Source: an uncultured Verrucomicrobiae bacterium | GTDB lineage: Bacteria; Verrucomicrobiota; Verrucomicrobiia; Limisphaerales; Palsa-1400 | Assembly: GCA_963764165.1 (NCBI GenBank) | Contig: CAVXRD010000004.1 | Location: forward strand, 480,001-544,000 | Direction of reading: 5' to 3' | DNA: 64,000 nt | Shown here: positions 1 to 64,000 of the stretch, piece by piece | Position numbering within the stretch: the first letter of the stretch is position 1 | How the letters are laid out: every line of letters starts with the position of its first letter | Program-made: the position numbers and the translations under genes | Notes under the pieces: generated by a model | Told to the model about the DNA's origin: nothing | The model's input: the letters and a program-made list of their open reading frames with translations, nothing else | Database searches by the model: none

Positions 1-3000
1 ACAGCCAGGTCGCCTTCGCCATCAATCAGGCCTCCGGCGATGTCATCTTTGGCAACGGAGGATTGTTGACCAACATCCTCATTTCGGCGCTGCAATCCAA
101 CAACGCGGCCGCGGGAACGTACTACGCATTGACCAATACCGGCAGCGGCCTGGCTCTCATGCAGATTACCGCCATTGCCGGCGTCAACGGTCAGGCCACC
201 AATACTTACACCACGAACGGTTTCACCAGCGGCGAAACAGCGACCAATCTGACCATCTCGACCGGCGCGACAAAAACCAACGGGACCGCCTCGGCGGGAT
301 TCACGGAGAATATCAACCTTGGCCCGAGCGGGATTTATCAAACGGTCGTTTCCCAGAATGGCGTGGGAAAATGGCACGTCTTGCAGACCGCAACACTTTG
401 GGAAATTCTCGACTCGGCCAACAATGTCGCCTTCCAAATCAACCAGGCATCCGGCGATGTCATTTTTGGCAATGGCGGATTGTTGACAAACATTCTGATC
501 GCCGGAATTTCCAGCAACGGCGTCACGGCCGGAAGCGTTTTCGTCGTCACCAACACAGGCGCGGGCCTCGGCTTCATGCTCGCCCCTGCGGCCAGCGGGA
601 TCAACACGAGCGGCGGCTTTGGCACCAACAATTATTTGACCAACGCCACGACCAGCGGCGAGCACGCCACCAATTTGACCATCGCCAGCGGCAACGCCGG
701 CGGCGCAACGAACCTGAACGCGAATGCCTTCACCGGAGGCACAACCGCACTCACCAATCACAACGCGGCCGTGGCCAATTTCGGAAGCAACGTGGTTACG
801 GCCGCAACGAACGTCAGCGGAGCCATCGCCAATTCCGGAACTTTCTCCACCGACGGCGGAAACATCAGCAGCGACGCTCTTGGCCACCTGTCCATTTCGC
901 CGAATGAAAACAACGGCGTTGGCTTGACTGTTAGCCAGGATCAGGCCGGCGACGACATTGCGGATTTCACCGATTGGAACGGCAATTTGATCTTTCAGCT
1001 CGACGGACCGAATCAGCAAGCGAAACTGGCCGCGCCCTGGATTTACGCTGGCAACGGCAGCGACCTCACGACCCTTAACGCCTCGCAATTAACCAGCGGC
1101 ACGGTGCTTCCCGCGCGTCTCGGCGGCGGATCCCCCAGCTCGAGCACGGTTTTGTACGGCAATTCCACTTGGGGCCCCATCGTCGGCGGCAGCGGGATCG
1201 CGACCAGCGGCGGCGCCGGCACCAACAATTATTTAACGAACGCCACCACGAGTGGAGAGAGCGCAACGAATCTCACCATCGTGAGCGGCAACATTTCAGG
1301 GGCGACCAACCTGCCCGTTTCGGCGCTCAAGACAAACGGCCTGACGGCCGGAAGCGTCTACGTCCTGACCAATTCTGGAAGCGGAATGACCGTGATGGTT
1401 GCTCCGTCTGGAGGCGGCGGAGGAGGCTCGGGAATTCCAACCATCGCAGGCGTCGGCACCAACACGTATTTAACCAATGCGACGAGCAGCGGCGAGATTG
1501 CGACAAACATCAGCATTATCAGCGGTAATATTTCTGGAGCGACAAATCTCCCGCCGTCAGGCCTGAGCAGCGGCAGCGCGTCTGCAGGGCAAGTGCTCGA
1601 ATGGAGCGGCACGGCTTGGGTTCCAACGTCCATCAGCAGCTATCTCAATTTCACAACGGTCGGCGGCGTCAACGATGGCGTCACTCTAAATGATGCAGCG
1701 TTCTCGAACGCGTGCGCAGCCCTCGGCCCGGCAGGCGGCGTGCTCTATATGCCGAAAGGCAGCGGCTACAAATTCAAAGGCGGCATCATCATCACCAATC
1801 AGCAGATCACGATCCAGGGCGACGGCATGGGTGTCTACGGCGGATTGGGCGAGCCGGACGTTTTCAGCAGCGTCATCATCTGGACCAATCTGACGACCAA
1901 TCTCTTCACCTTCACAGGACAGTCAATAACATTTCAAAATCTCTCAGGATTCTGGACAAACACCGCCGCGCCGACCGCTGGCGCGTTCATCGCCGTCACC
2001 ACCAATTGGGACGGCGTCAATGGACAGGTGCAATGCAACTGGCTCAACGTGCTTTTGGATGGTGGATATCGCTGTGTTGATTATCAAGCCGGGCAGAACT
2101 GGCAGGCGACTCAATTGGAATGGGTGCGCTGGTGGATGGACGGCATCCGCATCAACAATTTGGCCAATCCAGACATCGGAGGCTGGACGATCACCGGCAG
2201 CGGTTGGGCTGCCGTGGCTGGCCTGCAATACACTATAGGAGCGCATGTTGCTAACAGCGCCATTTGCTGGAACGGATCAGGCGGCGGCTCGATCATCAAC
2301 ACGGGCGGAGGCGCATTCAATTGGGGCGGGTATAGCGACCCCGGCGGCTACACCAATGCCATCTTGATCCAGCCGGAATATCCATCCGGCGCGGATTCCA
2401 CCAGCACGTTCTTCATTAACAACGCGCTCATCGACAATTATCTTGTGCATGGAATTTACTCCGAGCCAGGCACGGGATCTTTCTCCAACATCAAATTCGT
2501 TCAGGTCCAAATGGAGTCTTTTGTCGGCGGCGCATCGTCAGCAATTTTGCTAACGGGCGGAATTGGAAATAACGGCACCATTGACGGGTTTTCAACAGAA
2601 CAGCCTATTGCCAATCAAATCACCTTGAGCGGAATGGCTGGCATCGGCCTCGGTTTGATTAACAACAGCGGAGTGGAACCTAGCGTCGAATTGCTCAGCG
2701 CATCGACCTGCTACCCATTCTCTGATTTCACCGGCATTTTTGATCCCTTCGCCGGAAATCCACAATTGAAGATCGGATCATGGTTTTTGCAATCGCTTAA
2801 CACGAACGATACCACCCTCGGATTCAACGGCTACTTCACCGGAAGCGGTTTGACCGCGAAGCAAACCGGCGCGGTCGCGACCATCCAGGGACTCAACCAG
2901 GGCGGCATGTTCATGACGCTCTACGGCCAGACAACCGCTGGAGCCGTCGTCGGCAGCCCCACGCAAATATTCGCCGTGCGGCCAGGCGGCATCGGCATCG

Positions 3001-3695
3001 GAACGTTCACGCCCGCGGCGGAACTCACAGTCAACGGGGCGGCCATTGTGAGCAACAGCGTGACCGCAAACGGCGGATTCATTGGGCTCGGCAGCGCCCT
3101 GACCAATTCCGCGGGACACAATTATCAGGACGGAGTCCAGGCAACGAACATGTTTGCCACGCTCGCCGCAACTCAGCCGACGAACCTTACTTTGACACAG
3201 ATCGCCAGTCAGACGTCCACGGCGATCAACGGCGCCGGCATAACGAACATCCCTTTGTCTGGTGCGGTTGCTGGCGGAAACACCATCGCTACAAACGGCC
3301 AGGCAACCGCAACCAATAATATTGGTTTTGTGCTTCGAGCCGAAGCTTTGACCCTCAACACCTCGGCAAATTATTTCGCGCCATCTTACAATTCCACCGG
3401 AGGCACGGAGGTAAACAAGGCGTCGGGGCTGCTCGGCGGAGTCTACGGAGACAACGTGACTGTCAACTTCTCTGCCACCAATTTGCCTGGGACTAACGTC
3501 TACATAATTTGGAGAACCAACCAGATTTCTTGTGCAACCAATGTGATTTCCGGCCCCATCACGCCATTGCAACCGTACACATTTTCAAACCCACTCACCG
3601 TGACAAACGGAACAACGTGGGATTTCATCATCACGAACAGCGTAAGCACGACCGGGTACTACATCACGATGGCAGTGAGCCAGAGGCCGCTATGA
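1..3695 (+). CDS. Phage tail fibre/tailspike-like protein, 5'-truncated by the window; Gly/Thr/Asn-rich repeats followed by a pectate-lyase-3-like beta-helix
   Basis: Frame is open from base 3. Repeated blocks QINQASGDVIFGNGGLLTNI and TNATTSGExATNLTIxSG. Motif GVNDGVTLNDAAFSNACAALGPAGGVLYMPKG is typical of beta-helix N-caps. Lies directly upstream of holin/spanin-like genes. Confidence 0.65.
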   Translation, partial: SQVAFAINQASGDVIFGNGGLLTNILISALQSNNAAAGTYYALTNTGSGLALMQITAIAGVNGQATNTYTTNGFTSGETATNLTISTGATKTNGTASAGFTENINLGPSGIYQTVVSQNGVGKWHVLQTATLWEILDSANNVAFQINQASGDVIFGNGGLLTNILIAGISSNGVTAGSVFVVTNTGAGLGFMLAPAASGINTSGGFGTNNYLTNATTSGEHATNLTIASGNAGGATNLNANAFTGGTTALTNHNAAVANFGSNVVTAATNVSGAIANSGTFSTDGGNISSDALGHLSISPNENNGVGLTVSQDQAGDDIADFTDWNGNLIFQLDGPNQQAKLAAPWIYAGNGSDLTTLNASQLTSGTVLPARLGGGSPSSSTVLYGNSTWGPIVGGSGIATSGGAGTNNYLTNATTSGESATNLTIVSGNISGATNLPVSALKTNGLTAGSVYVLTNSGSGMTVMVAPSGGGGGGSGIPTIAGVGTNTYLTNATSSGEIATNISIISGNISGATNLPPSGLSSGSASAGQVLEWSGTAWVPTSISSYLNFTTVGGVNDGVTLNDAAFSNACAALGPAGGVLYMPKGSGYKFKGGIIITNQQITIQGDGMGVYGGLGEPDVFSSVIIWTNLTTNLFTFTGQSITFQNLSGFWTNTAAPTAGAFIAVTTNWDGVNGQVQCNWLNVLLDGGYRCVDYQAGQNWQATQLEWVRWWMDGIRINNLANPDIGGWTITGSGWAAVAGLQYTIGAHVANSAICWNGSGGGSIINTGGGAFNWGGYSDPGGYTNAILIQPEYPSGADSTSTFFINNALIDNYLVHGIYSEPGTGSFSNIKFVQVQMESFVGGASSAILLTGGIGNNGTIDGFSTEQPIANQITLSGMAGIGLGLINNSGVEPSVELLSASTCYPFSDFTGIFDPFAGNPQLKIGSWFLQSLNTNDTTLGFNGYFTGSGLTAKQTGAVATIQGLNQGGMFMTLYGQTTAGAVVGSPTQIFAVRPGGIGIGTFTPAAELTVNGAAIVSNSVTANGGFIGLGSALTNSAGHNYQDGVQATNMFATLAATQPTNLTLTQIASQTSTAINGAGITNIPLSGAVAGGNTIATNGQATATNNIGFVLRAEALTLNTSANYFAPSYNSTGGTEVNKASGLLGGVYGDNVTVNFSATNLPGTNVYIIWRTNQISCATNVISGPITPLQPYTFSNPLTVTNGTTWDFIITNSVSTTGYYITMAVSQRPL

Positions 3696-3745
3696 CCTTC
3701 ATGACATGCCGTAAGTTCGCGCTGGGGTCGGATGGCGAATGATCG

Positions 3746-4021
3746 ATGGACACGACTCGAAATAATTTTGACGGCACTGGCGATACTGACCGCGCTTCTG
3801 ATCGTTCGTGGAAGCGGGCCGAAGTCATTTTTGCCGCCCTCGGCATGGCCATCGCGCTATTTGCCGGCGTCGGCTCGTGGTTTGTCCTTCCGTATCGAGT
3901 CACCGCCGCCGAACAAAAAATTGAAAAATTCGGGTCTGAGAAATCCGCTGATCACGACGTTCTGATCAAAATGGAAGAAGACTTGCGTCAAATACAAAAA
4001 ACCCTCGAAAGACAAAAATAA
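3746..4021 (+). CDS. Small single-TM plus coiled-coil protein, holin-like
   Basis: 91 aa; one hydrophobic helix (VIFAALGMAIALFAGVGSWFVL) and a charged coiled-coil tail; position after the tail gene. Confidence 0.5.
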   Translation: MDTTRNNFDGTGDTDRASDRSWKRAEVIFAALGMAIALFAGVGSWFVLPYRVTAAEQKIEKFGSEKSADHDVLIKMEEDLRQIQKTLERQK

Positions 4022-4115
4022 TTACGATTTTGGCGGGGTGTGGTGCGTGGGGAAATCCCATGACAGGGTTGAATTTTCCCCTCATGAATCACCCGCCGAA
4101 AATCTGAAAGTTAAT

Positions 4116-4832
4116 ATGAACGATACAACTCAAATTTTGCTGCAAACGCTCCTCAAATTTATCGCGGGCTCCCTTGTTACCAAGGGAATCCTCAGCGCGC
4201 ACGACGCCTCCGCCGCATCCGAACTCGCCTACACAATCGTCGGCGCCGTGATCGGCCTCTTCGCCCTCGCCTGGCACAAAGCCCACGCAGACAAATTGCT
4301 GGCCACGCCTCCGCCTGGGAGCGCCCCGTCCGCGCCAGCATCCGGCACACTGCTCCCATTAATCGCATTCCTCCCATTCCTCGCATTGCCCGCCTTCACC
4401 GGCTGCGCGCTCCTGGACAAGCCATTGCCCGGCCAGACAACTCCGGCGCCGCTCGTAGCCTTCACCAACGGCACTGCGTATTTGCTCGGCCACGCTGCCA
4501 CCAGCAATGAGGTCTACACCGCCGCCCACGACGCCGCCAAGGTCGGCACAGCCGGCTTGCTGCTCGAATTCCCGACCGCGACAAATTACATTTCAGACGC
4601 CCAAGTCGTTTTTGAAAGCTTCGCGACCGGCGGAACATTCTCGCTGCCTGAGTTGACCAACGCCATCGCGCAGATCGGCATCAAGAACGCCGGAGACGAA
4701 ACCGTCGTCTCCCTGCTGGGCAGTTCCGCGCTGAGCCTCGCGGGCCTCTACGTCGCCCCGCTCATCAGCGAAGACACCAACGCCGCCCCCTACATCCACG
4801 CCGCGCTGCACGGCATCGCCGACGGCCTCTAA
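4116..4832 (+). CDS. Holin-like two-TM N-terminus fused to a lipoprotein-like C-terminal part
   Basis: ATG at 4116; two hydrophobic helices, Pro/Ala linker, then a second signal-like segment ending in lipobox-like FTGC. Confidence 0.5.
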   Translation: MNDTTQILLQTLLKFIAGSLVTKGILSAHDASAASELAYTIVGAVIGLFALAWHKAHADKLLATPPPGSAPSAPASGTLLPLIAFLPFLALPAFTGCALLDKPLPGQTTPAPLVAFTNGTAYLLGHAATSNEVYTAAHDAAKVGTAGLLLEFPTATNYISDAQVVFESFATGGTFSLPELTNAIAQIGIKNAGDETVVSLLGSSALSLAGLYVAPLISEDTNAAPYIHAALHGIADGL

Positions 4833-4862
4833 ACCGGTAGCCGTGAACTATAGATTACAGCC

Positions 4863-5058
4863 ATGAATTTCATCGGCCCGAATATTCAGCGCGATTGCCA
4901 GCGCCTTCAACTGGATGACTGGCCGCGACCAGATCAAAAACAGCCCTGCGATGCAAGCCGCCGCCGCCGCCAAAAGCGAACAAGCGCAGGTCGACAAGGC
5001 CACCAAGGCCATCGCCACCCAGGACACCGAAGAAATCAGGAAGGAGCTAGCCGAGTGA
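4863..5058 (+). pseudogene. i-spanin (Rz)-like small protein with a +1 frameshift at 4881-4882 (real or sequencing error)
   Basis: Removing one A after CCG gives MNFIGPIFSAIASAFNWMTGRDQIKNSPAMQAAAAAKSEQAQVDKATKAIATQDTEEIRKELAE*, an N-terminal anchor plus coiled coil. Its TGA overlaps the next GTG. Confidence 0.5.
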
Positions 5059-5432
5059 AACAATCCGCATCAATTCAGTGCAAATTCGCATTCCTCCCAT
5101 TCCTCGCATGCCTCCTATTCTGCCATGCCTGCACAACGGTCGTTCCGGAAAAGACCGAAGCGAAAGCCCCCAGCTTTGACGGCGGGGCTCAAAACAGCGG
5201 CTTCGAAGGTTGGACCACGAACACCCAGACCGGCGCCGTGTATGCCACATTGACCAGCCACGCCCGCGACCGCTACAACGCGCTTATACAAGCCTACGGC
5301 AAGCGTTTCGCGCCGCCGTTGGTCAAAGACGCCGGACTCATCCCAACAGCCACAGGCTGGCAAATCGACTTGCAGCATCTGGCTAATTTCGCGACCATGA
5401 ACCGCTGGAAAAAAGAAGCCGTCAAACCCTGA
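5055..5432 (+). CDS. Lipoprotein, o-spanin (Rz1)-like
   Basis: GTG start in a GTGA overlap; signal MKQSASIQCKFAFLPFLACLLFCHAC with a lipobox-like Cys; last gene of the cassette. Confidence 0.5.
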   Translation: MKQSASIQCKFAFLPFLACLLFCHACTTVVPEKTEAKAPSFDGGAQNSGFEGWTTNTQTGAVYATLTSHARDRYNALIQAYGKRFAPPLVKDAGLIPTATGWQIDLQHLANFATMNRWKKEAVKP

Positions 5433-5455
5433 CGTGCCCCTCCCTCACCTGCCCG

Positions 5456-5478
5456 TTATACACGGTCTTATACACAGT
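5456..5478. repeat. Tandem direct repeat TTATACAC(G/A)GT x2, candidate integrase arm-type sites
   Basis: TTATACAC at 5456 and 5468 (12-bp period), about 110 bp before the palindrome at 5586-5606. Confidence 0.45.
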
Positions 5479-5585
5479 TTCGGAAAACCCGAATTATTTG
5501 TTGCTTCGAAAACATCCACGAAAGTTCTCTAAAGCCGACTGATTCAAGCAGTTGCACATAGATGACAGTTGTTGCAACCCACACA

Positions 5586-5791
5586 GTTCAAAATACGGAT
5601 TTGAACGATTTGCCTTGAGCGTTGTCTGATTAATAAGAGAAGGAACATCGCTCGATGAGTGTTGGCAAAGGGATTGATTGCTGTAATGAGTTTCGAGCGG
5701 TGTGAGTGTTGACTCATTACATTTTTGTGCGCGTTGGACGGACGCGTTTGATCCCATCGTCTTGGAGCCGGAGCAATCCGGCTCTTTTTTT
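5586..5791 (+). ncRNA. Putative structured non-coding RNA (unidentified)
   Basis: Nested complementary segments: TTTGCC 5609/GGCAAA 5664; GAGCG/CGCTC; TGTAATGAGT 5682/ACTCATTACA 5712; GGGAT 5670/ATCCC 5751; ACGAT/ATCGT. Ends in a terminator. No credible ORF. Confidence 0.35.
5765..5791 (+). terminator. Rho-independent terminator
   Basis: GAGCCGGA-GCAA-TCCGGCTC followed by T7. Confidence 0.85.
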
Positions 5792-5847
5792 GTCTCGCGG
5801 GGCCGCCCCTCGCAGGAGAAACCGGGCCGATGTGTTTGGCGGTTGCT

Positions 5848-6125
5848 TTATTGAACCGGAATCGCCTGGCGGCAGGAGGCGACGAAGTTTTGCACGTTTA
5901 CAGGTGTATTCCGATAGGCGCTGACAGCCTCCTGTTCTTCGTTATCAGTCAGTGTCAGCGTGCCGTTGGTTATCGTGCGCATCCCCCGAAAGCGCTGTGG
6001 CTGTTGATGGTCCAATCCGACGCCGCGGCAAGCGTAATCGTCACGACGCTCAGGGAAGTGCCGTTGGGAGCCCCGGCCAGTGTAACGCGGTTGGATAACC
6101 ACTGATAAGAGGTGGGAGCAACCAG
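5848..6125 (-). pseudogene. Degraded Ig-domain gene remnant
   Basis: Minus-strand frames read APTSYQWLSN...LAGAPNGTSLSV and ITNGTLTLTD, similar to Ig modules of the giant proteins in this window, but broken. Confidence 0.3.
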
Positions 6126-6320
6126 ATTCGCTTTCGGCAGTTTGAGTGTTGCCGCGGCTGGTCTTCAACACAGCCGCGCCGCCAGCCTGCGTCCATCACC
6201 CGCTTTAATTCCCGCTCCTCGCATTATCAAAAGCAATTTTTCTATTGCCTAAAATTCTAAATGATAGTATGCGATAGTTAATGACAACACCGAATTGACT
6301 TCGACAACTCTGGAGGCTCT

Positions 6321-9300
6321 ATGACATCACAATTGCAAACCCAATCCAAACCCTCGATTTTCAAGCGGCTCGGCGCCTTGGCGGCGATCGGCCTTCTGGC
6401 TGTGGGCGCTTATTCCATTTACGTCGCGACTCACGAACCTGATTCGCAGGAAACGGTTCTGCTGGGCCAAACGCGCGTTGCGGCCGGCAGTCCGGCTGGA
6501 TTCCGGATCGTGGTGCGCAATCGAATCACGGGCCAGACCGTGCGCGGGGCCAATGTTGAAATAGCGCTCGCGTCCAAGAATTCGCAAAGGACGAGGCTCG
6601 GCAATGTTCACACCGACGCGAGTGGCACGTTTGATGGATCGCTCAATATTCCTGAGGTGGCGCCCGGGAATTATCAGCTTCTCGTCGATGTGACGTCCTC
6701 GTTAGGGCGCGATCACCTGGTGAAGAATATCGAGGTGGAAAATCCCGCCCGCGTCTTCTTGTCCAGTGACAAGCCGCTTTACCAACCCGGACAGACGATC
6801 CATTTGCGAACGATGCTGGTCAACCCGCGAACGGAAAAACCCCTTACGAACGAAACGATGACCTTTGAAATCAGCGATCCCAATGGAAACAAGGTCTTTA
6901 AGGAGACGCGTCTCCCCTCCACTTTCGGAATCGCCGCGGCGGATTTCGTCCTCGCTTCGGAGCTGAATCCCGGTCGGTACCAAATTCGCGCCGCCGCCGG
7001 CCCTGCCACGGCGGAGCGAGCTGTTGAAGTCAAACATTACGTTTTGCCGAAATTCAAAATCCGGGTTTCAACCGACAAACCGTACTACCTGCCAGGCCAG
7101 ATTGTGACTGGGACAGTGGAAGGGAATTACTTCTTCGGCAAACCGGTTGCGGAGGCGGACGTCAATTTAACGGCCGCCACGGTGGAGGACAAACCGGTGG
7201 CCATCGCCGGGTTGAAGGGAACGACTGATTCCAATGGCAAATACGCTTTTCGTTTTGTTCTGCCTGATTTTTTCGCGGGGCTGCCAGAAAAGAACGCGCA
7301 GGCCTTCCTGGACCTGACCGCGACGCTGACGGACACGGCGCGGCATTCTGAGAAATCAACCCTATCGCTCACCGTCGCGCAAAGTGAATTGGAGATCGCG
7401 GCCATTCCCGAGGCGGGGACATTTGTGCCTGGGGTTGAAAACGTTCTTTACGTGCTCACGTCTTACCCGGATGGCCGTCCGGCGGCATGCAAGGTTTTGC
7501 TGAATGGAACTGCCTACGCGACGGATGCAGCGGGTGTCTGCGAAATCAAACTGACGCCTTCCGACACAACGCCGCCGGTTGAACTTACCGCGCTCGATTC
7601 GGTTGGACGGAAAGCGAAGCTGGTGTTTCATCCGGACAAGACCCTCCCTGCAGCGCCGCTGTTGGTGCGTGCGGACAAAGCGGTTTACCAAGCCGGCCAA
7701 GCTGCCAAAATCACTGTTCTCTCGTCCGAAGGCGATAACACTGTGTTCATCGACGCGATCAAAGACGGCCAGACGGTCTTCACCAAGTCGGCGTCTCTAA
7801 AGAACCATGCGGCGGAATGCGCAATCGATCTTCCCGCGTCGCTGGTTGGCCCTCTTCAGATCAACGCCTACGTTATTGCAGCCAATGGCGAAGACAGAGG
7901 CAGTTCGCGCGTGTTGTTTATCAATCCCGCATCCGGGCTAAACATTTCGGCGAAATTGTCGAAGCCAATCTATCGGCCAGGCGAGTTGGCGACGGTTGAT
8001 CTGAGCGTCACAGACTCCCGTGGCCAGCCGGCGCCTGCTGCGTTAGGAATTGCGGCGGTCGACGAGAGCGTCTTCGCCCTGCACGAAAATCGGCCCGGCC
8101 TCTTGCAGCAGTTTCTCGACGCAGAAAGCGACTTGTTGAAGCCGCGCTATCAAATAAAATTCTTTGACACGCCGGACCAGATTCTTCTCGGCACGCAACA
8201 AAGGCTGGCGTCGGCGTATCTCGCTTCATTGGAGCAGCGATCCGCTCCGTCAGGAATCGAGGCCATGATTCACAGCGGCGATCCTTCGGCCCAATCTCTC
8301 GTGGATCAACTCCGCCGATTCAAGGGAACGAAGGAATATGAGTCTCTCCGCAATGACCCGCAGTTCGCCGAAGCGTTTCGTTTCGCCGAGGGCGGCGGAG
8401 GTCTTTACACGATGCGTGAAGCGACGGGTCCGGTGAAGCTTCAAGCAACGGAGGCGCACCGGCGGGCTTATTTCAACGCACTGGGCAAATATGGGCGAAA
8501 TGCCTTCCTTGCGGCGGTGTTCCTTGCTCCTCTAATCCTGCTGATTTGCCTGTCGCGACGCAAATCGGCTGTCATTTCCGCGAACGCAAGCCCGGGCGCA
8601 TTGCGTGGAGCAGAAATAAGCGTTCGTGTTTATAACAAGCTCGGCGCAGCGACCATTTTTCCATTGATATGGTATCCGGGTGGGCTGGCGCTGTTCGCTG
8701 GGCGAAACGATCACGCAGCGTGGTTTCTCTTCGGAGTGGAGGTGGTTGCAATTCTTCTACTTCTTTGCGTCGGATTTTTTGAAACAAGACCCACAGCGGT
8801 GAAGGATCTGGGGCGGGACACCACAAGCGCTCGCATCGGTCTCATTGCCTTTTTCACACAATTCGCATTTTCCCGCGCAAGTTTCGCCATGATCGCACTA
8901 AATCCGCCATCTTCGGAAGACATGCTCATCATGCTGCTGCTCGGGAGCGTTCTCGCGCCCCTGACCGTTTTGGCCTCCTACGGGATTCTTTTAAAGAACC
9001 AAATGGACAGTCAAAACATCACAACCCGGACTCCGCAAGTGTCCTTCGCGTTTTGGGCCTCAGTCATCGTCATGATCCTCGTCTTGTCATCCATGCTCCT
9101 GCCCTCGCTGGCGCGGGCCAAACAAAAAGCGCAACGCATTTCATTGATTAACACATTGAGGCAAATCGAGACCGAAAAGCAGATCATGGATTCCGATAAT
9201 GCGGGCCCGGAAAATGCCGCCCAAAGTTCGCCCCGCATCCGGCGTGATTTTCCCGAAACGCTTTTCTGGCGGCCGGAGTTGATCACCGACGACCACGGGA

Positions 9301-11321
9301 AGGCGAGTCTGGAAATTCCACTGGCCGATTCCATCACAACCTGGCGCACGGCGATTGATGGAATCAGTTCCACGGGAAAGATGGGCGGCGCGGAATTGCC
9401 AATTCCCGTCTTCCAGGATTTCTTTATTGATCTCGACCTGCCCGTCTCCATGTCGCTGGGTGACGAGGTCTCAGTCCCTATTAGCTGCTACAACTATTTG
9501 AACGAAGCGCAGGACGTTCATTTGACTCTAGCGTCCGCTGACTGGTTTGAATCACCACTGCGAACCGCTGCGATCCATCTCGCGCCCAACGAAGTAAAAA
9601 GCGCGACTCTGCCAATCAAGGTTGTCCGCGTGGGCAACCGCTCCCTCCGCATTTCAGCTCAGGGAACCAAAATGTCGGACGCCGTTGAACGCGAAATCCG
9701 AGTGCTCCCGGTAGGTGAGAAAACCGAGCGGACACAAAATGAGATTCTGCAAAGCGACTTCACCGATACGATGACTATTCCGGAAGGCTCCGTGCCGGAT
9801 TCGCAGAAATTGATCGCAAAGTTTTATCCATCGCGCTTTAGCGAGATTGTCGAAGGACTGGATTCGATTTTCGAAGCGCCTCATGGATGTTTTGAGCAGA
9901 CCTCTTCCACCACCTATCCAAACGTCCTCGTGCTTGATTACCTCAAGCGCATGGGCCGCTTGACGCCGGAGATCGAGATTCGAGCGCGCAAGTTCATTAA
10001 CACCGGTTACCAGAGGCTCTTGACCTTCGAGGTTCCAGGCGGCGGTTTTGAATGGTTCGGCCATACGCCTGCCAATGTGGGACTGACGGCCTACGGCATT
10101 TTGGAGTTTACGGATATGAACCACATTCAGCCCGTTGATCAAGCAATGGTAAGTCGAACTCTGGAATGGCTGCGGGCGCAGCAGAGCGCTGACGGCTCGT
10201 GGAAGCAGGCCGACGGCTACGACGATTGGTCGCAACGCAAGCCGCTCACCGCCTATGTGGCATGGTCTTTGGCTGAAGCGGGCGACCATTCGCCGACTCT
10301 CCAGAAGGCGCTGGATTACTTGCGAACTCACCCCGATGAAATTTCAACAACCTATGCCAAAGCCCTCGCCGCAAATGCGTTGCTCGGCAACAACCGAAGC
10401 GACGCCTTCGGTCGCCAATTGGCGACTCAGTTGCACGACACCGCTTTCAACGACTGCAAACAAATGGTTCATTGGAAATCCACCGGGCAAAGTCTTACGC
10501 ATTCAATTGGAATGGGAATGGAGACGGAGACAACCGCCCTGGCGGCAATGGCGTTGATGAAAGCAGGCATGTGGCCGCAAACTGTCAAACAGGCGTTAAA
10601 TTGGATCTCGAAGGCCAAAGACGCAAATGGCACATTTGGATCGACCCAAGCCACGATTCTCGCCATCCGCGCCCTTTTGACGGGAAGCACCACCTCGCTT
10701 GGACAAGATTTTGAATCCGTGATCTCAGTCAAGGTCAACGGACAATCCGTCGAAACATTCCACGTTACCAAGGATAATAGCGACGTGATGAAACAGGTTG
10801 ATTTAACAAAATTCCTTCGCCTCGGCGAAAATAAAATCAGCTTTCATCAAGAGCCGGCTGGCGAACTGCCGTTCCAATTTGCCGGCTCATATTGGAAGCC
10901 GTCTGTTCCGACTATATCGGCCGCGAAGACGAACGCCGATCCCCTGCAAATTGACGTCCAATACGATCGCACCGCCCTCTCCATCAACGACCAGCTCAAA
11001 TGCTCAGTCACAGTCAAGAATAACACGAGCCAGCGCATCAACATGGCTATCGTCGATTTGGGCATCCCACCGGGGTTCGAAGTGGACGAAACTTCGTTCG
11101 AGCGAATGCGCGAAAAGGATCAAATCGCCAAGTTTGAATTGACTGGAGCACAGGTCATTCTCTATTTGCGCGACCTTTCCGAATCGTCTCCATTCAAGTT
11201 CGATTACAGTTTGAGGGCCAAATACCCGTTGCGCGTCCAGACACCACCGAGCGCCGTCTATGAATACTATCAGCCCAAGAACCGCGCTGAGGCGAAGAGG
11301 GTCACATTGGAAGCCCTGTAA
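6321..11321 (+). CDS. Alpha-2-macroglobulin family protein with N-terminal anchor, intact thioester and a multi-TM/pilin-like insert in the bait region
   Basis: GGAGG RBS; MG motifs SDKPLYQPGQ, YVLPKF, AVDESVF; RRDFPETLFW; DSITTW; thioester GCFEQ (CFEQ at 9888-9899); C-terminal YEYYQP. Confidence 0.92.
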   Translation: MTSQLQTQSKPSIFKRLGALAAIGLLAVGAYSIYVATHEPDSQETVLLGQTRVAAGSPAGFRIVVRNRITGQTVRGANVEIALASKNSQRTRLGNVHTDASGTFDGSLNIPEVAPGNYQLLVDVTSSLGRDHLVKNIEVENPARVFLSSDKPLYQPGQTIHLRTMLVNPRTEKPLTNETMTFEISDPNGNKVFKETRLPSTFGIAAADFVLASELNPGRYQIRAAAGPATAERAVEVKHYVLPKFKIRVSTDKPYYLPGQIVTGTVEGNYFFGKPVAEADVNLTAATVEDKPVAIAGLKGTTDSNGKYAFRFVLPDFFAGLPEKNAQAFLDLTATLTDTARHSEKSTLSLTVAQSELEIAAIPEAGTFVPGVENVLYVLTSYPDGRPAACKVLLNGTAYATDAAGVCEIKLTPSDTTPPVELTALDSVGRKAKLVFHPDKTLPAAPLLVRADKAVYQAGQAAKITVLSSEGDNTVFIDAIKDGQTVFTKSASLKNHAAECAIDLPASLVGPLQINAYVIAANGEDRGSSRVLFINPASGLNISAKLSKPIYRPGELATVDLSVTDSRGQPAPAALGIAAVDESVFALHENRPGLLQQFLDAESDLLKPRYQIKFFDTPDQILLGTQQRLASAYLASLEQRSAPSGIEAMIHSGDPSAQSLVDQLRRFKGTKEYESLRNDPQFAEAFRFAEGGGGLYTMREATGPVKLQATEAHRRAYFNALGKYGRNAFLAAVFLAPLILLICLSRRKSAVISANASPGALRGAEISVRVYNKLGAATIFPLIWYPGGLALFAGRNDHAAWFLFGVEVVAILLLLCVGFFETRPTAVKDLGRDTTSARIGLIAFFTQFAFSRASFAMIALNPPSSEDMLIMLLLGSVLAPLTVLASYGILLKNQMDSQNITTRTPQVSFAFWASVIVMILVLSSMLLPSLARAKQKAQRISLINTLRQIETEKQIMDSDNAGPENAAQSSPRIRRDFPETLFWRPELITDDHGKASLEIPLADSITTWRTAIDGISSTGKMGGAELPIPVFQDFFIDLDLPVSMSLGDEVSVPISCYNYLNEAQDVHLTLASADWFESPLRTAAIHLAPNEVKSATLPIKVVRVGNRSLRISAQGTKMSDAVEREIRVLPVGEKTERTQNEILQSDFTDTMTIPEGSVPDSQKLIAKFYPSRFSEIVEGLDSIFEAPHGCFEQTSSTTYPNVLVLDYLKRMGRLTPEIEIRARKFINTGYQRLLTFEVPGGGFEWFGHTPANVGLTAYGILEFTDMNHIQPVDQAMVSRTLEWLRAQQSADGSWKQADGYDDWSQRKPLTAYVAWSLAEAGDHSPTLQKALDYLRTHPDEISTTYAKALAANALLGNNRSDAFGRQLATQLHDTAFNDCKQMVHWKSTGQSLTHSIGMGMETETTALAAMALMKAGMWPQTVKQALNWISKAKDANGTFGSTQATILAIRALLTGSTTSLGQDFESVISVKVNGQSVETFHVTKDNSDVMKQVDLTKFLRLGENKISFHQEPAGELPFQFAGSYWKPSVPTISAAKTNADPLQIDVQYDRTALSINDQLKCSVTVKNNTSQRINMAIVDLGIPPGFEVDETSFERMREKDQIAKFELTGAQVILYLRDLSESSPFKFDYSLRAKYPLRVQTPPSAVYEYYQPKNRAEAKRVTLEAL

Positions 11322-11510
11322 TCGCAAATCGACCGAACTCATATGAGAGATATGAGAACCGCCAAAGAAAATGCTGACGACCTGCCGCAACGCCGACCGG
11401 CTGGCGCGGCCTTTCCCCTGAGTGGGCAGATGCATCGCGCCGACGTCTCAATTCCTAGGCGCCCGACCGGGGGAAATATTGCTTAACGAAAAATTCTGTC
11501 CCACACCACC

Positions 11511-13778
11511 TCAACCCTTCTTGCCACGATTGAGCGCTTCCGTGAACCAGTCCGTGGCCGGAGGTTTGGCCGGTTGAACGCGCGCGGGTGGCCGGCTGGG
11601 ACCGGGAGAAGTTTTGCCCGCGCCGGTCCCGCCAATAATCGGCGCCGCCTTCATCGAAAGAGCAATGCGCTTTCTCGGCAAGTCCACTTCAGTGACTGTG
11701 ACCATGACCTTCTGCTGCACCTTGAGCAATTCCGCCGGGTCTTTTACAAAACGGTCGCTGATTTGGCTGACGTGGACCAATCCGTCTTGATGAACACCGA
11801 TATCCACGAAGGCGCCGAAGGCCGTCACGTTGGTCACGATGCCCGGGAGTTTCATGCCGGGTTTCAAATCCTCGATTTTCTCCACGCCAGCCTGGAAGGC
11901 GAATACTTCAAATCGCTGGCGCGGATCGCGGCCCGGTTTGGCCAGCTCGGCCACGATGTCCGTGAGCGTCGGCAAGCCAACCTCGGTGGTGACATATTTT
12001 TGCAGTTGGATTTTCTGCCTCTGAGCCACGTCGCGCATCAGATCATTGACGGTGCAGCCCGTGTCGCGGGCCATTTGATCGACAATGGAATAACTCTCGG
12101 GATGCACGGCGCTAGCATCCAATGGATGGGCGCCGTCGCGAATGCGCAAAAATCCGGCAGCTTGCTCGAATGCCTTTGGCCCCAACCGCGGCACTTCCTT
12201 CAATCCAGCGCGAGACTTGAACGGCCCGTTTTCATTGCGATAGGCAACAATATTTTCCGCCAGCGCGGGGCCGAGGCCGGAAACATATGCCAGCAACTGT
12301 TTGCTGGCGGTGTTGAGTTCCACCCCCACCCCGTTGACACAACTCATCACAACATCGTCCAGCGTCCGCTTGAGGGCGCATTGATCGACATCGTGTTGAT
12401 ACTGTCCCACGCCAATCGATTTCGGATCGAGCTTGACCAGTTCCGCCAGCGGATCCATCAACCGCCGGCCGATGGACACCGCGCCGCGCACGGTGAGATC
12501 ATGATCGGGAAATTCTTCACGCGCGACCTCCGAGGCGGAATAAATGGAAGCCCCGCTCTCATTGACCATGACCACAGGAATTGTGGAAGGCAGCTTGAGC
12601 GCCTTGACAAATGCCTCCGTTTCGCGGCCGGCTGTGCCGTTGCCGATGGCAATGGCTTCAATCTGATATTTGCGAATCAGCCCGAGCACCGTCTCGGCCG
12701 ATTCCCGCGCCTCGCCAGCCGAGGCGGCAGTCGGGTAAATTACCTCGTTGTGAAGCAGCTTGCCTTGGCGGTCCAGGCAGACGACCTTGCAACCAGTGCG
12801 GAAGCCGGGATCAATCGCGAGCACACTCTTGCGGCCGAGCGGAGAGGACAACAGCAATTCTCGGAGGTTTTCCGAAAATACGCGAATTGCCTCTGCGTCA
12901 GCCCGCTTTTTGGACTCAATCCGAGTTTCAACCTCAATTGCCGAGCCGAGCAAACGCTTGTAACTGTCCTGCACAGCCAAGCGCACCTGTTCCGCGGCGG
13001 GACCTTTGCCAGTGACAAAAAGCGGTTCGATCAAGGCAAGGGCGTCTTCCTCTTGTGGATTGATCCGCACCAGAAGCATCCCTTCACTTTCGCCGCGGCG
13101 GATGGCCAGCATGCGGTGGCTCGGGATTTTGGCGACCGGCTCGGTCCAATCGAAGTAATCCTTGAACTTCGCCGCCGCCTCCTCCTTTTCGAACATGACT
13201 TTCGACTTGACCATCCCCTTGCTCCAGAACAACTCACGCAGCCGGGCCCGCGCCTGCGCGTCGTCGCTGATTCGCTCTGCGAGAATATCGCGAGCGCCGG
13301 CGAGGGCGGCGGCCACATCCGCCACGCCTTTTTCTGCGCCGACATAAGCCTTGGCTTCCACTTCCGGGTTCACGGTGGATTGCCCTTGGAAAAGCAAGTC
13401 GGCCAGTGGCTCCAAACCAAGTTCCTTGGCGATGGTGGCGCGGGTGCGGCGTTTGGGGCGGTAAGGTTGAAAAATGTCCTCCAACACCGTCAGCGTCTCG
13501 GCTCCATTAATCGCGGACTTAAGTTCATCGGTGAGGAGGTTGCGCTCGGCGAGAGATTTAAGAATCACTTCCCGGCGCTGGTCCAGTTCCGCCAGATTAA
13601 GGAGTCGTTCGCGAACGCTGGTGATGGCCACTTCATCCAGCGATCCGGTCGCTTCCTTGCGATAGCGCGCAATGAAAGGAACCGTGGCGCCTTCGGCGAA
13701 AAGTTTGGCAGTCGCAGCAACCTGCCTCGGCTGAACTTTTAGTTCACCCGCAATTTTTAGAATATGTGCTTCGTTCAT
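11511..13778 (-). CDS. tex: Tex family RNA-binding transcriptional accessory protein
   Basis: TVPFIARYRKEATG, IDPGFRTGCK, SIGVGQYQHDV, C-terminal S1 domain FGAFVDIGVHQDGLVHVS. Confidence 0.96.
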   Translation of the reverse strand: MNEAHILKIAGELKVQPRQVAATAKLFAEGATVPFIARYRKEATGSLDEVAITSVRERLLNLAELDQRREVILKSLAERNLLTDELKSAINGAETLTVLEDIFQPYRPKRRTRATIAKELGLEPLADLLFQGQSTVNPEVEAKAYVGAEKGVADVAAALAGARDILAERISDDAQARARLRELFWSKGMVKSKVMFEKEEAAAKFKDYFDWTEPVAKIPSHRMLAIRRGESEGMLLVRINPQEEDALALIEPLFVTGKGPAAEQVRLAVQDSYKRLLGSAIEVETRIESKKRADAEAIRVFSENLRELLLSSPLGRKSVLAIDPGFRTGCKVVCLDRQGKLLHNEVIYPTAASAGEARESAETVLGLIRKYQIEAIAIGNGTAGRETEAFVKALKLPSTIPVVMVNESGASIYSASEVAREEFPDHDLTVRGAVSIGRRLMDPLAELVKLDPKSIGVGQYQHDVDQCALKRTLDDVVMSCVNGVGVELNTASKQLLAYVSGLGPALAENIVAYRNENGPFKSRAGLKEVPRLGPKAFEQAAGFLRIRDGAHPLDASAVHPESYSIVDQMARDTGCTVNDLMRDVAQRQKIQLQKYVTTEVGLPTLTDIVAELAKPGRDPRQRFEVFAFQAGVEKIEDLKPGMKLPGIVTNVTAFGAFVDIGVHQDGLVHVSQISDRFVKDPAELLKVQQKVMVTVTEVDLPRKRIALSMKAAPIIGGTGAGKTSPGPSRPPARVQPAKPPATDWFTEALNRGKKG

Positions 13779-13887
13779 CTAAGGAAAGGCCTGCGGTTTA
13801 ACGCAGCGGGCGGCGAGTGTAAATTGAAAATGAATTGTCGCGGCGATTTTCTCGGCGAATTATTGCGGCGCATTCAAACTCAGCAAT

Positions 13888-15498
13888 TTAGCCCGCAGTG
13901 AGCGCTGCGCGTTCATCGTTGAGCGCGCCGGTTTTTTCGAGGAAATAATCGTATCCGCCAACGTAGGGCGTGATCTTGCCGGAGTTGACATGCAGGACTT
14001 TGGTCGCCAGATGGCGGATGAAATTCACATCGTGCGAAATGAACACCAAGGTTCCTTCGTAACGCTCGAGCGCGAGTGTGAGCGATTCCACTGTTTGAAG
14101 ATCGAGATGCGTGGTCGGCTCGTCCATCAGCAGGAGGTTGGGTGGATCCACCAGGAATTTGACCAAGTTGAGGCGCGTCTTTTCGCCGCCGCTGAGAACT
14201 TCCGTCTTCTTGAAAATGTCGTCCTTGCGGAAAAGGAAGGATCCGAGAATGGCTCGTCCTTCTTCCTCGCGAAGGCTTGGCGCGCTGGCCAAAACTTCAT
14301 CAAGCACCGTTTTCTCCGGGTCCAGCGTGGCCGCGCGATGCTGGCTGAAGTAGCCGATCTTGGCATTGTGGCCGAGATCGCATTCTCCCTGCTGGAACTG
14401 AACCACTCCGGCGAGAATCTTCAGCAGCGTTGATTTGCCGGCGCCGTTTGGCCCGACAAGCACGGTGCGCTCGCCGCGTTCGATGGTTAAATCGAGTCCC
14501 TGGTAAACTTTGTGGGCGCCGTAAGCCATGTGAACGCCGCGCAAACTGACCGCCCGTTGCCCGCCGCGTGGCGGTTGGGGAATTTGGAAGCGGAACGGCT
14601 TCTTGGGCGCGACCGGCTTCTCGAGGAGTTCCATGCGCTCAATTTGTTTGAGCTTGCTCATCGCCTGCGACGCCTTGGAGGTGACGGAGCGGAACCGGTC
14701 AGCGAATTCTTGCAGCGCCTGGATTTCCTTCTGCTGGTTTTTGTAGGCGGCCAGTTGCTGCTCGTAGCGTTCCTCCCGCTGACGGAGGTAATCGGTGTAG
14801 TTTCCCGTGTAGGCGATCAGTTTCTTCTCCGAGATTTCATGCACCTCGGTCGCAATCTCGTCCATGAACTGGCGATCGTGCGAGATGAGCAGGACGGCGC
14901 CGGAATAATTTTTCAAGTATTCCTGAAGCCAGAGGAGCGCGAGAAGGTCGAGGTGATTCGTCGGTTCGTCAAGAAGCAACAAATCCGGCTCCATCACGAG
15001 AAGGCGGGCAAGGCGGGCGCGCATGATCCAGCCACCGCTAAGATCACGCGCAGGGCGATGGACATCCGCATCGCGATAGCCGAGCCCGCGCAGCATTTTC
15101 TTCGCCTTGGTCTCCACCTGCGGATCGGCCAAGGCGTCGTGCTTGGCATGGGTCTCAAAATATTCGGCGCTGGAAACGTCGCCCGCCGACTCCAATTCGC
15201 GCAGCCGCTTTTCGAGGCGGGGCAATTCTTCCACCCGGCCCGTGGCGACATCGAGGACAGTTTCGTCGCCGAGCGCTTCGGCTTCCTGCGGAAGAAAACC
15301 GACGCTCGTCCAGACATCCCGCTCAATCGTGCCCGTATCCGGCTCCTTCTGTTTGAGGATGATCGAGAACAAAGTGGACTTCCCCGCGCCGTTGGGCCCG
15401 ACCAAAGCGACGCGGTCGCCGGCATTGATCTGCAGCGAGGCGTTCTCGAAGAGCACGCGGCCCCCCAAGGTCATTTTCAAATCACGAATCGTCAGCAT
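13888..15498 (-). CDS. ABC-F family ATP-binding protein
   Basis: Two ABC cassettes (GPNGAGKST x2; LSGGW/LSGGE; DEPTNHLD/DEPTTHLD), no TM segments; likely start MLTIRDLK. Confidence 0.94.
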   Translation of the reverse strand: MLTIRDLKMTLGGRVLFENASLQINAGDRVALVGPNGAGKSTLFSIILKQKEPDTGTIERDVWTSVGFLPQEAEALGDETVLDVATGRVEELPRLEKRLRELESAGDVSSAEYFETHAKHDALADPQVETKAKKMLRGLGYRDADVHRPARDLSGGWIMRARLARLLVMEPDLLLLDEPTNHLDLLALLWLQEYLKNYSGAVLLISHDRQFMDEIATEVHEISEKKLIAYTGNYTDYLRQREERYEQQLAAYKNQQKEIQALQEFADRFRSVTSKASQAMSKLKQIERMELLEKPVAPKKPFRFQIPQPPRGGQRAVSLRGVHMAYGAHKVYQGLDLTIERGERTVLVGPNGAGKSTLLKILAGVVQFQQGECDLGHNAKIGYFSQHRAATLDPEKTVLDEVLASAPSLREEEGRAILGSFLFRKDDIFKKTEVLSGGEKTRLNLVKFLVDPPNLLLMDEPTTHLDLQTVESLTLALERYEGTLVFISHDVNFIRHLATKVLHVNSGKITPYVGGYDYFLEKTGALNDERAALTAG

Positions 15499-15617
15499 GG
15501 AAATAAAGTTCGAAGACGGAGAATCAGGTTCTCTGCGACAACGAGGGGTAGAGCTTATCATCAAAAACCCGCCTGTCCACCTGCCACTTTTCGGAGAGGC
15601 AAAGAAGAGTTTAGAAC

Positions 15618-15694
<77 letters not shown>

Positions 15695-15759
15695 ATGATT
15701 GCCTTCCTATTATGCGCAAATCCGCGGTCCGGAGCAAGCTGCCGTGCCAAGGTTCAGCT

Positions 15760-16425
15760 TCAGCGGCCAAGATACTTGAGCACCGCTTCCGTGCGGCTGT
15801 GGACGTGGAGCTTCTCATAAATCGTGCGAAGATGGGTGCGCACGGTTTCGAAACTTATTCTCAGAAGGTCCGCAATTTCCTTGTAGGAATGGCCTTTGGC
15901 CAGAGCCGCCAGCACTTCCTGTTCGCGCTCTGTCAAATTAACAACGGCTGACGCGTTGCGCGCGTCTGCCGGGAGTTCGCGGACGTTCTGGAAATACTGG
16001 ACGACGCGGCGGGCGATTTGCCGGGACATCGGCGCTCCACCGGCGTCCACTTCGCGGATGGCGTCCAGCAGCTTATCCTTCGAGGTGCGCTTGAGCAAAT
16101 ATCCCGTCGCGCCAGACATAAGCGATTTGAAAATCTGCTCGCTGTCCTCGTAAACGGTTAGCATGAGGACGGGGAGCTTGGGCGTAAGCTCTTTGAGCTG
16201 GCGGACGCAATCGGTGCCGAGCATCCCGGGCAGGTTTATGTCCATCAAAACCACATCGGGGCGATTGGCTGGAATGCCGCGCAGCGCGGCGAGGCCGTCG
16301 GGATATGCGGCCTGGCATTGGAAGCCCGAGGCGCTGTTCAGCATCGCCGTCAAGTTGGCGCGCAGATTCGGATCGTCTTCCACCAGGGCAACTTGAATCG
16401 GTCTGTTCACAGTCCGCTTATTCAT
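15760..16425 (-). CDS. NarL/LuxR family response regulator
   Basis: VEDD...DVVLMDINLPG receiver domain; LTEREQEVL...YKEIAD...IYEKLHV HTH. Confidence 0.95.
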   Translation of the reverse strand: MNKRTVNRPIQVALVEDDPNLRANLTAMLNSASGFQCQAAYPDGLAALRGIPANRPDVVLMDINLPGMLGTDCVRQLKELTPKLPVLMLTVYEDSEQIFKSLMSGATGYLLKRTSKDKLLDAIREVDAGGAPMSRQIARRVVQYFQNVRELPADARNASAVVNLTEREQEVLAALAKGHSYKEIADLLRISFETVRTHLRTIYEKLHVHSRTEAVLKYLGR

Positions 16426-16475
16426 AGCCGTTCATCGCTCCTCCACCAATACCACATTTGAGGTATCATGACGCA

Positions 16476-19400
16476 TCACAAAATCGAGTTAAGTGGAAAG
16501 GTCAGGACGACACGCGTCCCCTTCCCCGGTTCGCTTTCCAAATGCGCTTCTCCGCCGTCCTCTGCCAGACGCGCCCGCATGTTTTCCAAGCCGTTGCCGA
16601 GCCCCTCCGATTTCGCGATGTTGAAACCGCGGCCGTTGTCTTCCACTTCAAGAGTCACGCGCTGTTCCTGGAGTTTGATGCGCAGCCAAACTTCCGTTCC
16701 ATGCGAATGCTTAAGAGCATTGTTAAACGCTTCGCGCACGGCCAAGAAGACGTTGTGGCGAACGTCCGCGCGCAACGGCACGGCGGGGAAGACGTCGGGC
16801 ACTTCCTGCCAGCAGCGGATTTCGGTATACTCAAAAAACTCGTCGCTGAAACGGCTGACGTATTCGGCGAAACTCACCAGCGTGTCGTTTTTTGGGTTGG
16901 TGGCCCAGACGATTTCGTCCAAGGCCTGCACCGCCACTCGTGCCTGGCTGCCAATTCGCTCCAAACGATTCTTGACAAGGTCTTTGTTCCCGGCTTCGTT
17001 CAATCCGAGATCGCTCAATTGCGAAACCTGCGTCAACACGCCGCCGACGTGGTCGTGCATGTCCTTCGAGATTCGCAGCCGCTCGCGTTCGATCGCGTTG
17101 AGCGTTTGCAATCGCAGCAACCGGCTCGCGTAGCGGGCGCGCAGCACCCACAGCAGCAAGCCCGCCAGCATGATGAACAGCGCCGAAAACACCATGAACC
17201 GGAACCACGCCGTTTCCCAATAATACGGCTGCGCGCTCACCGCGAGGACGGCGTCGTCATCACTCCAGACGCCGGCGGCGTTGCAAGCCTGGACGTGGAA
17301 CGTGAATTCCCCGGAAGGCAAGTGCGGATAATAAACCGTCCGGCGCCCCAGCGCTTCCGTCCAGGCATCGTCCAATCCTTCGAGACGATAGCGGAAGAAT
17401 ATTTTCTCGGGAGCCGAGAATTCCAGCGCGGTGTAGTGCAATTCCAAATCACGCGGCCCGGGCGGAATTATCAATTGCTTTCGCGTTTTTCCAAAACGGC
17501 CGGCCACCGTGAAATTCGTGGAGACTTGGGTTCGCCCATTGACAAGCAGTTCCTCCAACACGGCTTTCGGCGGCGGCTTTTCGGCGCCCTCATTGTCCTG
17601 ATTGAGAAAGACCAATCCGTGAACGGTGGAAAAACAGATGAGGCCGGATTTCGTTTTCAATCCCGCCGGACAGAATCCCCCGGAACATTCGTCGGCAGGC
17701 AAGCCGTCGTTGAGGCTGAATTGCCGCGCATGAAAAAACGGGAGCGCTCCGTCAGAGCAGTCAATTAAATTCTTCCTGGCAACTTTGTAAATGCCGGAAT
17801 CGCACCCGAGCCAAAGAAATCCATGATCGTCTTCGACGATTTGTGAGACGGTGCGTGGCAAGAGGCCCTGCTCCGGCGTGAACGTGGTGGTTTTGCCATT
17901 GCGCCAGCAGCTTAGTCCCCCGCCCTCCGTGCCGATCCAAAGCGTCTGGTCCGGATCCAGATGGAGCGCGCGAACGGAAATGCTGGCCAGGCCATTTGTA
18001 ATCGCGAAAATGTTCGGGTTTCCCTCGTTTACCCGCTTCACGCCGCTATCGCTGGTGCCCACCCACAGGCTTCCATCGGGCTGGACGGCAAGGCAGGTCA
18101 CAGAACCATGCGTGACTCGCCCCGGGAACTCCGTGAAATGCCCGCCCTGCCAATGCACCAGTTTCCCGCCGGTCGTGCCAAGCCAGAAACCGCCTTTCCA
18201 ATCATTCTGGAGCGCGATGACAAATACATTCTTGAGCCAGGATTCATTGGTGAAGCAGCCTTCGAGCTGATTGTTATGCCATTGCAGCAATGACCCATTG
18301 CCACCCCACCAGACCGAACCGTCGTCGGTCGCCAGCACCGGACCAACCTCCGCGTAGTAATAAATCTGCTCGCCAAATGGCGCTGGGCGAAATTGGCGCA
18401 TTTCCGAAACATCGCCGGAATACAAGCTGCCGCCCACCGTGCCAACCCACAGTTTGCCGTCCGACGTCTGGGCCACCGACCGGGCGAAATCGTTGGTCAA
18501 TCCTTGCGCGCCTGCCACGACCAGCACATTTCGTTTGCTCAGGCGATTCAATCCGCCGGTTCGCGTCCCCACCCAGAGATTGCCATCAGTGTCCGGATAA
18601 AGGGAACGGATGTCATCGGCGGAAAGATGGTCCGCGCGGCGCAGGCTGGAAAAATGCCCGTTGTCGAAACGGTACAAACCTTCGTCGAGTGATCCGGCCC
18701 ACATGGTTCCTGCCGAATCCTCAGCGAAGCAGCTAATGTAAGCGAAAGGCAATCCGTTGGATTCGTTGTAAACCTGCCATTCGTTGGTCTCGCGGCAGAG
18801 AACGGCGCCGTTGCCGATGCTGATCCAGAAGCGGCCCTGCCGATCTTCGTAAAGGCTGCGGCCCACCAATTTCTCGTGGTCCGGGGGACCGGGGCACCGC
18901 TCCAATTGCCCGCCCGTTTCGACCATGAGACCATCGCCAACGCTGGCGATCCACATGCTTTTTCCATCGCGGCTTCGCAGCAAATCGTGAATGGGCGAGC
19001 GAAGCAAATTGGGGAACGTCGGAACTTCCACCGATTTCCCATCGCGGCAAATCAACAAACCGCCGCGCGTGCCAATCCACATTTGGCCCAAAGAATCCTC
19101 TTGCAGGCAATTGATCGAATCGCTGCCCGAAAGATGTTCCGGGTCGGAAATCAGATCGATATGCCCATCCTGCATCACACACAATCCCGCGCCATCGGTG
19201 CCAATCCAGAGCCGCCCCTGTTTATCTTCGCAAAGGCATGAAATATCGACGCTCGAAAGTCCGCTTTCCAACCCGAGAGTTTTGAAGCGCACGCCGTCGA
19301 AGCAAGCCAGCCCATCGCGCGTGCCCAGCCACATATAACCGTCCTTCGTTTGCACGATTGCGGTGACGGTGTTTTGAGGCAGGCCGGCTTCTGTTCCCCA

Positions 19401-19520
19401 CGAGCGAATAATCGGGGTTTGAGCCGGGCCGGTGGAAATTTCCGCACCGGACAAAAGGCTTGGCGGACAGACTAACTTCAAGACCGCGACAAGAACGAGT
19501 AATCGAAAAAGCGAACGCAT
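16476..19520 (-). CDS. Sensor histidine kinase with periplasmic beta-propeller and Y_Y_Y domain (HisKA_3 type)
   Basis: Repeated DxxGxLWIGT motifs, FRYRLEGLD, one TM helix, ERLRISKDMHD, EDNGRGF/GNGLENM. Confidence 0.93.
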   Translation of the reverse strand: MRSLFRLLVLVAVLKLVCPPSLLSGAEISTGPAQTPIIRSWGTEAGLPQNTVTAIVQTKDGYMWLGTRDGLACFDGVRFKTLGLESGLSSVDISCLCEDKQGRLWIGTDGAGLCVMQDGHIDLISDPEHLSGSDSINCLQEDSLGQMWIGTRGGLLICRDGKSVEVPTFPNLLRSPIHDLLRSRDGKSMWIASVGDGLMVETGGQLERCPGPPDHEKLVGRSLYEDRQGRFWISIGNGAVLCRETNEWQVYNESNGLPFAYISCFAEDSAGTMWAGSLDEGLYRFDNGHFSSLRRADHLSADDIRSLYPDTDGNLWVGTRTGGLNRLSKRNVLVVAGAQGLTNDFARSVAQTSDGKLWVGTVGGSLYSGDVSEMRQFRPAPFGEQIYYYAEVGPVLATDDGSVWWGGNGSLLQWHNNQLEGCFTNESWLKNVFVIALQNDWKGGFWLGTTGGKLVHWQGGHFTEFPGRVTHGSVTCLAVQPDGSLWVGTSDSGVKRVNEGNPNIFAITNGLASISVRALHLDPDQTLWIGTEGGGLSCWRNGKTTTFTPEQGLLPRTVSQIVEDDHGFLWLGCDSGIYKVARKNLIDCSDGALPFFHARQFSLNDGLPADECSGGFCPAGLKTKSGLICFSTVHGLVFLNQDNEGAEKPPPKAVLEELLVNGRTQVSTNFTVAGRFGKTRKQLIIPPGPRDLELHYTALEFSAPEKIFFRYRLEGLDDAWTEALGRRTVYYPHLPSGEFTFHVQACNAAGVWSDDDAVLAVSAQPYYWETAWFRFMVFSALFIMLAGLLLWVLRARYASRLLRLQTLNAIERERLRISKDMHDHVGGVLTQVSQLSDLGLNEAGNKDLVKNRLERIGSQARVAVQALDEIVWATNPKNDTLVSFAEYVSRFSDEFFEYTEIRCWQEVPDVFPAVPLRADVRHNVFLAVREAFNNALKHSHGTEVWLRIKLQEQRVTLEVEDNGRGFNIAKSEGLGNGLENMRARLAEDGGEAHLESEPGKGTRVVLTFPLNSIL

Positions 19521-19609
19521 CCTTTTGGCGTTAGGGCAGTCGCAGCATACCCAGACAGCGCAACGCAGGCAAGACGCTTCATTAAGCCGGAACGATTCGG
19601 TTGGATTTG

Positions 19610-19752
19610 GGAGCGCGGCCGTCCCGGTCGCTCTGGCCGGCGTCTCGCCGGACAGCCTGGCAAATTCTTGGCGATCACTGTTTGAAAAATTGCCTTTGCA
19701 AAAAGAGTTTTCGGCGGGACGCCGAAAACAGCGGTCGAGACGACCGCGCTCC
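19610..19752. repeat. REP-like palindromic element
   Basis: GGAGCGCGGCCGTC...GACGACCGCGCTCC outer inverted repeat with inner hairpins (TTTTCGGCG GGA CGCCGAAAA). Confidence 0.7.
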
Positions 19753-20129
19753 TCGAAACCAATTTGCCTCCCAAATATTATTGAGGGTTACACTCCCGGC
19801 GCGTTTGCAATCCGTTTGGCCGCAGACGGCGTCGGACAAAAGAGCCACAGTGCCAGATCAAGCCAGCCGCGCGATCAGTAGGGCATTGAGTCAACTATAA
19901 TAATTAGGCGGGAACCCTCTGGATCGGCCTATTATGCTTTCCAAAAAACAGGTGTGATTTACTGAGATTTGGTGAGATTTGCTGAGACTGGGTTGGAATC
20001 CGAGGCCCTTGTCTCTTTTTGACTCGCTTCGCCAAATCGGCCATTGGGTGGCATATGTATACATACCCCCCTAAAAAGCCGTCACACCCGTCACAATGTT
20101 GTCAATCAACGACTTAGTCCGTCACAAAT

Positions 20130-21465
20130 GGTTCCTCCACATTTTCAGTGGAATTAGTGCCGGGCTCTGGCTATGCCTTGGGCATGACGCCAGAAAAATT
20201 ATTTCACGAATTGTTGGGACTCGGAATGAAGTGGGAAGTCACCGAAAGCCGTTTTGAATCCAGCAGCGGGACGGTATCCTTGGAAATCCGTGAAACCTCG
20301 GAGCTATGGCCCACGCTTCGCTGCCCCAAGGACGGCGGATTGGTTTCTTGCTACGACCACACCGAATCGCTGACCTGGCGCCACCTCAATGTTTTCCAGC
20401 ATCGCTGTGAGATCACCTGCCGGCTGCCGCGCGGCAACTGCCGCCAGTGCGGCCATGTCTTTCGGGTGCGCCCGCCTTGGGAGGGGTTGAGCACTCACTT
20501 CACCAAAGGGTTCGAAGCCTTCGCGCTCCTGCTCATGCGCGAGATGCCCATGGCCAAAGTGGCCGAGGTGACCCAGGAGAGCGACATGCGCCTGTGGCGG
20601 ATGCTCTTCAAGCATGTGGAGGGCGCTTACGCCCAAGCCGATTTTAGCAACGTCTGCTGCGTGGGCGTCGACGAGATGGCCCTGCGCAAGGGCCAGCATT
20701 ACATGAGTGTCTTTGCCGATTTGGCGGCCAAGAAGGTGATCTTCGCCACCGAAGGCCACGGCCACCAGAACGTGGGAAGTGTTTGTCCAGGCCTTGGAGG
20801 CTCACAACGGCGATCCGCGCGCCATCACCCAGGTGAGCATGGATATGAGCGCGGGCTACCAGAAGGGAGTCCAGGAGAACTGCAAAAACGCGCGGGTCGT
20901 TTTTGATAAGTTTCACGTCTTGGCCAATGCCAGCAAGGCGGTGGACCAAGTGCGCCGGGCGGAGTCGCAGGTGGGCGGGCAGGAGGCGCGGGAGTCGCTG
21001 CGCAAGAGCCAGTGGCTCTGGCGCAAGAACCCGGAGAACCTCAACGAGGAGGAGGCGGCCCGGCTGGCCAAGATCGAAGAAAAAAATCTCTGCACCAGCA
21101 AGGCCTATCAGATGCGCCTGGTCCTGCAGGACATCTATCGCAGCCCCACCGCCGGAGAGGCTCAAAAGCGTTTTAAGATCTGGTGCCGCTGGGTGCGGTG
21201 GGTGGCGCGATTTTACAAGTCCTACATTTTCAAGGCCATGGTCAGGATGGCCGACCAGATCACCGATCACCTGCAGGGCATCCTGGCCCACTGGAAATCG
21301 GGATTGACCAACGCCTTTATGGAAGGACTCAACAGCGTCTTCAGCGCTGTCAAACGCAAGGCCCGCGGGTTTCGTTCCCCCGTTTACCTCACCACCATGC
21401 TCTATCTGGTGGCCGGAAAACTCCGCCTCCCCCATTTCTAATTCCACTGAAAACGTGGAGGAACC
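20130..21465 (+). mobile_element. ISL3 family insertion sequence (1336 bp)
   Basis: 27-bp terminal inverted repeats GGTTCCTCCAC(A/G)TTTTCAGTGGAATTA (1 mismatch); 8-bp target duplication TCACAAAT at 20122-20129 and 21466-21473. Confidence 0.95.
20184..21441 (+). pseudogene. ISL3 transposase, frameshifted at 20769-20770
   Basis: Zn-finger region, GVDE, SMDMS, VFDKFHV, TNAFMEGLNS...KRKARGFR. The halves join if one A is removed. Confidence 0.9.
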
Positions 21466-21796
21466 TCACAAATACCGTCACAAACCCTCACACCGACCCG
21501 TCACAAAATCGCCCCTGCCAGCCAGGCGCGCCCAAAACATGCCTGGCCGCAATATGAACTTGTGTGACGGGATTGTGGTCCAGTTTGGACATGCTCCTTC
21601 GTCGAGTATTGGGCTGGCGCCCGCGCGTGGGTGCAATGCGGTTTTTGCCGCAAAAAACAGAGGGTGCAATAGGGTGCAATAGCATGCAATGCCCCGCCGC
21701 AATTTGACGGGGCGGACCTGCGTGTCCGCCCAAATATTCAGTCCGAGCCCAGCGACAACCAATTTACGGTGGGATGCGGATATGTCTTTGCGGCCA

Positions 21797-21882
21797 CTCT
21801 GCGCACTCATCTTCTCTGCGCGAGAGTTCCTTTTGTGGTGCCATGAAACGCCATCGCGCGCGGAGTCGCCGAGAACGCAGAG
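21797..21882. repeat. REP-like CTCTGCG/CGCAGAG palindrome; same family as 59590-59753
   Basis: 27-bp CTCTGCGCACTCATCTTCTCTGCGCGA (21797-21823) is the exact reverse complement of 59727-59753. Confidence 0.75.
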
Positions 21883-22276
21883 ATTCCTCGCCGCCTGACA
21901 TGAACGCAAAATATCAAAGAACACGCCCTGATGGCGACAGGGTGAAAAATAACGCCGAAAGTCCTTCGTGTCAATTCAGCTTGTAATCGCACGTTTCTGT
22001 GGTATTGATGGTCTTGTGGCACGATTTTGGGGGAAAAATGCGAAAAACGGAATCTGGAACGCCCGAACTCAGGAGAAGTGATCGAAGTTGGACCCAAGCA
22101 CATCGTTAAATTGTATGCCTTGGCCAGTGAGCGCCGTTAGACACGACATATTTGTAGCAACCACGAAGAATGAGCCCCAAGCCCCGTAGGGCGCGACATA
22201 TTGGCAATGTCGCTTTTGCACCAAAACCAAAAGACCGGGAAATTCAACGCAAGGACGCCAAAGCGCAAGGGCACAG

Positions 22277-23980
22277 CGCGGCAAAGCCGCAACCAAAAAT
22301 AAGAGGAAAGCGCCGTCCGGTCTGGGTAAGATTGGATGTATGCAAAACAAACCGCTTACCCATGACGGCGCTTCCAACTCTTTTGTACACAAACATGCTT
22401 CCTCAATTCTAGGAGTTCTTTCGGGCTTTGATCGCCTGCGATTGCGCGGGACGCTGCGCCAGTTGTACGGCCCCCAGGTGATGGAGGCCTACTTGAACGC
22501 CTGCCACATTCTGATCAAGGATTTCAGCCAGTTGGTCGAACGGACCACCAAAGCGGTCAAAGACAAAGCCAGGGCCCTGGCACAAACAGCCGGGCGGCCT
22601 TTTCTTTTCGTCCCCTCCAGCCAAACCAGCAAGGAGGAGGTGGCGCGCAAGATTGCCGCCCGCGATAAAATCACCGAGGGACTGATCGCCATTCTCAATT
22701 GCACGGAACCCTGCATGTCCTTTCAAGTCGTCGGAAACCCCCAAACCAAACACATTGAGGTGAAGGTTCAGCAGCGCAAGTGCAGCCATCTTTATTTCTA
22801 TTTCGAGCATTCCAAGTTTGGCTTCATGCACCTGCGCCTGCAAACCTGGTTTCCCTTCCAGATTAATATCTGCCTCAATGGCCGGCATTGGCTGGGAAAG
22901 CAGTTGGATCAGGCAGGCATTGCCTATCAAAAGAAGGAGAACACCTTTTTGCGGGTGGCCGATATGGGGCGCGCTCAAGGCCTGCTGGACCAGCAACTGC
23001 AAACTGACTGGCCCAAGGAGCTGGGCCGGCTGCTCAATGAGGTTCATCCCCTGCACCGGTCGATTTGCCAGCCGCTGAACCTCAAATACTATTGGAGCGC
23101 TTCGGACACCGAATATGCCACCGATGTCATTTTCAAGGAGCCCGAGAGCCTGGCCCGGCTTTATCCCAGCCTGGTTCACCATGCCATCAGTTCCTTTTCC
23201 AGCGCGGACGTGATGAGGTTTTTGGGCCGATACGTTCCCATCAGCACGGGCAGGGTGTACGGCCAGTTTGAGGGCGAAATCACCAGCGACACCAAACGGC
23301 GGCCGGAGGGCGTGCGGGTCAAGCACAGTCTTAACGGCAACTCGATCAAATTTTACGACAAGCAGGGCTCGGTTTTGCGGATCGAAACGACGGTGACGCA
23401 CCCGGAGGAATTTAAAGTTTATCGCAAACCGGAAGGCCGGCCCAAGGAGGCCAAACGCTGGCTGACATTGCGCCGGGGGCTGGCCGACCTGAAACGGCGC
23501 AAAGAAATCTCTCACCGGGCCAATGAACGTTATTTGCAGGCGTTGGGATCCGTCAGCGGAACGGTGCCGCTGTTCCAATGGGTTGAAAAATGCTGCAAGC
23601 CCCTGCGGCAGGCGGGGCGGCGCTACCGCGCCCTCAATCCTTGGGCCCCGGAGGACGGACGCCTTTTGGAAATGGTCAGCCAGGGAGAGTACGCCCTCAA
23701 CGGCTTTCGCAGTCGAGACATTCGGCAGGCCTATTTTCCCAGCCGGTGCGATGACCGCGAACTCAAACGCAGAATGGGCTGGATTGGACGCCGACTGCGG
23801 CTCCTGCGAGCGCATGGCTTGATCGCCAAAGTCAGCGGCACCCACCGCTATGTTGTCACCGAGAAAGGGCGCACCACCATTACTGCGCTCTTGACCGCCC
23901 GCAAAGCGGACGTGGACAAATTGACCAAACTCGCCGCCTAAAACTTTGCCAAAAATGAAGAGTTTTCCGAAATAGCACTG
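22277..23980 (+). mobile_element. Unclassified IS-like element without evident terminal inverted repeats (boundaries approximate)
   Basis: Single 533-aa ORF preceded by hairpin GCGGC-AAA-GCCGC (22278-22290); sits between the two arms of a CGCAAAG/CTTTGCG REP-like palindrome. Confidence 0.6.
22340..23941 (+). CDS. Putative transposase with a Rep_trans-like 'KFYDK...LRIE' motif and C-terminal wHTH
   Basis: GFDRLRLRG, HLYFYF, LQTWFPF, SIKFYDKQGSVLRIETT, RLRLLRAHGLIAKVSGTHRYVVT; recognised as a family common in PVC genomes. Confidence 0.7.
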   Translation: MQNKPLTHDGASNSFVHKHASSILGVLSGFDRLRLRGTLRQLYGPQVMEAYLNACHILIKDFSQLVERTTKAVKDKARALAQTAGRPFLFVPSSQTSKEEVARKIAARDKITEGLIAILNCTEPCMSFQVVGNPQTKHIEVKVQQRKCSHLYFYFEHSKFGFMHLRLQTWFPFQINICLNGRHWLGKQLDQAGIAYQKKENTFLRVADMGRAQGLLDQQLQTDWPKELGRLLNEVHPLHRSICQPLNLKYYWSASDTEYATDVIFKEPESLARLYPSLVHHAISSFSSADVMRFLGRYVPISTGRVYGQFEGEITSDTKRRPEGVRVKHSLNGNSIKFYDKQGSVLRIETTVTHPEEFKVYRKPEGRPKEAKRWLTLRRGLADLKRRKEISHRANERYLQALGSVSGTVPLFQWVEKCCKPLRQAGRRYRALNPWAPEDGRLLEMVSQGEYALNGFRSRDIRQAYFPSRCDDRELKRRMGWIGRRLRLLRAHGLIAKVSGTHRYVVTEKGRTTITALLTARKADVDKLTKLAA

Positions 23981-24122
23981 CAAGGTTTTGGAGACAGACG
24001 TATCAATGCAAATTCCTTTGCGATTTTGCAACTTTGCGCCCTTGCGTTTAAACGGAGGCGGACGGGCCATTTTGCACGCCCCAGCCCTTGCAATGGCGCG
24101 TGAGGTTGACTAAAGTTCAGTC

Positions 24123-24437
24123 GTGAACGCTGTTGCGACACCGAACCATATTCACCTTGACGCCGAAGGGCGGGCCTGGATTGACGATAGCAACACCAAG
24201 GTTATCGAAGTTGTGTTGGATCACCTCGCCTATGGCTGGAGCGCGGATGAAATCCACGTCCAGCATCCACATCTTTCACTTGGGCAAATCCACGCCGCGC
24301 TTTCGTTCTATTTCGATCACCAGCCGGAATTCGACAGCCTGGTTGGGCAATCGCTTGAGCGGGCGAATAAGCGTGCCGCAGATTCCCAGGATTCACCCGG
24401 TCGCCGGCGGCTACGCGCACTGGGCAAGATTCGTTGA
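24123..24437 (+). CDS. DUF433 family antitoxin-like protein
   Basis: GRAWID...KVIEVV...GWSADEIH.QHPHLSLGQIHAALSFY. Confidence 0.85.
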   Translation: MNAVATPNHIHLDAEGRAWIDDSNTKVIEVVLDHLAYGWSADEIHVQHPHLSLGQIHAALSFYFDHQPEFDSLVGQSLERANKRAADSQDSPGRRRLRALGKIR

Positions 24438-24510
24438 GCGTTCGTCTCTACATGGATGTCCATGTTCCAGCGCAGCCCGCCAATTGTTCAATCGAGTCGA
24501 GTACCTGCCG
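24434..24510 (+). pseudogene. DUF5615/PIN toxin remnant with internal deletion
   Basis: TTG overlapping the DUF433 stop gives MSVRLYMDVHVPA; about 10 nt later another frame gives LFNRVEYLP, resembling the family C-terminus. Confidence 0.6.
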
Positions 24511-24549
24511 ACAGCGACCGATTTCCCCCTTGCGTTCATGCTGAAAAGT

Positions 24550-24804
24550 ATGCACTTTTCATCCGTGAAGGCGACGCAGACAGAACTGCGCAGAGACACT
24601 GGCCGCATTTTAGGAACAGTGATTCATGGACACCGCTCCGTCGAGCTTACCCAGCACGGGCAAACCGTGGCGGATATCCAGCCTCATGCAAAGCCATTAA
24701 GCGGCGCCGAATTTGCCCGCCGGTGGAAAAACCGCAAACCGCTGGACAAGGCAACGGCGCGAGAAATCGCCGCAGCGATCAAATCCGTAGGTCATCCTGC
24801 GTGA
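24550..24804 (+). CDS. Phd/YefM-like antitoxin
   Basis: KATQTELRRDTGRILGTV...VELTQHGQTVADIQP; alternative GTG start at 24565. Confidence 0.75.
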   Translation: MHFSSVKATQTELRRDTGRILGTVIHGHRSVELTQHGQTVADIQPHAKPLSGAEFARRWKNRKPLDKATAREIAAAIKSVGHPA

Positions 24805-24870
24805 GGTTTCTCATTGATACTTCCATCCTCATCGAAGCCGAGCGCCGGAGTTTTGGCCTTGGCGCTGGCT
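24801..24870 (+). pseudogene. VapC/PIN toxin 5' remnant
   Basis: GTGA-coupled start gives MRFLIDTSILIEAER, then similarity is lost and a stop occurs at 24932. Confidence 0.65.
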
Positions 24871-25041
24871 GCAGAAGGCCGAGGAAGTTCATAAATGCGA
24901 CGCGACTTGCCCCGTTTTGCCCCCTGAGGTGAGGCCCAATCCGCGCTGGAATTTCAAACCATCCTTGCAGTCGCATCCCATGAAATATATTACTTGATGG
25001 TCAAGGCGTCTGTTACCCTCAGCCGCTTCGTCGCACATAGC

Positions 25042-25848
25042 ATGAAGACAACACATCACGGATATTTTCAATCGCTAGCGCGTGAATTGGAGTCGCAAGC
25101 GTCACGCGTCCGCCAACTGATTGGTGACGGACATTGGGCCCACGACGGGCGGCATAAGGAAGTATTACTCCAAAGTCTTATCCGTCGCCACTGTCCGTCG
25201 ACCGTCCTTGTTAGCACTGGCTTTGTCGTTTCATCTAACGATCCCGAGGTTCGCAGTAAGGAGCAAGACGTGTTGATAATTAACACATCCACCGAAGCGC
25301 CATTATTTCACCAAGGAGACTTGACAGTTGTGTTTCCGCATACCGTCATTGCGGCAATTTCGGTTAAAACCACGATGAATGATGAAACCCTCAAAGATGT
25401 CGTCGACGGACTCGCCACTGTGCGGGAAACCGCGAGAGACTGTCAGTGCAAAGCAAACCGAATCTGTTGCTGCGGATTCTTTTTTAACATAAAGCCGATG
25501 ATTCGCCAAAAACCTGAGGCGATTTATAAAAGTCTTAAAAAGCACATTCGATCCCGGCCTATTAAACCACCGCTCCTAGAAGACGGCCTTCCTCATATTG
25601 CAGGTCCTGATGCAATCGTGGAAGCAAATGACCTGTCATTTCTGTTAGACTATACCGTTAATAATAATATATCCGCTGCAAAAGTCCGCGGTTTCGATTG
25701 CCCGGGACTTTCCACCGCTGTATTTCTTTCATGTCTATTAGAACACATTAACTTCTTTTTTGATCAAAGGCATTCGAAATTTAACGATTTACTTTCGAAT
25801 CAACGGCTCGAAAGCATTTCGCCTCCCGAGTTTCAGATTTTACCCTGA
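25042..25848 (+). CDS. DUF6602-like PD-(D/E)xK nuclease-fold protein
   Basis: HDGRHKEVLL...STGFVV...SKEQDVLI...PLF...AAISVKTT; more AT-rich than the flanks. Confidence 0.75.
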   Translation: MKTTHHGYFQSLARELESQASRVRQLIGDGHWAHDGRHKEVLLQSLIRRHCPSTVLVSTGFVVSSNDPEVRSKEQDVLIINTSTEAPLFHQGDLTVVFPHTVIAAISVKTTMNDETLKDVVDGLATVRETARDCQCKANRICCCGFFFNIKPMIRQKPEAIYKSLKKHIRSRPIKPPLLEDGLPHIAGPDAIVEANDLSFLLDYTVNNNISAAKVRGFDCPGLSTAVFLSCLLEHINFFFDQRHSKFNDLLSNQRLESISPPEFQILP

Positions 25849-25858
25849 CTCTTCGCCT

Positions 25859-28800
25859 TCACGTTAAGCTTTGCACCGCGATTGGTCCCGCAAAAGCGAT
25901 AGCAATATAAGCATGAGCAATCTCTCCCTGCCTCGGCCATCGCTCATGACGACTGAGCAAAAAATCCCGACCGAATTCCTCAACTTTGAGGTAGTGCACT
26001 TCGGAATCACCGGTTATCACGCCCTGTACGGTCTTACGCACGCCCTCGCTATCGAGCAACACAGCACGAGGGTCATGCAACTGTTCCCGTGGAATCCGAG
26101 CCCTACGCAACTGAGAGAACATGGGCTCGGCCTCGGCCCACTTATGTTGTTGAACCAACGCGACCGCGCATACAAATTTGTAAAATGGATCGCCGGAATA
26201 TTTTGCTGTCGCCAGAACTGTTCTTCCCAATTCGAACAAAAATGCCCAATCAATAACGCGGTTTCGCACCTTAGAATCGTAACGGCTCACATTCCATTCG
26301 TAGTAGATGCTAGCCGCTGCCGCACACAAATCCCCCGACGGCGATAGGTTCTCCGCTTGAACCATCTCAATGATCCTTTTACAATACGCAAATGCGTCGT
26401 TATATGCACTTCCCGCGTTCTTCTCGCGGGCCACATTTAACATTTTGCGCGCGGCTATAACAAAACCCTCTGGCCTCTTGAACTGCAGCCATAAGTCTTC
26501 GGCGCTCGCCTTAAGTTCGTCCAAAGGCGCCGTCCTTGCCTGCAATTTCCCCGATATGTCCTCCAAAAATTCAATATCTTTTGTTGGTTGGTCACGAGCT
26601 GGTCGCAATGGGTTCTTAAGTACAAGAAGTGACGAATCCACTGCGTCCAGCGCTTGATTCAATAAAGTAAAAATATCCGCCGAAGCGATATCATTCAGTT
26701 CCGAAATCAACCTCAGCATAAGATTTGCCTGAACATGCACCGCCCGCGAATTAAAAAACGCATCAGAACGCGCGTGGTCTAAATGACGCAATATCTCCGG
26801 CAAGCTCTCTTCGAGCCGTACGCGCCCAGCGTCCGCAGCATCGAGAATCGTAGCTGCCAAAGACGTATGCACGTGCTCATCGGCTTCAACGCGGTCGGTG
26901 TACGGATAACTCCTCGTCACAAGCGCCGTTTCCAAAACCGACTTTGCGAATAAAGGATCATTCCCTTTTGACTTAATCCACAACCCTTTTTGATGAACTA
27001 ACGTCCGGTCCGGTAGCGGCAACGCAGAAAGCGCAGTATCATAGAGCTGCAGTCCGTCCGAGTACTCTAAATGGTTCAATTTGCTACAGGGAACCAATAT
27101 ACTAACAGAGAACTCCCTATAAACCAAACTCGTCCCGGTGCATGCTTTGAGAAGAGTCAAAAGACGTTCGACCTCACCAGTATGTGCTAACTTGCCGCCG
27201 TTGATCGTCTCTATTAAAGTGCGCGTTACAACAGAGTTACGAGGTCTGTAGCATTTTGTTGCGCCATCTGGAGTCGCTTCACCATACAACAAGCCCCACG
27301 CTGGGCCCTTTTGATCAACCGCATCTACCCACTCTCGGTAAGAAATGTCTAATGCCGACACCAGCACCTCGACTGGCAGCGGCGTGTGGTAGTGATCGCA
27401 CACCGCAGCCATCGCGTAAGCTTGCTTTAAGAAGGCCGAGGTTTTGTTATATGCACCGATAATAACACGTGACAATCCACCCCGCTCTCCCAAACGCAAA
27501 TATTCCTCTTGAATACTCGCCTCGATACTTTGTCGGGTCTTTGGCAAGAGCCAATATAGGAGGCCAAGCGTATCCGCCGTCCCGCGACTCGGGAAATTGG
27601 CAAGTTCAGCCTGCGCCTTGCCCTTATCAGGGAATACATTCAGGTGAACCAAATAATTTGGAAAGCTAGCTATCTCCTGCGCGTCGAAATCATCGAGCAA
27701 ATTGAACTCGCGCTGCAATTCGAGCGTGCCAATCAAATCTTCAGGGTCGTTCGTCTTCCAGTCAGAAGTTCGTACAACAACGACAAATGTGCATCGAATA
27801 CCGTTGTTTTGTGCGCTTGCGGCGATCGACGACACGGACAAAGAACCTAATCCAACTGGATCATCAATAAAAAAGAAAACGCGCCGCTTATTGTCTGTAA
27901 TACTGCTAAGTGTCTTAAAAAAATGACCTAGTGATGTTTGAACATTCGGATAAAAGGATCTACGAAACCAAAAGACAAGATTTCCTTTAAACGCTAGGTC
28001 ATACGCCAATCTTTTTGCTATCGTGGTTTTGCCGGATGCCGCGCTGCCAACCAGAGCGTACACAGGCAATGCTCGAGTTATTCGTGGTGGTTTCAAAATA
28101 CTGTCTTGCAATTGGTTCTCAATTGTCCGGCGGAAATCTAGCTTGTGAAAGAACGGATCCCAAGATGGAAGATTCGGGGAAAACAGCAAATCTAATAATC
28201 GCACCCTTTCTCCCTCGCTTATTTGCGATACAAGTTGCGCATTGACAACGGTGACGATATCATTAAAAGGTATCAGCCGATCAAACTCTGATTCTTTCTT
28301 GTACAAGGCAAGTGGCTGCGTTTGTCCAGCTCCTTCCAAATCCTTCAATCGACTTATCAACTCGGGGAGACCTGCGTCCACAAAAACTACATGCAACTTT
28401 CCCGAGGTTAGCTGAAGAATAGCATTATACTCCTTTTGCGTAAATTCGGTCTTTACCAAAACCAGCGGATCTATGAAAGTCTTTCGGTCTGATAACATTT
28501 GCGACAAAAGATCAATGAAAGACCAAAGACTGCCTTTTAGGCCGAGGCATACGACGGGGTTGCCTTGCACCTTATCGGCAAAATCTTGAACGGCAAAACG
28601 CCACGTTGGGCGCCGCGCAGTGTAAATCAAGTCCGTGTATACGAAATGTTCTTCAGTATTACCAAGCAATTTAAATATTGGTACACACTTCGGCGGTAAA
28701 GGTTGGGGAAAATCCAGCACCTGTGTTGGAATCGACGCTGTAGGCTTTCGCTCTCGCTCTCTTAACAGTTCTTGATCAAAAATGGAATCTATAGCTAAGG

Positions 28801-29098
28801 AGATTACAGCAGACCATTTCAACGCGGAAATTCGTTTGATGTATTGATAGGCTTTCTGTCCTTTCAGGAATGCCTGAATAAACCCCTTTATGTCGTTTGG
28901 ATCGATCCCCTGATCCACCGCGTGCTGTGCGTTCTGCAGATAGTTCTGAGTGCCATTCCCTCCCCATTTTGACGCGATCCCCGCTGACAAGTCGTGGTAA
29001 AAATCGCCTTCCGCGGTGATCCCGGGCCCGAAAATTAACCCCATCCGGCCGCGGAACAGCGGCTCGGCTTCGTCAATCGTAATGGTTTGCACGCCCAT
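25859..29098 (-). CDS. SIR2-like (degenerate) + STAND P-loop NTPase + TPR-like + OB-fold protein, probable anti-phage sensor
   Basis: N-terminal GLIFGPGIT, WSAVISLAID, PIFKLLG; Walker A GSAASGKTT; Walker B VFFFIDD; helical repeats; C-terminal AYIAIAFAGPIA. Confidence 0.75.
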   Translation of the reverse strand: MGVQTITIDEAEPLFRGRMGLIFGPGITAEGDFYHDLSAGIASKWGGNGTQNYLQNAQHAVDQGIDPNDIKGFIQAFLKGQKAYQYIKRISALKWSAVISLAIDSIFDQELLRERERKPTASIPTQVLDFPQPLPPKCVPIFKLLGNTEEHFVYTDLIYTARRPTWRFAVQDFADKVQGNPVVCLGLKGSLWSFIDLLSQMLSDRKTFIDPLVLVKTEFTQKEYNAILQLTSGKLHVVFVDAGLPELISRLKDLEGAGQTQPLALYKKESEFDRLIPFNDIVTVVNAQLVSQISEGERVRLLDLLFSPNLPSWDPFFHKLDFRRTIENQLQDSILKPPRITRALPVYALVGSAASGKTTIAKRLAYDLAFKGNLVFWFRRSFYPNVQTSLGHFFKTLSSITDNKRRVFFFIDDPVGLGSLSVSSIAASAQNNGIRCTFVVVVRTSDWKTNDPEDLIGTLELQREFNLLDDFDAQEIASFPNYLVHLNVFPDKGKAQAELANFPSRGTADTLGLLYWLLPKTRQSIEASIQEEYLRLGERGGLSRVIIGAYNKTSAFLKQAYAMAAVCDHYHTPLPVEVLVSALDISYREWVDAVDQKGPAWGLLYGEATPDGATKCYRPRNSVVTRTLIETINGGKLAHTGEVERLLTLLKACTGTSLVYREFSVSILVPCSKLNHLEYSDGLQLYDTALSALPLPDRTLVHQKGLWIKSKGNDPLFAKSVLETALVTRSYPYTDRVEADEHVHTSLAATILDAADAGRVRLEESLPEILRHLDHARSDAFFNSRAVHVQANLMLRLISELNDIASADIFTLLNQALDAVDSSLLVLKNPLRPARDQPTKDIEFLEDISGKLQARTAPLDELKASAEDLWLQFKRPEGFVIAARKMLNVAREKNAGSAYNDAFAYCKRIIEMVQAENLSPSGDLCAAAASIYYEWNVSRYDSKVRNRVIDWAFLFELGRTVLATAKYSGDPFYKFVCAVALVQQHKWAEAEPMFSQLRRARIPREQLHDPRAVLLDSEGVRKTVQGVITGDSEVHYLKVEEFGRDFLLSRHERWPRQGEIAHAYIAIAFAGPIAVQSLT

Positions 29099-29277
29099 CT
29101 GCTTCCGAGTACGAGACTACGCCCGAATATCCCGAAGAAGCAAACCCATTCTGCCTACTGATCCAGTTTCTGCTGACGCCCCTTTTGAACGCGATCTGGG
29201 TCGGTCCATCAAGGGTGAACGGCAAACGCGCATTTCGGATTTGGATTCTGCTTTGGCGCGGGTATCCTCTGAGCGAC

Positions 29278-29538
29278 ATGCCCACCCGTGCCGCGAAGCC
29301 AAGGAATCGGAACGCGCAAGCCATAATTTTGCGACGACACATTGGTCGGTGGTTTTGGCTGCGGGGCGGCAGGACACCGCTCGCGCTCGCGGAGCTTTGG
29401 AGAACCTTTGCCAGACTTACTGGTTTCCGCTCTATGCTTATGTTCGGCGAAATGGGCGGCCTCCGGAAGGTGCCAAAGATCTGACGCAGGGTTTTTTTAT
29501 TCGGCTGATAGACCATCAATCGCTGGCCAATGCCGACG
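29278..29538 (+). pseudogene. ECF sigma factor 5' fragment
   Basis: FATTHWSVVLAAG...ALENLCQTYWFPLYAYVRR.G...AKDLTQGFF; cut off at the junction with the relB copy. Confidence 0.75.
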
Positions 29539-29548
29539 GTTCTTATCC

Positions 29549-29767
29549 CTAAAACTCATCCGCCAGCGAATTGCGGCGGGCGGGCGGGCTCAGAACCTCG
29601 TCTTCCGGGCTGTCTGCCTGGACAGGGAACGGGATGGCCCGCCGTGTCATGATCTGCTTGTAAAAAAGCTCCAATGCCGCCCGCGGTTTCAGGCCAATCT
29701 CTTCCAAGACGGCTTCAGCCTGGCGTTTTAGCACGGGGTCAATACGGCTTCTGGCTCCTGCGCCCAT
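29549..29767 (-). CDS. RelB/DinJ family antitoxin, orphan copy
   Basis: ARSRIDPVLKRQAEAVLEEIGL...AIPF; near-identical to 36701-36919. Confidence 0.85.
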   Translation of the reverse strand: MGAGARSRIDPVLKRQAEAVLEEIGLKPRAALELFYKQIMTRRAIPFPVQADSPEDEVLSPPARRNSLADEF

Positions 29768-29813
29768 GAGATCAATGTGGCCAAACTTAGCCTTCTGTCA
29801 AAAGCTCAAGCCA

Positions 29814-32789
29814 TTATTCGCGCAACCTGAAGAACATGGTTCCCGAGGCGGTCGAGATGGTGACGCTCCGGGTCGTGCCGTTGTCGGTAACCGGCGCGGT
29901 AACCGGACTCCAGCCGGAACCGCCGAGGTCGGAGGTCTGCTCGAGGACGTAGCCAGATTGGGACGAGGGCCAGGAGATTACGATGGTGGAGGCGCTGCCG
30001 CCGCCGCTTCCGGCCCGGGTTAGCACGATTTGAAGTGAGGGATGCGGTGGCGTGGCTTCGGCCAGGCTGAATGCAAAAATCGTACCGCGGCCCGCAGCTC
30101 CTCCGTTGGCGGTGGTGGTGTAAAGCGTGTTCCCAATGATGGTGACGCCGGAATACGGATTGGCGCCGTCGAGATTGGTCTGGACAAAAAGGTTGGTGTC
30201 GGAGTTGAGCGCACTGAACGAGTAAAGGGTCACAAAACCGCTGCCGTCGTTGGTGTCCACTTCGAAAATCGTGCCGGAACTGTTCGCGCCTCCGCCCTCG
30301 GCCGTGCCGTACAAAGTCGCGCCGTTCAGCAGCAGCGCGCCTTCGGGATTCATGCCGTCGCTGTTGGTTTCAAGCAGCGTGGCGAAGTCGTATTGCGACT
30401 GGCTGAAGCTGTGGAGAACGGCGTAGCCGGAGCCGTCGGTGTTGATCTTGAAGACGCTGCCGCTGGAATTCGTGCCGCCAAGGCGGGTTGTGCCAAAGAG
30501 GGTGTTGCCCGCCTGGATCAGGCCGCCGTAAGGCTGGCCGAAGCCGTCGGCAAAGTTATGCAGCACATGAAAACCATTGCCACTGACGTTCACGGCGAAG
30601 AGCGCGCCCTCGCCGTTGGCGCCGCCCTGGCTGGCCGTGCCGTAAAGTGTGACGCCATCGCTGCCAAGCAGAAGAGGCGCGAGCGGATAGGCGCCGTCCG
30701 CGTTGGTCAGGCTGTAATTGGCCGTGTCGAACGTCACGGCCGAGAACTGATGGATAGGCGCGAGACCGCCCTCGCCAGCCGAGAAGATCGTCCCGGTATT
30801 GTTCGCTCCGCCGTAGCCGGTGTTGCCGTAGACCAAATTGCCGACGACAATGACGCCGCTGGGAAAGCTGCCTTGGCTGAAATCGCAAAGGGTGCTGAAG
30901 CCGGAGCCGTTGGTGCCAATGCTAAAGACCGTCCCGCCGCCAAACGCGCCCCCGGTTTGGGCCGTGCCGTAAAGCGCATCGCCGACGCAAACCAACGTCG
31001 CCACCGGCGACGCGCCGTCCACGTTGGTCTGGCCGATGGTAGGCAGCGCGCTGAATTGGTAAAGTTCATCGAGGACGCCGTCACCGTTCGTGTCCAACGA
31101 ATAAATGGTGCCTGAACCGAAATCGCCGCCTTTGGACATGACGCTGAAAAATCGACCGCCAGCCAGCGTGAGGCCGGCCCGGGGATTCGCACCGTCGCTG
31201 TTGGTGGAAGCATTGAGATTGGTGTTGTAACTATAGCCCTTGGCGCCGAAGGTGTAAGCCGTCTGGCAGCCGGCCGAGATGCTGGGGCCGAGCGAGCCGG
31301 GAGCCGTGCCGTTGGTGTTGGTCACGGTAAGAACCACGCCGTAGACGCCGGCATTGGTGAACGTATGCGCTGGATTTTGATTGGTGCTGGTCGAGCCGTC
31401 CCCGAATTTCCAGAGCCAATTAGTGATCGGCACCTCAAGCACGTCCGCGGAAGGCGCCGTAAACTGCACCGCGAGCGGCGGTGGCCCGTTGGTCGGGGTG
31501 GCGGTGAAGACGACCAACGGGTAGTAGGCGGTGATGTTCGAGCCGCTCACCGAAATGGCGAGACCCAAATTATTGGTCACGGTGAGCTTGGGAGTGTAAG
31601 ACTTGGTTTTGGTCGAGAGATACTCGGTTTCGGGATTTTGGAGCGTGCTGAAAGTGTTATTGCCGAAGCTCCAATTCCACGAGACGATGGGGTTTCCAGC
31701 CGTGTCCTCGGACGGCCCATAAAACTGCACCAGAAGCGGCATGAACCCGTTGGTGGCCGAGATCGAGAAATCGGCGCTCGGCGCGCCGACGGAGATGTTC
31801 GAAGGGCCGACGCCGGAAACCGCCACGCCATAAATGTTGGTGGCGACAAGGCTTACAACAAAGTTTGTATTCGTGACGTAGGTATGGGACGGGTTTTGCA
31901 GCGTGCTCGTGACGCCATCACCGAAATTCCAATTCCAGTTCGAGATGGCCGAGCCGCTGCTGTCGATGTTCGTGGCGTCGAATTGGACGGTGAGCGAAGC
32001 AGGGCCGTTGGTGGTGGACGCGGTGAAAGGGAGAGTGACGGCGGTGGGTGTGTAGACGATCGTGGCCTTGAGAGAAGCGGTGGCTTGGGCGGTGAAGGTA
32101 GTCACGGCAATTTCACCTTCCAAAGGTCCATTGGTCGTGAGCGACATATTGGTGTTGATCTTATTCGTCCACGGGATGCCCGCATTCGTGAGCGTGGTAT
32201 AGAACGACCACGATTCGATAGCATCCAACGCCAGATCAGCGCCGTATCCCTCGTACAAATCCTGGAAGGGCGCGCCAGAATTAAGGGTGGCAAGCGTCTC
32301 CCAGCCATAGAGGGCGGCGGCGCTCAAAAAGACGTTCGACCCGCCCGTCTCGCTCGATGGAATGAAATACCAAAAGCCGTTCGATCCAAGGTAGGTGGCG
32401 CTGAGGTCGTCCGACCCGGGATAGGGACCCGAGTAGTCATCGTCCTGCGTCCACTGGCCGTTTACCGTCGTGGTGATATTTGACGCCGTGCAAGCCGCAA
32501 TCAGCAAATTGGTGCCCTGAGCCCAAACGGGAAATTGTTCCTGGCCTATGATCGAGATGGTCAGATTGTCATTTTCTTGAATCGACTCGACCTCGACACC
32601 AGTCAGGACACCGTCGTTGTAGATGTTTAGGGAGCCTGTCCCGGAACCGGAGCTGGAGCCGCTGGCGCTAAGGTTGAGTTGAACGGAAATCGTCCCCACC
32701 AGGTTGGATTGGGCCCTGGCAGTGGATTGAACGGAAAGGCAGGCCAACAGGGCAGCCATGATGGCGGCGAAAAAATATAAGTTCTTCAT
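29814..32789 (-). CDS. Secreted protein with three PKD domains and tandem beta-propeller (GloVer-like) repeats
   Basis: Signal peptide; WxWxFGDG...QNPxHTY; repeated LYGTAxxGG...GTIF; C-terminal MFFRL module. Confidence 0.88.
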   Translation of the reverse strand: MKNLYFFAAIMAALLACLSVQSTARAQSNLVGTISVQLNLSASGSSSGSGTGSLNIYNDGVLTGVEVESIQENDNLTISIIGQEQFPVWAQGTNLLIAACTASNITTTVNGQWTQDDDYSGPYPGSDDLSATYLGSNGFWYFIPSSETGGSNVFLSAAALYGWETLATLNSGAPFQDLYEGYGADLALDAIESWSFYTTLTNAGIPWTNKINTNMSLTTNGPLEGEIAVTTFTAQATASLKATIVYTPTAVTLPFTASTTNGPASLTVQFDATNIDSSGSAISNWNWNFGDGVTSTLQNPSHTYVTNTNFVVSLVATNIYGVAVSGVGPSNISVGAPSADFSISATNGFMPLLVQFYGPSEDTAGNPIVSWNWSFGNNTFSTLQNPETEYLSTKTKSYTPKLTVTNNLGLAISVSGSNITAYYPLVVFTATPTNGPPPLAVQFTAPSADVLEVPITNWLWKFGDGSTSTNQNPAHTFTNAGVYGVVLTVTNTNGTAPGSLGPSISAGCQTAYTFGAKGYSYNTNLNASTNSDGANPRAGLTLAGGRFFSVMSKGGDFGSGTIYSLDTNGDGVLDELYQFSALPTIGQTNVDGASPVATLVCVGDALYGTAQTGGAFGGGTVFSIGTNGSGFSTLCDFSQGSFPSGVIVVGNLVYGNTGYGGANNTGTIFSAGEGGLAPIHQFSAVTFDTANYSLTNADGAYPLAPLLLGSDGVTLYGTASQGGANGEGALFAVNVSGNGFHVLHNFADGFGQPYGGLIQAGNTLFGTTRLGGTNSSGSVFKINTDGSGYAVLHSFSQSQYDFATLLETNSDGMNPEGALLLNGATLYGTAEGGGANSSGTIFEVDTNDGSGFVTLYSFSALNSDTNLFVQTNLDGANPYSGVTIIGNTLYTTTANGGAAGRGTIFAFSLAEATPPHPSLQIVLTRAGSGGGSASTIVISWPSSQSGYVLEQTSDLGGSGWSPVTAPVTDNGTTRSVTISTASGTMFFRLRE

Positions 32790-33044
32790 AACAAGGCTTC
32801 GCGATGACCGCGCTCACGCAACGGCACATCCCTCTACAGACCCCTTTTGGGAAAAAGGTTACAGAAAGAATGACGCCGCAAACCGACCCATCCCTGGCCA
32901 CCAGATTCAACCTCCATCCGAGCATCCAGCCCCAAAAAAATGGAAATGGCGCAGGATCATCACATGATCTCCAGGAGTGGCAAATGGTTCCTCGCCATTT
33001 TCGGTGAAATGAGACAACTCGTTAGCCGTCGTTGCGGGACAACC

Positions 33045-33720
33045 CATTTGGAATCCAGGGTTGGTCTTTGGTTGGCCAAAGCTCGGTATAGTATATGGTC
33101 TCGAAAAAGGGGCAACACCCGCTACACGGTTGACCATCAACGAGATAAGGGGCAACAAAAATAGCAACAAACCCGCAACAGACCCGCAACATTTCTTCCC
33201 GCGCTGTCGGGTTGCATGAAACGCGGCGTCATTCCGTCGTTCCCTGAAATTTTCATCAAGATGCCCGCACCATCATTTGTTCCATTGAAGACAGTGAGGA
33301 ACCCTGCAAAAGCAGCTACAGGCCCGCTACAAACCCGTTACATTTCATCTGAGCCGGGGCGATTCAGTTCGCATGGGGAGCGCACGCGCCTCGCGTGCAG
33401 TGTTCCGCGCCCTCGCGGAACACATTTGACGGACAAACCAATTAGTGCGCCGAATTCTCGAAGGCGACTGGCGTGGGCGTCAGTCGTCCACACCCGAGGG
33501 CGGGTGTGCTCCCCGTGATACGAACTGCATCGTTCCGGCTAAGAGGGTTGCAATGGAATGAAACCATGTGCTTTCATGGCGTTTTGGACATGCTCCTTCG
33601 TCGAGTTTGGGCTGCGGCCTGTCACAGACCCCAAATTGCCCCGCCGAGCCAGACGGCGCAACCATATGACGAACCGCAGTAGGAAATTGCGTGACGGGAT
33701 GTGACTAGCGGGAGGCCGAT
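33045..33720. repeat. Iteron-like repeat cassette B (GCAACA/GCTACA/GTTACA repeats)
   Basis: Same scaffold as cassette A; TTTGGACATGCTCCTTCGTCGAGT at 33583-33606 equals 21584-21607. Confidence 0.6.
33375..33514. repeat. REP-like palindromic element
   Basis: GGGGAGCGCACGCGCCTCG...CGAGGGCGGGTGTGCTCCCC with inner hairpin GTGTTCCGCG CCCT CGCGGAACAC. Confidence 0.65.
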
Positions 33721-34082
33721 TTCTCACCGGCTTCTGATCAAGCTCCTCAGAGTCTAAACTCGCTTTGCCTTGATTCCAAATGCGGGGGGGCAAACTGAAA
33801 TGGGAAGATTCTGCGCATTCAACCCGGCTTTGCTCGAATTGCAGCGCAAAGAGACGCTCAATGCCGCTAATGAACCAGCCTTCGTCGTCCTTCCAGGAGG
33901 GGGTTACGACCCGCGAGCCGGTCCCAATGGCGCTGCTCCTTCGAGCGTACGAAAGGAAATGGGGTGGCCGGTATGGCCCAATGATGTGACCGCCGTTACG
34001 AACGCTGTCGCTCAAATCGGGCCCTAAATGCTGCGAGGACGCCTGGGCGTGACGGACGGGTTATTGCCCTGTCCAATTGTAA

Positions 34083-34917
34083 ATAAATACGAGACGAATC
34101 GAACGCGGGAAAAAATTCGATGGCGGCTTTACACTTGTAGAATTGCTGGTGGTCATCGCGATCATCGGCATTCTGGCGGCCTTGCTGCTTACGGGGATAT
34201 CAAAGGCCAAGGGTATCGCCCAATCCGCCACCTGCAAAAACCATCTGCACCAAATGGGACTGGCCTTGCAAATGTACGTGGATGAACACCACGGCAAATA
34301 TCCGTTTTACCACGGCTTGCCAGACCATGCGTTGGACGATCCAGTTGGCGCTTACAACTCCGGGTTTTGGTGGGCTAAGCTTCTGCCTTATTATCCCCTC
34401 AAAGTGGTTGGACCCGGCATACCACTGTCCGGGATACAAAGGCGCGATCGAAGAGTCGGCAAGAATTCCAGGCGGTTGGTTTCCTCCTCTCGGCAGCTAT
34501 GCTTACAATGAGCGGGGGGCGGTTGATTTGGGCGGAAATCCCATCACAACCAACGGCCTGCTGCTGGGGTTGGGGGGCCGTCCCAGCCGGAAGTCGGGAA
34601 CAGCTTCTGAAAATCATTCGGAAGATCAAATAGCGGTGCCGAGCGAGATGTTTGCCATTGGTGAATCCAGATGGAATGTCCCGGATAAAAGATCCGGCGG
34701 ACATAGAGGTGGTTTTGATTACATGCAAATCGGCGCGCTGGCGACTCGGGGAATTTTCAAATTTGACCCGGCAAGGCACGGGAAGAACTACAATCAACTA
34801 TTTTGCGATGGCCATGTGGGGTCGATGAATCCCTGGGTGCTGTTCAACCAAACGAATACGGCCGCCATGTGGAATTACGACCATCTGCCTCATCCGGAAT
34901 TCTGGACACCGTTTTAA
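34083..34917 (+). pseudogene. Prepilin-type (G|FTLVE, H-X9-DG) protein with apparently lost start and a frameshift near 34400
   Basis: [40 protein letters not shown] instead of ATG after an in-frame TAA; one extra base joins the two ORFs. Confidence 0.8.
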
Positions 34918-35183
34918 CAATGACCACGAAGCCCAAAAGCGGCTGCACCGTTCAGCTTGTCAAATTCCGCCGCGTTAGCTCGATGGAATAAGGATCATCA
35001 GCCGCACCCTGAGCTGGTCTATTAGCGAAATGCCGCTTTATGTAACCGGTCACTTCAAAACCAGTCAGTCGGGCTCGAATTAAAACCAGCCCTTTGAACG
35101 TGACTGATTCATTTCAGGTTTCTTAATGCAGAACAGGGACTTTTCCATTTTCCCAACATTTACTGGCGCAGCGGGCAATGCCG

Positions 35184-35519
35184 TTACGTCCCACAAGCGT
35201 CCTCCTGCAACGGACGATTCAGGCCAGGGTGTTTCCGCCGGTTCCGCTTGAAAATCAGCAGAGAGCCAGTTGGGATGCCCAACCAAATCGCGAAAAAAGC
35301 CATCTCGTATGCTGCTGTCGCCACTTTAAGCTGTTCCCAGGTCCAACTTGGAGAAACCGTGTCACCAGCCCCTTTGTGTGTGTCCATATCCTCAAAGAAT
35401 GAGCCGAATCCAACGTCATCCGTGCATTGAAACGCCCGATGCTCAATCTGAATATTCCAAGGAACCAGTGTGACGAATAAAGAAAACAATGACCAGCCAA
35501 CGGCCAAGATGCCGAACAT
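35184..35519 (-). CDS. Small two-TM hypothetical membrane protein
   Basis: Two hydrophobic helices and a basic tail; an in-frame stop just upstream makes the start uncertain. Confidence 0.4.
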   Translation of the reverse strand: MFGILAVGWSLFSLFVTLVPWNIQIEHRAFQCTDDVGFGSFFEDMDTHKGAGDTVSPSWTWEQLKVATAAYEMAFFAIWLGIPTGSLLIFKRNRRKHPGLNRPLQEDACGT

Positions 35520-35886
35520 GAAGATGGTCTCCAGTTACTTCAAGGCGTCTCGCCCTGCGCAACGGCGGTTCGCAGCTCGCGATTCTTCGGCGAACCCCAA
35601 GGCGACCAAATTGATCTCTTGGGTTTATTTGCGGGCTTCATTTCAAGCCTTATAACGACTGCGCCAATGTAGCGAGGATTAAGACGGACTTCAATCAAAC
35701 AAGCTTCTTTGATAACTTTTTGATGGATTGGGCTCGCATCTTAATTGGCCTAAACATCGGGCTTATGCAATCTTGTTGCCTGATGCATCATGCGCGCAAC
35801 GTTTCTTGGGGCCGTCCTGCCAGTTCGACGGACTGGCCGGCTGCGCCAATCGGACGTTTCATGCAAATCGAACGATAGGCAAATTT

Positions 35887-36378
35887 ATGAACTTCGCACT
35901 CGAAACACCCGTTCTGCAGCCTGTTGAAACCACCGTTGTGGCCGCCACTGTGACGCCGCTCGTCATTCGGGATTTCTTCAAGAAGAACACCCAGGTGAAA
36001 TTCGCCACGGTTTATGCCCAGTTCGAGGACCGGTTCTTTCGTAAGACTGAAGAGCCGATTGCTGAATTGACGTATCTCAAATATAAGCTGCTGCGGATCG
36101 CGCCAGACGGCGCCATCATTACAGAACTCGGCGGCGAAGCAAAAGCCGAAGGTACAGTGACGGCGGCTTTGGAGTTTGTGAAGAAACAAGGTCACGGTGA
36201 GCCGGGCATCTTGCAGACAAATGGCTATGCGAACATCTTCTACGCCAGGGATCGAAAGGGCGTGCTTTGCGCGATTCGCCTTGGTTTGGCCGACGATGGC
36301 TGGGTGATTGATGCCATCCCGGTGGAGGACCCTTCTGCATGGAATGGCCAGCACCTGATATTCTGTCCGCGGTCTTAA
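35887..36378 (+). CDS. Hypothetical protein
   Basis: 163-aa ORF with natural composition (GYANIFYARD..GVLCAI...DGW). Confidence 0.65.
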   Translation: MNFALETPVLQPVETTVVAATVTPLVIRDFFKKNTQVKFATVYAQFEDRFFRKTEEPIAELTYLKYKLLRIAPDGAIITELGGEAKAEGTVTAALEFVKKQGHGEPGILQTNGYANIFYARDRKGVLCAIRLGLADDGWVIDAIPVEDPSAWNGQHLIFCPRS

Positions 36379-36698
36379 AGATTCAACCAGCGCTTGAGCG
36401 CGGCTTCCACTTCACTTATGACCCGCGCATCAAATTTTCCTGGAGCTCTGCGGATAAATTCGGTGAACTTCACCGGCTGGATGCTTTGAACGTTAATGTA
36501 GCTTTGCTCCCGCAGCCACGGCACGCGAGGCAGGCTGACCTCGTAAGGCGTCTCCTCAAACTGTGTGGTAATCAAAACCACGCTGGCGAGGGCCAGTCGG
36601 GCATCGGTTTTAGCCGCCAGAACGAGCACATAACGAGGTTTACCCACCATGCCTAAATCTATGAACCAAACTTCGCCGGGTTGCGGGACGGTTCTCAT
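36375..36698 (-). CDS. MazF/PemK family toxin
   Basis: QPGEVWFIDLGMVGKPRYVLVL...ITT...SYINVQSIQPV. Confidence 0.88.
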   Translation of the reverse strand: MRTVPQPGEVWFIDLGMVGKPRYVLVLAAKTDARLALASVVLITTQFEETPYEVSLPRVPWLREQSYINVQSIQPVKFTEFIRRAPGKFDARVISEVEAALKRWLNL

Positions 36699-36700
36699 CC

Positions 36701-36919
36701 CTAAAACTCATCAGCCAGCGAATTGCGGCGGGCAGGCGGGCTTAGAACGTCGTCTTCCGGGCTGTCTGCCTGGACAGGAAACGGGATTGCCCGGCGTTTG
36801 ATGATCTGCTTGTAAAAAAGCTCCAATGCCGCGCGCGGCTTCAGGCCGATCTCTTCCAAGACGGCTTCAGCTTGGCGTTTCAGCTCAGGGTCAATGCGGC
36901 TTCTGGCTACTGCGCTCAT
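36701..36919 (-). CDS. RelB/DinJ family antitoxin
   Basis: MSAVARSRIDPELKRQAEAVLEEIGL; ends 2 nt before the toxin start. Confidence 0.88.
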   Translation of the reverse strand: MSAVARSRIDPELKRQAEAVLEEIGLKPRAALELFYKQIIKRRAIPFPVQADSPEDDVLSPPARRNSLADEF

Positions 36920-37146
36920 GCGCCCAATGTGGCCCAAGCGTAGCCTTTTGTCAAAGGGCCCGGCAATCGGTTTCGAACATGGATTTGGCACCCATCATAG
37001 CTTGCAACTCCCCTTTATGTGGTATGGTGAAACGTCCCGGCTTCCCCTAACCTTCTTGGATTGAGCAGCCAGACTTGGCAAGTGTGAAAGTGTTTTGCTT
37101 TGCGGAAATACATTTGTGAGGATGTGTCGGCGATTCCAAACAATTT

Positions 37147-39147
37147 ATGATTGAAACCAAATTCAGGCGCGGTTGTCCCCTCCTCGTTCTCACTCTTGCC
37201 CTGGCACAGTCCCATCTTTGCGCGTTCGCAGGTGATTTTACCCTGGAAAATGATCGGGTGACGGTCGTGGCTGTCTCGAAAGACGGACATCTCCTCCCCG
37301 GCAAATTGACGGATAAAAAAACCGGCGAGACGATCAGCCTGGGCGAGGATTTGTTCAGTTTGGTGCTCGATAATGCCAAACATATTCCGGCGGCGGGGTT
37401 CACGCTGGAGGGCGAGCCGAAGCTCGTGGAGTTGACGGCGAATCCGGCGGCTTCGCGGCGCGCCGAACAAATTGCCGGCCACGAACTCGTCGCGGAATTG
37501 AAATCGGCGGATGGCGATTTGAAAGTGACGTGGCGCGGGCAATTGCGTGATGGGTCGCGCTACTTTCGGCAGGTCTTTACGTTCACCGCCGGGGCGAAGG
37601 AAGTTCCGCTCAGCGGGATTCTTTTGACGGAATTGAATATGCCGGGCGGCCACGCCACGGGCACGGTCGACGGTTCGCCGGTGGCGACGGACACCATGTT
37701 TTTCGGGGCCGAACATCCCCTTTCCATCAATCGCGGAGAAATGGGTTACATTCGCTGCTTCGTGCCGCGAGGCGCATCGTTGTTGCCGGGCGAAAGTTAT
37801 TCGTGCTCGTCGGTGGCGGGTTTCGTGACGAAGGGCCAGTTGCGGCGCGATTTTCTCACCTACCTCGAACGCGAACGCGCGCATCCCTATCGCCTGTTCC
37901 TGCATTACAATTCCTGGTACGACATCGGCTATTTCAGCAAATACGACGAAGCGGCGGCGCTGAACGTGATCAATGCATTCGGCGAGGAATTGACGGTCAA
38001 GCGCGGGGTGAAACTTGATTCCGCGATGTTCGACGACGGCTGGGACAATCCCGAGACGCTCTGGCAATTTGACAAGACGAATTTCCCCAATGGCTTCGCC
38101 CCGATCAAGGCCGCGGCCGCAAAATACGGATTCGCGCCCGGCATCTGGCTCTCGCCGTGGGGCGGCTATGGCCAGCCGCACGCGGATCGCATCAAATTTG
38201 GGCAGGCCAACGGCTTCGAGACGCGCGACGGGAATTTCACCCTGGCCGGTCCCAAATATTACGAGCGTTTCCGCGCCTTGTGCGTGGATGTCGTCAAGAA
38301 ATACGGCATCAACCAATTCAAGTTTGACGGCATTGGCCAGAACACCGGGACGGGCGGCGGCGGCGCGCAGAGGGATTTTGACGCCATGCTCAAACTCATC
38401 GCGGAATTGCGCGCGATGAAGCCGGATTTGTATGTCAATCAAACGACGGGCACCTGGCCGTCGCCGTTCTGGCTGCTTTTCGCCGATTCCATATGGCGCG
38501 GCGGCGAGGATCATTCGTTTGTCCCCGGGACGGCGCCCGAACGCGAGCGGTGGATTACCTACAAAGACAACGATGTGCATGACGAGGTCGTGGGCCGGAG
38601 CGATTTGTATCCGCTGAATTCCCTGATGCTGCACGGCATTATTTACGCCAAGAAAGCCCATGGCTTGAATCACGACACCAATAACGTTTTCAAATCCGAG
38701 GTGCGCGCGATGTTCGGCAACGGCACCCAATTGCAGGAGATGTATATCACGCCCGCCCTGCTCACGCCCGCGAACTGGGATGCTTTGGCCGAAGCCGCGA
38801 AATGGTCGCGCGAAAATTCAGACACTCTGGTGGACACGCATTGGGTTGGCGGCTCGCCAGCAGACGGAGAAGTCTACGGCTGGGCCTCATGGTCGCCGAA
38901 GAAAGGCATCCTAACCTTGCGCAATCCGACGGCAAATCCGCGGCAAATCAAAATCGATCCCGCAAAAGTTTTTGAGCTGCCGGAAAGTGCGGCGACTTCC
39001 TACACCATCGCCAATCCGTTCAAGGATCAAAGCGTCAGCGTGACCCGACTCGAAGCAACCAAAGACACGGTCTTCAAGCTCAAACCGTTTGAAGTGCTGG
39101 TCGTCGAGGCGCTGCCGGAGAGAGCCCAGCCCACCACTGCCCGGTAA
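37147..39147 (+). CDS. Secreted glycoside hydrolase, clan GH-D (alpha-galactosidase-like) TIM barrel
   Basis: Signal peptide; HYNSWYD, FDDGW, GIWLSPWGGY, FKFDG. Confidence 0.75.
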   Translation: MIETKFRRGCPLLVLTLALAQSHLCAFAGDFTLENDRVTVVAVSKDGHLLPGKLTDKKTGETISLGEDLFSLVLDNAKHIPAAGFTLEGEPKLVELTANPAASRRAEQIAGHELVAELKSADGDLKVTWRGQLRDGSRYFRQVFTFTAGAKEVPLSGILLTELNMPGGHATGTVDGSPVATDTMFFGAEHPLSINRGEMGYIRCFVPRGASLLPGESYSCSSVAGFVTKGQLRRDFLTYLERERAHPYRLFLHYNSWYDIGYFSKYDEAAALNVINAFGEELTVKRGVKLDSAMFDDGWDNPETLWQFDKTNFPNGFAPIKAAAAKYGFAPGIWLSPWGGYGQPHADRIKFGQANGFETRDGNFTLAGPKYYERFRALCVDVVKKYGINQFKFDGIGQNTGTGGGGAQRDFDAMLKLIAELRAMKPDLYVNQTTGTWPSPFWLLFADSIWRGGEDHSFVPGTAPERERWITYKDNDVHDEVVGRSDLYPLNSLMLHGIIYAKKAHGLNHDTNNVFKSEVRAMFGNGTQLQEMYITPALLTPANWDALAEAAKWSRENSDTLVDTHWVGGSPADGEVYGWASWSPKKGILTLRNPTANPRQIKIDPAKVFELPESAATSYTIANPFKDQSVSVTRLEATKDTVFKLKPFEVLVVEALPERAQPTTAR

Positions 39148-39180
39148 AAAAATCGCCGCCGGACAAATTGATTTCTGAAA

Positions 39181-42100
39181 ATGAGGCGTTTCAATCCGGC
39201 TGGCTGCATTTTTGCGATGGCATTGGCGGTGTTGAATCCGCCCGAATGCTTTGCGCAGTATCATAACTTCAACGTCACGAGCGGTTCGGACTGCATCATG
39301 CAGGATTATCGCTCGCCGGATGTTCCGCCGGGGATTTACGACGCGATCCATGAAGAAAATGTGACGAGCTCGGATAGCGGCGCGGGCTATTTTTACGGCG
39401 GGTTCACGCACCAAAATCAACTTCCGAACGGCAGCTTCGGCACTCTCGTGCAGTACGTCTGCTGGCCGGCCACCGGCGGCTACGCGCCGTACTCGCAGCA
39501 GATTCCGTTTTTTGCCGGGACGAACATGGTGGGTTACCCGCAGATTGGCGAAGGGAGCAGTTGCGCGATCAAAGGTTATTGGCCGCAGTTCACCAGCAAT
39601 TTGTGGACGCGCGAAGCGGTTCGCTATTGGCTTCCGTCCGACGGCACTCCGCACTTGGGTTATCAAGGCATGTGGATCAAGGATCCCGTCACAGCTAATT
39701 GGGATCACGTCGGCACGTTTCTGTATCCGTTCGCAGTTACGGGCGTGACGGGCATGAGCGGTTGGCAGGAGAATTTCTCAGGCTACACCGGCGATTACAA
39801 AGTGAACCACGCCAACGGTTATTACCACATTAACGGGGCGTGGCATATGGCCAACCAAATCCAATACACCAGCGCGGGGTATGTGTATTTGATTAACACG
39901 AACGCTGCTTCTGAATCTGACGTTGGTCACGACTACACGAATTCTTACAACAACCCGCAAACGTTGATTATGAGCGGCCAGCCGTCTGCGCCGACGTTTG
40001 ACCCCATCATCGTCACCAATTTCGCTGCCTCCGTTTACGGCAGCCAGTTGCTTGTGCAATGGCAGCTTCCCCTGTCCAGTTCGCCGCAATTGAGTTATCG
40101 CGTGGATGTGTTCAACAACTCCGCGTATTCGGGAATCGCCTCGCTCAGTTACAACAACAACGACCCGGAGGCACGGCAGGTTTTGTTGACTCTGACGAAT
40201 GTGGCCACGCCTTACGTTCGGTTGACGATTTCGGACATTTTCTTCAACACCAATGCGCCGATATTGATCACACCGGCCCTTGCTTCTCCGAGCGCGGCGA
40301 CAAATATTTCAGGCACGGTTGGCGGTTTGGCTTTTCAATACTATGAGTCCGCCAGCGGAGATTGGGGTTCGCTGCCGAACTTCAGCGCCCTCACGCCAAT
40401 TTACACGGGCGCAGTTGGCTTCACCGATGTCACACCGCGCAGGCAGCGCACTGACTACGGTTTCAATTACAGCGGTTTCATCAACGCTCCCGCAACCGGC
40501 GTTTATGCGTTCTCCTTGCATTCTGGCGACGGCAGCGAATTGGTAATCGATGGAACCAATGTCATCGACTTCGACGGTTTGCATGATTCCAGCCAATTCA
40601 AAAGCGGTGGCATTGCTTTGGCGGCCGGGCCGCACGCTTTCAATTTGCAATTCTTCAAGGGCGCGGCGAATCCCGTAAATTCCACTGCTTACACGGACGG
40701 AATTGGGCTGGCATGGCAAATCCCCGGCGCGACGGCGGCGGTCGACGTGCCGGCCTCGGCCTATTCCCGCACTCCCGCCAATGGTGAACCCTTGATTGTT
40801 TTGACGGCCCCTCTGTCAAACTCCACTGTTCCGAATTTTAACCCCGGCCTAAGCGCAACTGTGAGGGCAAACGGCAATGCTGCGAACGGCGTCTTGTTTT
40901 ATTTGACAGATTACTCGGCCTATTATGCGCATCCGGCTGCCGGAATGGATTATTATTTGGGCCGGGCGTCCACCACCCCGTATTCATTGAATTCCATGAT
41001 CTGGAGCGCTCGAACGAATTTGGTTCGCGCGCGCCTGATTTACAATGGCACCAATATAATTGACTCCGCGCCTGTGGGAATCGTCACCACGAATGGCTCG
41101 TTTGGCGCGTGGGCGTGGTCGCCGTTGGAGATGCACAATTATCCCTCTGGCGGGGCCATTCAGGGGAGCACGTTCTCGCTTCTTGGCGACGGGATGAATT
41201 TCATCAGCCGGAAAGTGACTGGCGACTCCACACTTGTCGCCCGTTTGGCCGGCCTTACCCCAAATCAGCCGAGCCCCGACGGAGTTTCGCCAGGCGGCTC
41301 ATGGCGGGCGGGAATTATTTTCAGAGGCACCACCAACGCGACCATCGGCCAACCGCTGGGCGACGGCTCGACCACTCGCTTTGCAGCGCTTTTTAGCGCA
41401 GTGGAAGGCGGCACATATTATGAGAACGACACCATGCGCAACGGAAACGGCGATGCCAATGCCTGGTCCGGCAATCTCGGGAGCAGCTATACATGGTATA
41501 AAATTCAGCGGGCGGGCGACGTGTTCACGAGCTTCATTTCGGCTGACGGACAAAATTGGATTCAAGCGAACACCATTACCTTGACAGGGATCGGAACGAG
41601 CATTTACGCGGGGGTTTTCATCAACGCGGAGCAGTCGTTCAATCCGAACATCCATAGCGCCAGCTTCGATAGCTTTAGTTTGACAGGGACGAACGTTGCG
41701 GGAGCCGCGAGTGTATCAATCAGCCCCGCCACGAATTCGATCGTTGGCGGACAAGCAGCGACCTTCGCGGCCTCTGTCGTTGGTCCTGTCCCGGCCGGTT
41801 TTCAATGGCAATTGAACGGAACGAACATCGCCAGCGCGACCAATGCCACCTACTCCATCGCGAGCGTGACTGCGGCGAATGCGGGCACTTACACTGTCAT
41901 CGCCAACGGAGTGACGAGCGCGCCTGCGTTGCTCACCATCTCCGCGCCGGCAGGTTCTGGCGTGTGGATCAACGGCGAGGGCGGGTCGTGGAGCGCGCCC
42001 GCCAATTGGAGCGGCGGATTAGCCGCTGGCGGGACGAACGCGGTCGGCGATTTCAGCACGCTCGAGCTCAGCCTCAATCCGACAGTGACCCTCAACACTC

Positions 42101-44952
42101 CAACGATGCTTGGCACTCTGGTATCGGACGACCAGAATCCATCTGTCAAACACAATTGGACTTATGCGCCGACGGGTGGCGCGACGCTGACGCTGGCCGT
42201 GAGCAGCGGAACGCCGAATGTGTCAATTAAAAGCGCCACGAATTTTCTTGGCGCAGCCGTGGCGGGCGCGCAGGGATTCACCAAGACTGGCCCGGGCGAT
42301 TTGACTCTCAGCGCGGCCAGCACGTTCACAGGCGGCGTGAGCGTCAGCGACGGCACGCTCGAAGTCCAAAACAAATCCGGCGACGTGACGTATTCCGTCG
42401 CGGCTGGGGCGACTTTGAAAATCGGCTACACGACAGGCGGCGGTTACGCGAACACGGGATTGAGCATTAGCGGCAACGGGGCTTCTGACCCGAGTGGCTT
42501 TTACCTCGCGGGCGGGCGCACCTACAATTGCAGTGGCGAGGTAATCTTGCAAGGCGCCCCTACCACCATCCGGCAATACGGCTCCGGCCTCGCCAATCTT
42601 GGCACTTACGATATCAACGGAACCGGATTGTGGTGCACCTCGGCAGCGTCCGGCTCCGCCACAGACGCCAACGTGCAAATGGTCAGCGACGGCTACGGAA
42701 TGTCCGTGCAAGTGGACCCCGGCGCGAACACCGCCACTGGCGATCTGACGATTAACGGGCCGCTGAATGTCGGGAGCCTCGGATTTTATCTGCGCGGAAA
42801 TGGTTCAGTGCTTTTGAACGGAACAGCACCGGCGGGTAATGCGGCCTTGCAAATCACCAGCGGGACCGTCATTTGCGGAGCCGCGAATTGCATCGGCGCC
42901 AGCGCGGCGCTGATTATTTCTCCGGGAGCAACCCTCAATTTGAACGGCTTCAGCCAGACAATCGCCGCCTCCTCGGGCGCGGGAACAACATCGCTCGGAG
43001 GCAAGTTGCTGATGACCATCAACGGCGGCGCGTCGCCGGGCGGAAGCACGCTGGCTGTGCCGGGCGCGAATCCGCTCGCTTTCGGGGGCTCGCTCGTCGT
43101 TACAAACATCGGCGGCGCCCTCGCGGCAGGTCAAACCTTCACGCTCTTCACGGCCCAAAGTTATTCGCGCGCGTTCACCAACTTCAGCTTGCCGACGCTG
43201 CCACCTGGATTGATCTGGCAGACTAATAATCTTCCGGTCAATGGTTCCATCTCCATCAATACCAACGGACTGAGCACTTGGAACGGGAACGGCAGCAATG
43301 CCAATTGGAGCACAGCGGCGAACTGGATTGGCTCGACTCCCGCCAATCAGAATTCCCTGATGTTCGCGGGAAACGCGCAGCAAACCAGCACCAATAATTT
43401 TCTATCGGCAGTCGGACAGGTCATTTTTTCCAACGGCGGATTCAGCCTCACAGGAAATGCGGTCTCAAGCTTATGGGGGATTGTCAATCAAGCAGGAAAC
43501 AACACCTGGTCCATCCCAACCACGCTGAGTGCCGCCCAATCGTTCATTAGCAGCAATGGAACGCTCACCGTGGCTGGCGCGGTCGCGACTGGCGGAAATC
43601 TCCTGACGCTGGATGGGGCGGGCGCGATACAGATTGCCAACGCCATTTCCGGCGCGGGCGGTCTTCAGAAAAACGGAACTGGCACGGCTTCGCTCAATGT
43701 GCAAAACAGCTTCACCGGCGGCACGACCATAAACAGCGGGATTTTGAATTTAACCGGCGGAGGCGGCAGCAGCGGGACGATTCGCGGCGCCGTGACGGTC
43801 AATAGCGGCGGCATTCTCGAATTGAGCACTGCCGACGCAATTGGTTATGGCGGCGGCACGACCGCTTTGACGAATATCTCTCTGGCTGGCGGGACATTGA
43901 ATGTCGCGACTTCTGTCAATCAAACACTCGGAAGCGCGATCATCAACTTGACAGGCGGCGCGATCACGGGAAATGCGGGCGGCAATATCGATTTTTACGG
44001 CGGCGGCTCCGCTCTCAACAGCTGGGCCGCTTCCAAAACCTCCACGATAAGTGGCGTCCCGCTTTCCCCACTGCGGCAGGGAAGCACGACGTTCACCGTG
44101 CAAGCGGGGACGACGCCGTCTGGCATCGATTTGGATATTTCGTCGACTCTCCAAACATCGCCCAACGGAGACGCAAGCGGGGCGAGTCTTTACAAGGCAG
44201 GCAGCGGCACCCTCCGGCTTTCCGGCACAAATACCTACGCAAAACCTACCATCGTCAGCGCAGGGACCTTGTGGGTCACCGGTTCTCTCGGTGCTGCGAG
44301 CAGGCTTTCCATTGCCAAGGGCGCCACTTTAGGAGGAACCGGCGCAATCAACGGCCCCGCAACCGTTCAAGCCGGCGGCATGCTGACCGTCGGCACCAAT
44401 AGCATCGGCACGCTCGCGTTCGGCTCCAGTCTAAACCTGGCGGGCAGCGCATGGATGAAGATCAGCCGAAATGGCGGGATGGCGACCAACGACTTGGCTC
44501 TCGTGGCGGGACAATTGGCGGAAGCGGGCACTTTGATCGTTACGAATGCGGGCACGAATCTCCCCGCCCTGGGCGATAGCTACAAGCTATTTTCAGCGGC
44601 GCAATTCTCGGGATCATTCACGAATTTCAATCTCCCCACCCTGCCCTCAACTTTGCTATGGAGCACATCGAACCTCGCCGCCAGCGGAGTTCTGCTGGTC
44701 GTGACAAATCCGCCGGTCACTAGCATGGCGCCCGCGGATATTAATTTCAGCCTCGCTGGATCGACCCTGACGTTGTCATGGCCAGTCGATCACGTCGGGT
44801 GGGCGCTGCTGGCGCAAACCAACAACTTGCAGTTCGGCCTCAGCCTTGATTCCAACGATTGGGGTGCGGTCAGCGATTCCACGAGCACGAATGCCGTTAC
44901 GGTCCGCGTGTCAGCCACCAACAATGGCTACTATCGACTGGTTTATCCGTGA
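39181..44952 (+). CDS. Large secreted protein: DUF3472-like N-domain, PA14, Ig, autotransporter-associated beta-strand repeats
   Basis: PA14 pattern [25 protein letters not shown]; KxGxGTLxL...N(T/S)(F/Y)xGGT repeats; C-terminal GYYRL. Confidence 0.85.
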
Positions 44953-45007
44953 AATTGGGACGCAGTCGGGCGGGGCCAATGAACGTCGACAGCAATCTCC
45001 ACTGTCA

Positions 45008-45211
45008 GCATCCCGGCAGGGATGCAGGAGTGTAGCCGGTGGTTGAGCGAAGCGACACCACCGGAAAATGTCCTAAAAATCCTCCCGCATCCTGAAAGGA
45101 TGCCAGCCGCAGCACGCTGTCATCCCTGCCGGGATGAATCATTGTTATCGCTTTTTCCGGTGGTGTCGCTTCGCTCAACCACCGGCTACACTCTGTGATG
45201 CCTCCGGCATC
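45008..45211. repeat. Long REP-like inverted repeat element
   Basis: Perfect 41-bp inverted repeat 45028-45068/45153-45193 plus CATCCCGGCAGGGATG hairpins at 45009 and 45121. Confidence 0.85.
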
Positions 45212-45379
45212 TTCCGCGCAAGCCGTTTCGACGCTCCAGCAAATTAATCGGCGAGTCTCTCCCTACCGAAAATCAAGTTCCCGTGGGACGGCATACCACA
45301 AACTGCGTATATGATTCAATTGCGGGGAGTGTATAATTACAGGCGTGGGCAGCAAAACCAATTCGGTTCTAACGGCAGC

Positions 45380-46228
45380 ATGAGAATTGTATCCAAGAGG
45401 TTAGTCAACGCCAGAAAAACCAGGGGCCAAAGGGAAGCACGCGAGAGGCGAGGTTTCACTTTGATCGAACTGCTGGTCGTCATTGCCATCATCGCCATAC
45501 TTGCCTCCCTGCTCTTGCCGGCCTTGGCCACTGCCAAGCGCAAAGCGCAAGACATTCAGTGCCTCAATAATGGCAAGCAGATCGTCCTCTCCATGAAGAT
45601 GTACGTCAACGACTCGGCGGACATGATGATCAGCTACAATGACCCGAGCGGGGCTTACACTCTGTGGGTCGGCCGGCTGCAATCCAACTACAGCCAGCTT
45701 GCGCAATCCCGCCTCTGCCCCGCCACACGCGATCCAAATCCGTGGGTCGAGCAGCAACCCGCCTCCACCAGCGATGGCAACGGCGGCTTGGGAGTGGCCG
45801 ATTACACTTGGAACTGGGGGGTCTACAGCGCGTCGGCCTATCATGGGAGCTATGGCATCAACGCCTGGTGCTATTCGGGGCTCGACGGCAGTTCGAGCTA
45901 CTTTGACAAGGAAGCAAACGTGACCAAACCGGCGACAACGCCCTATTTTTCCGACTCCATCTGGATCGACGGCGGGCCTCTCGAAGCGGATACTCCCGCT
46001 CGGAATTTGTATACCGGCGCCGACGATGAAGACATGGAACGCATCACCATCGCAAGGCACGGCATCAATCCCGGTCGCGCCCCAAGAAACGTCCCGGCGG
46101 GAACATTCTTAGTGGGCATGATTAACCTTGGTTTCGTCGACGGGCATGTCGAAGCGAAGCGCCTGGAAGATTTGTGGAGCCTCACCTGGCGCAAGGGCTG
46201 GGTGCAGCCGAACCCGCGCCCAAAGTAG
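45380..46228 (+). CDS. Prepilin-type N-terminal cleavage/methylation protein with H-X-DG C-terminal motif
   Basis: [30 protein letters not shown]...NLGFVDGHV. Confidence 0.92.
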
Positions 46229-46310
46229 CGCCTCGCCGAGGCGTCCGAGGATGTGGCGTTGTTCGCGCGCGTTCGGACTTGGGAGAGTTCCCGGGACCCC
46301 TCGGCGAGGC
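46229..46310. repeat. Intergenic inverted repeat (REP-like)
   Basis: CGCCTCGCCGAGG...CCTCGGCGAGGCG. Confidence 0.55.
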
Positions 46311-46351
46311 GTCCCTGCCTTTGAGAGGCTTGCGTCGAACATTTTGTTTTA

Positions 46352-47608
46352 ATGAAAAAATTAATCTTGCTCGCCTTGTGCCTGCTCGCTTCGTTTCAAG
46401 CGCGCGCTGAACTGCGCATCCCCGCCTTCACCGCCTATCTCGAACCCGATTCCGATGGCGCGCAAATCTCACGAAACTCCGGCATTAAAAATTGGACCGA
46501 TCCCAGCGAGAAAGTTCTCTGGTTCGGGGAGATAAAAACGCCCGGAAATTTGAATTGCGTGCTGGAAGTGCAACTGCCGGCCGACGCGGAAACTAAGTTG
46601 CGCCTCACCGTCGGAGGAGAATCACGCGAAGCAACTGCCAAAGGAGCTGGAACCAACACAACGAAATTGGACTTTGGCTCGTTCAACATTGCCGCAGCGG
46701 GTTATCAGAAATTTACTCTGGAGTCCCTGAACGCAGCCGGGGCTTCAGCGGGGAACATCAAAGCGTTCGTGCTTTCGGGAGCAGCCACGGAAGGCGCGCA
46801 TTTCAATTTGAAAGAGCGCCGCAATGCCGCTTCGGTCCATCTTTCTTACCCAACACCGGGCATGACGAACATTGACGCGTTTTACTGCGAAGTCACCGGG
46901 GTGGAGACGCCGCTGTATAGTTATTTTGAAGCGTGCGGCTGGCATCGCGGATATTTCGGGATGCAAGTCAACAGCCCGACCGAGCGCCGGATCATTTTCA
47001 GCGTGTGGGACAGCGGCCACGAAGCCGTCAGCCGCGACAACGTGGGCCAGGACGACCGCGTGACGCTGATCGCGAAGGGACCCGGAGTTTACAGCGGCGA
47101 TTTCGGCAACGAAGGCACCGGCGGGCACAGCCATCTAGTCTACAATTGGAAAACTGGCGCCCAACAGCGCTTCCTTGTCACAGCCAAGCCGACCGGCGCC
47201 ACGCACACGATTTATGCCGGTTATTGGTTTCAACCGGATGAAAAGAAGTGGATGCTCATCTCCTCTTGGAAAGCGCCCAAAGACGGCCAATACTTGCACG
47301 GCCTTTACAGTTTCAATGAGGATTTCGCGGGCAGCAACGGCGAACTTCGCCGCAAAGCGCTTTTCGGAAATCAATGGTGCCACACCGCCGACGGGCAATG
47401 GCATGAGCAAATCACCGCAACGTTCAGCCATGACCCCACCGGAAAGACCGACCGGCTTGACCGCTTCATGGGGGTGGAGAACGGGCAATTCTTTCTATCC
47501 AATGGGGGCTTCATTTCCGGCTTTACCAAGTTCGGAGAAAAATTCGACCGCCCTCTGGCAGGCCCGGCCCCTCTGGACTTTGCCTTCTTGCCGTCGGGGA
47601 TGAATTAG
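46352..47608 (+). CDS. DUF5077/DUF3472-type secreted protein
   Basis: Signal peptide; RRNAASVHL, GYFGMQVNSPTERRIIFSVW, FGNEGTGGHS. Confidence 0.85.
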   Translation: MKKLILLALCLLASFQARAELRIPAFTAYLEPDSDGAQISRNSGIKNWTDPSEKVLWFGEIKTPGNLNCVLEVQLPADAETKLRLTVGGESREATAKGAGTNTTKLDFGSFNIAAAGYQKFTLESLNAAGASAGNIKAFVLSGAATEGAHFNLKERRNAASVHLSYPTPGMTNIDAFYCEVTGVETPLYSYFEACGWHRGYFGMQVNSPTERRIIFSVWDSGHEAVSRDNVGQDDRVTLIAKGPGVYSGDFGNEGTGGHSHLVYNWKTGAQQRFLVTAKPTGATHTIYAGYWFQPDEKKWMLISSWKAPKDGQYLHGLYSFNEDFAGSNGELRRKALFGNQWCHTADGQWHEQITATFSHDPTGKTDRLDRFMGVENGQFFLSNGGFISGFTKFGEKFDRPLAGPAPLDFAFLPSGMN

Positions 47609-47929
47609 GACATGCAATTCAGTGGCGCGCGAAGCGCTTGCTCGATCTTTTTGCGCAATGATTTCGTTGTTCGCCGCTGGCGGGTCCCCGCAGGACATGC
47701 ACGCGGCTCACTCCTCGCATTTGCGCAAAAATCTGCGTCGCAATGGCTTCCCTGTCAACTGAGTGGTTGCGGCTGCAGGTAGTCCGAAAATCCCGGTGAA
47801 TTGTATTGACACCCCATACACTTCCTGTTGAGGTAGGCAACAGCCAATAAGCCATAACCTTTTCCCGGTCTCGGTCGAAAAAGAGTTTGGCGGCTCAATT
47901 TTGGCACCCGTCAAGAGTTATAAGACATT

Positions 47930-50900
47930 ATGAATCAGCCACCTTCATTTCGCGCCAGCATAGTGATGCTACTCGCCTTCCTGGCACTTGCGGTTGAACC
48001 AGCAAATGCCGACACGGTAAGCTGGGTCAATACTACCGGCGGAAATTGGAGTTTGGGCGCCAACTGGAGCACTGGCCAGGCGCCCGGCCCCGGCGACACG
48101 GCAATTATCGATGCGCCAGGAACTTACAATGTAACCCTCGACACCGGTGTCACCATCGCCGGCCTGGTTGTGGGCAGCAGCGGCGGAACCGGCACGCAGA
48201 CCTTACTTACTGGATCACAGACATTTACGGTCAACGGCGGGATTCAGGTTTACGCCAACGGACAATTTTACGTCAATGGCGGAGCGTTTGCTGGGACGAG
48301 CGTCCTGACCGGAACTATGACTTGGAGTGGTGGAGACATGGATTGCAATCTGACGGTGACCACCAACAGCGTATTTAATATCGCCCCGGGCGGCGGCAAC
48401 GCCATGAAAGGCTTTGTCCTGACGAATTTCGGAACGGTCAATTGGGGGTACACTACAATTTACAGCTTTGCACCCTATAATGCGCAAATTTACAATTATG
48501 GCCTTTGGCAAGCTCAGAACGACAATGGTTTTGCCGGAGGTTACCAAGGCGGCACAACTCTGTTCAACAACTATGGAACCTTCCTGAAATCAGGCACCTC
48601 CGGCACCTCGACCTTGGATGGCGCCGTGGTATTCAACAACACGGGAACGATTGCCGTTCAAAGCGGAACGCTAGCCATCCAAGGCGGAGGGGATAGCGCC
48701 AACAGCTCTTGCTCGGTGGAGACCAACGCGGTGTTGTTGGTGGAAAACATGGAGCTTTCGGGCAGCACAACCATAACCGGAGGCGGAGTGGCGGAACTTG
48801 GCGGTACCACGACAATCAACGGCGTGTTAAGCGCCCCCAATGTCGCTCTGGTGAACGGGTCCCTGTCAGGAACCAACGTTTTCACCGGCACATTGACTTG
48901 GAGCGGCGGGGACATGGATTGCAATCTGACTGTGTCCACCAACAGCGTATTTAATATCGCCCAGGGCGGTGGTGACGCCATGAAAGGCTTTGTCCTGACA
49001 AACTTTGGAACGGTCAATTGGGGTTACGCTACGATTTACAGCTTTGCTCCCTACAACGCGCAAATTTACAATTACGGCCTCTGGCAAGCTCAGAACGACA
49101 ATGATTTTGCCGGAGGTTACCAAGGCGGCACAACTCTGTTCAACAACTATGGAACCTTCCTGAAATCAGGCACCTCCGGCACCTCGACCTTGGATGGCGC
49201 CGTGGTATTCAACAACACGGGAACGATTGCCGTTCAAAGCGGAACGCTGGCCATCCAACGTGGCGGCGTCGGCACTAACAGCTCATTCTCCGCGGCGACC
49301 AACGCGGTGTTGTTGGTGGAAAACATGGAGCTTTCGGGCTGCACAACCATAACCGGAGGCGGAGTGGCGGAACTTGGCGGTACCACGACAATCAACGGCG
49401 TGTTAACCGCGCCCAATGTCGCTCTGGTGAACGGGTCCCTGTCAGGAACCAACATTTTCACCGGCACATTGACTTGGAGCGGCGGGGACATGGATTGCAA
49501 TCTGACTGTGTCCACCAACAGCGTTTTTAATATCGCGCCGGGTGGTGGTGACGCCATGAAAGGCTTTGTCCTGACAAACTTTGGAACGGTCAATTGGGGT
49601 TACGCTACGATTTACAGCTTTGCTCCCTACAACGCGCAAATTTACAATTATGGCCTCTGGCAAGCTCAGAACGACAATGGTTTTGCCGGAGGTTACCAAG
49701 GCGGCACAACTCTGTTCAACAACTATGGAACCTTCCTGAAATCAGGCACCTCCGGAACCTCGACCTTGGATGGCGCAGTGGCATTCAACAACCTCGGCAC
49801 CGTCACCGTGGAGTCCGGAAGCCTTAATCTCACCACCGGAAGCGGCGCGGGCGCCATATTCCAAACGGATGGCGGCGCAATTATCCGCTTTGCCAATTTT
49901 GCCTTCACCAATCAGAACTTATTTAGCGGCACGGGAAATTACCTGGTGGGAAACACGACCTTCGGCGGGGTGATATCGGGATCTCTTAATTGGGCTGGCG
50001 GCAACGTCAGCGGCGGGCTGACTGTTGCCAGCAATAGCGCCCTTAACATCCTTCCAGGCGGAGGCAATTCCATGGTTGGGCTCCTGCTTACAAATTTCGG
50101 GACCGTCAACTGGGGCTCCACCACCCTCTACTGCGTCGCCCCGAACAATGCGCAGATATACAATTATGGGGTCTGGTTTGCGCAAGCGGACAACGAATTC
50201 GCAGGCGGCTACAACGGCGGAACAACACCGTTTTACAATTTTGGCGTCTTTCTCAAATCAGGCACCGCCGGCACCACGACGCTGGACGGGGCGCTTGTGT
50301 TCAAAAACACCGGCATGGCGATTGTCCAGAGCGGGACCCTTGCCATAAACTCCGGCGCCGGAACTGGCGGTCATTTTTCAACCGTCGGCGGGGGCAATAT
50401 CTATTTTGCCAACTATACTTTTGCCGGCACCAACACGCTGGCCGGTCCGGCAAGTTATCTGATAGGCGACGCCACTTTCGCCGGCACAATAGAGGGGACC
50501 CTTGGCTGGGTTGGCGGCAGTCTGTATGGGGTGATGACGGTCGATACTGGCAGCGTTCTTAGCATTTTGCCCGGAGGCGGCAATGCCATGCGCGGTTTAA
50601 CCCTGACCAATCTAGGAACGGTCAACTGGGGAAGCACGACCCTTTACAGCGCCGCCCCAAACAACGCGTTTATTTACAACTACGGTGTCTGGACAGCGCA
50701 GGCCGATAACGGTTTCGAAGGCGGTTACAACGGCGGAACAACGCCCTTTTATAACTTTGGCACCTTCAGCAAGTCAGGCACAACCGGCACCACAACGCTG
50801 GACGGGGCGGTTGTGTTCAATAACACCGGCACGGCGATCGCGCAGAGCGGCGTCCTCGCGGTAAACTCCGGCACCGGGTTTGGCGGGAATTTTTCAACCG

Positions 50901-53900
50901 CGGCCGGCGGCAACATCTATTTTGCCAATTATACTTTTGCCGGCACCAACACGCTGGCCGGGCCCGCGAATTATGTGACAGGCAGCGCCACCTTTGCCGG
51001 CGCCATCGAAGGGACACTTGGGTGGGTTGGCGGCAGTTTATATGGTGTGTTGACGGTGGACAATGGGAGCGTTCTTAACATTTTGCCCGGAGGCGGCAAT
51101 GGTATGAACGGCCTTGCTTTGACTAACCTCGGAACCGTCAACTGGGGAAATACCACGCTTTACAGCTATTCTCCCAATAACGCGCACATTTATAATTACG
51201 GTGTCTGGACAGCACAGGCTGACAACGGTTTTCAGGGCGGTTACAACGGCGGAACAACGCCTTTTTACAACTTTGGCACCTTCACCAAGGCAGGCACCAG
51301 CGGCACCACAACATTGGACGGCAATGTCACGTTCAATAACACCGGGACCATCAACGCGCAGAGCGGCATTCTAAGTTTGGCTGGCAGCTACAGCCTTGCG
51401 GGCGGTGCGATGAACTTTGGCGTCAACGGCTCAAACACTTCTGGCATGGTAGCCCTTTCAGGCAATCCAGCCACGCTTGCCGGCGCGGTAAGCGCAATTT
51501 TCAACAATGGCTATGTGCCGGCGCTGGGCGATCAGTTTCCGATTCTCTCGTTCACTAGCTTAAATGGGGTGTTTTCAAATACGAATCTACCCGGGGGGAT
51601 CTCCATCTCCTACGGCAATGCCAGCGCCTCCCTGGTCGTCACGAGCGCCTTTGTGGGGCCAATCATTGCCTGGCTCCCGCCTGCCCCTGTCGTCTATGGG
51701 ACAGTGTTGGACTCGAACCAATTGAACGCCACTGCCAATGTTCCCGGCACGTTTGCTTATAATCCACCAGCGGGAGCGACCCTGCCCGCCGGACTTCAAA
51801 CGTTGTCCGTAGTTTTCAATCCCACCGACAATGTTAATTACAACGCGGCCACAAATACGGTCAGCCTGTCAGTCCTGCCGGCGCCATTAAGCATCACCGC
51901 AAACGATGTGTTTGTGCCTTACGGCTCAACAATTCCCGCCCTGACCGCGACGTATGCCGGATTTGTCAACGGCGAAACCGCTGCCGCGCTAAACGGCTCT
52001 CCGTCTCTGACGACGACAGCCACCGCGGGAAGTCCGGGGGGAGTTTACCCGATCACCGCCGCCCTTGGGACTATCAAAGATTTGAACTACACGTATGCCT
52101 TTCATCCGGGGACTCTAACCATCGAGGAAAGCCAATGTTTGCCGCCGCCCCCCGGGCTGGTCGCATGGTGGCCTGGAAATGGGAATGCCTCTGACGCAAC
52201 CGGAGAGGATGCAGGGATTTTGGAAGGGGGAGCGACATTCGCCAATGGGATAGCGGGACAAGGGTTTAGCTTCGACGGAACGGGGTACGTTGAGGTGGGT
52301 GACAAGTTGGATCTTAATATGTCCAATAGCTTTTCATTCGAGGGTTGGATTTACCCCACAGGAGCCGGCACCGGTGGGGCGACTGGGGGCATTATTATTA
52401 ACAAAGAAGACGAATATGAAGTCGCGCGCTTTGCCGACGGGCACATTAACTGGGCATTTGCAAATTCATCTCCTGGTTGGACCTGGATAGAGTCCAGCGC
52501 AGTCGCGCCGCTCAACGAATGGTCTCATGTTGCGGTTACGTATAACAACGGCCAAGTCAATACGTACCTGAACGGGTCTCTAGCTAGCAGTTACGATGGT
52601 GAAGGATCCATCGGCATTTATGCCGATCCTGGTATAACCAACGATTTTCGCATCGGAGGCCGGTCGGGTAATTCTGAATTTTTTGACGGATCAATTGATG
52701 AGGTTTCCATTTACAATGTCGCTCTGGCGGCGGATGAAATCGCCGCGATTTACACGGCTGGCTCCGCTGGCAAATGCCTCCCCAAGAATGACTGCGCCTA
52801 CCCGCCCCAAGGCTTAGTCTCGTGGTGGCAAGGCGACGGAAATGCCCTCGATCTTATCAGCCAAAATAACGGAACTCTGGAAACCGGCGTGACTTTCTCA
52901 CCGGGGGTCGTCGGCCAGGCCTTTGGCTTCAATGGTTCGACTGCGTGGGTCGATATTTCAAACAGCGCCTCTCTGAATCCAACCGGCCCGTTCAGCGTGG
53001 AGTTTTGGGTTAACGCCAGCCAAACCCAATCAGGCGACCATTTCCTTGTAGCAGACAAGTCCCATGGTTTTACTGACAGCAGCGGCTGGCTTTTCCAAGG
53101 CGTCTCCGCAAACGGAACGCTGTTTTTTGGCTACGGCATCGGCGGGAGCGGGTTCGACAATTTTCCCGGCGTCAGCACGATCAGAAGCGTCCTGGACGCA
53201 ACATGGCACCATGTTGCGGGGGTATGGACGGGAACGCAAATCCAACTCTATCTGGACGGAGTATTGCAGGGTTCGGTTAGCGAATCCACGCCGCCCGTAA
53301 ATAACACAAGAGATGTCGAATTTGGAAGCTCATGGGGTGGCGGGTCGCGCACCCGGTTCTTTAACGGGATGCTTGACGAAGTAAGTTACTACAACCGCGC
53401 TTTAACCTCGAACGACGTTGCCAGCATTTACAATGCTGGGAGTGCGGGCAAGTGCCTGCCGACAACGCTCACGATCACAGTCAACAGCACCAATATGACC
53501 TATGGCGGAACTGTGCCTCCGCTTTCACTAAGCTATAGTGGTTTTGTCAATGGCGACACGCCTTCTTCGCTTGCTGTCGCGCCTTCGCTTTCTACAACCG
53601 CTACGAGCACCAGCCACGCCGGAATCTATTCGATTATTGCCAGCGGCGCGGTTGATCCGAATTACAATATTGTTTATGTTCAGGGCACGCTCACCATTAA
53701 TCCCGCGCCGCTGACAATAACCGCCAATGACGCCACGAACATCTACGGACAAACCAGCCAGTTGCCGGGCACGGCCTTTACGAGTGTCGGATTGCTGAAT
53801 GGCGACACGATTCCCAGTGTGACGTTAATCAGCGCAGGCTCTCTTCCCACGGCGGGCGCGGGCACTTATTCGATTACACCGACGAACGCCGCCGGGCCGA

Positions 53901-56900
53901 GGGCGGCCAATTACAACATCACCTACGTCAACGGCACTCTGACAGTCAACCCTGCTGCCCTGACCATTTCCGCAAATAACGCGAGCAAGTATTTTGGAAG
54001 AACGCTCAATTTTGCTGGAACAGAGTTTGCGTCCGCAGGGTTGCAGAATGGAGACGTGATTCAATCCGTCACTCTGACCAGCGCAGGCGCGGCCGCTTCT
54101 GCTCCCGTGAACGGATCGCCATACCCGATATACGCAAGCGCGCCCATCGGCAGCGCATTTAATCCAGCCAATTACATCATTACCTATGAAAGTGGGTTGT
54201 TGACGGTCATTCCTGTTGGCGCCCCGCCGACGATTGTCTCCGTTTCACCCAGCGCTGGGCCAAATACGGGCAACTCGGTTGTAACAATTACTGGAACTGG
54301 CTTTGAAAATGGAGTTGGTGTGGCATTCGGCGCCGAACCCGCTTCGTTCGTCACTGTTCAAAGCTCGAATGTGCTGACCGTGGCAACGCCAGCCTCTCCG
54401 TCGGGGACAGTGGCGGTCACTGTCAATAATCCAGATGGAAACAGCGCGAGCGCCCCGGATGCTTTTGCTTTTGGAAACGCGCCCGCATTCACACTGCAGC
54501 CGGTCGATGCGACTGTTAATTTGGGTCAATCCGCGCAATTCCAGGTCGCCGCCACGGGCGATCCCACTCTCGCCTACCAGTGGCAATTTAACGGCGCTAA
54601 TCTTTTCGAAAGCAGCCTGACGGTTGGAACGAAAACACCCACTTTGACGGTCAACAATGTGGGGCCCGGAGATGTAGGGTATTTTCGCTGCGTGGTCACC
54701 AATTTGTACGCAAGAGTCGCCACGACCTCGGCCGTGCTCAACGTTATCGTCCCGCCATCCTCAGTTGCCGTCACGCCTCCTAACATTTCGATTGGGGCGG
54801 GCGGGACCGCCAGTTATACAGCAACGGCAAACGGCACGGGGCCATTAGCTTATTTGTGGTATCAGAACGGCAGCCTCATTCCCGGCCAGAACAGTTCTGT
54901 TTTGACAATTTCGAGCGCGCAGGCGAGCGCCAGCTATACGGTCGTCGTCTCGAATGCAGCCGGTTCAGTTGCCAGTTCGCCTGTCACATTGACGCTTCTT
55001 GGCTATTGCCCGAGCGTCCAGGTGGCGCAAACAGTGTATCCAGAAGGAACAGTCGTCATTCCACTTAGCGTCAAGACATTCGACTGCCAGACGAGCGCCG
55101 CCGTGCCGAATGCGACCGTTGACGTATGGATTTACACCGGAGGGACCAGCCGCGCGCTGCCCGTCACGACGGATGCGTCCGGAAATGGGACCGCGTATTT
55201 TTATCCACTCCCCATTGAAGTCGGCTTGTGCCAATATGCTGTGGCGCTGCCAGGCGTCACGCCTGCTTCAATCGCCGGATCATTCACGCTGATCGGTATG
55301 AATTTGAGCGCGCAATCTGAATCGGCCCATTTGAATGTTGGATTCCCGCAAACCAACACGGTGCTGCTGCAAAATCTAACCGCAGTGCCACTGACCGGCA
55401 TTACAGCGTCGGTCGTGGGGGCGCCCTCGGACCTTAATGTGCAAGTCAGCGCGCCCGGGTCAGTGGCCGGGAACGGAACGGTGGAAGTTACCTATATCAT
55501 AGAAGCTACCGGCAACTCGCCAGCGCAAGCGCAATTCTCTATTCAGTTTGCAAGTGTTGAAGGCGCTACAGCCACCCTGCCCTTCTACGCCTATATGCCG
55601 GCGCCGATGGCTCAATTGGCCGCCATGCCTGACTCGCTCGTGGGAACGATGATTGAAGGGAACCAGACATTGGTAGTGTTCACGCTGACCAACGCCGGCG
55701 CCGCCGCAACGGGGCCGCTGCAGGTCAGCATTCCGAACGTGCCGTGGCTGTCTGTGGTGACAGTCCAGCCTATCCCGTCGCTCGCACCTGGCCAAGGCTG
55801 CCAGATCATGCTGGCTCTGACACCGACCAACGGCCAGGGGCTGGGCGAGTATCCGGGCGAGCTCGTCGTCCAAGGCTCCAACTCCTTTGTAACCGTTCCA
55901 TTTGTCTTCACCGCCGTTTCGACGCTGGTGGGCAATCTTGTTGTGACGGTGCAGGACGAACTGAGTGTTTATGGCGCAGGCCAGCCGAATCTGGCGGGCG
56001 CCACCGTGGCGGTGAGCGATTTTCTGACTGGAACAAATGTGGCCAGTCAAATAACTGGTTCCAATGGGATTGTGACATTCAGCAATCTGACTTCGGCCTA
56101 TTACAATGTCTCAGTGCAAGCGTTCGACCACGGGAGTTTCAAGACCACGCTGTTGGTTGCGGCGAACACAAATACGCCGGTGACCGCGTTCCTGCCCTTG
56201 CAATTGGTCAATTACACTTGGACCGTCACGCCAACGACGTTTACCGATTCCTACGACTTTACCCTTACCACAGTCTTCGTGACCGAAGTTCCATGGCCTG
56301 TCATCACCGTGAGTCCCGGTGCGATCAATTTGTGCAATATGTCGGAAGGCGGCAATCAGGTTGATTTGGTGATTACGAATGCTGGATTGATCGCGGCTGA
56401 AGGTCTGCAGCTCGCGATTGATGACTCGAATACGAACTGGTCTATCGTGGCTCTGGTGACAAATCTGGGCAATCTCGAAGCTCAGTCCAGCATTGCCATA
56501 CCGGTTGTGATAACACAAATCAGATCCAATACGGATGCAAGCGTGCCAACCAGCATTCCCGCCAGCGTCAATTGGTATGTGGCGGCCTTGAATGGAACCG
56601 AGTACAACAGCACGCCCATTTTCATCTACAACGCCAATCCGCTGAATTGCGACCCGGTTGTGGGAAGCAGCACGCCGGTAACCGGAGGCATCGGGGGTGG
56701 AGGCGGCGGCGGCGGCGGCGGTGGCGGCGGTGGTGGGATCTACGGCGCTGGAATCGGCGGTGGCGGCGGAGCTGGTTCAAGCCCCGGCCAGCCGGTCATC
56801 TCGCAGCCTAATTACAACTTTCCGCCGCCAGCCAATGGCGCTGTGGTCTCGGTCACGCTCCAAATCGACCAGACGGCCGTCATTGAGGCGAACGGGTTCC

Positions 56901-59248
56901 ATGCCACGCTCAATCTGGCCAACAGCTCCGGCGCGGAAGTCACCGACCTCAAAGTGACAATCAACCCGCAAAATCCCGATCACACGGCTGCGCCCGATGC
57001 GTTCTTTATCCAGACGCCCATGTTAACTGGCGTGAGCGGGGTCGATGGCAGCGGCTCGCTGGCCGATGGCGCGTCAGCCCAAGCCAGTTGGCTGATCATT
57101 CCAACCACCAATGCGGCTCCGAATGGATCGACCACTTACGCCATTGGAGGAAACATTTCCTATTCGATCAATGGCGAACAAGTGAATATTCCTCTATTCG
57201 CCGTGCCCATCACAGTGCTGCCGGAGCCGAAGTTATATCTCGATTACTTCCTGCAGCACGATGTTTACAGCCAGGATCCGTTCACGACCGTTATTGAGCC
57301 CCCTATTCCTTTTGCCTTGGGACTTCGCGTCCGCAATCTAGGATTGGGAATCGCCAATGACTTCACCATCACCTCAGCGCAACCCAAGATTATCAACAAC
57401 GCGAATGGACTGCTCATCAGCTTTCAGATTATCTCCTCGGATGTTGGCACCAACATGACACCGGTGCCGTCGCTGACGCTGGACATGGGAGACATTGACC
57501 CGGGCACAAACGTGGTTGGAATTTGGTGGCTGACCGCATCATTGGAAGGCGACTTCACCAACTTCCAAGCCACCTTCCAGCATAGCGATGCCTTGGGAGG
57601 ATTGGAAACGTCTCTTGTCAACAGCGTCAAGATCCATGAAATGAATCACGTCGTGGAAATCACCTACCCAAGTGATGATGGCATCCCTGATTTTCTTTGC
57701 AACGACACCACCCATGTAGACGCCCTCCCCAATGACGTCTACTCGAGCGACGGGAACGTCTATCCGGTGACACCGCTCACAGGCGCGGTGGCGACTGGGT
57801 CAGCAGAAACTGTCGGTTCCTCCATTACTGTCAGCGATGTGGCGGATTTCATTCCCACTGGGTTTGTCTATTTCGAGGTGCATGATCCCTCGGAAGGCCA
57901 GTTTGCCATCACCAGCGTTGTTCGTTCGGATGGCACCCAATTGCTTGTCGGGCCGAATGTCTGGCAGACTCCTTATCGGCCCAACATGGTGCCGCCGCAG
58001 CTCAGCAATTTGATCCACATTTTCGATTCCAATTCCACGGGGTCGTACACGATCACTTACGGCCTCACAACCGCAAAACCCATTGCCACGACCCTGGCGG
58101 CGAGGAATGTCACCTCGACGAGCGCGACGTTAGACTCCCAGGTAAATCCGGAAAGCGGCACAACGGAGGTTCATTTCCAATGGGGCTTGACTACAAATTA
58201 CACCGCAGCCACCGCGACCGAAACATTGTCGGGAAATCTGGGATCGGAGCAAGAGGTGACCGCATTCATCAATGGATTGCCGCCGGGCGTCACCATAAAT
58301 TACCAAGTGGTGGCGGCCAACAGCGCCGGGACAACCTACGGCTCCAACCTAACATTTACGACGCCATCGCTGCCGCCGCTTGAGATCGCGCAGGTTACTC
58401 CGCAATTCGCGACTGTCGGGCAAAATCTTGTGATTTCCAACACGGTGATTGCGGCCTTCCCGCCGGTTACGTTTAGCTTGGCCGCCTCCGCGCCTGCCGG
58501 CGCCGCCATTACAACTAACGGCGTCTTTAGCTGGAGCCCGACGTGTGAGCAAGGAAGCTCGTCGAACGAAATCACCATCTGGGTAACCGACAGCAGCGTT
58601 CCGCCATTGAGCAACTCGATGACATTTGCCGTGACGGTGAGCGAATGTGTTGAATTGGCCATTGGGTCGTCCGCCGCTCAAGTCGGGCAGCCAGGCACAG
58701 TTTCACTGGCGCTTTTCTCCACCGTCGGTTTGACCAATCTCACCTTTGGCATCGTGACCTCGCCGAACCGCCTTGGAGATTGGACGTTCACTTCGGGCAA
58801 CGCATCGGTTGAGGCTGGAATAGTCCAGACCGCCGGCACGTATCCGACATTCACGTTGCTTGCGGAGGCTGGAAAGACCCTGCAAAGCCCAGCCTTGCTG
58901 GGAACCATCGGTTTTACCCCGCTCCCGGGCGATTCGGGTTTTGTCTCGGTGGCAGTAACGAACGTTGTTGGCGCGAAGGCAAGCGGCGGCACGGCTGGGA
59001 GTGTCAACAGTTCACCGGGTCAGGTGGTGATCGTGGGATTGCATCCGCTTCTCGTGGCCGCCTTGCAATCGAACACAAATCGAACGCTGACGCTCTACGG
59101 CAACACGGGATCCAATTACCAACTCGGCTTCAGCACCAATCTGGCTTCCACAAATTGGCAATCTGCTGGAACGATTGTTATGACCAACCTCCAGCAAAAT
59201 CTAAATGTCGACCAGTCGACGCCGCACATCTTCTATCGCATCCAGTAG
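47930..59248 (+). CDS. Giant surface protein (3772 aa): beta-helix-like repeats, MBG, 2x LamG, IPT/TIG, Ig, poly-Gly linker, Fn3/cohesin-like, C-terminal FYRI module
   Basis: Signal peptide; WSHVAVTY/WHHVAGVW...FxGxxDEV (LamG); LTITAND...YG (MBG); YQWQFNG (Ig). Confidence 0.92.
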   Translation: MNQPPSFRASIVMLLAFLALAVEPANADTVSWVNTTGGNWSLGANWSTGQAPGPGDTAIIDAPGTYNVTLDTGVTIAGLVVGSSGGTGTQTLLTGSQTFTVNGGIQVYANGQFYVNGGAFAGTSVLTGTMTWSGGDMDCNLTVTTNSVFNIAPGGGNAMKGFVLTNFGTVNWGYTTIYSFAPYNAQIYNYGLWQAQNDNGFAGGYQGGTTLFNNYGTFLKSGTSGTSTLDGAVVFNNTGTIAVQSGTLAIQGGGDSANSSCSVETNAVLLVENMELSGSTTITGGGVAELGGTTTINGVLSAPNVALVNGSLSGTNVFTGTLTWSGGDMDCNLTVSTNSVFNIAQGGGDAMKGFVLTNFGTVNWGYATIYSFAPYNAQIYNYGLWQAQNDNDFAGGYQGGTTLFNNYGTFLKSGTSGTSTLDGAVVFNNTGTIAVQSGTLAIQRGGVGTNSSFSAATNAVLLVENMELSGCTTITGGGVAELGGTTTINGVLTAPNVALVNGSLSGTNIFTGTLTWSGGDMDCNLTVSTNSVFNIAPGGGDAMKGFVLTNFGTVNWGYATIYSFAPYNAQIYNYGLWQAQNDNGFAGGYQGGTTLFNNYGTFLKSGTSGTSTLDGAVAFNNLGTVTVESGSLNLTTGSGAGAIFQTDGGAIIRFANFAFTNQNLFSGTGNYLVGNTTFGGVISGSLNWAGGNVSGGLTVASNSALNILPGGGNSMVGLLLTNFGTVNWGSTTLYCVAPNNAQIYNYGVWFAQADNEFAGGYNGGTTPFYNFGVFLKSGTAGTTTLDGALVFKNTGMAIVQSGTLAINSGAGTGGHFSTVGGGNIYFANYTFAGTNTLAGPASYLIGDATFAGTIEGTLGWVGGSLYGVMTVDTGSVLSILPGGGNAMRGLTLTNLGTVNWGSTTLYSAAPNNAFIYNYGVWTAQADNGFEGGYNGGTTPFYNFGTFSKSGTTGTTTLDGAVVFNNTGTAIAQSGVLAVNSGTGFGGNFSTAAGGNIYFANYTFAGTNTLAGPANYVTGSATFAGAIEGTLGWVGGSLYGVLTVDNGSVLNILPGGGNGMNGLALTNLGTVNWGNTTLYSYSPNNAHIYNYGVWTAQADNGFQGGYNGGTTPFYNFGTFTKAGTSGTTTLDGNVTFNNTGTINAQSGILSLAGSYSLAGGAMNFGVNGSNTSGMVALSGNPATLAGAVSAIFNNGYVPALGDQFPILSFTSLNGVFSNTNLPGGISISYGNASASLVVTSAFVGPIIAWLPPAPVVYGTVLDSNQLNATANVPGTFAYNPPAGATLPAGLQTLSVVFNPTDNVNYNAATNTVSLSVLPAPLSITANDVFVPYGSTIPALTATYAGFVNGETAAALNGSPSLTTTATAGSPGGVYPITAALGTIKDLNYTYAFHPGTLTIEESQCLPPPPGLVAWWPGNGNASDATGEDAGILEGGATFANGIAGQGFSFDGTGYVEVGDKLDLNMSNSFSFEGWIYPTGAGTGGATGGIIINKEDEYEVARFADGHINWAFANSSPGWTWIESSAVAPLNEWSHVAVTYNNGQVNTYLNGSLASSYDGEGSIGIYADPGITNDFRIGGRSGNSEFFDGSIDEVSIYNVALAADEIAAIYTAGSAGKCLPKNDCAYPPQGLVSWWQGDGNALDLISQNNGTLETGVTFSPGVVGQAFGFNGSTAWVDISNSASLNPTGPFSVEFWVNASQTQSGDHFLVADKSHGFTDSSGWLFQGVSANGTLFFGYGIGGSGFDNFPGVSTIRSVLDATWHHVAGVWTGTQIQLYLDGVLQGSVSESTPPVNNTRDVEFGSSWGGGSRTRFFNGMLDEVSYYNRALTSNDVASIYNAGSAGKCLPTTLTITVNSTNMTYGGTVPPLSLSYSGFVNGDTPSSLAVAPSLSTTATSTSHAGIYSIIASGAVDPNYNIVYVQGTLTINPAPLTITANDATNIYGQTSQLPGTAFTSVGLLNGDTIPSVTLISAGSLPTAGAGTYSITPTNAAGPRAANYNITYVNGTLTVNPAALTISANNASKYFGRTLNFAGTEFASAGLQNGDVIQSVTLTSAGAAASAPVNGSPYPIYASAPIGSAFNPANYIITYESGLLTVIPVGAPPTIVSVSPSAGPNTGNSVVTITGTGFENGVGVAFGAEPASFVTVQSSNVLTVATPASPSGTVAVTVNNPDGNSASAPDAFAFGNAPAFTLQPVDATVNLGQSAQFQVAATGDPTLAYQWQFNGANLFESSLTVGTKTPTLTVNNVGPGDVGYFRCVVTNLYARVATTSAVLNVIVPPSSVAVTPPNISIGAGGTASYTATANGTGPLAYLWYQNGSLIPGQNSSVLTISSAQASASYTVVVSNAAGSVASSPVTLTLLGYCPSVQVAQTVYPEGTVVIPLSVKTFDCQTSAAVPNATVDVWIYTGGTSRALPVTTDASGNGTAYFYPLPIEVGLCQYAVALPGVTPASIAGSFTLIGMNLSAQSESAHLNVGFPQTNTVLLQNLTAVPLTGITASVVGAPSDLNVQVSAPGSVAGNGTVEVTYIIEATGNSPAQAQFSIQFASVEGATATLPFYAYMPAPMAQLAAMPDSLVGTMIEGNQTLVVFTLTNAGAAATGPLQVSIPNVPWLSVVTVQPIPSLAPGQGCQIMLALTPTNGQGLGEYPGELVVQGSNSFVTVPFVFTAVSTLVGNLVVTVQDELSVYGAGQPNLAGATVAVSDFLTGTNVASQITGSNGIVTFSNLTSAYYNVSVQAFDHGSFKTTLLVAANTNTPVTAFLPLQLVNYTWTVTPTTFTDSYDFTLTTVFVTEVPWPVITVSPGAINLCNMSEGGNQVDLVITNAGLIAAEGLQLAIDDSNTNWSIVALVTNLGNLEAQSSIAIPVVITQIRSNTDASVPTSIPASVNWYVAALNGTEYNSTPIFIYNANPLNCDPVVGSSTPVTGGIGGGGGGGGGGGGGGGIYGAGIGGGGGAGSSPGQPVISQPNYNFPPPANGAVVSVTLQIDQTAVIEANGFHATLNLANSSGAEVTDLKVTINPQNPDHTAAPDAFFIQTPMLTGVSGVDGSGSLADGASAQASWLIIPTTNAAPNGSTTYAIGGNISYSINGEQVNIPLFAVPITVLPEPKLYLDYFLQHDVYSQDPFTTVIEPPIPFALGLRVRNLGLGIANDFTITSAQPKIINNANGLLISFQIISSDVGTNMTPVPSLTLDMGDIDPGTNVVGIWWLTASLEGDFTNFQATFQHSDALGGLETSLVNSVKIHEMNHVVEITYPSDDGIPDFLCNDTTHVDALPNDVYSSDGNVYPVTPLTGAVATGSAETVGSSITVSDVADFIPTGFVYFEVHDPSEGQFAITSVVRSDGTQLLVGPNVWQTPYRPNMVPPQLSNLIHIFDSNSTGSYTITYGLTTAKPIATTLAARNVTSTSATLDSQVNPESGTTEVHFQWGLTTNYTAATATETLSGNLGSEQEVTAFINGLPPGVTINYQVVAANSAGTTYGSNLTFTTPSLPPLEIAQVTPQFATVGQNLVISNTVIAAFPPVTFSLAASAPAGAAITTNGVFSWSPTCEQGSSSNEITIWVTDSSVPPLSNSMTFAVTVSECVELAIGSSAAQVGQPGTVSLALFSTVGLTNLTFGIVTSPNRLGDWTFTSGNASVEAGIVQTAGTYPTFTLLAEAGKTLQSPALLGTIGFTPLPGDSGFVSVAVTNVVGAKASGGTAGSVNSSPGQVVIVGLHPLLVAALQSNTNRTLTLYGNTGSNYQLGFSTNLASTNWQSAGTIVMTNLQQNLNVDQSTPHIFYRIQ
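48310..49790 (+). repeat. Intragenic near-identical tandem repeat, 576-bp period (about 2.6 copies)
   Basis: ATGGATTGCAATCTGAC at 48338, 48914 and 49490. Confidence 0.9.
50000..51350 (+). repeat. Second intragenic repeat series, about 516-bp period, more diverged
   Basis: GGNIYFANYTFAGTNTLAGP twice; GGYNGGTTPFYNFG three times. Confidence 0.8.
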
Positions 59249-59589
59249 ATTCGACTTTGCCGAGGCGAGGCAGGGGCGCTTCGCCCGGGCGTTCCTGTCT
59301 GTTTTCATGCCGTCCCACAATCCCAAAGGGAGAATGGCGCTTACTTAAGCGCAAAGCCGAGATATGCAAAGATTTGGGAAGGGCCATTCCGAGCGCGGTT
59401 AGGCGCGGCGCGGCACATTTGGACCGGCACGCGGAGCGCGACAAGTTGACCGATGCCGCTCCTACGGAGCAACGGGCATTGTTTGGCTTTGCCTACAGAT
59501 ATTCCGTGCCTCGGCGCCAAGAATCGATTGGTTCTTTGACGATTTCGGTGGAATAGCAGTGCAAAATTTCATTCATTTCGGCCAGGAAA

Positions 59590-59753
59590 CTCTGCGCCCT
59601 CGGCGTCTCTGCGCGCGATTGCCTTTAATGCCACGATCAAAAGCAACTCGTTCTTATCTTGGTCTGAAACGAATCAAGGACGGCATCACCATTATCGACA
59701 ACGGCCTGCAAGAGGGAAAAGAACTATCGCGCAGAGAAGATGAGTGCGCAGAG
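59590..59753. repeat. REP-like CTCTGCG/CGCAGAG palindrome
   Basis: Arms at 59590-59618 and 59727-59753; matches 21797-21882 in inverted orientation. Confidence 0.75.
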
Positions 59754-59859
59754 GAACAAAAAGACAACCATGCACTCCACTGAAAAACAGAGAAGAACCA
59801 TTGAACGGGTGCCGTGACACGCTTTTCACCGTCTGCTCACACCGAGACCGACAAACTCG

Positions 59860-60717
59860 TCATTGCCAAAGGTTGTTGGGGTACATCGTATTCCACAGTT
59901 GGTGGAGGTCTTTGTCATTGAGAGTTGTCGTCGCGAAAGGATCAGAGGAGGTATTTACCCTGATGTTCTGGGTGGTGGCCATGAGCCATTTCATCTTGGC
60001 CGCGTGGCCATCGGCGTACGATAGCTGCCCAAAATTGCCATGCCTGCTGCTCGGCACGTTCCGCCAGCCGGGGCCGAAGCTTGTCTCATCCAAGGCGAAA
60101 TAACCGTCGTCGATGCTGCACGTGCCTGGATTGGGCGAGGCCTGTTCCTCGATGAAAAGCGAGGCCGCCGCTGGGCCGGGATTGATAGTGCTCTGGAACC
60201 TCAAAACCGCGGGCGTTGTATGCACCCCCTGAATGGTTCCGTTGTCTCCCATCATGCAACTCATTGAGTAACTGCGATTGCGAAAGCCAACAACAACCTT
60301 GTCCTGGTCGGAAGGGCAGCGATATATCCCGTAGGATTTATTGTAAGGCCAAATCATGGCCTCCGTGATATTGAGCATGTTGGTCACGCCATCGTAACCG
60401 CTCCGCCCGCTGACATCTCCCGAAACCCATGTGTTGGTTTCCCGAATGTCGGTCGTATCATCGCCTGGATTGCTGTTCGGAGGAATATAATCGCGATTGT
60501 CCGCGGCGTAGAGGTGGGCGGCCACCGTGAGTTCCTTTAAATTATTGATGCAACTTGTTGCATTAGCCGTGTCCTTGGCTTTGCTCAAAGCGGGCAGCAA
60601 CAATGCCGCCAAAATAGCAATGATCGCGATCACCACCAATAGTTCTATGAGCGTAAAGCCGCAGTGGCTTCGACCGTCTTGCTGCTGGTTGTTTTGCAAT
60701 CTGCTCGCGGTTTTCAT
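59860..60717 (-). CDS. Prepilin-type N-terminal cleavage/methylation protein, H-X9-DG
   Basis: [41 protein letters not shown]. Confidence 0.92.
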
Positions 60718-60809
60718 TTGAATAGCTTTTTCAACTAGTTTGCCCGGGGACTTTTGCCCCCGGGCATTTAACATTAACATCAATCTTTCGTCAACTTAGA
60801 ACCCTTTGA

Positions 60810-63800
60810 TTACGGGACTTGGGCCGGGCCAAACGGCGTCTTCAACTGCAGCTCGAAAAACGCGTCCGCGTTGTTCGTTGTCGACACGGTGGTCTGAACC
60901 TGGCTCCCAACAACGACACTGGAAACCGTCGACGCAGGCACCCATGGCCCGGTCAGGTTGGTGCTTTGCATCAGTTGGAACAGCGGTGACACAGTGACGG
61001 GCACGGACACAATCGCTTTTCCGCCGGTCGACGGCGTGATGGCCAGCGTTGGCGCGGTGGTGTAGGAGAATATGAAGTCCGAGATATATTCAAACGAGGA
61101 AATCCCGCCGTCCGCGCCCGTAAATCCAACGTAGGCGCTGCCGTTCCCGATCGTGCCGAGAATATCAATCGCCACGTTGGTGGTGAAGGTTCCGGCTGAC
61201 GGATCGATAAAGGTGAGCTCCAAATTGTCGTTCTGATAATACATCTGAACGTAGATCCAGTCACCGCTGGCGATGTTGATCGGCCCCGTGCTTGAGTACG
61301 GGCCGGCATTTGTGCCATCAACAGCGATGTCGATTCCGGGCGCACCCACGGAACCGCTGTAGACGTCCAATTCAATTGCCACGCTTGGCGATATTCCAAG
61401 GTAGCCAAGGCCGCCGCCACCCGCGCCGACTGCGGTCACGCCGGTCGGTGAATTCTGCAAGGTGAAGGTCGCTCCGTCAGCGCCGCCGCCGCCATGATCT
61501 TGATACCAGAATGAGCCAACAAATCCACCCACATACTGTGCGGCATTATAGAACGCGCTGTTCGCTTCGCCGCCAAGTCCGAAGGTCAATTCGATCTGAT
61601 TCGAGGCAGTCAGAGTCGCCACCGAGGCCGAGCCAGAACCGGCGTTGAAGCTCCAATTGCTGCCGCCGCCAATGATCAGAACAGGCGGAGGCGTGGTTTC
61701 GCCCACAACGCTCGCCGTGGAACTGAACGTGGCGCCGTATTGGTTGGATACCGCCACGCTGTAGCCATTCGTTCCGGCCAAAGCAGCGAACGAATAGGTG
61801 GTATTGGTCGCCCCGGAAATTGGTGCGCCGTTGAGGAACCACTGGTAAGCGACCGATGCCGATCCTCCCGAGCCAGCGACAGAGTAATTCAGCGCCGTCC
61901 CTACCGGAACGTCCGACAGCAGAGGTGTCAAGTTCGTCGTCACCTGCGGCGGCGGGTAGGAGGTGGCAGCAGTTCCAAACACGCTGATCTCGCTGTAGCC
62001 GGAATAGCCATTCGGCACTCCAGGCGGAACGGTGAAGTCGACATAGATTGCGGCGACGTTGCTCGCCAGCAACCCGGACACGGGCGTGAACGTTGCACGA
62101 AGGACAGATTCCGTGTTGTTGGGCACCGCGGGGTTGTTGGCCACTTCGACCAAGGGGATGAAGTTCGTCGGATTCTCGATTGTCGAATAGGAGATCGTGT
62201 AGTACTGGGCGTCACGACCATTATCGTTCCAACCACCAGCGATTTCGAGTTTTGAAATGTTATCGCCATACGCGTTTGCATCCGGCAGCGAATACTCCAC
62301 GAACTGTCCAGCGTTCGGGCCACAAGTGGCAAAGGCCGGATGCGGTCCATTCGGGTTCATTTGGCCGTAATTGCCGTCCGTCAGAACCGGCAGGCCACCG
62401 GCTTGATCGTTGCTCAAGGGATCCGTGTCAGGGTCCTGGAAGTTGCCATTACCTTCGGCGACCGGATAAGCACCATAGATCAAACTCGCGCTGAGGGAAG
62501 ACGTATCCCAAGTCGGCCCAAACGTCGAATAATGCGATGTCTGGTAAGCCCAGGCGGTGACAATGTTGTTCGTCGCCGCCGGCATCGGGTCAACCTTGAC
62601 TGCGGTGGAACTGCTCACATTTGATCCCGAGGAATTATAAGCGGCAAGGTAGTAACTGCCAGTCATATTGGCGGTTAGCGGGCTCAAGTTCAATGTCGAG
62701 GACGTGGCGCCAGGCACGGCCACGCCATTCTGGAACCATTGGTAACTGTTAGCGCCACTAAAGGTGGCAGTAAGAATAATCTGGCTGCCAATGACGTCCT
62801 CCGCCGTCAAAACGTTAATGTCCTGCGTCAGCACCGGCACCGGCAAAGAGGGGTGCCCGCCCAGGCTGATTTCAGAGTAGCCTTCCCACCCGTTCTCAGC
62901 CTGGTTTCCTTGGAAGAAGAAGTTAACGAGAACGTAGGCGACGTTGTGAGCCAAAGCTCCCGAGGCTGGAATCATCTCTGTTCGCGTGGCCGAAGGCACG
63001 CCATTCGGGTTCGCCGGCAGGTAACTGACGGTCGGCAGCGGAATGAACGTTGAAGGATTCAAATAGGTTGCATAGGAAACTTGATATTCCTGTTGATCAC
63101 GACCGGAGTCACCCCAGCCGCCGTAAACCGTGACGTTGGTCAAATCCCATCCGAGCGATGCTGAGGAAGGCAGTGTGTAGGTTACTGAAATGCCGCCTTC
63201 ATTCGCCCCGCCAGCGGTAACCTCGGTCGGACTATCACCCACCCCGGGCCAATAAGTAATGTACCCGATTTTACCGTCTGTGAGCAAATCGGGCAGGGCA
63301 TTGGTGTAGGCATCCAGAGACAACAAATTAGCCTCGTTCCAGTTGCCGCCGCCGTCCGTCACATCGCCCGCTTCTTCCGTGTAGCCATAAATCAAGTCGG
63401 CGTTTGTGTCGATGGTCCACGTTGGATAAAAGTTAGTTGAAATTCCCGTTCCGCCCGGCCAGCCCAGTTGGTTGGCTTCCGTGATGATAAGGCCGTTGGT
63501 CGCCGCCGGAAGCGGATTCACCGTCACCGGCACTCCGGTGCTGTAGGAATAGCCGCCACCGACGTGGTTTGTTGCGTTGACAGCCTGAAGTTGATAAACG
63601 CCCGAGTTATTAGTGGTCAAACCGGAGATAAAGAGTGTGTTGGTCGTGTCCCCGAGCGTGCCGGGCGTGGTGACGGGAGATCCCACATTATTCGTCACGC
63701 CGTTAACAACCTGCTGCCATTGCAAGACAGCCGGGGGTGAATTACTGAAAGCAGCCGAAAGGGTCAATGAATCGCCCACCACCGCGATTTCGAGCGCGGG

Positions 63801-64000
63801 CAAGCTGTCTTGAACCAGATAGGGAGAGGGCGGCGCCGTTGGAGGCGCGGAGTTGATGCCTTGGAGAATGATTTGCGCATAACCCTGATAGCCATTATTG
63901 AAACTGCCCGCGCTCAACGGGTTAAATGTAAATTTCACATAAGCGACGCTCTGCGCTATGGGCGCCACTCCGTTTTCGGAAATCGCAATGCGATTTGCCA
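60810..64000 (-). CDS. Large secreted Ig-repeat plus legume(L)-type lectin-domain protein, 5'-truncated by the window
   Basis: Frame open to the window edge; YQW Ig motifs; repeated GWxDxGRDxQxY module; GADGATFTLQ...AYVGFTGADG lectin; C-terminal AFFEL module. Confidence 0.85.
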   Translation of the reverse strand, partial: ANRIAISENGVAPIAQSVAYVKFTFNPLSAGSFNNGYQGYAQIILQGINSAPPTAPPSPYLVQDSLPALEIAVVGDSLTLSAAFSNSPPAVLQWQQVVNGVTNNVGSPVTTPGTLGDTTNTLFISGLTTNNSGVYQLQAVNATNHVGGGYSYSTGVPVTVNPLPAATNGLIITEANQLGWPGGTGISTNFYPTWTIDTNADLIYGYTEEAGDVTDGGGNWNEANLLSLDAYTNALPDLLTDGKIGYITYWPGVGDSPTEVTAGGANEGGISVTYTLPSSASLGWDLTNVTVYGGWGDSGRDQQEYQVSYATYLNPSTFIPLPTVSYLPANPNGVPSATRTEMIPASGALAHNVAYVLVNFFFQGNQAENGWEGYSEISLGGHPSLPVPVLTQDINVLTAEDVIGSQIILTATFSGANSYQWFQNGVAVPGATSSTLNLSPLTANMTGSYYLAAYNSSGSNVSSSTAVKVDPMPAATNNIVTAWAYQTSHYSTFGPTWDTSSLSASLIYGAYPVAEGNGNFQDPDTDPLSNDQAGGLPVLTDGNYGQMNPNGPHPAFATCGPNAGQFVEYSLPDANAYGDNISKLEIAGGWNDNGRDAQYYTISYSTIENPTNFIPLVEVANNPAVPNNTESVLRATFTPVSGLLASNVAAIYVDFTVPPGVPNGYSGYSEISVFGTAATSYPPPQVTTNLTPLLSDVPVGTALNYSVAGSGGSASVAYQWFLNGAPISGATNTTYSFAALAGTNGYSVAVSNQYGATFSSTASVVGETTPPPVLIIGGGSNWSFNAGSGSASVATLTASNQIELTFGLGGEANSAFYNAAQYVGGFVGSFWYQDHGGGGADGATFTLQNSPTGVTAVGAGGGGLGYLGISPSVAIELDVYSGSVGAPGIDIAVDGTNAGPYSSTGPINIASGDWIYVQMYYQNDNLELTFIDPSAGTFTTNVAIDILGTIGNGSAYVGFTGADGGISSFEYISDFIFSYTTAPTLAITPSTGGKAIVSVPVTVSPLFQLMQSTNLTGPWVPASTVSSVVVGSQVQTTVSTTNNADAFFELQLKTPFGPAQVP

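Follow-up and report, generated by a model that had tools for sequence, protein, structure and literature searches.

A thioester alpha-2-macroglobulin-type protein with predicted membrane helices, the last of them prepilin-like, in its bait slot

Results

The gene and its alpha-2-macroglobulin domains

The window, by which we mean the whole stretch of 64,000 nucleotides that was analysed, carries on its plus strand an open reading frame (ORF 6321-11321) that is predicted to encode a complete thioester alpha-2-macroglobulin (A2M) of the animal TEP/CD109/A2M type. Around it lie prophage-end ORFs, Tex, ABC-F, and a two-component pair. The features of the gene are as follows (positions in the window; aa, residues of the encoded protein).

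6321-11321, plus strand: whole gene, thioester alpha-2-macroglobulin/TEP-type protein (1666 aa; stop codon included).
6369-6431, plus strand: N-terminal hydrophobic helix, aa 17-37, predicted uncleaved signal-anchor (hydropathy peak 1.95).
6750-8081, plus strand: MG2, MG3, and bait-region domain, aa 144-587, the beta-chain-like half (Pfam MG2 2.7e-27, MG3 5.3e-7, A2M_BRD 2e-11).
8082-8498, plus strand: leading part of the insert, soluble and largely helical, aa 588-726 (insert alignment; short helices at low pLDDT).
8499-8561, plus strand: TM1, aa 727-747, with a predicted course from periplasm to cytoplasm (hydropathy 2.39; AlphaFold2 helix at model residues 120-166, aa 699-745).
8646-8996, plus strand: TM2-TM5, aa 776-892, predicted four-helix membrane bundle (AlphaFold2 pLDDT 70-93; absent from the short forms).
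8997-9044, plus strand: loop 5, aa 893-908, predicted cytoplasmic, at the place of a prepilin leader peptide (mean K+R 2.9).
9045-9176, plus strand: TM6 and stalk, aa 909-952, a helix apparently derived from a prepilin class-III signal/pilin alpha-1 helix (E 6.6e-10 to a prepilin-like ORF of the same genome).
9177-9230, plus strand: variable acidic Gly/Pro/Ser-rich linker, aa 953-970, predicted bait (entropy 2.17 bits; low pLDDT).
9231-9263, plus strand: nearly invariant PR(I/V)RRDFPETL, aa 971-981, where the A2M fold resumes (entropy 0.22 bits).
9258-11291, plus strand: A2M domain, thioester domain, and receptor-binding domain, the alpha-chain-like half (Pfam A2M 1.2e-20, TED_complement 1.4e-42, A2M_recep 1.6e-15).

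All Pfam domains were over their cut-offs and stood in A2M order (aa 144-236, 239-309, 449-587, 980-1070, 1175-1452, and 1573-1657), and no known Pfam domain was found between A2M_BRD (aa 449-587) and A2M (aa 980-1070). The thioester, described earlier as intact, was found complete as the motif GCFEQ (aa 1189-1193, nt 9885-9899; CxEQ in the thioester domain), which was present in each full-length family locus that was parsed. The closest solved structures, with which the protein shares its domain order, were mosquito TEP1 (PDB 2pn5, E 1.7e-55), CD109 (8s3o), human A2M (6tav), and A2ML1 (7q1y), with E values from 1.7e-55 to 3.5e-50, whereas the match to E. coli YfhM was weak (E 1.2e-8). At the N-terminus, the hydrophobic helix of aa 17-37 is preceded by basic and followed by acidic residues, and the motif YS-I-Y-V-A..HEPD found there is kept in homologues. 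No lipobox Cys was found in this N-terminus, and the helix itself contains no Cys.

Six hydrophobic helices in the bait slot

The bait slot is occupied by an insert of 386 aa, in which a soluble helical part is followed by six hydrophobic helices and then by a disordered linker. A Kyte-Doolittle scan (19-residue) of the insert gave six peaks, four of them strong (2.2-2.7) and two weaker (1.44-1.47), which map to nt 8499-9110 and thus fall within the interval 8480-9230 where the preliminary description had placed six helices between the two A2M halves. When the insert was modelled with AlphaFold2 from an alignment of 26 sequences, six long helices coincided with the hydropathy peaks; pLDDT in the membrane region was 70-93, in a model of moderate quality overall (pTM 0.49, mean pLDDT 66). 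Six peaks, six modelled helices, and the conservation described below all support the original count. TM6 and the stalk form one unbroken 51-residue helix in the model (residues 330-380), and pLDDT falls below 40 from model residue 381 onward (aa 960-981), in and just past the linker. The first part of the insert opens with a conserved LLKPRYQIK and contains a variable loop at about aa 638-652, its entropy being 1.26 bits overall and 2.17 bits in the loop. Within the bundle, a Y-P pair in TM2, Glu 807 in TM3, and Ser-Arg 851-852 in TM4 were invariant (alignment columns Y206, E228, S272, and R273).

The charges of the loops were then considered. Over the 26 sequences, the mean number of K+R residues was 2.5, 2.0, and 2.9 in loops 1, 3, and 5, whereas the two short loops predicted to be periplasmic, loops 2 and 4, averaged 0.1 and 0.0. 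This pattern fits a location of both A2M halves outside the cytoplasm. That the halves share one side of the membrane had been argued from the even number of helices, and it agrees both with the loop charges and with the short forms, which lack exactly four helices. In the resulting topology, the N-terminus would lie inside and MG1-6 outside, TM1-5 would weave through the membrane, and TM6 would pass from inside to outside like a prepilin helix. No part of the protein varies more than the predicted cytoplasmic loops (2.2-2.4 bits).

Pfam and NCBIfam gave nothing at E ≤ 0.1 for the insert or for its five-helix part, Foldseek gave no match of the insert model to PDB at E ≤ 1e-3, and an ESM Atlas search gave no usable match. 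A wide VIA-align search returned only generic four-helix-bundle matches (model residues 173-322), and the best Z of 11.3, to a designed protein, is uninformative because it lies below the informative level for helical bundles. TM2-TM5 matched only 22 of 1.84 billion representatives; all but one were A2M family members or apparent fragments, and the sole match beyond the family was one protein of 283 aa.

Conservation of the insert and loss of its core

Conservation of the insert had been named beforehand as a test, and it was observed: of 53 database relatives, 48 carried the whole insert (coverage of 95% or more, 33-56% identity) and the other five a two-helix version. Among the 39 long inserts that could be parsed, 37 showed six peaks at the same offsets and two showed five. 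At the 22 metagenome loci that were parsed, the inserts were 383-398 aa in length, and six peaks were present in 21 of the 22 long inserts. The same continuous ORF with the insert was also found in four other species genomes. A chimeric assembly or a fused gene call, which would have joined A2M to membrane-protein DNA, is therefore extremely improbable, given the same ORF and insert in these independent assemblies (48 full-insert proteins, 22 metagenome loci, and four species genomes) and a composition that shows no break across the insert.

Natural forms carry two or six helices. TM1 is common to both, and the short forms lack exactly TM2-5 while they retain all A2M domains and the thioester. 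In the tree, three short forms represent three separate changes, so that loss of the middle four helices occurred on at least three independent occasions, and because of these losses the four-helix core is dispensable.

This bears on the possibility that the bundle is a sensor of the state of the membrane, in which the invariant Glu and Arg would respond to damage, depolarisation, or an intramembrane cut and would spring the trap without a soluble protease. Such a role would suit the invariant polar and charged residues in TM2-TM4 (the Y-P pair, Glu 807, and Ser-Arg 851-852) and a bundle whose relatives beyond the protein family amount to one 283-aa protein. However, proteins with all A2M domains and the thioester have lost TM2-5 at least three times independently, variability peaks in the cytoplasmic loops, and distant relatives carry unrelated helix sets in the slot. 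The intramembrane trigger suggested earlier is consequently not supported, the core being dispensable, and we regard a sensor as improbable.

These distant relatives, on contigs named Planctomycetia, Gemmataceae, Lentisphaerae, and Anaerolineae, also have hydrophobic inserts in the bait slot, and their helix sets are unrelated to those of the window family. In a relative on a contig named Polyangiaceae, there are no helices; a soluble stretch with a Gly/Pro-rich end is followed by the same PRVRRDFPETL. A search for shorter proteins returned many of 700-930 aa. In the 31 that were inspected, the N-terminus falls within the insert or on the linker, which suggests gene calls that were truncated or given a wrong start, and none was a clean case of a split two-gene form with a true N-terminal prepilin signal. 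In selenocysteine-type relatives, each TGA is followed by a hairpin, but as candidate SECIS elements these hairpins are no more stable than shuffled sequences, and their consensus fold is weak.

Helix 6 and its relation to prepilins

Helix 6 had been said to align closely with the prepilin encoded by ORF 45311-46228 of the window. This pair proved weak, since BLASTP gave E 0.013 with 9 of 27 residues identical, only past the hydrophobic stretch. The likeness to pilins itself held firmly, with another partner: aa 914-969 matched a canonical prepilin-like ORF of the same genome (L002) at E 6.6e-10 and 57% identity, and the LLP-S-L-ARAKQKAQRIS of the TM6 region was nearly identical there. Furthermore, the same segment matched ORFs, mostly of 200-400 aa and known by match and length, in 40 of 40 relatives searched. 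Prepilin-like proteins (TIGR02532, PF07963, and DUF1559 PF07596) are abundant in Verrucomicrobia and Planctomycetes, and TM6 shares with them, as with type IV pilins and T2SS pseudopilins, a long hydrophobic alpha-1-type helix with a proline near position 22 and a K/R-rich continuation. As judged from these alignments, helix 6 is homologous to prepilin N-termini. Pilin models gave no match to the window insert at E ≤ 1. The layout of the protein also differs from that of pilins, in which an N-terminal helix behind a short leader is followed by a head: here five helices precede the helix, which begins internally at aa 909, there is no pilin head, and the A2M fold resumes after only about 20 aa.

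For prepilin peptidase, Gly at position -1 is the single strictly required residue. Alignment of the window copy on the helix proline put Q at -1, F at +5, and W at +6, which confirms the earlier remark that it lacks the G|F...E5 site. In the family, Gly-1 was present in 7 of 53 members and replaced in 46 (by Arg in 27), and Glu or Asp stood at +5 in 39 of the 53. The preliminary description had also proposed looking for GFTLIE in homologues, and it was indeed found: P0035 has G|FTLIE and passes TIGR02532 (27.2 bits against a cut-off of 16.3), and P0044 has the near-canonical G|MTFIE. Relatives of a second set, which where named belong to Planctomycetota, carry a helix that matches DUF1559 over its first 41-49 positions; the helix of P0138 also passes Pfam N_methyl PF07963 (23.3 vs 21.2 bits). 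Two flavours of the helix can thus be distinguished, LLPAL-A-K-AK in the verrucomicrobial family and the DUF1559 type in the Planctomycetota-named set. Two DUF1559-type members have Pro at -1 and otherwise keep FTLIE/FTFVE. One prepilin peptidase is encoded in the genome.

These observations raise the question of whether helix 6 is still a working pilin-type element, which would be cut by the peptidase at Gly-1 and/or would dock through Glu+5 on pilins or on the T2SS/T4P platform, such that this machinery positions or delivers the thioester warhead. The sites of P0035 and P0044, the acidic residue at +5 in 39 of 53 members, the basic, leader-peptide-like loop 5, and the presence of a peptidase are all in keeping with it, and the two helix flavours suggest continued contact with pilin-handling machinery or gene conversion. 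On the other hand, Gly-1 is replaced in most members of the family and, by Pro, in the two DUF1559-type members mentioned above, and the window copy has neither Gly-1 nor Glu+5. Next to the gene there are no pilus or T2SS genes, whether in the window or in those related loci that were clustered. Extraction into a filament is also opposed by the fold. Judging by C3 structures, the insert presumably interrupts one MG domain; therefore, the C-terminal chain would stay tied to the N-terminal chain, which is held by up to six helices. We consider coupling to pilus or secretion machinery unlikely for the family, and for the window copy the docking that was first proposed is not supported, given the missing residues and the lack of adjoining pilus genes.

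A narrower version concerns the Gly-1 members only. In these, a cut by prepilin peptidase at the cytoplasmic face may give a two-chain thioester protein, with a warhead chain that starts with a pilin-type helix, as a bacterial counterpart of the furin processing of C3. Since Glu+5 is retained in the helix, which also matches the pilin-like proteins found in the same lineage, the warhead half would stay in contact with the pilus/T2SS machinery. This version, too, we hold to be unlikely.

Gene neighbourhood and distribution

The family is rare, being present in 5 of the 401 genomes of its order, and the gene was not found in four genomes of the same genus. In comparison with these genomes, only Tex is kept (83% identity) and the other neighbours differ, so that no island boundary can be drawn. 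No pbpC was found in the locus, in agreement with what had been reported of the neighbours, and PF06832 had no match anywhere in the 97%-complete genome. Among phage records, there was one weak partial match, restricted to the MG domains; accordingly, the window gene is not a usual phage gene. With PADLOC, the whole protein matched no defence-model family. An HTH_17/zinc-ribbon gene was considered as an obligate partner and rejected: it was found in 23 of 41 related loci, many of which are cut off upstream, and does not stand beside the window gene. The copy of this gene in the same genome sits on another contig.

The patchy distribution of the family resembles that of accessory defence genes, and the protein might act in tagging, as C3 and insect TEP1 do, rather than in protease inhibition; its activated thioester would then mark a foreign envelope surface or molecule, for instance of a predator or a phage. 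The closest solved relatives are TEP1 and CD109 and not bacterial ECAM, and a pbpC partner is missing, both of which fit tagging. Nevertheless, the protein would sit only at the inner membrane, on its periplasmic side, which speaks against tagging, PADLOC recognised no defence model, and the sequence does not separate tagging from trapping. We think such a role improbable.

Proposed trap mechanism

In A2M-family proteins, cleavage of a single exposed loop acts as the trigger. In the window protein, the alignments to solved A2M/C3/TEP chains begin at query residues 963-974, and residue 729 of human A2M and residue 757 of C3 align directly past the linker (C3 757 with query 967). The linker has an entropy of 2.17 bits, as against about 1.0 for the A2M body, and distant helix-bearing relatives have linkers of 40-90 aa at the same place. 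We infer that the bait is this disordered, variable stretch of about 20 residues, which links the pilin-like stalk to PR(I/V)RRDFPETL. It would be cut by a protease entering the periplasm, and the thioester-bearing half, once freed, would rearrange and bind the protease covalently, while the N-terminal fragment and the complex would remain fixed to the membrane. Rather than being part of a pilus, the pilin-derived helix would then serve for re-export, as a start-transfer helix, and would form a rigid stalk. In the window copy, it is expected to escape prepilin peptidase, whereas in the 7 of 53 relatives with Gly-1 a cut could produce a two-chain, C3-like molecule. Taken together, these findings suggest a seven-helix protein, with one helix at the N-terminus and six in the bait slot, that functions as a membrane-tethered periplasmic protease trap; we assign this reading a probability of roughly 0.5.

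Several observations fit the protease trap less well. The linker of the window protein is short (18 aa) and acidic and has few typical protease sites, which counts against a bait role. The variable loop before TM1 (aa 638-652, entropy 2.17) could serve as an alternative bait. Once the linker is cut, the C-terminal fragment would lack an anchor of its own and would be retained only via contacts with the N-terminal half. Finally, a mere anchor does not explain the kept Glu/Asp+5 (39 of 53) or the invariant Glu 807 and Arg 852.

Comparison with known thioester proteins

Metazoan monomeric thioester proteins and A2M are secreted or GPI-anchored. Their bait is soluble and unstructured, whereas the window protein has a 386-aa slot with six predicted helices in addition to its N-terminal helix. 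An extra module in the same slot is also found in complement C3, C4, and C5; however, that module is a soluble four-helix anaphylatoxin domain with processing by furin, whereas in the window family it is a membrane domain with, putatively, prepilin peptidase in the place of furin. Likeness to C3 would extend further if Gly-1 members are indeed cut into two chains.

Among bacterial proteins, type I A2Ms (ECAM/YfhM and Salmonella Sa-A2M) are described as thioester proteins at the inner membrane that face the periplasm and are proposed to trap proteases reaching it (PMC5764988, PMC4498604). The window protein resembles them as a bacterial thioester protein that is also predicted to be membrane-held and periplasm-facing. 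Sequence similarity to YfhM is, as given above, weak (E 1.2e-8). ECAM has an N-terminal lipid anchor and pbpC, whereas the window protein has neither lipobox nor pbpC and is predicted to have a seven-helix anchor, with six helices in the bait slot and one at the N-terminus. The type II A2M of Pseudomonas aeruginosa, MagD, is described in PMC5764988 as lacking a thioester and as held at the inner membrane by transmembrane segments of its operon partner MagB. MagD thus borrows its anchor from a separate protein, whereas the window protein appears to have its anchor within the A2M chain, and its thioester is present.

No description of an A2M with membrane helices in the bait slot that end in a prepilin-derived helix was found in the literature, which is consistent with the earlier remark that the architecture was undescribed. 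In the window family, the region of the trigger loop seems to have been built into the membrane, with a recycled pilin export signal as its last helix. If the trap reading is true, this would be a new way to anchor a trap and the caught protease to the cell envelope, and the Gly-1 members may offer a bacterial parallel to two-chain complement processing. The window protein is closer to animal TEP/CD109/A2M than it is to those bacterial A2Ms that have been studied, and it therefore bears on the origin of this immune family. Insert-free, two-helix, six-helix, cleavable, and non-cleavable forms provide a natural series for probing the membrane part. A short form is found in a cultured organism, the database match being named Pedosphaera parvula, which makes ordinary genetics and biochemistry possible.

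Predicted membrane insert in the bait slot of a thioester-type protein

The ORF at 6321-11321 on the + strand of the window encodes a 1666-aa alpha-2-macroglobulin (A2M) with the full A2M domain set, every domain being above its curated Pfam cut-off. The thioester motif was intact, as the preliminary description had stated.

Domains (Pfam) and thioester motif of the window protein
aa 144-236, MG2
aa 239-309, MG3
aa 449-587, A2M_BRD
aa 980-1070, A2M
aa 1175-1452, TED_complement
aa 1573-1657, A2M_recep
aa 1189-1193, thioester motif GCFEQ

Among solved structures, the top matches were mosquito TEP1 (E 1.7e-55), CD109, human A2M and A2ML1, followed by complement C3 (~1e-33), with E. coli YfhM reaching only 1.2e-8. 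The wide lead of TEP1, CD109 and A2M over YfhM indicates that the window protein is an animal-type rather than an ECAM-type thioester protein. The alignments to the solved chains restarted at query residues 963-974, equivalent to residue 729 of human A2M and residue 757 of C3; accordingly, the 386 residues 588-973 exactly fill the A2M bait slot. Human A2M carries its bait there, whereas the window protein carries the 386-residue insert. In C3, the anaphylatoxin domain lies in this slot.

Conservation of the insert and loss of the middle helices

When the insert alone was used as the query, 53 proteins were obtained. At least 95% of the insert was covered in 48 of them, with 33-56% identity, and nearly all of these were 1650-1700 aa long with the complete A2M domain list. 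The other five (short forms of 1521-1538 aa, and one fragment) covered 35-41%. Only the first helix and the last, pilin-like one are present in the short-form insert (229-238 aa); one short form bears the name Pedosphaera parvula. A metagenome scan gave 22 more parsable long inserts (383-398 aa, six hydrophobic peaks in 21 of the 22) and one short insert, and GCFEQ was present in every parsed metagenome locus extending to the thioester site. The presence of the whole insert in 48 of 53 proteins, and of long inserts at these 22 further loci, indicates a conserved family, and the chimeric assembly considered in the preliminary description was thus ruled out.

When a tree was built from 42 full-length proteins after deletion of the insert (the motif search had failed on four others, which were omitted), three short forms represented three independent changes, all forced by well-supported branches. 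A fourth, in genome G024, comes from the genus that also includes G010, which has a long form. The middle helices have therefore been lost repeatedly, all four each time, so that the helix number stays even, as had been claimed for the window copy. An intramembrane event had also been proposed as the trigger of the trap; the repeated loss of the second to fifth helices (TM2-5) weakens this idea, and we consider it improbable. The short-form gene of G024 is split into overlapping ORFs (14-2716 and 2617-4572; 900 and 651 aa; L038/L111); the gene may be a frameshifted pseudogene, or the split may reflect an error in sequencing.

Topology and the middle helix bundle

By hydropathy, the protein has an N-terminal helix (aa 17-37), and its insert contains six peaks, of which four are strong and two weaker. 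The AlphaFold2 model of the insert, built on an alignment of 26 sequences, had a mean pLDDT of 66 and a pTM of 0.49, with most of the membrane part at 70-93. It contained six long helices, the last of which (helix 6) was a single unbroken 51-residue helix at aa 909-959, and a disordered tail at aa 960-981 (pLDDT <40). Over the 26 sequences, loops 1, 3 and 5 averaged 2.5, 2.0 and 2.9 Lys plus Arg residues, as against 0.1 in loop 2 and 0.0 in loop 4. Taken with the basic character of the N-terminus ahead of the first helix, this alternation predicts a cytoplasmic N-terminus with the two A2M halves outside, which fits the earlier placement of both halves on one side of the membrane. A prepilin helix natively crosses from inside to outside, and helix 6 would run in the same direction under the predicted topology.

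Tyr-Pro, Glu 807 and Ser-Arg 851-852 were invariant in TM2-5 of the alignment. A profile of the five-helix part of the insert, searched against 1.84 billion representative proteins, gave 22 matches; the full-length ones were A2M proteins, and the majority of the shorter matches are apparent fragments. The sole match outside the A2M family was P0067, a standalone 283-aa membrane protein (E 1.2e-11), which keeps the Y-P, Glu and Q-F-x-F-T-R motifs, matched no Pfam family, and may be either the origin of the module or derived from it. Pfam, NCBIfam, Foldseek and Atlas gave nothing useful for the insert or its five-helix part, and VIA-align on the insert model returned generic four-helix bundles only. 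Another of the 22 matches, P0066 (350 aa), joins the N-terminal anchor typical of the family to the helix domain, the pilin-like helix and the final ~35 A2M residues, without any macroglobulin or thioester domain; it is either an internal-deletion remnant or a genuine small membrane protein.

Prepilin ancestry of helix 6

Residues 914-969 had a match in the window's own genome at E 6.6e-10, to a canonical prepilin-like ORF that carries G|FTLIE and is almost identical to helix 6 past the proline. The same residues matched ORFs, mostly of 200-400 aa, in all 40 relatives searched. The likeness to pilins described earlier was thus borne out, although the partner chosen for it, the ORF at 45311, matched only weakly (E 0.013, BLASTP). 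In this prepilin-like ORF (window 45311-46228), 47 residues precede G|FTLIE if the first ATG starts it; either the leader is unusually long or the start is mis-placed.

Some homologues retain such a site, a point that the preliminary description had raised: P0035 has G|FTLIE inside the A2M and passes TIGR02532 at aa 924-946 (27.2 bits, cut-off 16.3), and P0044 has G|MTFIE.

Residues at the cleavage-site positions in the 53 proteins, read after anchoring at the helix proline; short forms may be a few residues off
Position -1, Gly: 7/53
Position -1, Arg: 27/53
Position +5, Glu or Asp: 39/53
Position +5, Gly: 6/53
Position +5, other: 8/53

In the window copy and the proteins nearest to it, position -1 is Q, R or K and position +5 is F, L or T, confirming that the site is missing here. 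Prepilin peptidase requires the Gly at -1. One prepilin peptidase is encoded in the genome, and the window copy, lacking Gly at -1 and Glu at +5, is predicted to escape cleavage by it. These residues bear on the proposal that the trap is coupled to the pilus machinery through helix 6. In the members that keep the Gly, such coupling is conceivable; however, this residue, essential for the peptidase, is replaced in most of the family, the window copy has lost the site, and no pilus genes are linked. Docking of the window copy on the pilus is therefore unlikely.

The insert has two helices in another set of A2M relatives, the named ones of which are Planctomycetota; the second of these helices matches DUF1559 over its first 41-49 positions. 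In one protein of this set, P0138, that helix also passes Pfam N_methyl, and Pro replaces Gly ahead of FTLIE.

Proposed mechanism

The results above establish the architecture, the conservation of the insert and the origin of helix 6; beyond them, we infer that the window protein may be a periplasmic protease trap attached to the inner membrane at two places. Helix 6 would bring the chain back out of the cytoplasm as a re-export helix and, extended by its 22-residue continuation, form a stalk that raises the bait above the membrane. The linker past the stalk (aa 953-970) is the most likely bait, because it is disordered in the AlphaFold2 model, is no less variable than exposed regions are (2.17 bits, versus ~1.0 in the A2M body), directly precedes the residues that align with the start of the post-bait part of human A2M and C3, and persists, at greater length, in distant relatives with and without helices. 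The variable loop ahead of TM1 (aa 638-652) is an alternative bait. A role of the helices as a plain anchor would leave unexplained the Glu or Asp kept at +5 and the invariant Glu in TM3 and Arg in TM4. Complement-like tagging, which sequence does not distinguish from trapping, seems to us a poor prospect compared with a protease trap.

No membrane helices or prepilin element in the bait region were found in the literature on bacterial A2Ms, judged by titles and abstract openings, in line with the earlier remark that no description of the architecture was known. Two bacterial A2M types have been described, neither with such an insert in the portion of the article consulted (PMC5764988). Archaeal homologues have also been described (PMC8416519); in the text of that article 'bait' is absent and none of six mentions of 'transmembrane' concerns the A2M homologues, while its figures and supplements might show domain schemes. 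A prepilin-derived membrane helix in an A2M, with or without an apparent cleavage site, appears to be undescribed, as does the repeated four-helix loss.

Distribution and distant relatives

A query made of the soluble part of the insert and TM1-5 located the gene in 1 of 401 genomes of the phylum sample (the window's own) and in 5 of 401 of the order sample. Among the 40 closest relatives, G010 and G024 had orthologues with the whole insert as the query, and G008 was also positive with the C-terminal half; four same-genus genomes had none. A verrucomicrobial-type gene also lies on contigs of MAGs titled Saccharimonadales and Acidiferrales (L110, L112), which are probably mis-binned. At L059, the family gene is followed ~900 bp downstream by a second ORF (13196-18697, 1834 aa) that clusters with A2M genes.

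In more distant A2Ms, the similarity is confined to the flanking motifs LLKPRYQIK and PR-L/V-R-x-FPETL; the slot itself has 2-7 hydrophobic segments whose sequences are unrelated to the window insert. Helix-bearing ones were on contigs named Planctomycetia, Gemmataceae, Lentisphaerae/Victivallales and Anaerolineae; one on a contig named Polyangiaceae had no helices and a soluble stretch with a Gly/Pro-rich end. In several distant helix-bearing A2Ms, an in-frame TGA takes the place of the thioester Cys codon (G-TGA-FEQ), and the frame is open beyond it, for >400 aa at the metagenome loci.

In-frame TGA at the thioester site
L093:3807-3809
L096:10477-10479
L098:10696-10698 (L099, identical sequence)
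L100:4567-4569 (L101, near-identical)
L104:6197-6199
L114 and L115, read-through ORFs of ~1600 aa

This pattern points to a candidate selenocysteine. Both selA and selB passed their curated cut-offs in the two testable genomes, those of L114 and L115, but were absent from the genome of the window. In the TGA-bearing genes, hairpins after the TGA folded no better than shuffled sequences, and no SECIS element was established.

Gene neighborhood

Three small ORFs (window 3746-5432) lie upstream of the A2M gene, which starts ~900 bp past the last of them. The middle one (4038-4832) weakly matched the holin family PF23987 (24.3 bits, under the cut-off of 27), and the three are probably lysis genes of a prophage ending upstream. 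Downstream are Tex, an ABC-F protein and a two-component pair. As noted earlier, the locus has no pbpC, and PF06832 was unmatched anywhere in the genome.

In all four other genome loci with upstream DNA, a divergent gene for a ~160-aa HTH_17 and zinc-ribbon protein adjoins the A2M gene, the four copies being 72-78% identical to each other.

HTH_17 and zinc-ribbon ORFs, divergent, just upstream of A2M
L034:13019-13525
L035:8062-8568
L036:2890-3360
L037:1-409

It is not adjacent to the window A2M; the genome copy is on another contig (G000:C1:1114261-1114698). An ORF of the sequence cluster containing this gene was present in 23 of 41 related loci, and the HTH part also matches the PADLOC model mad1 (2.6e-10).
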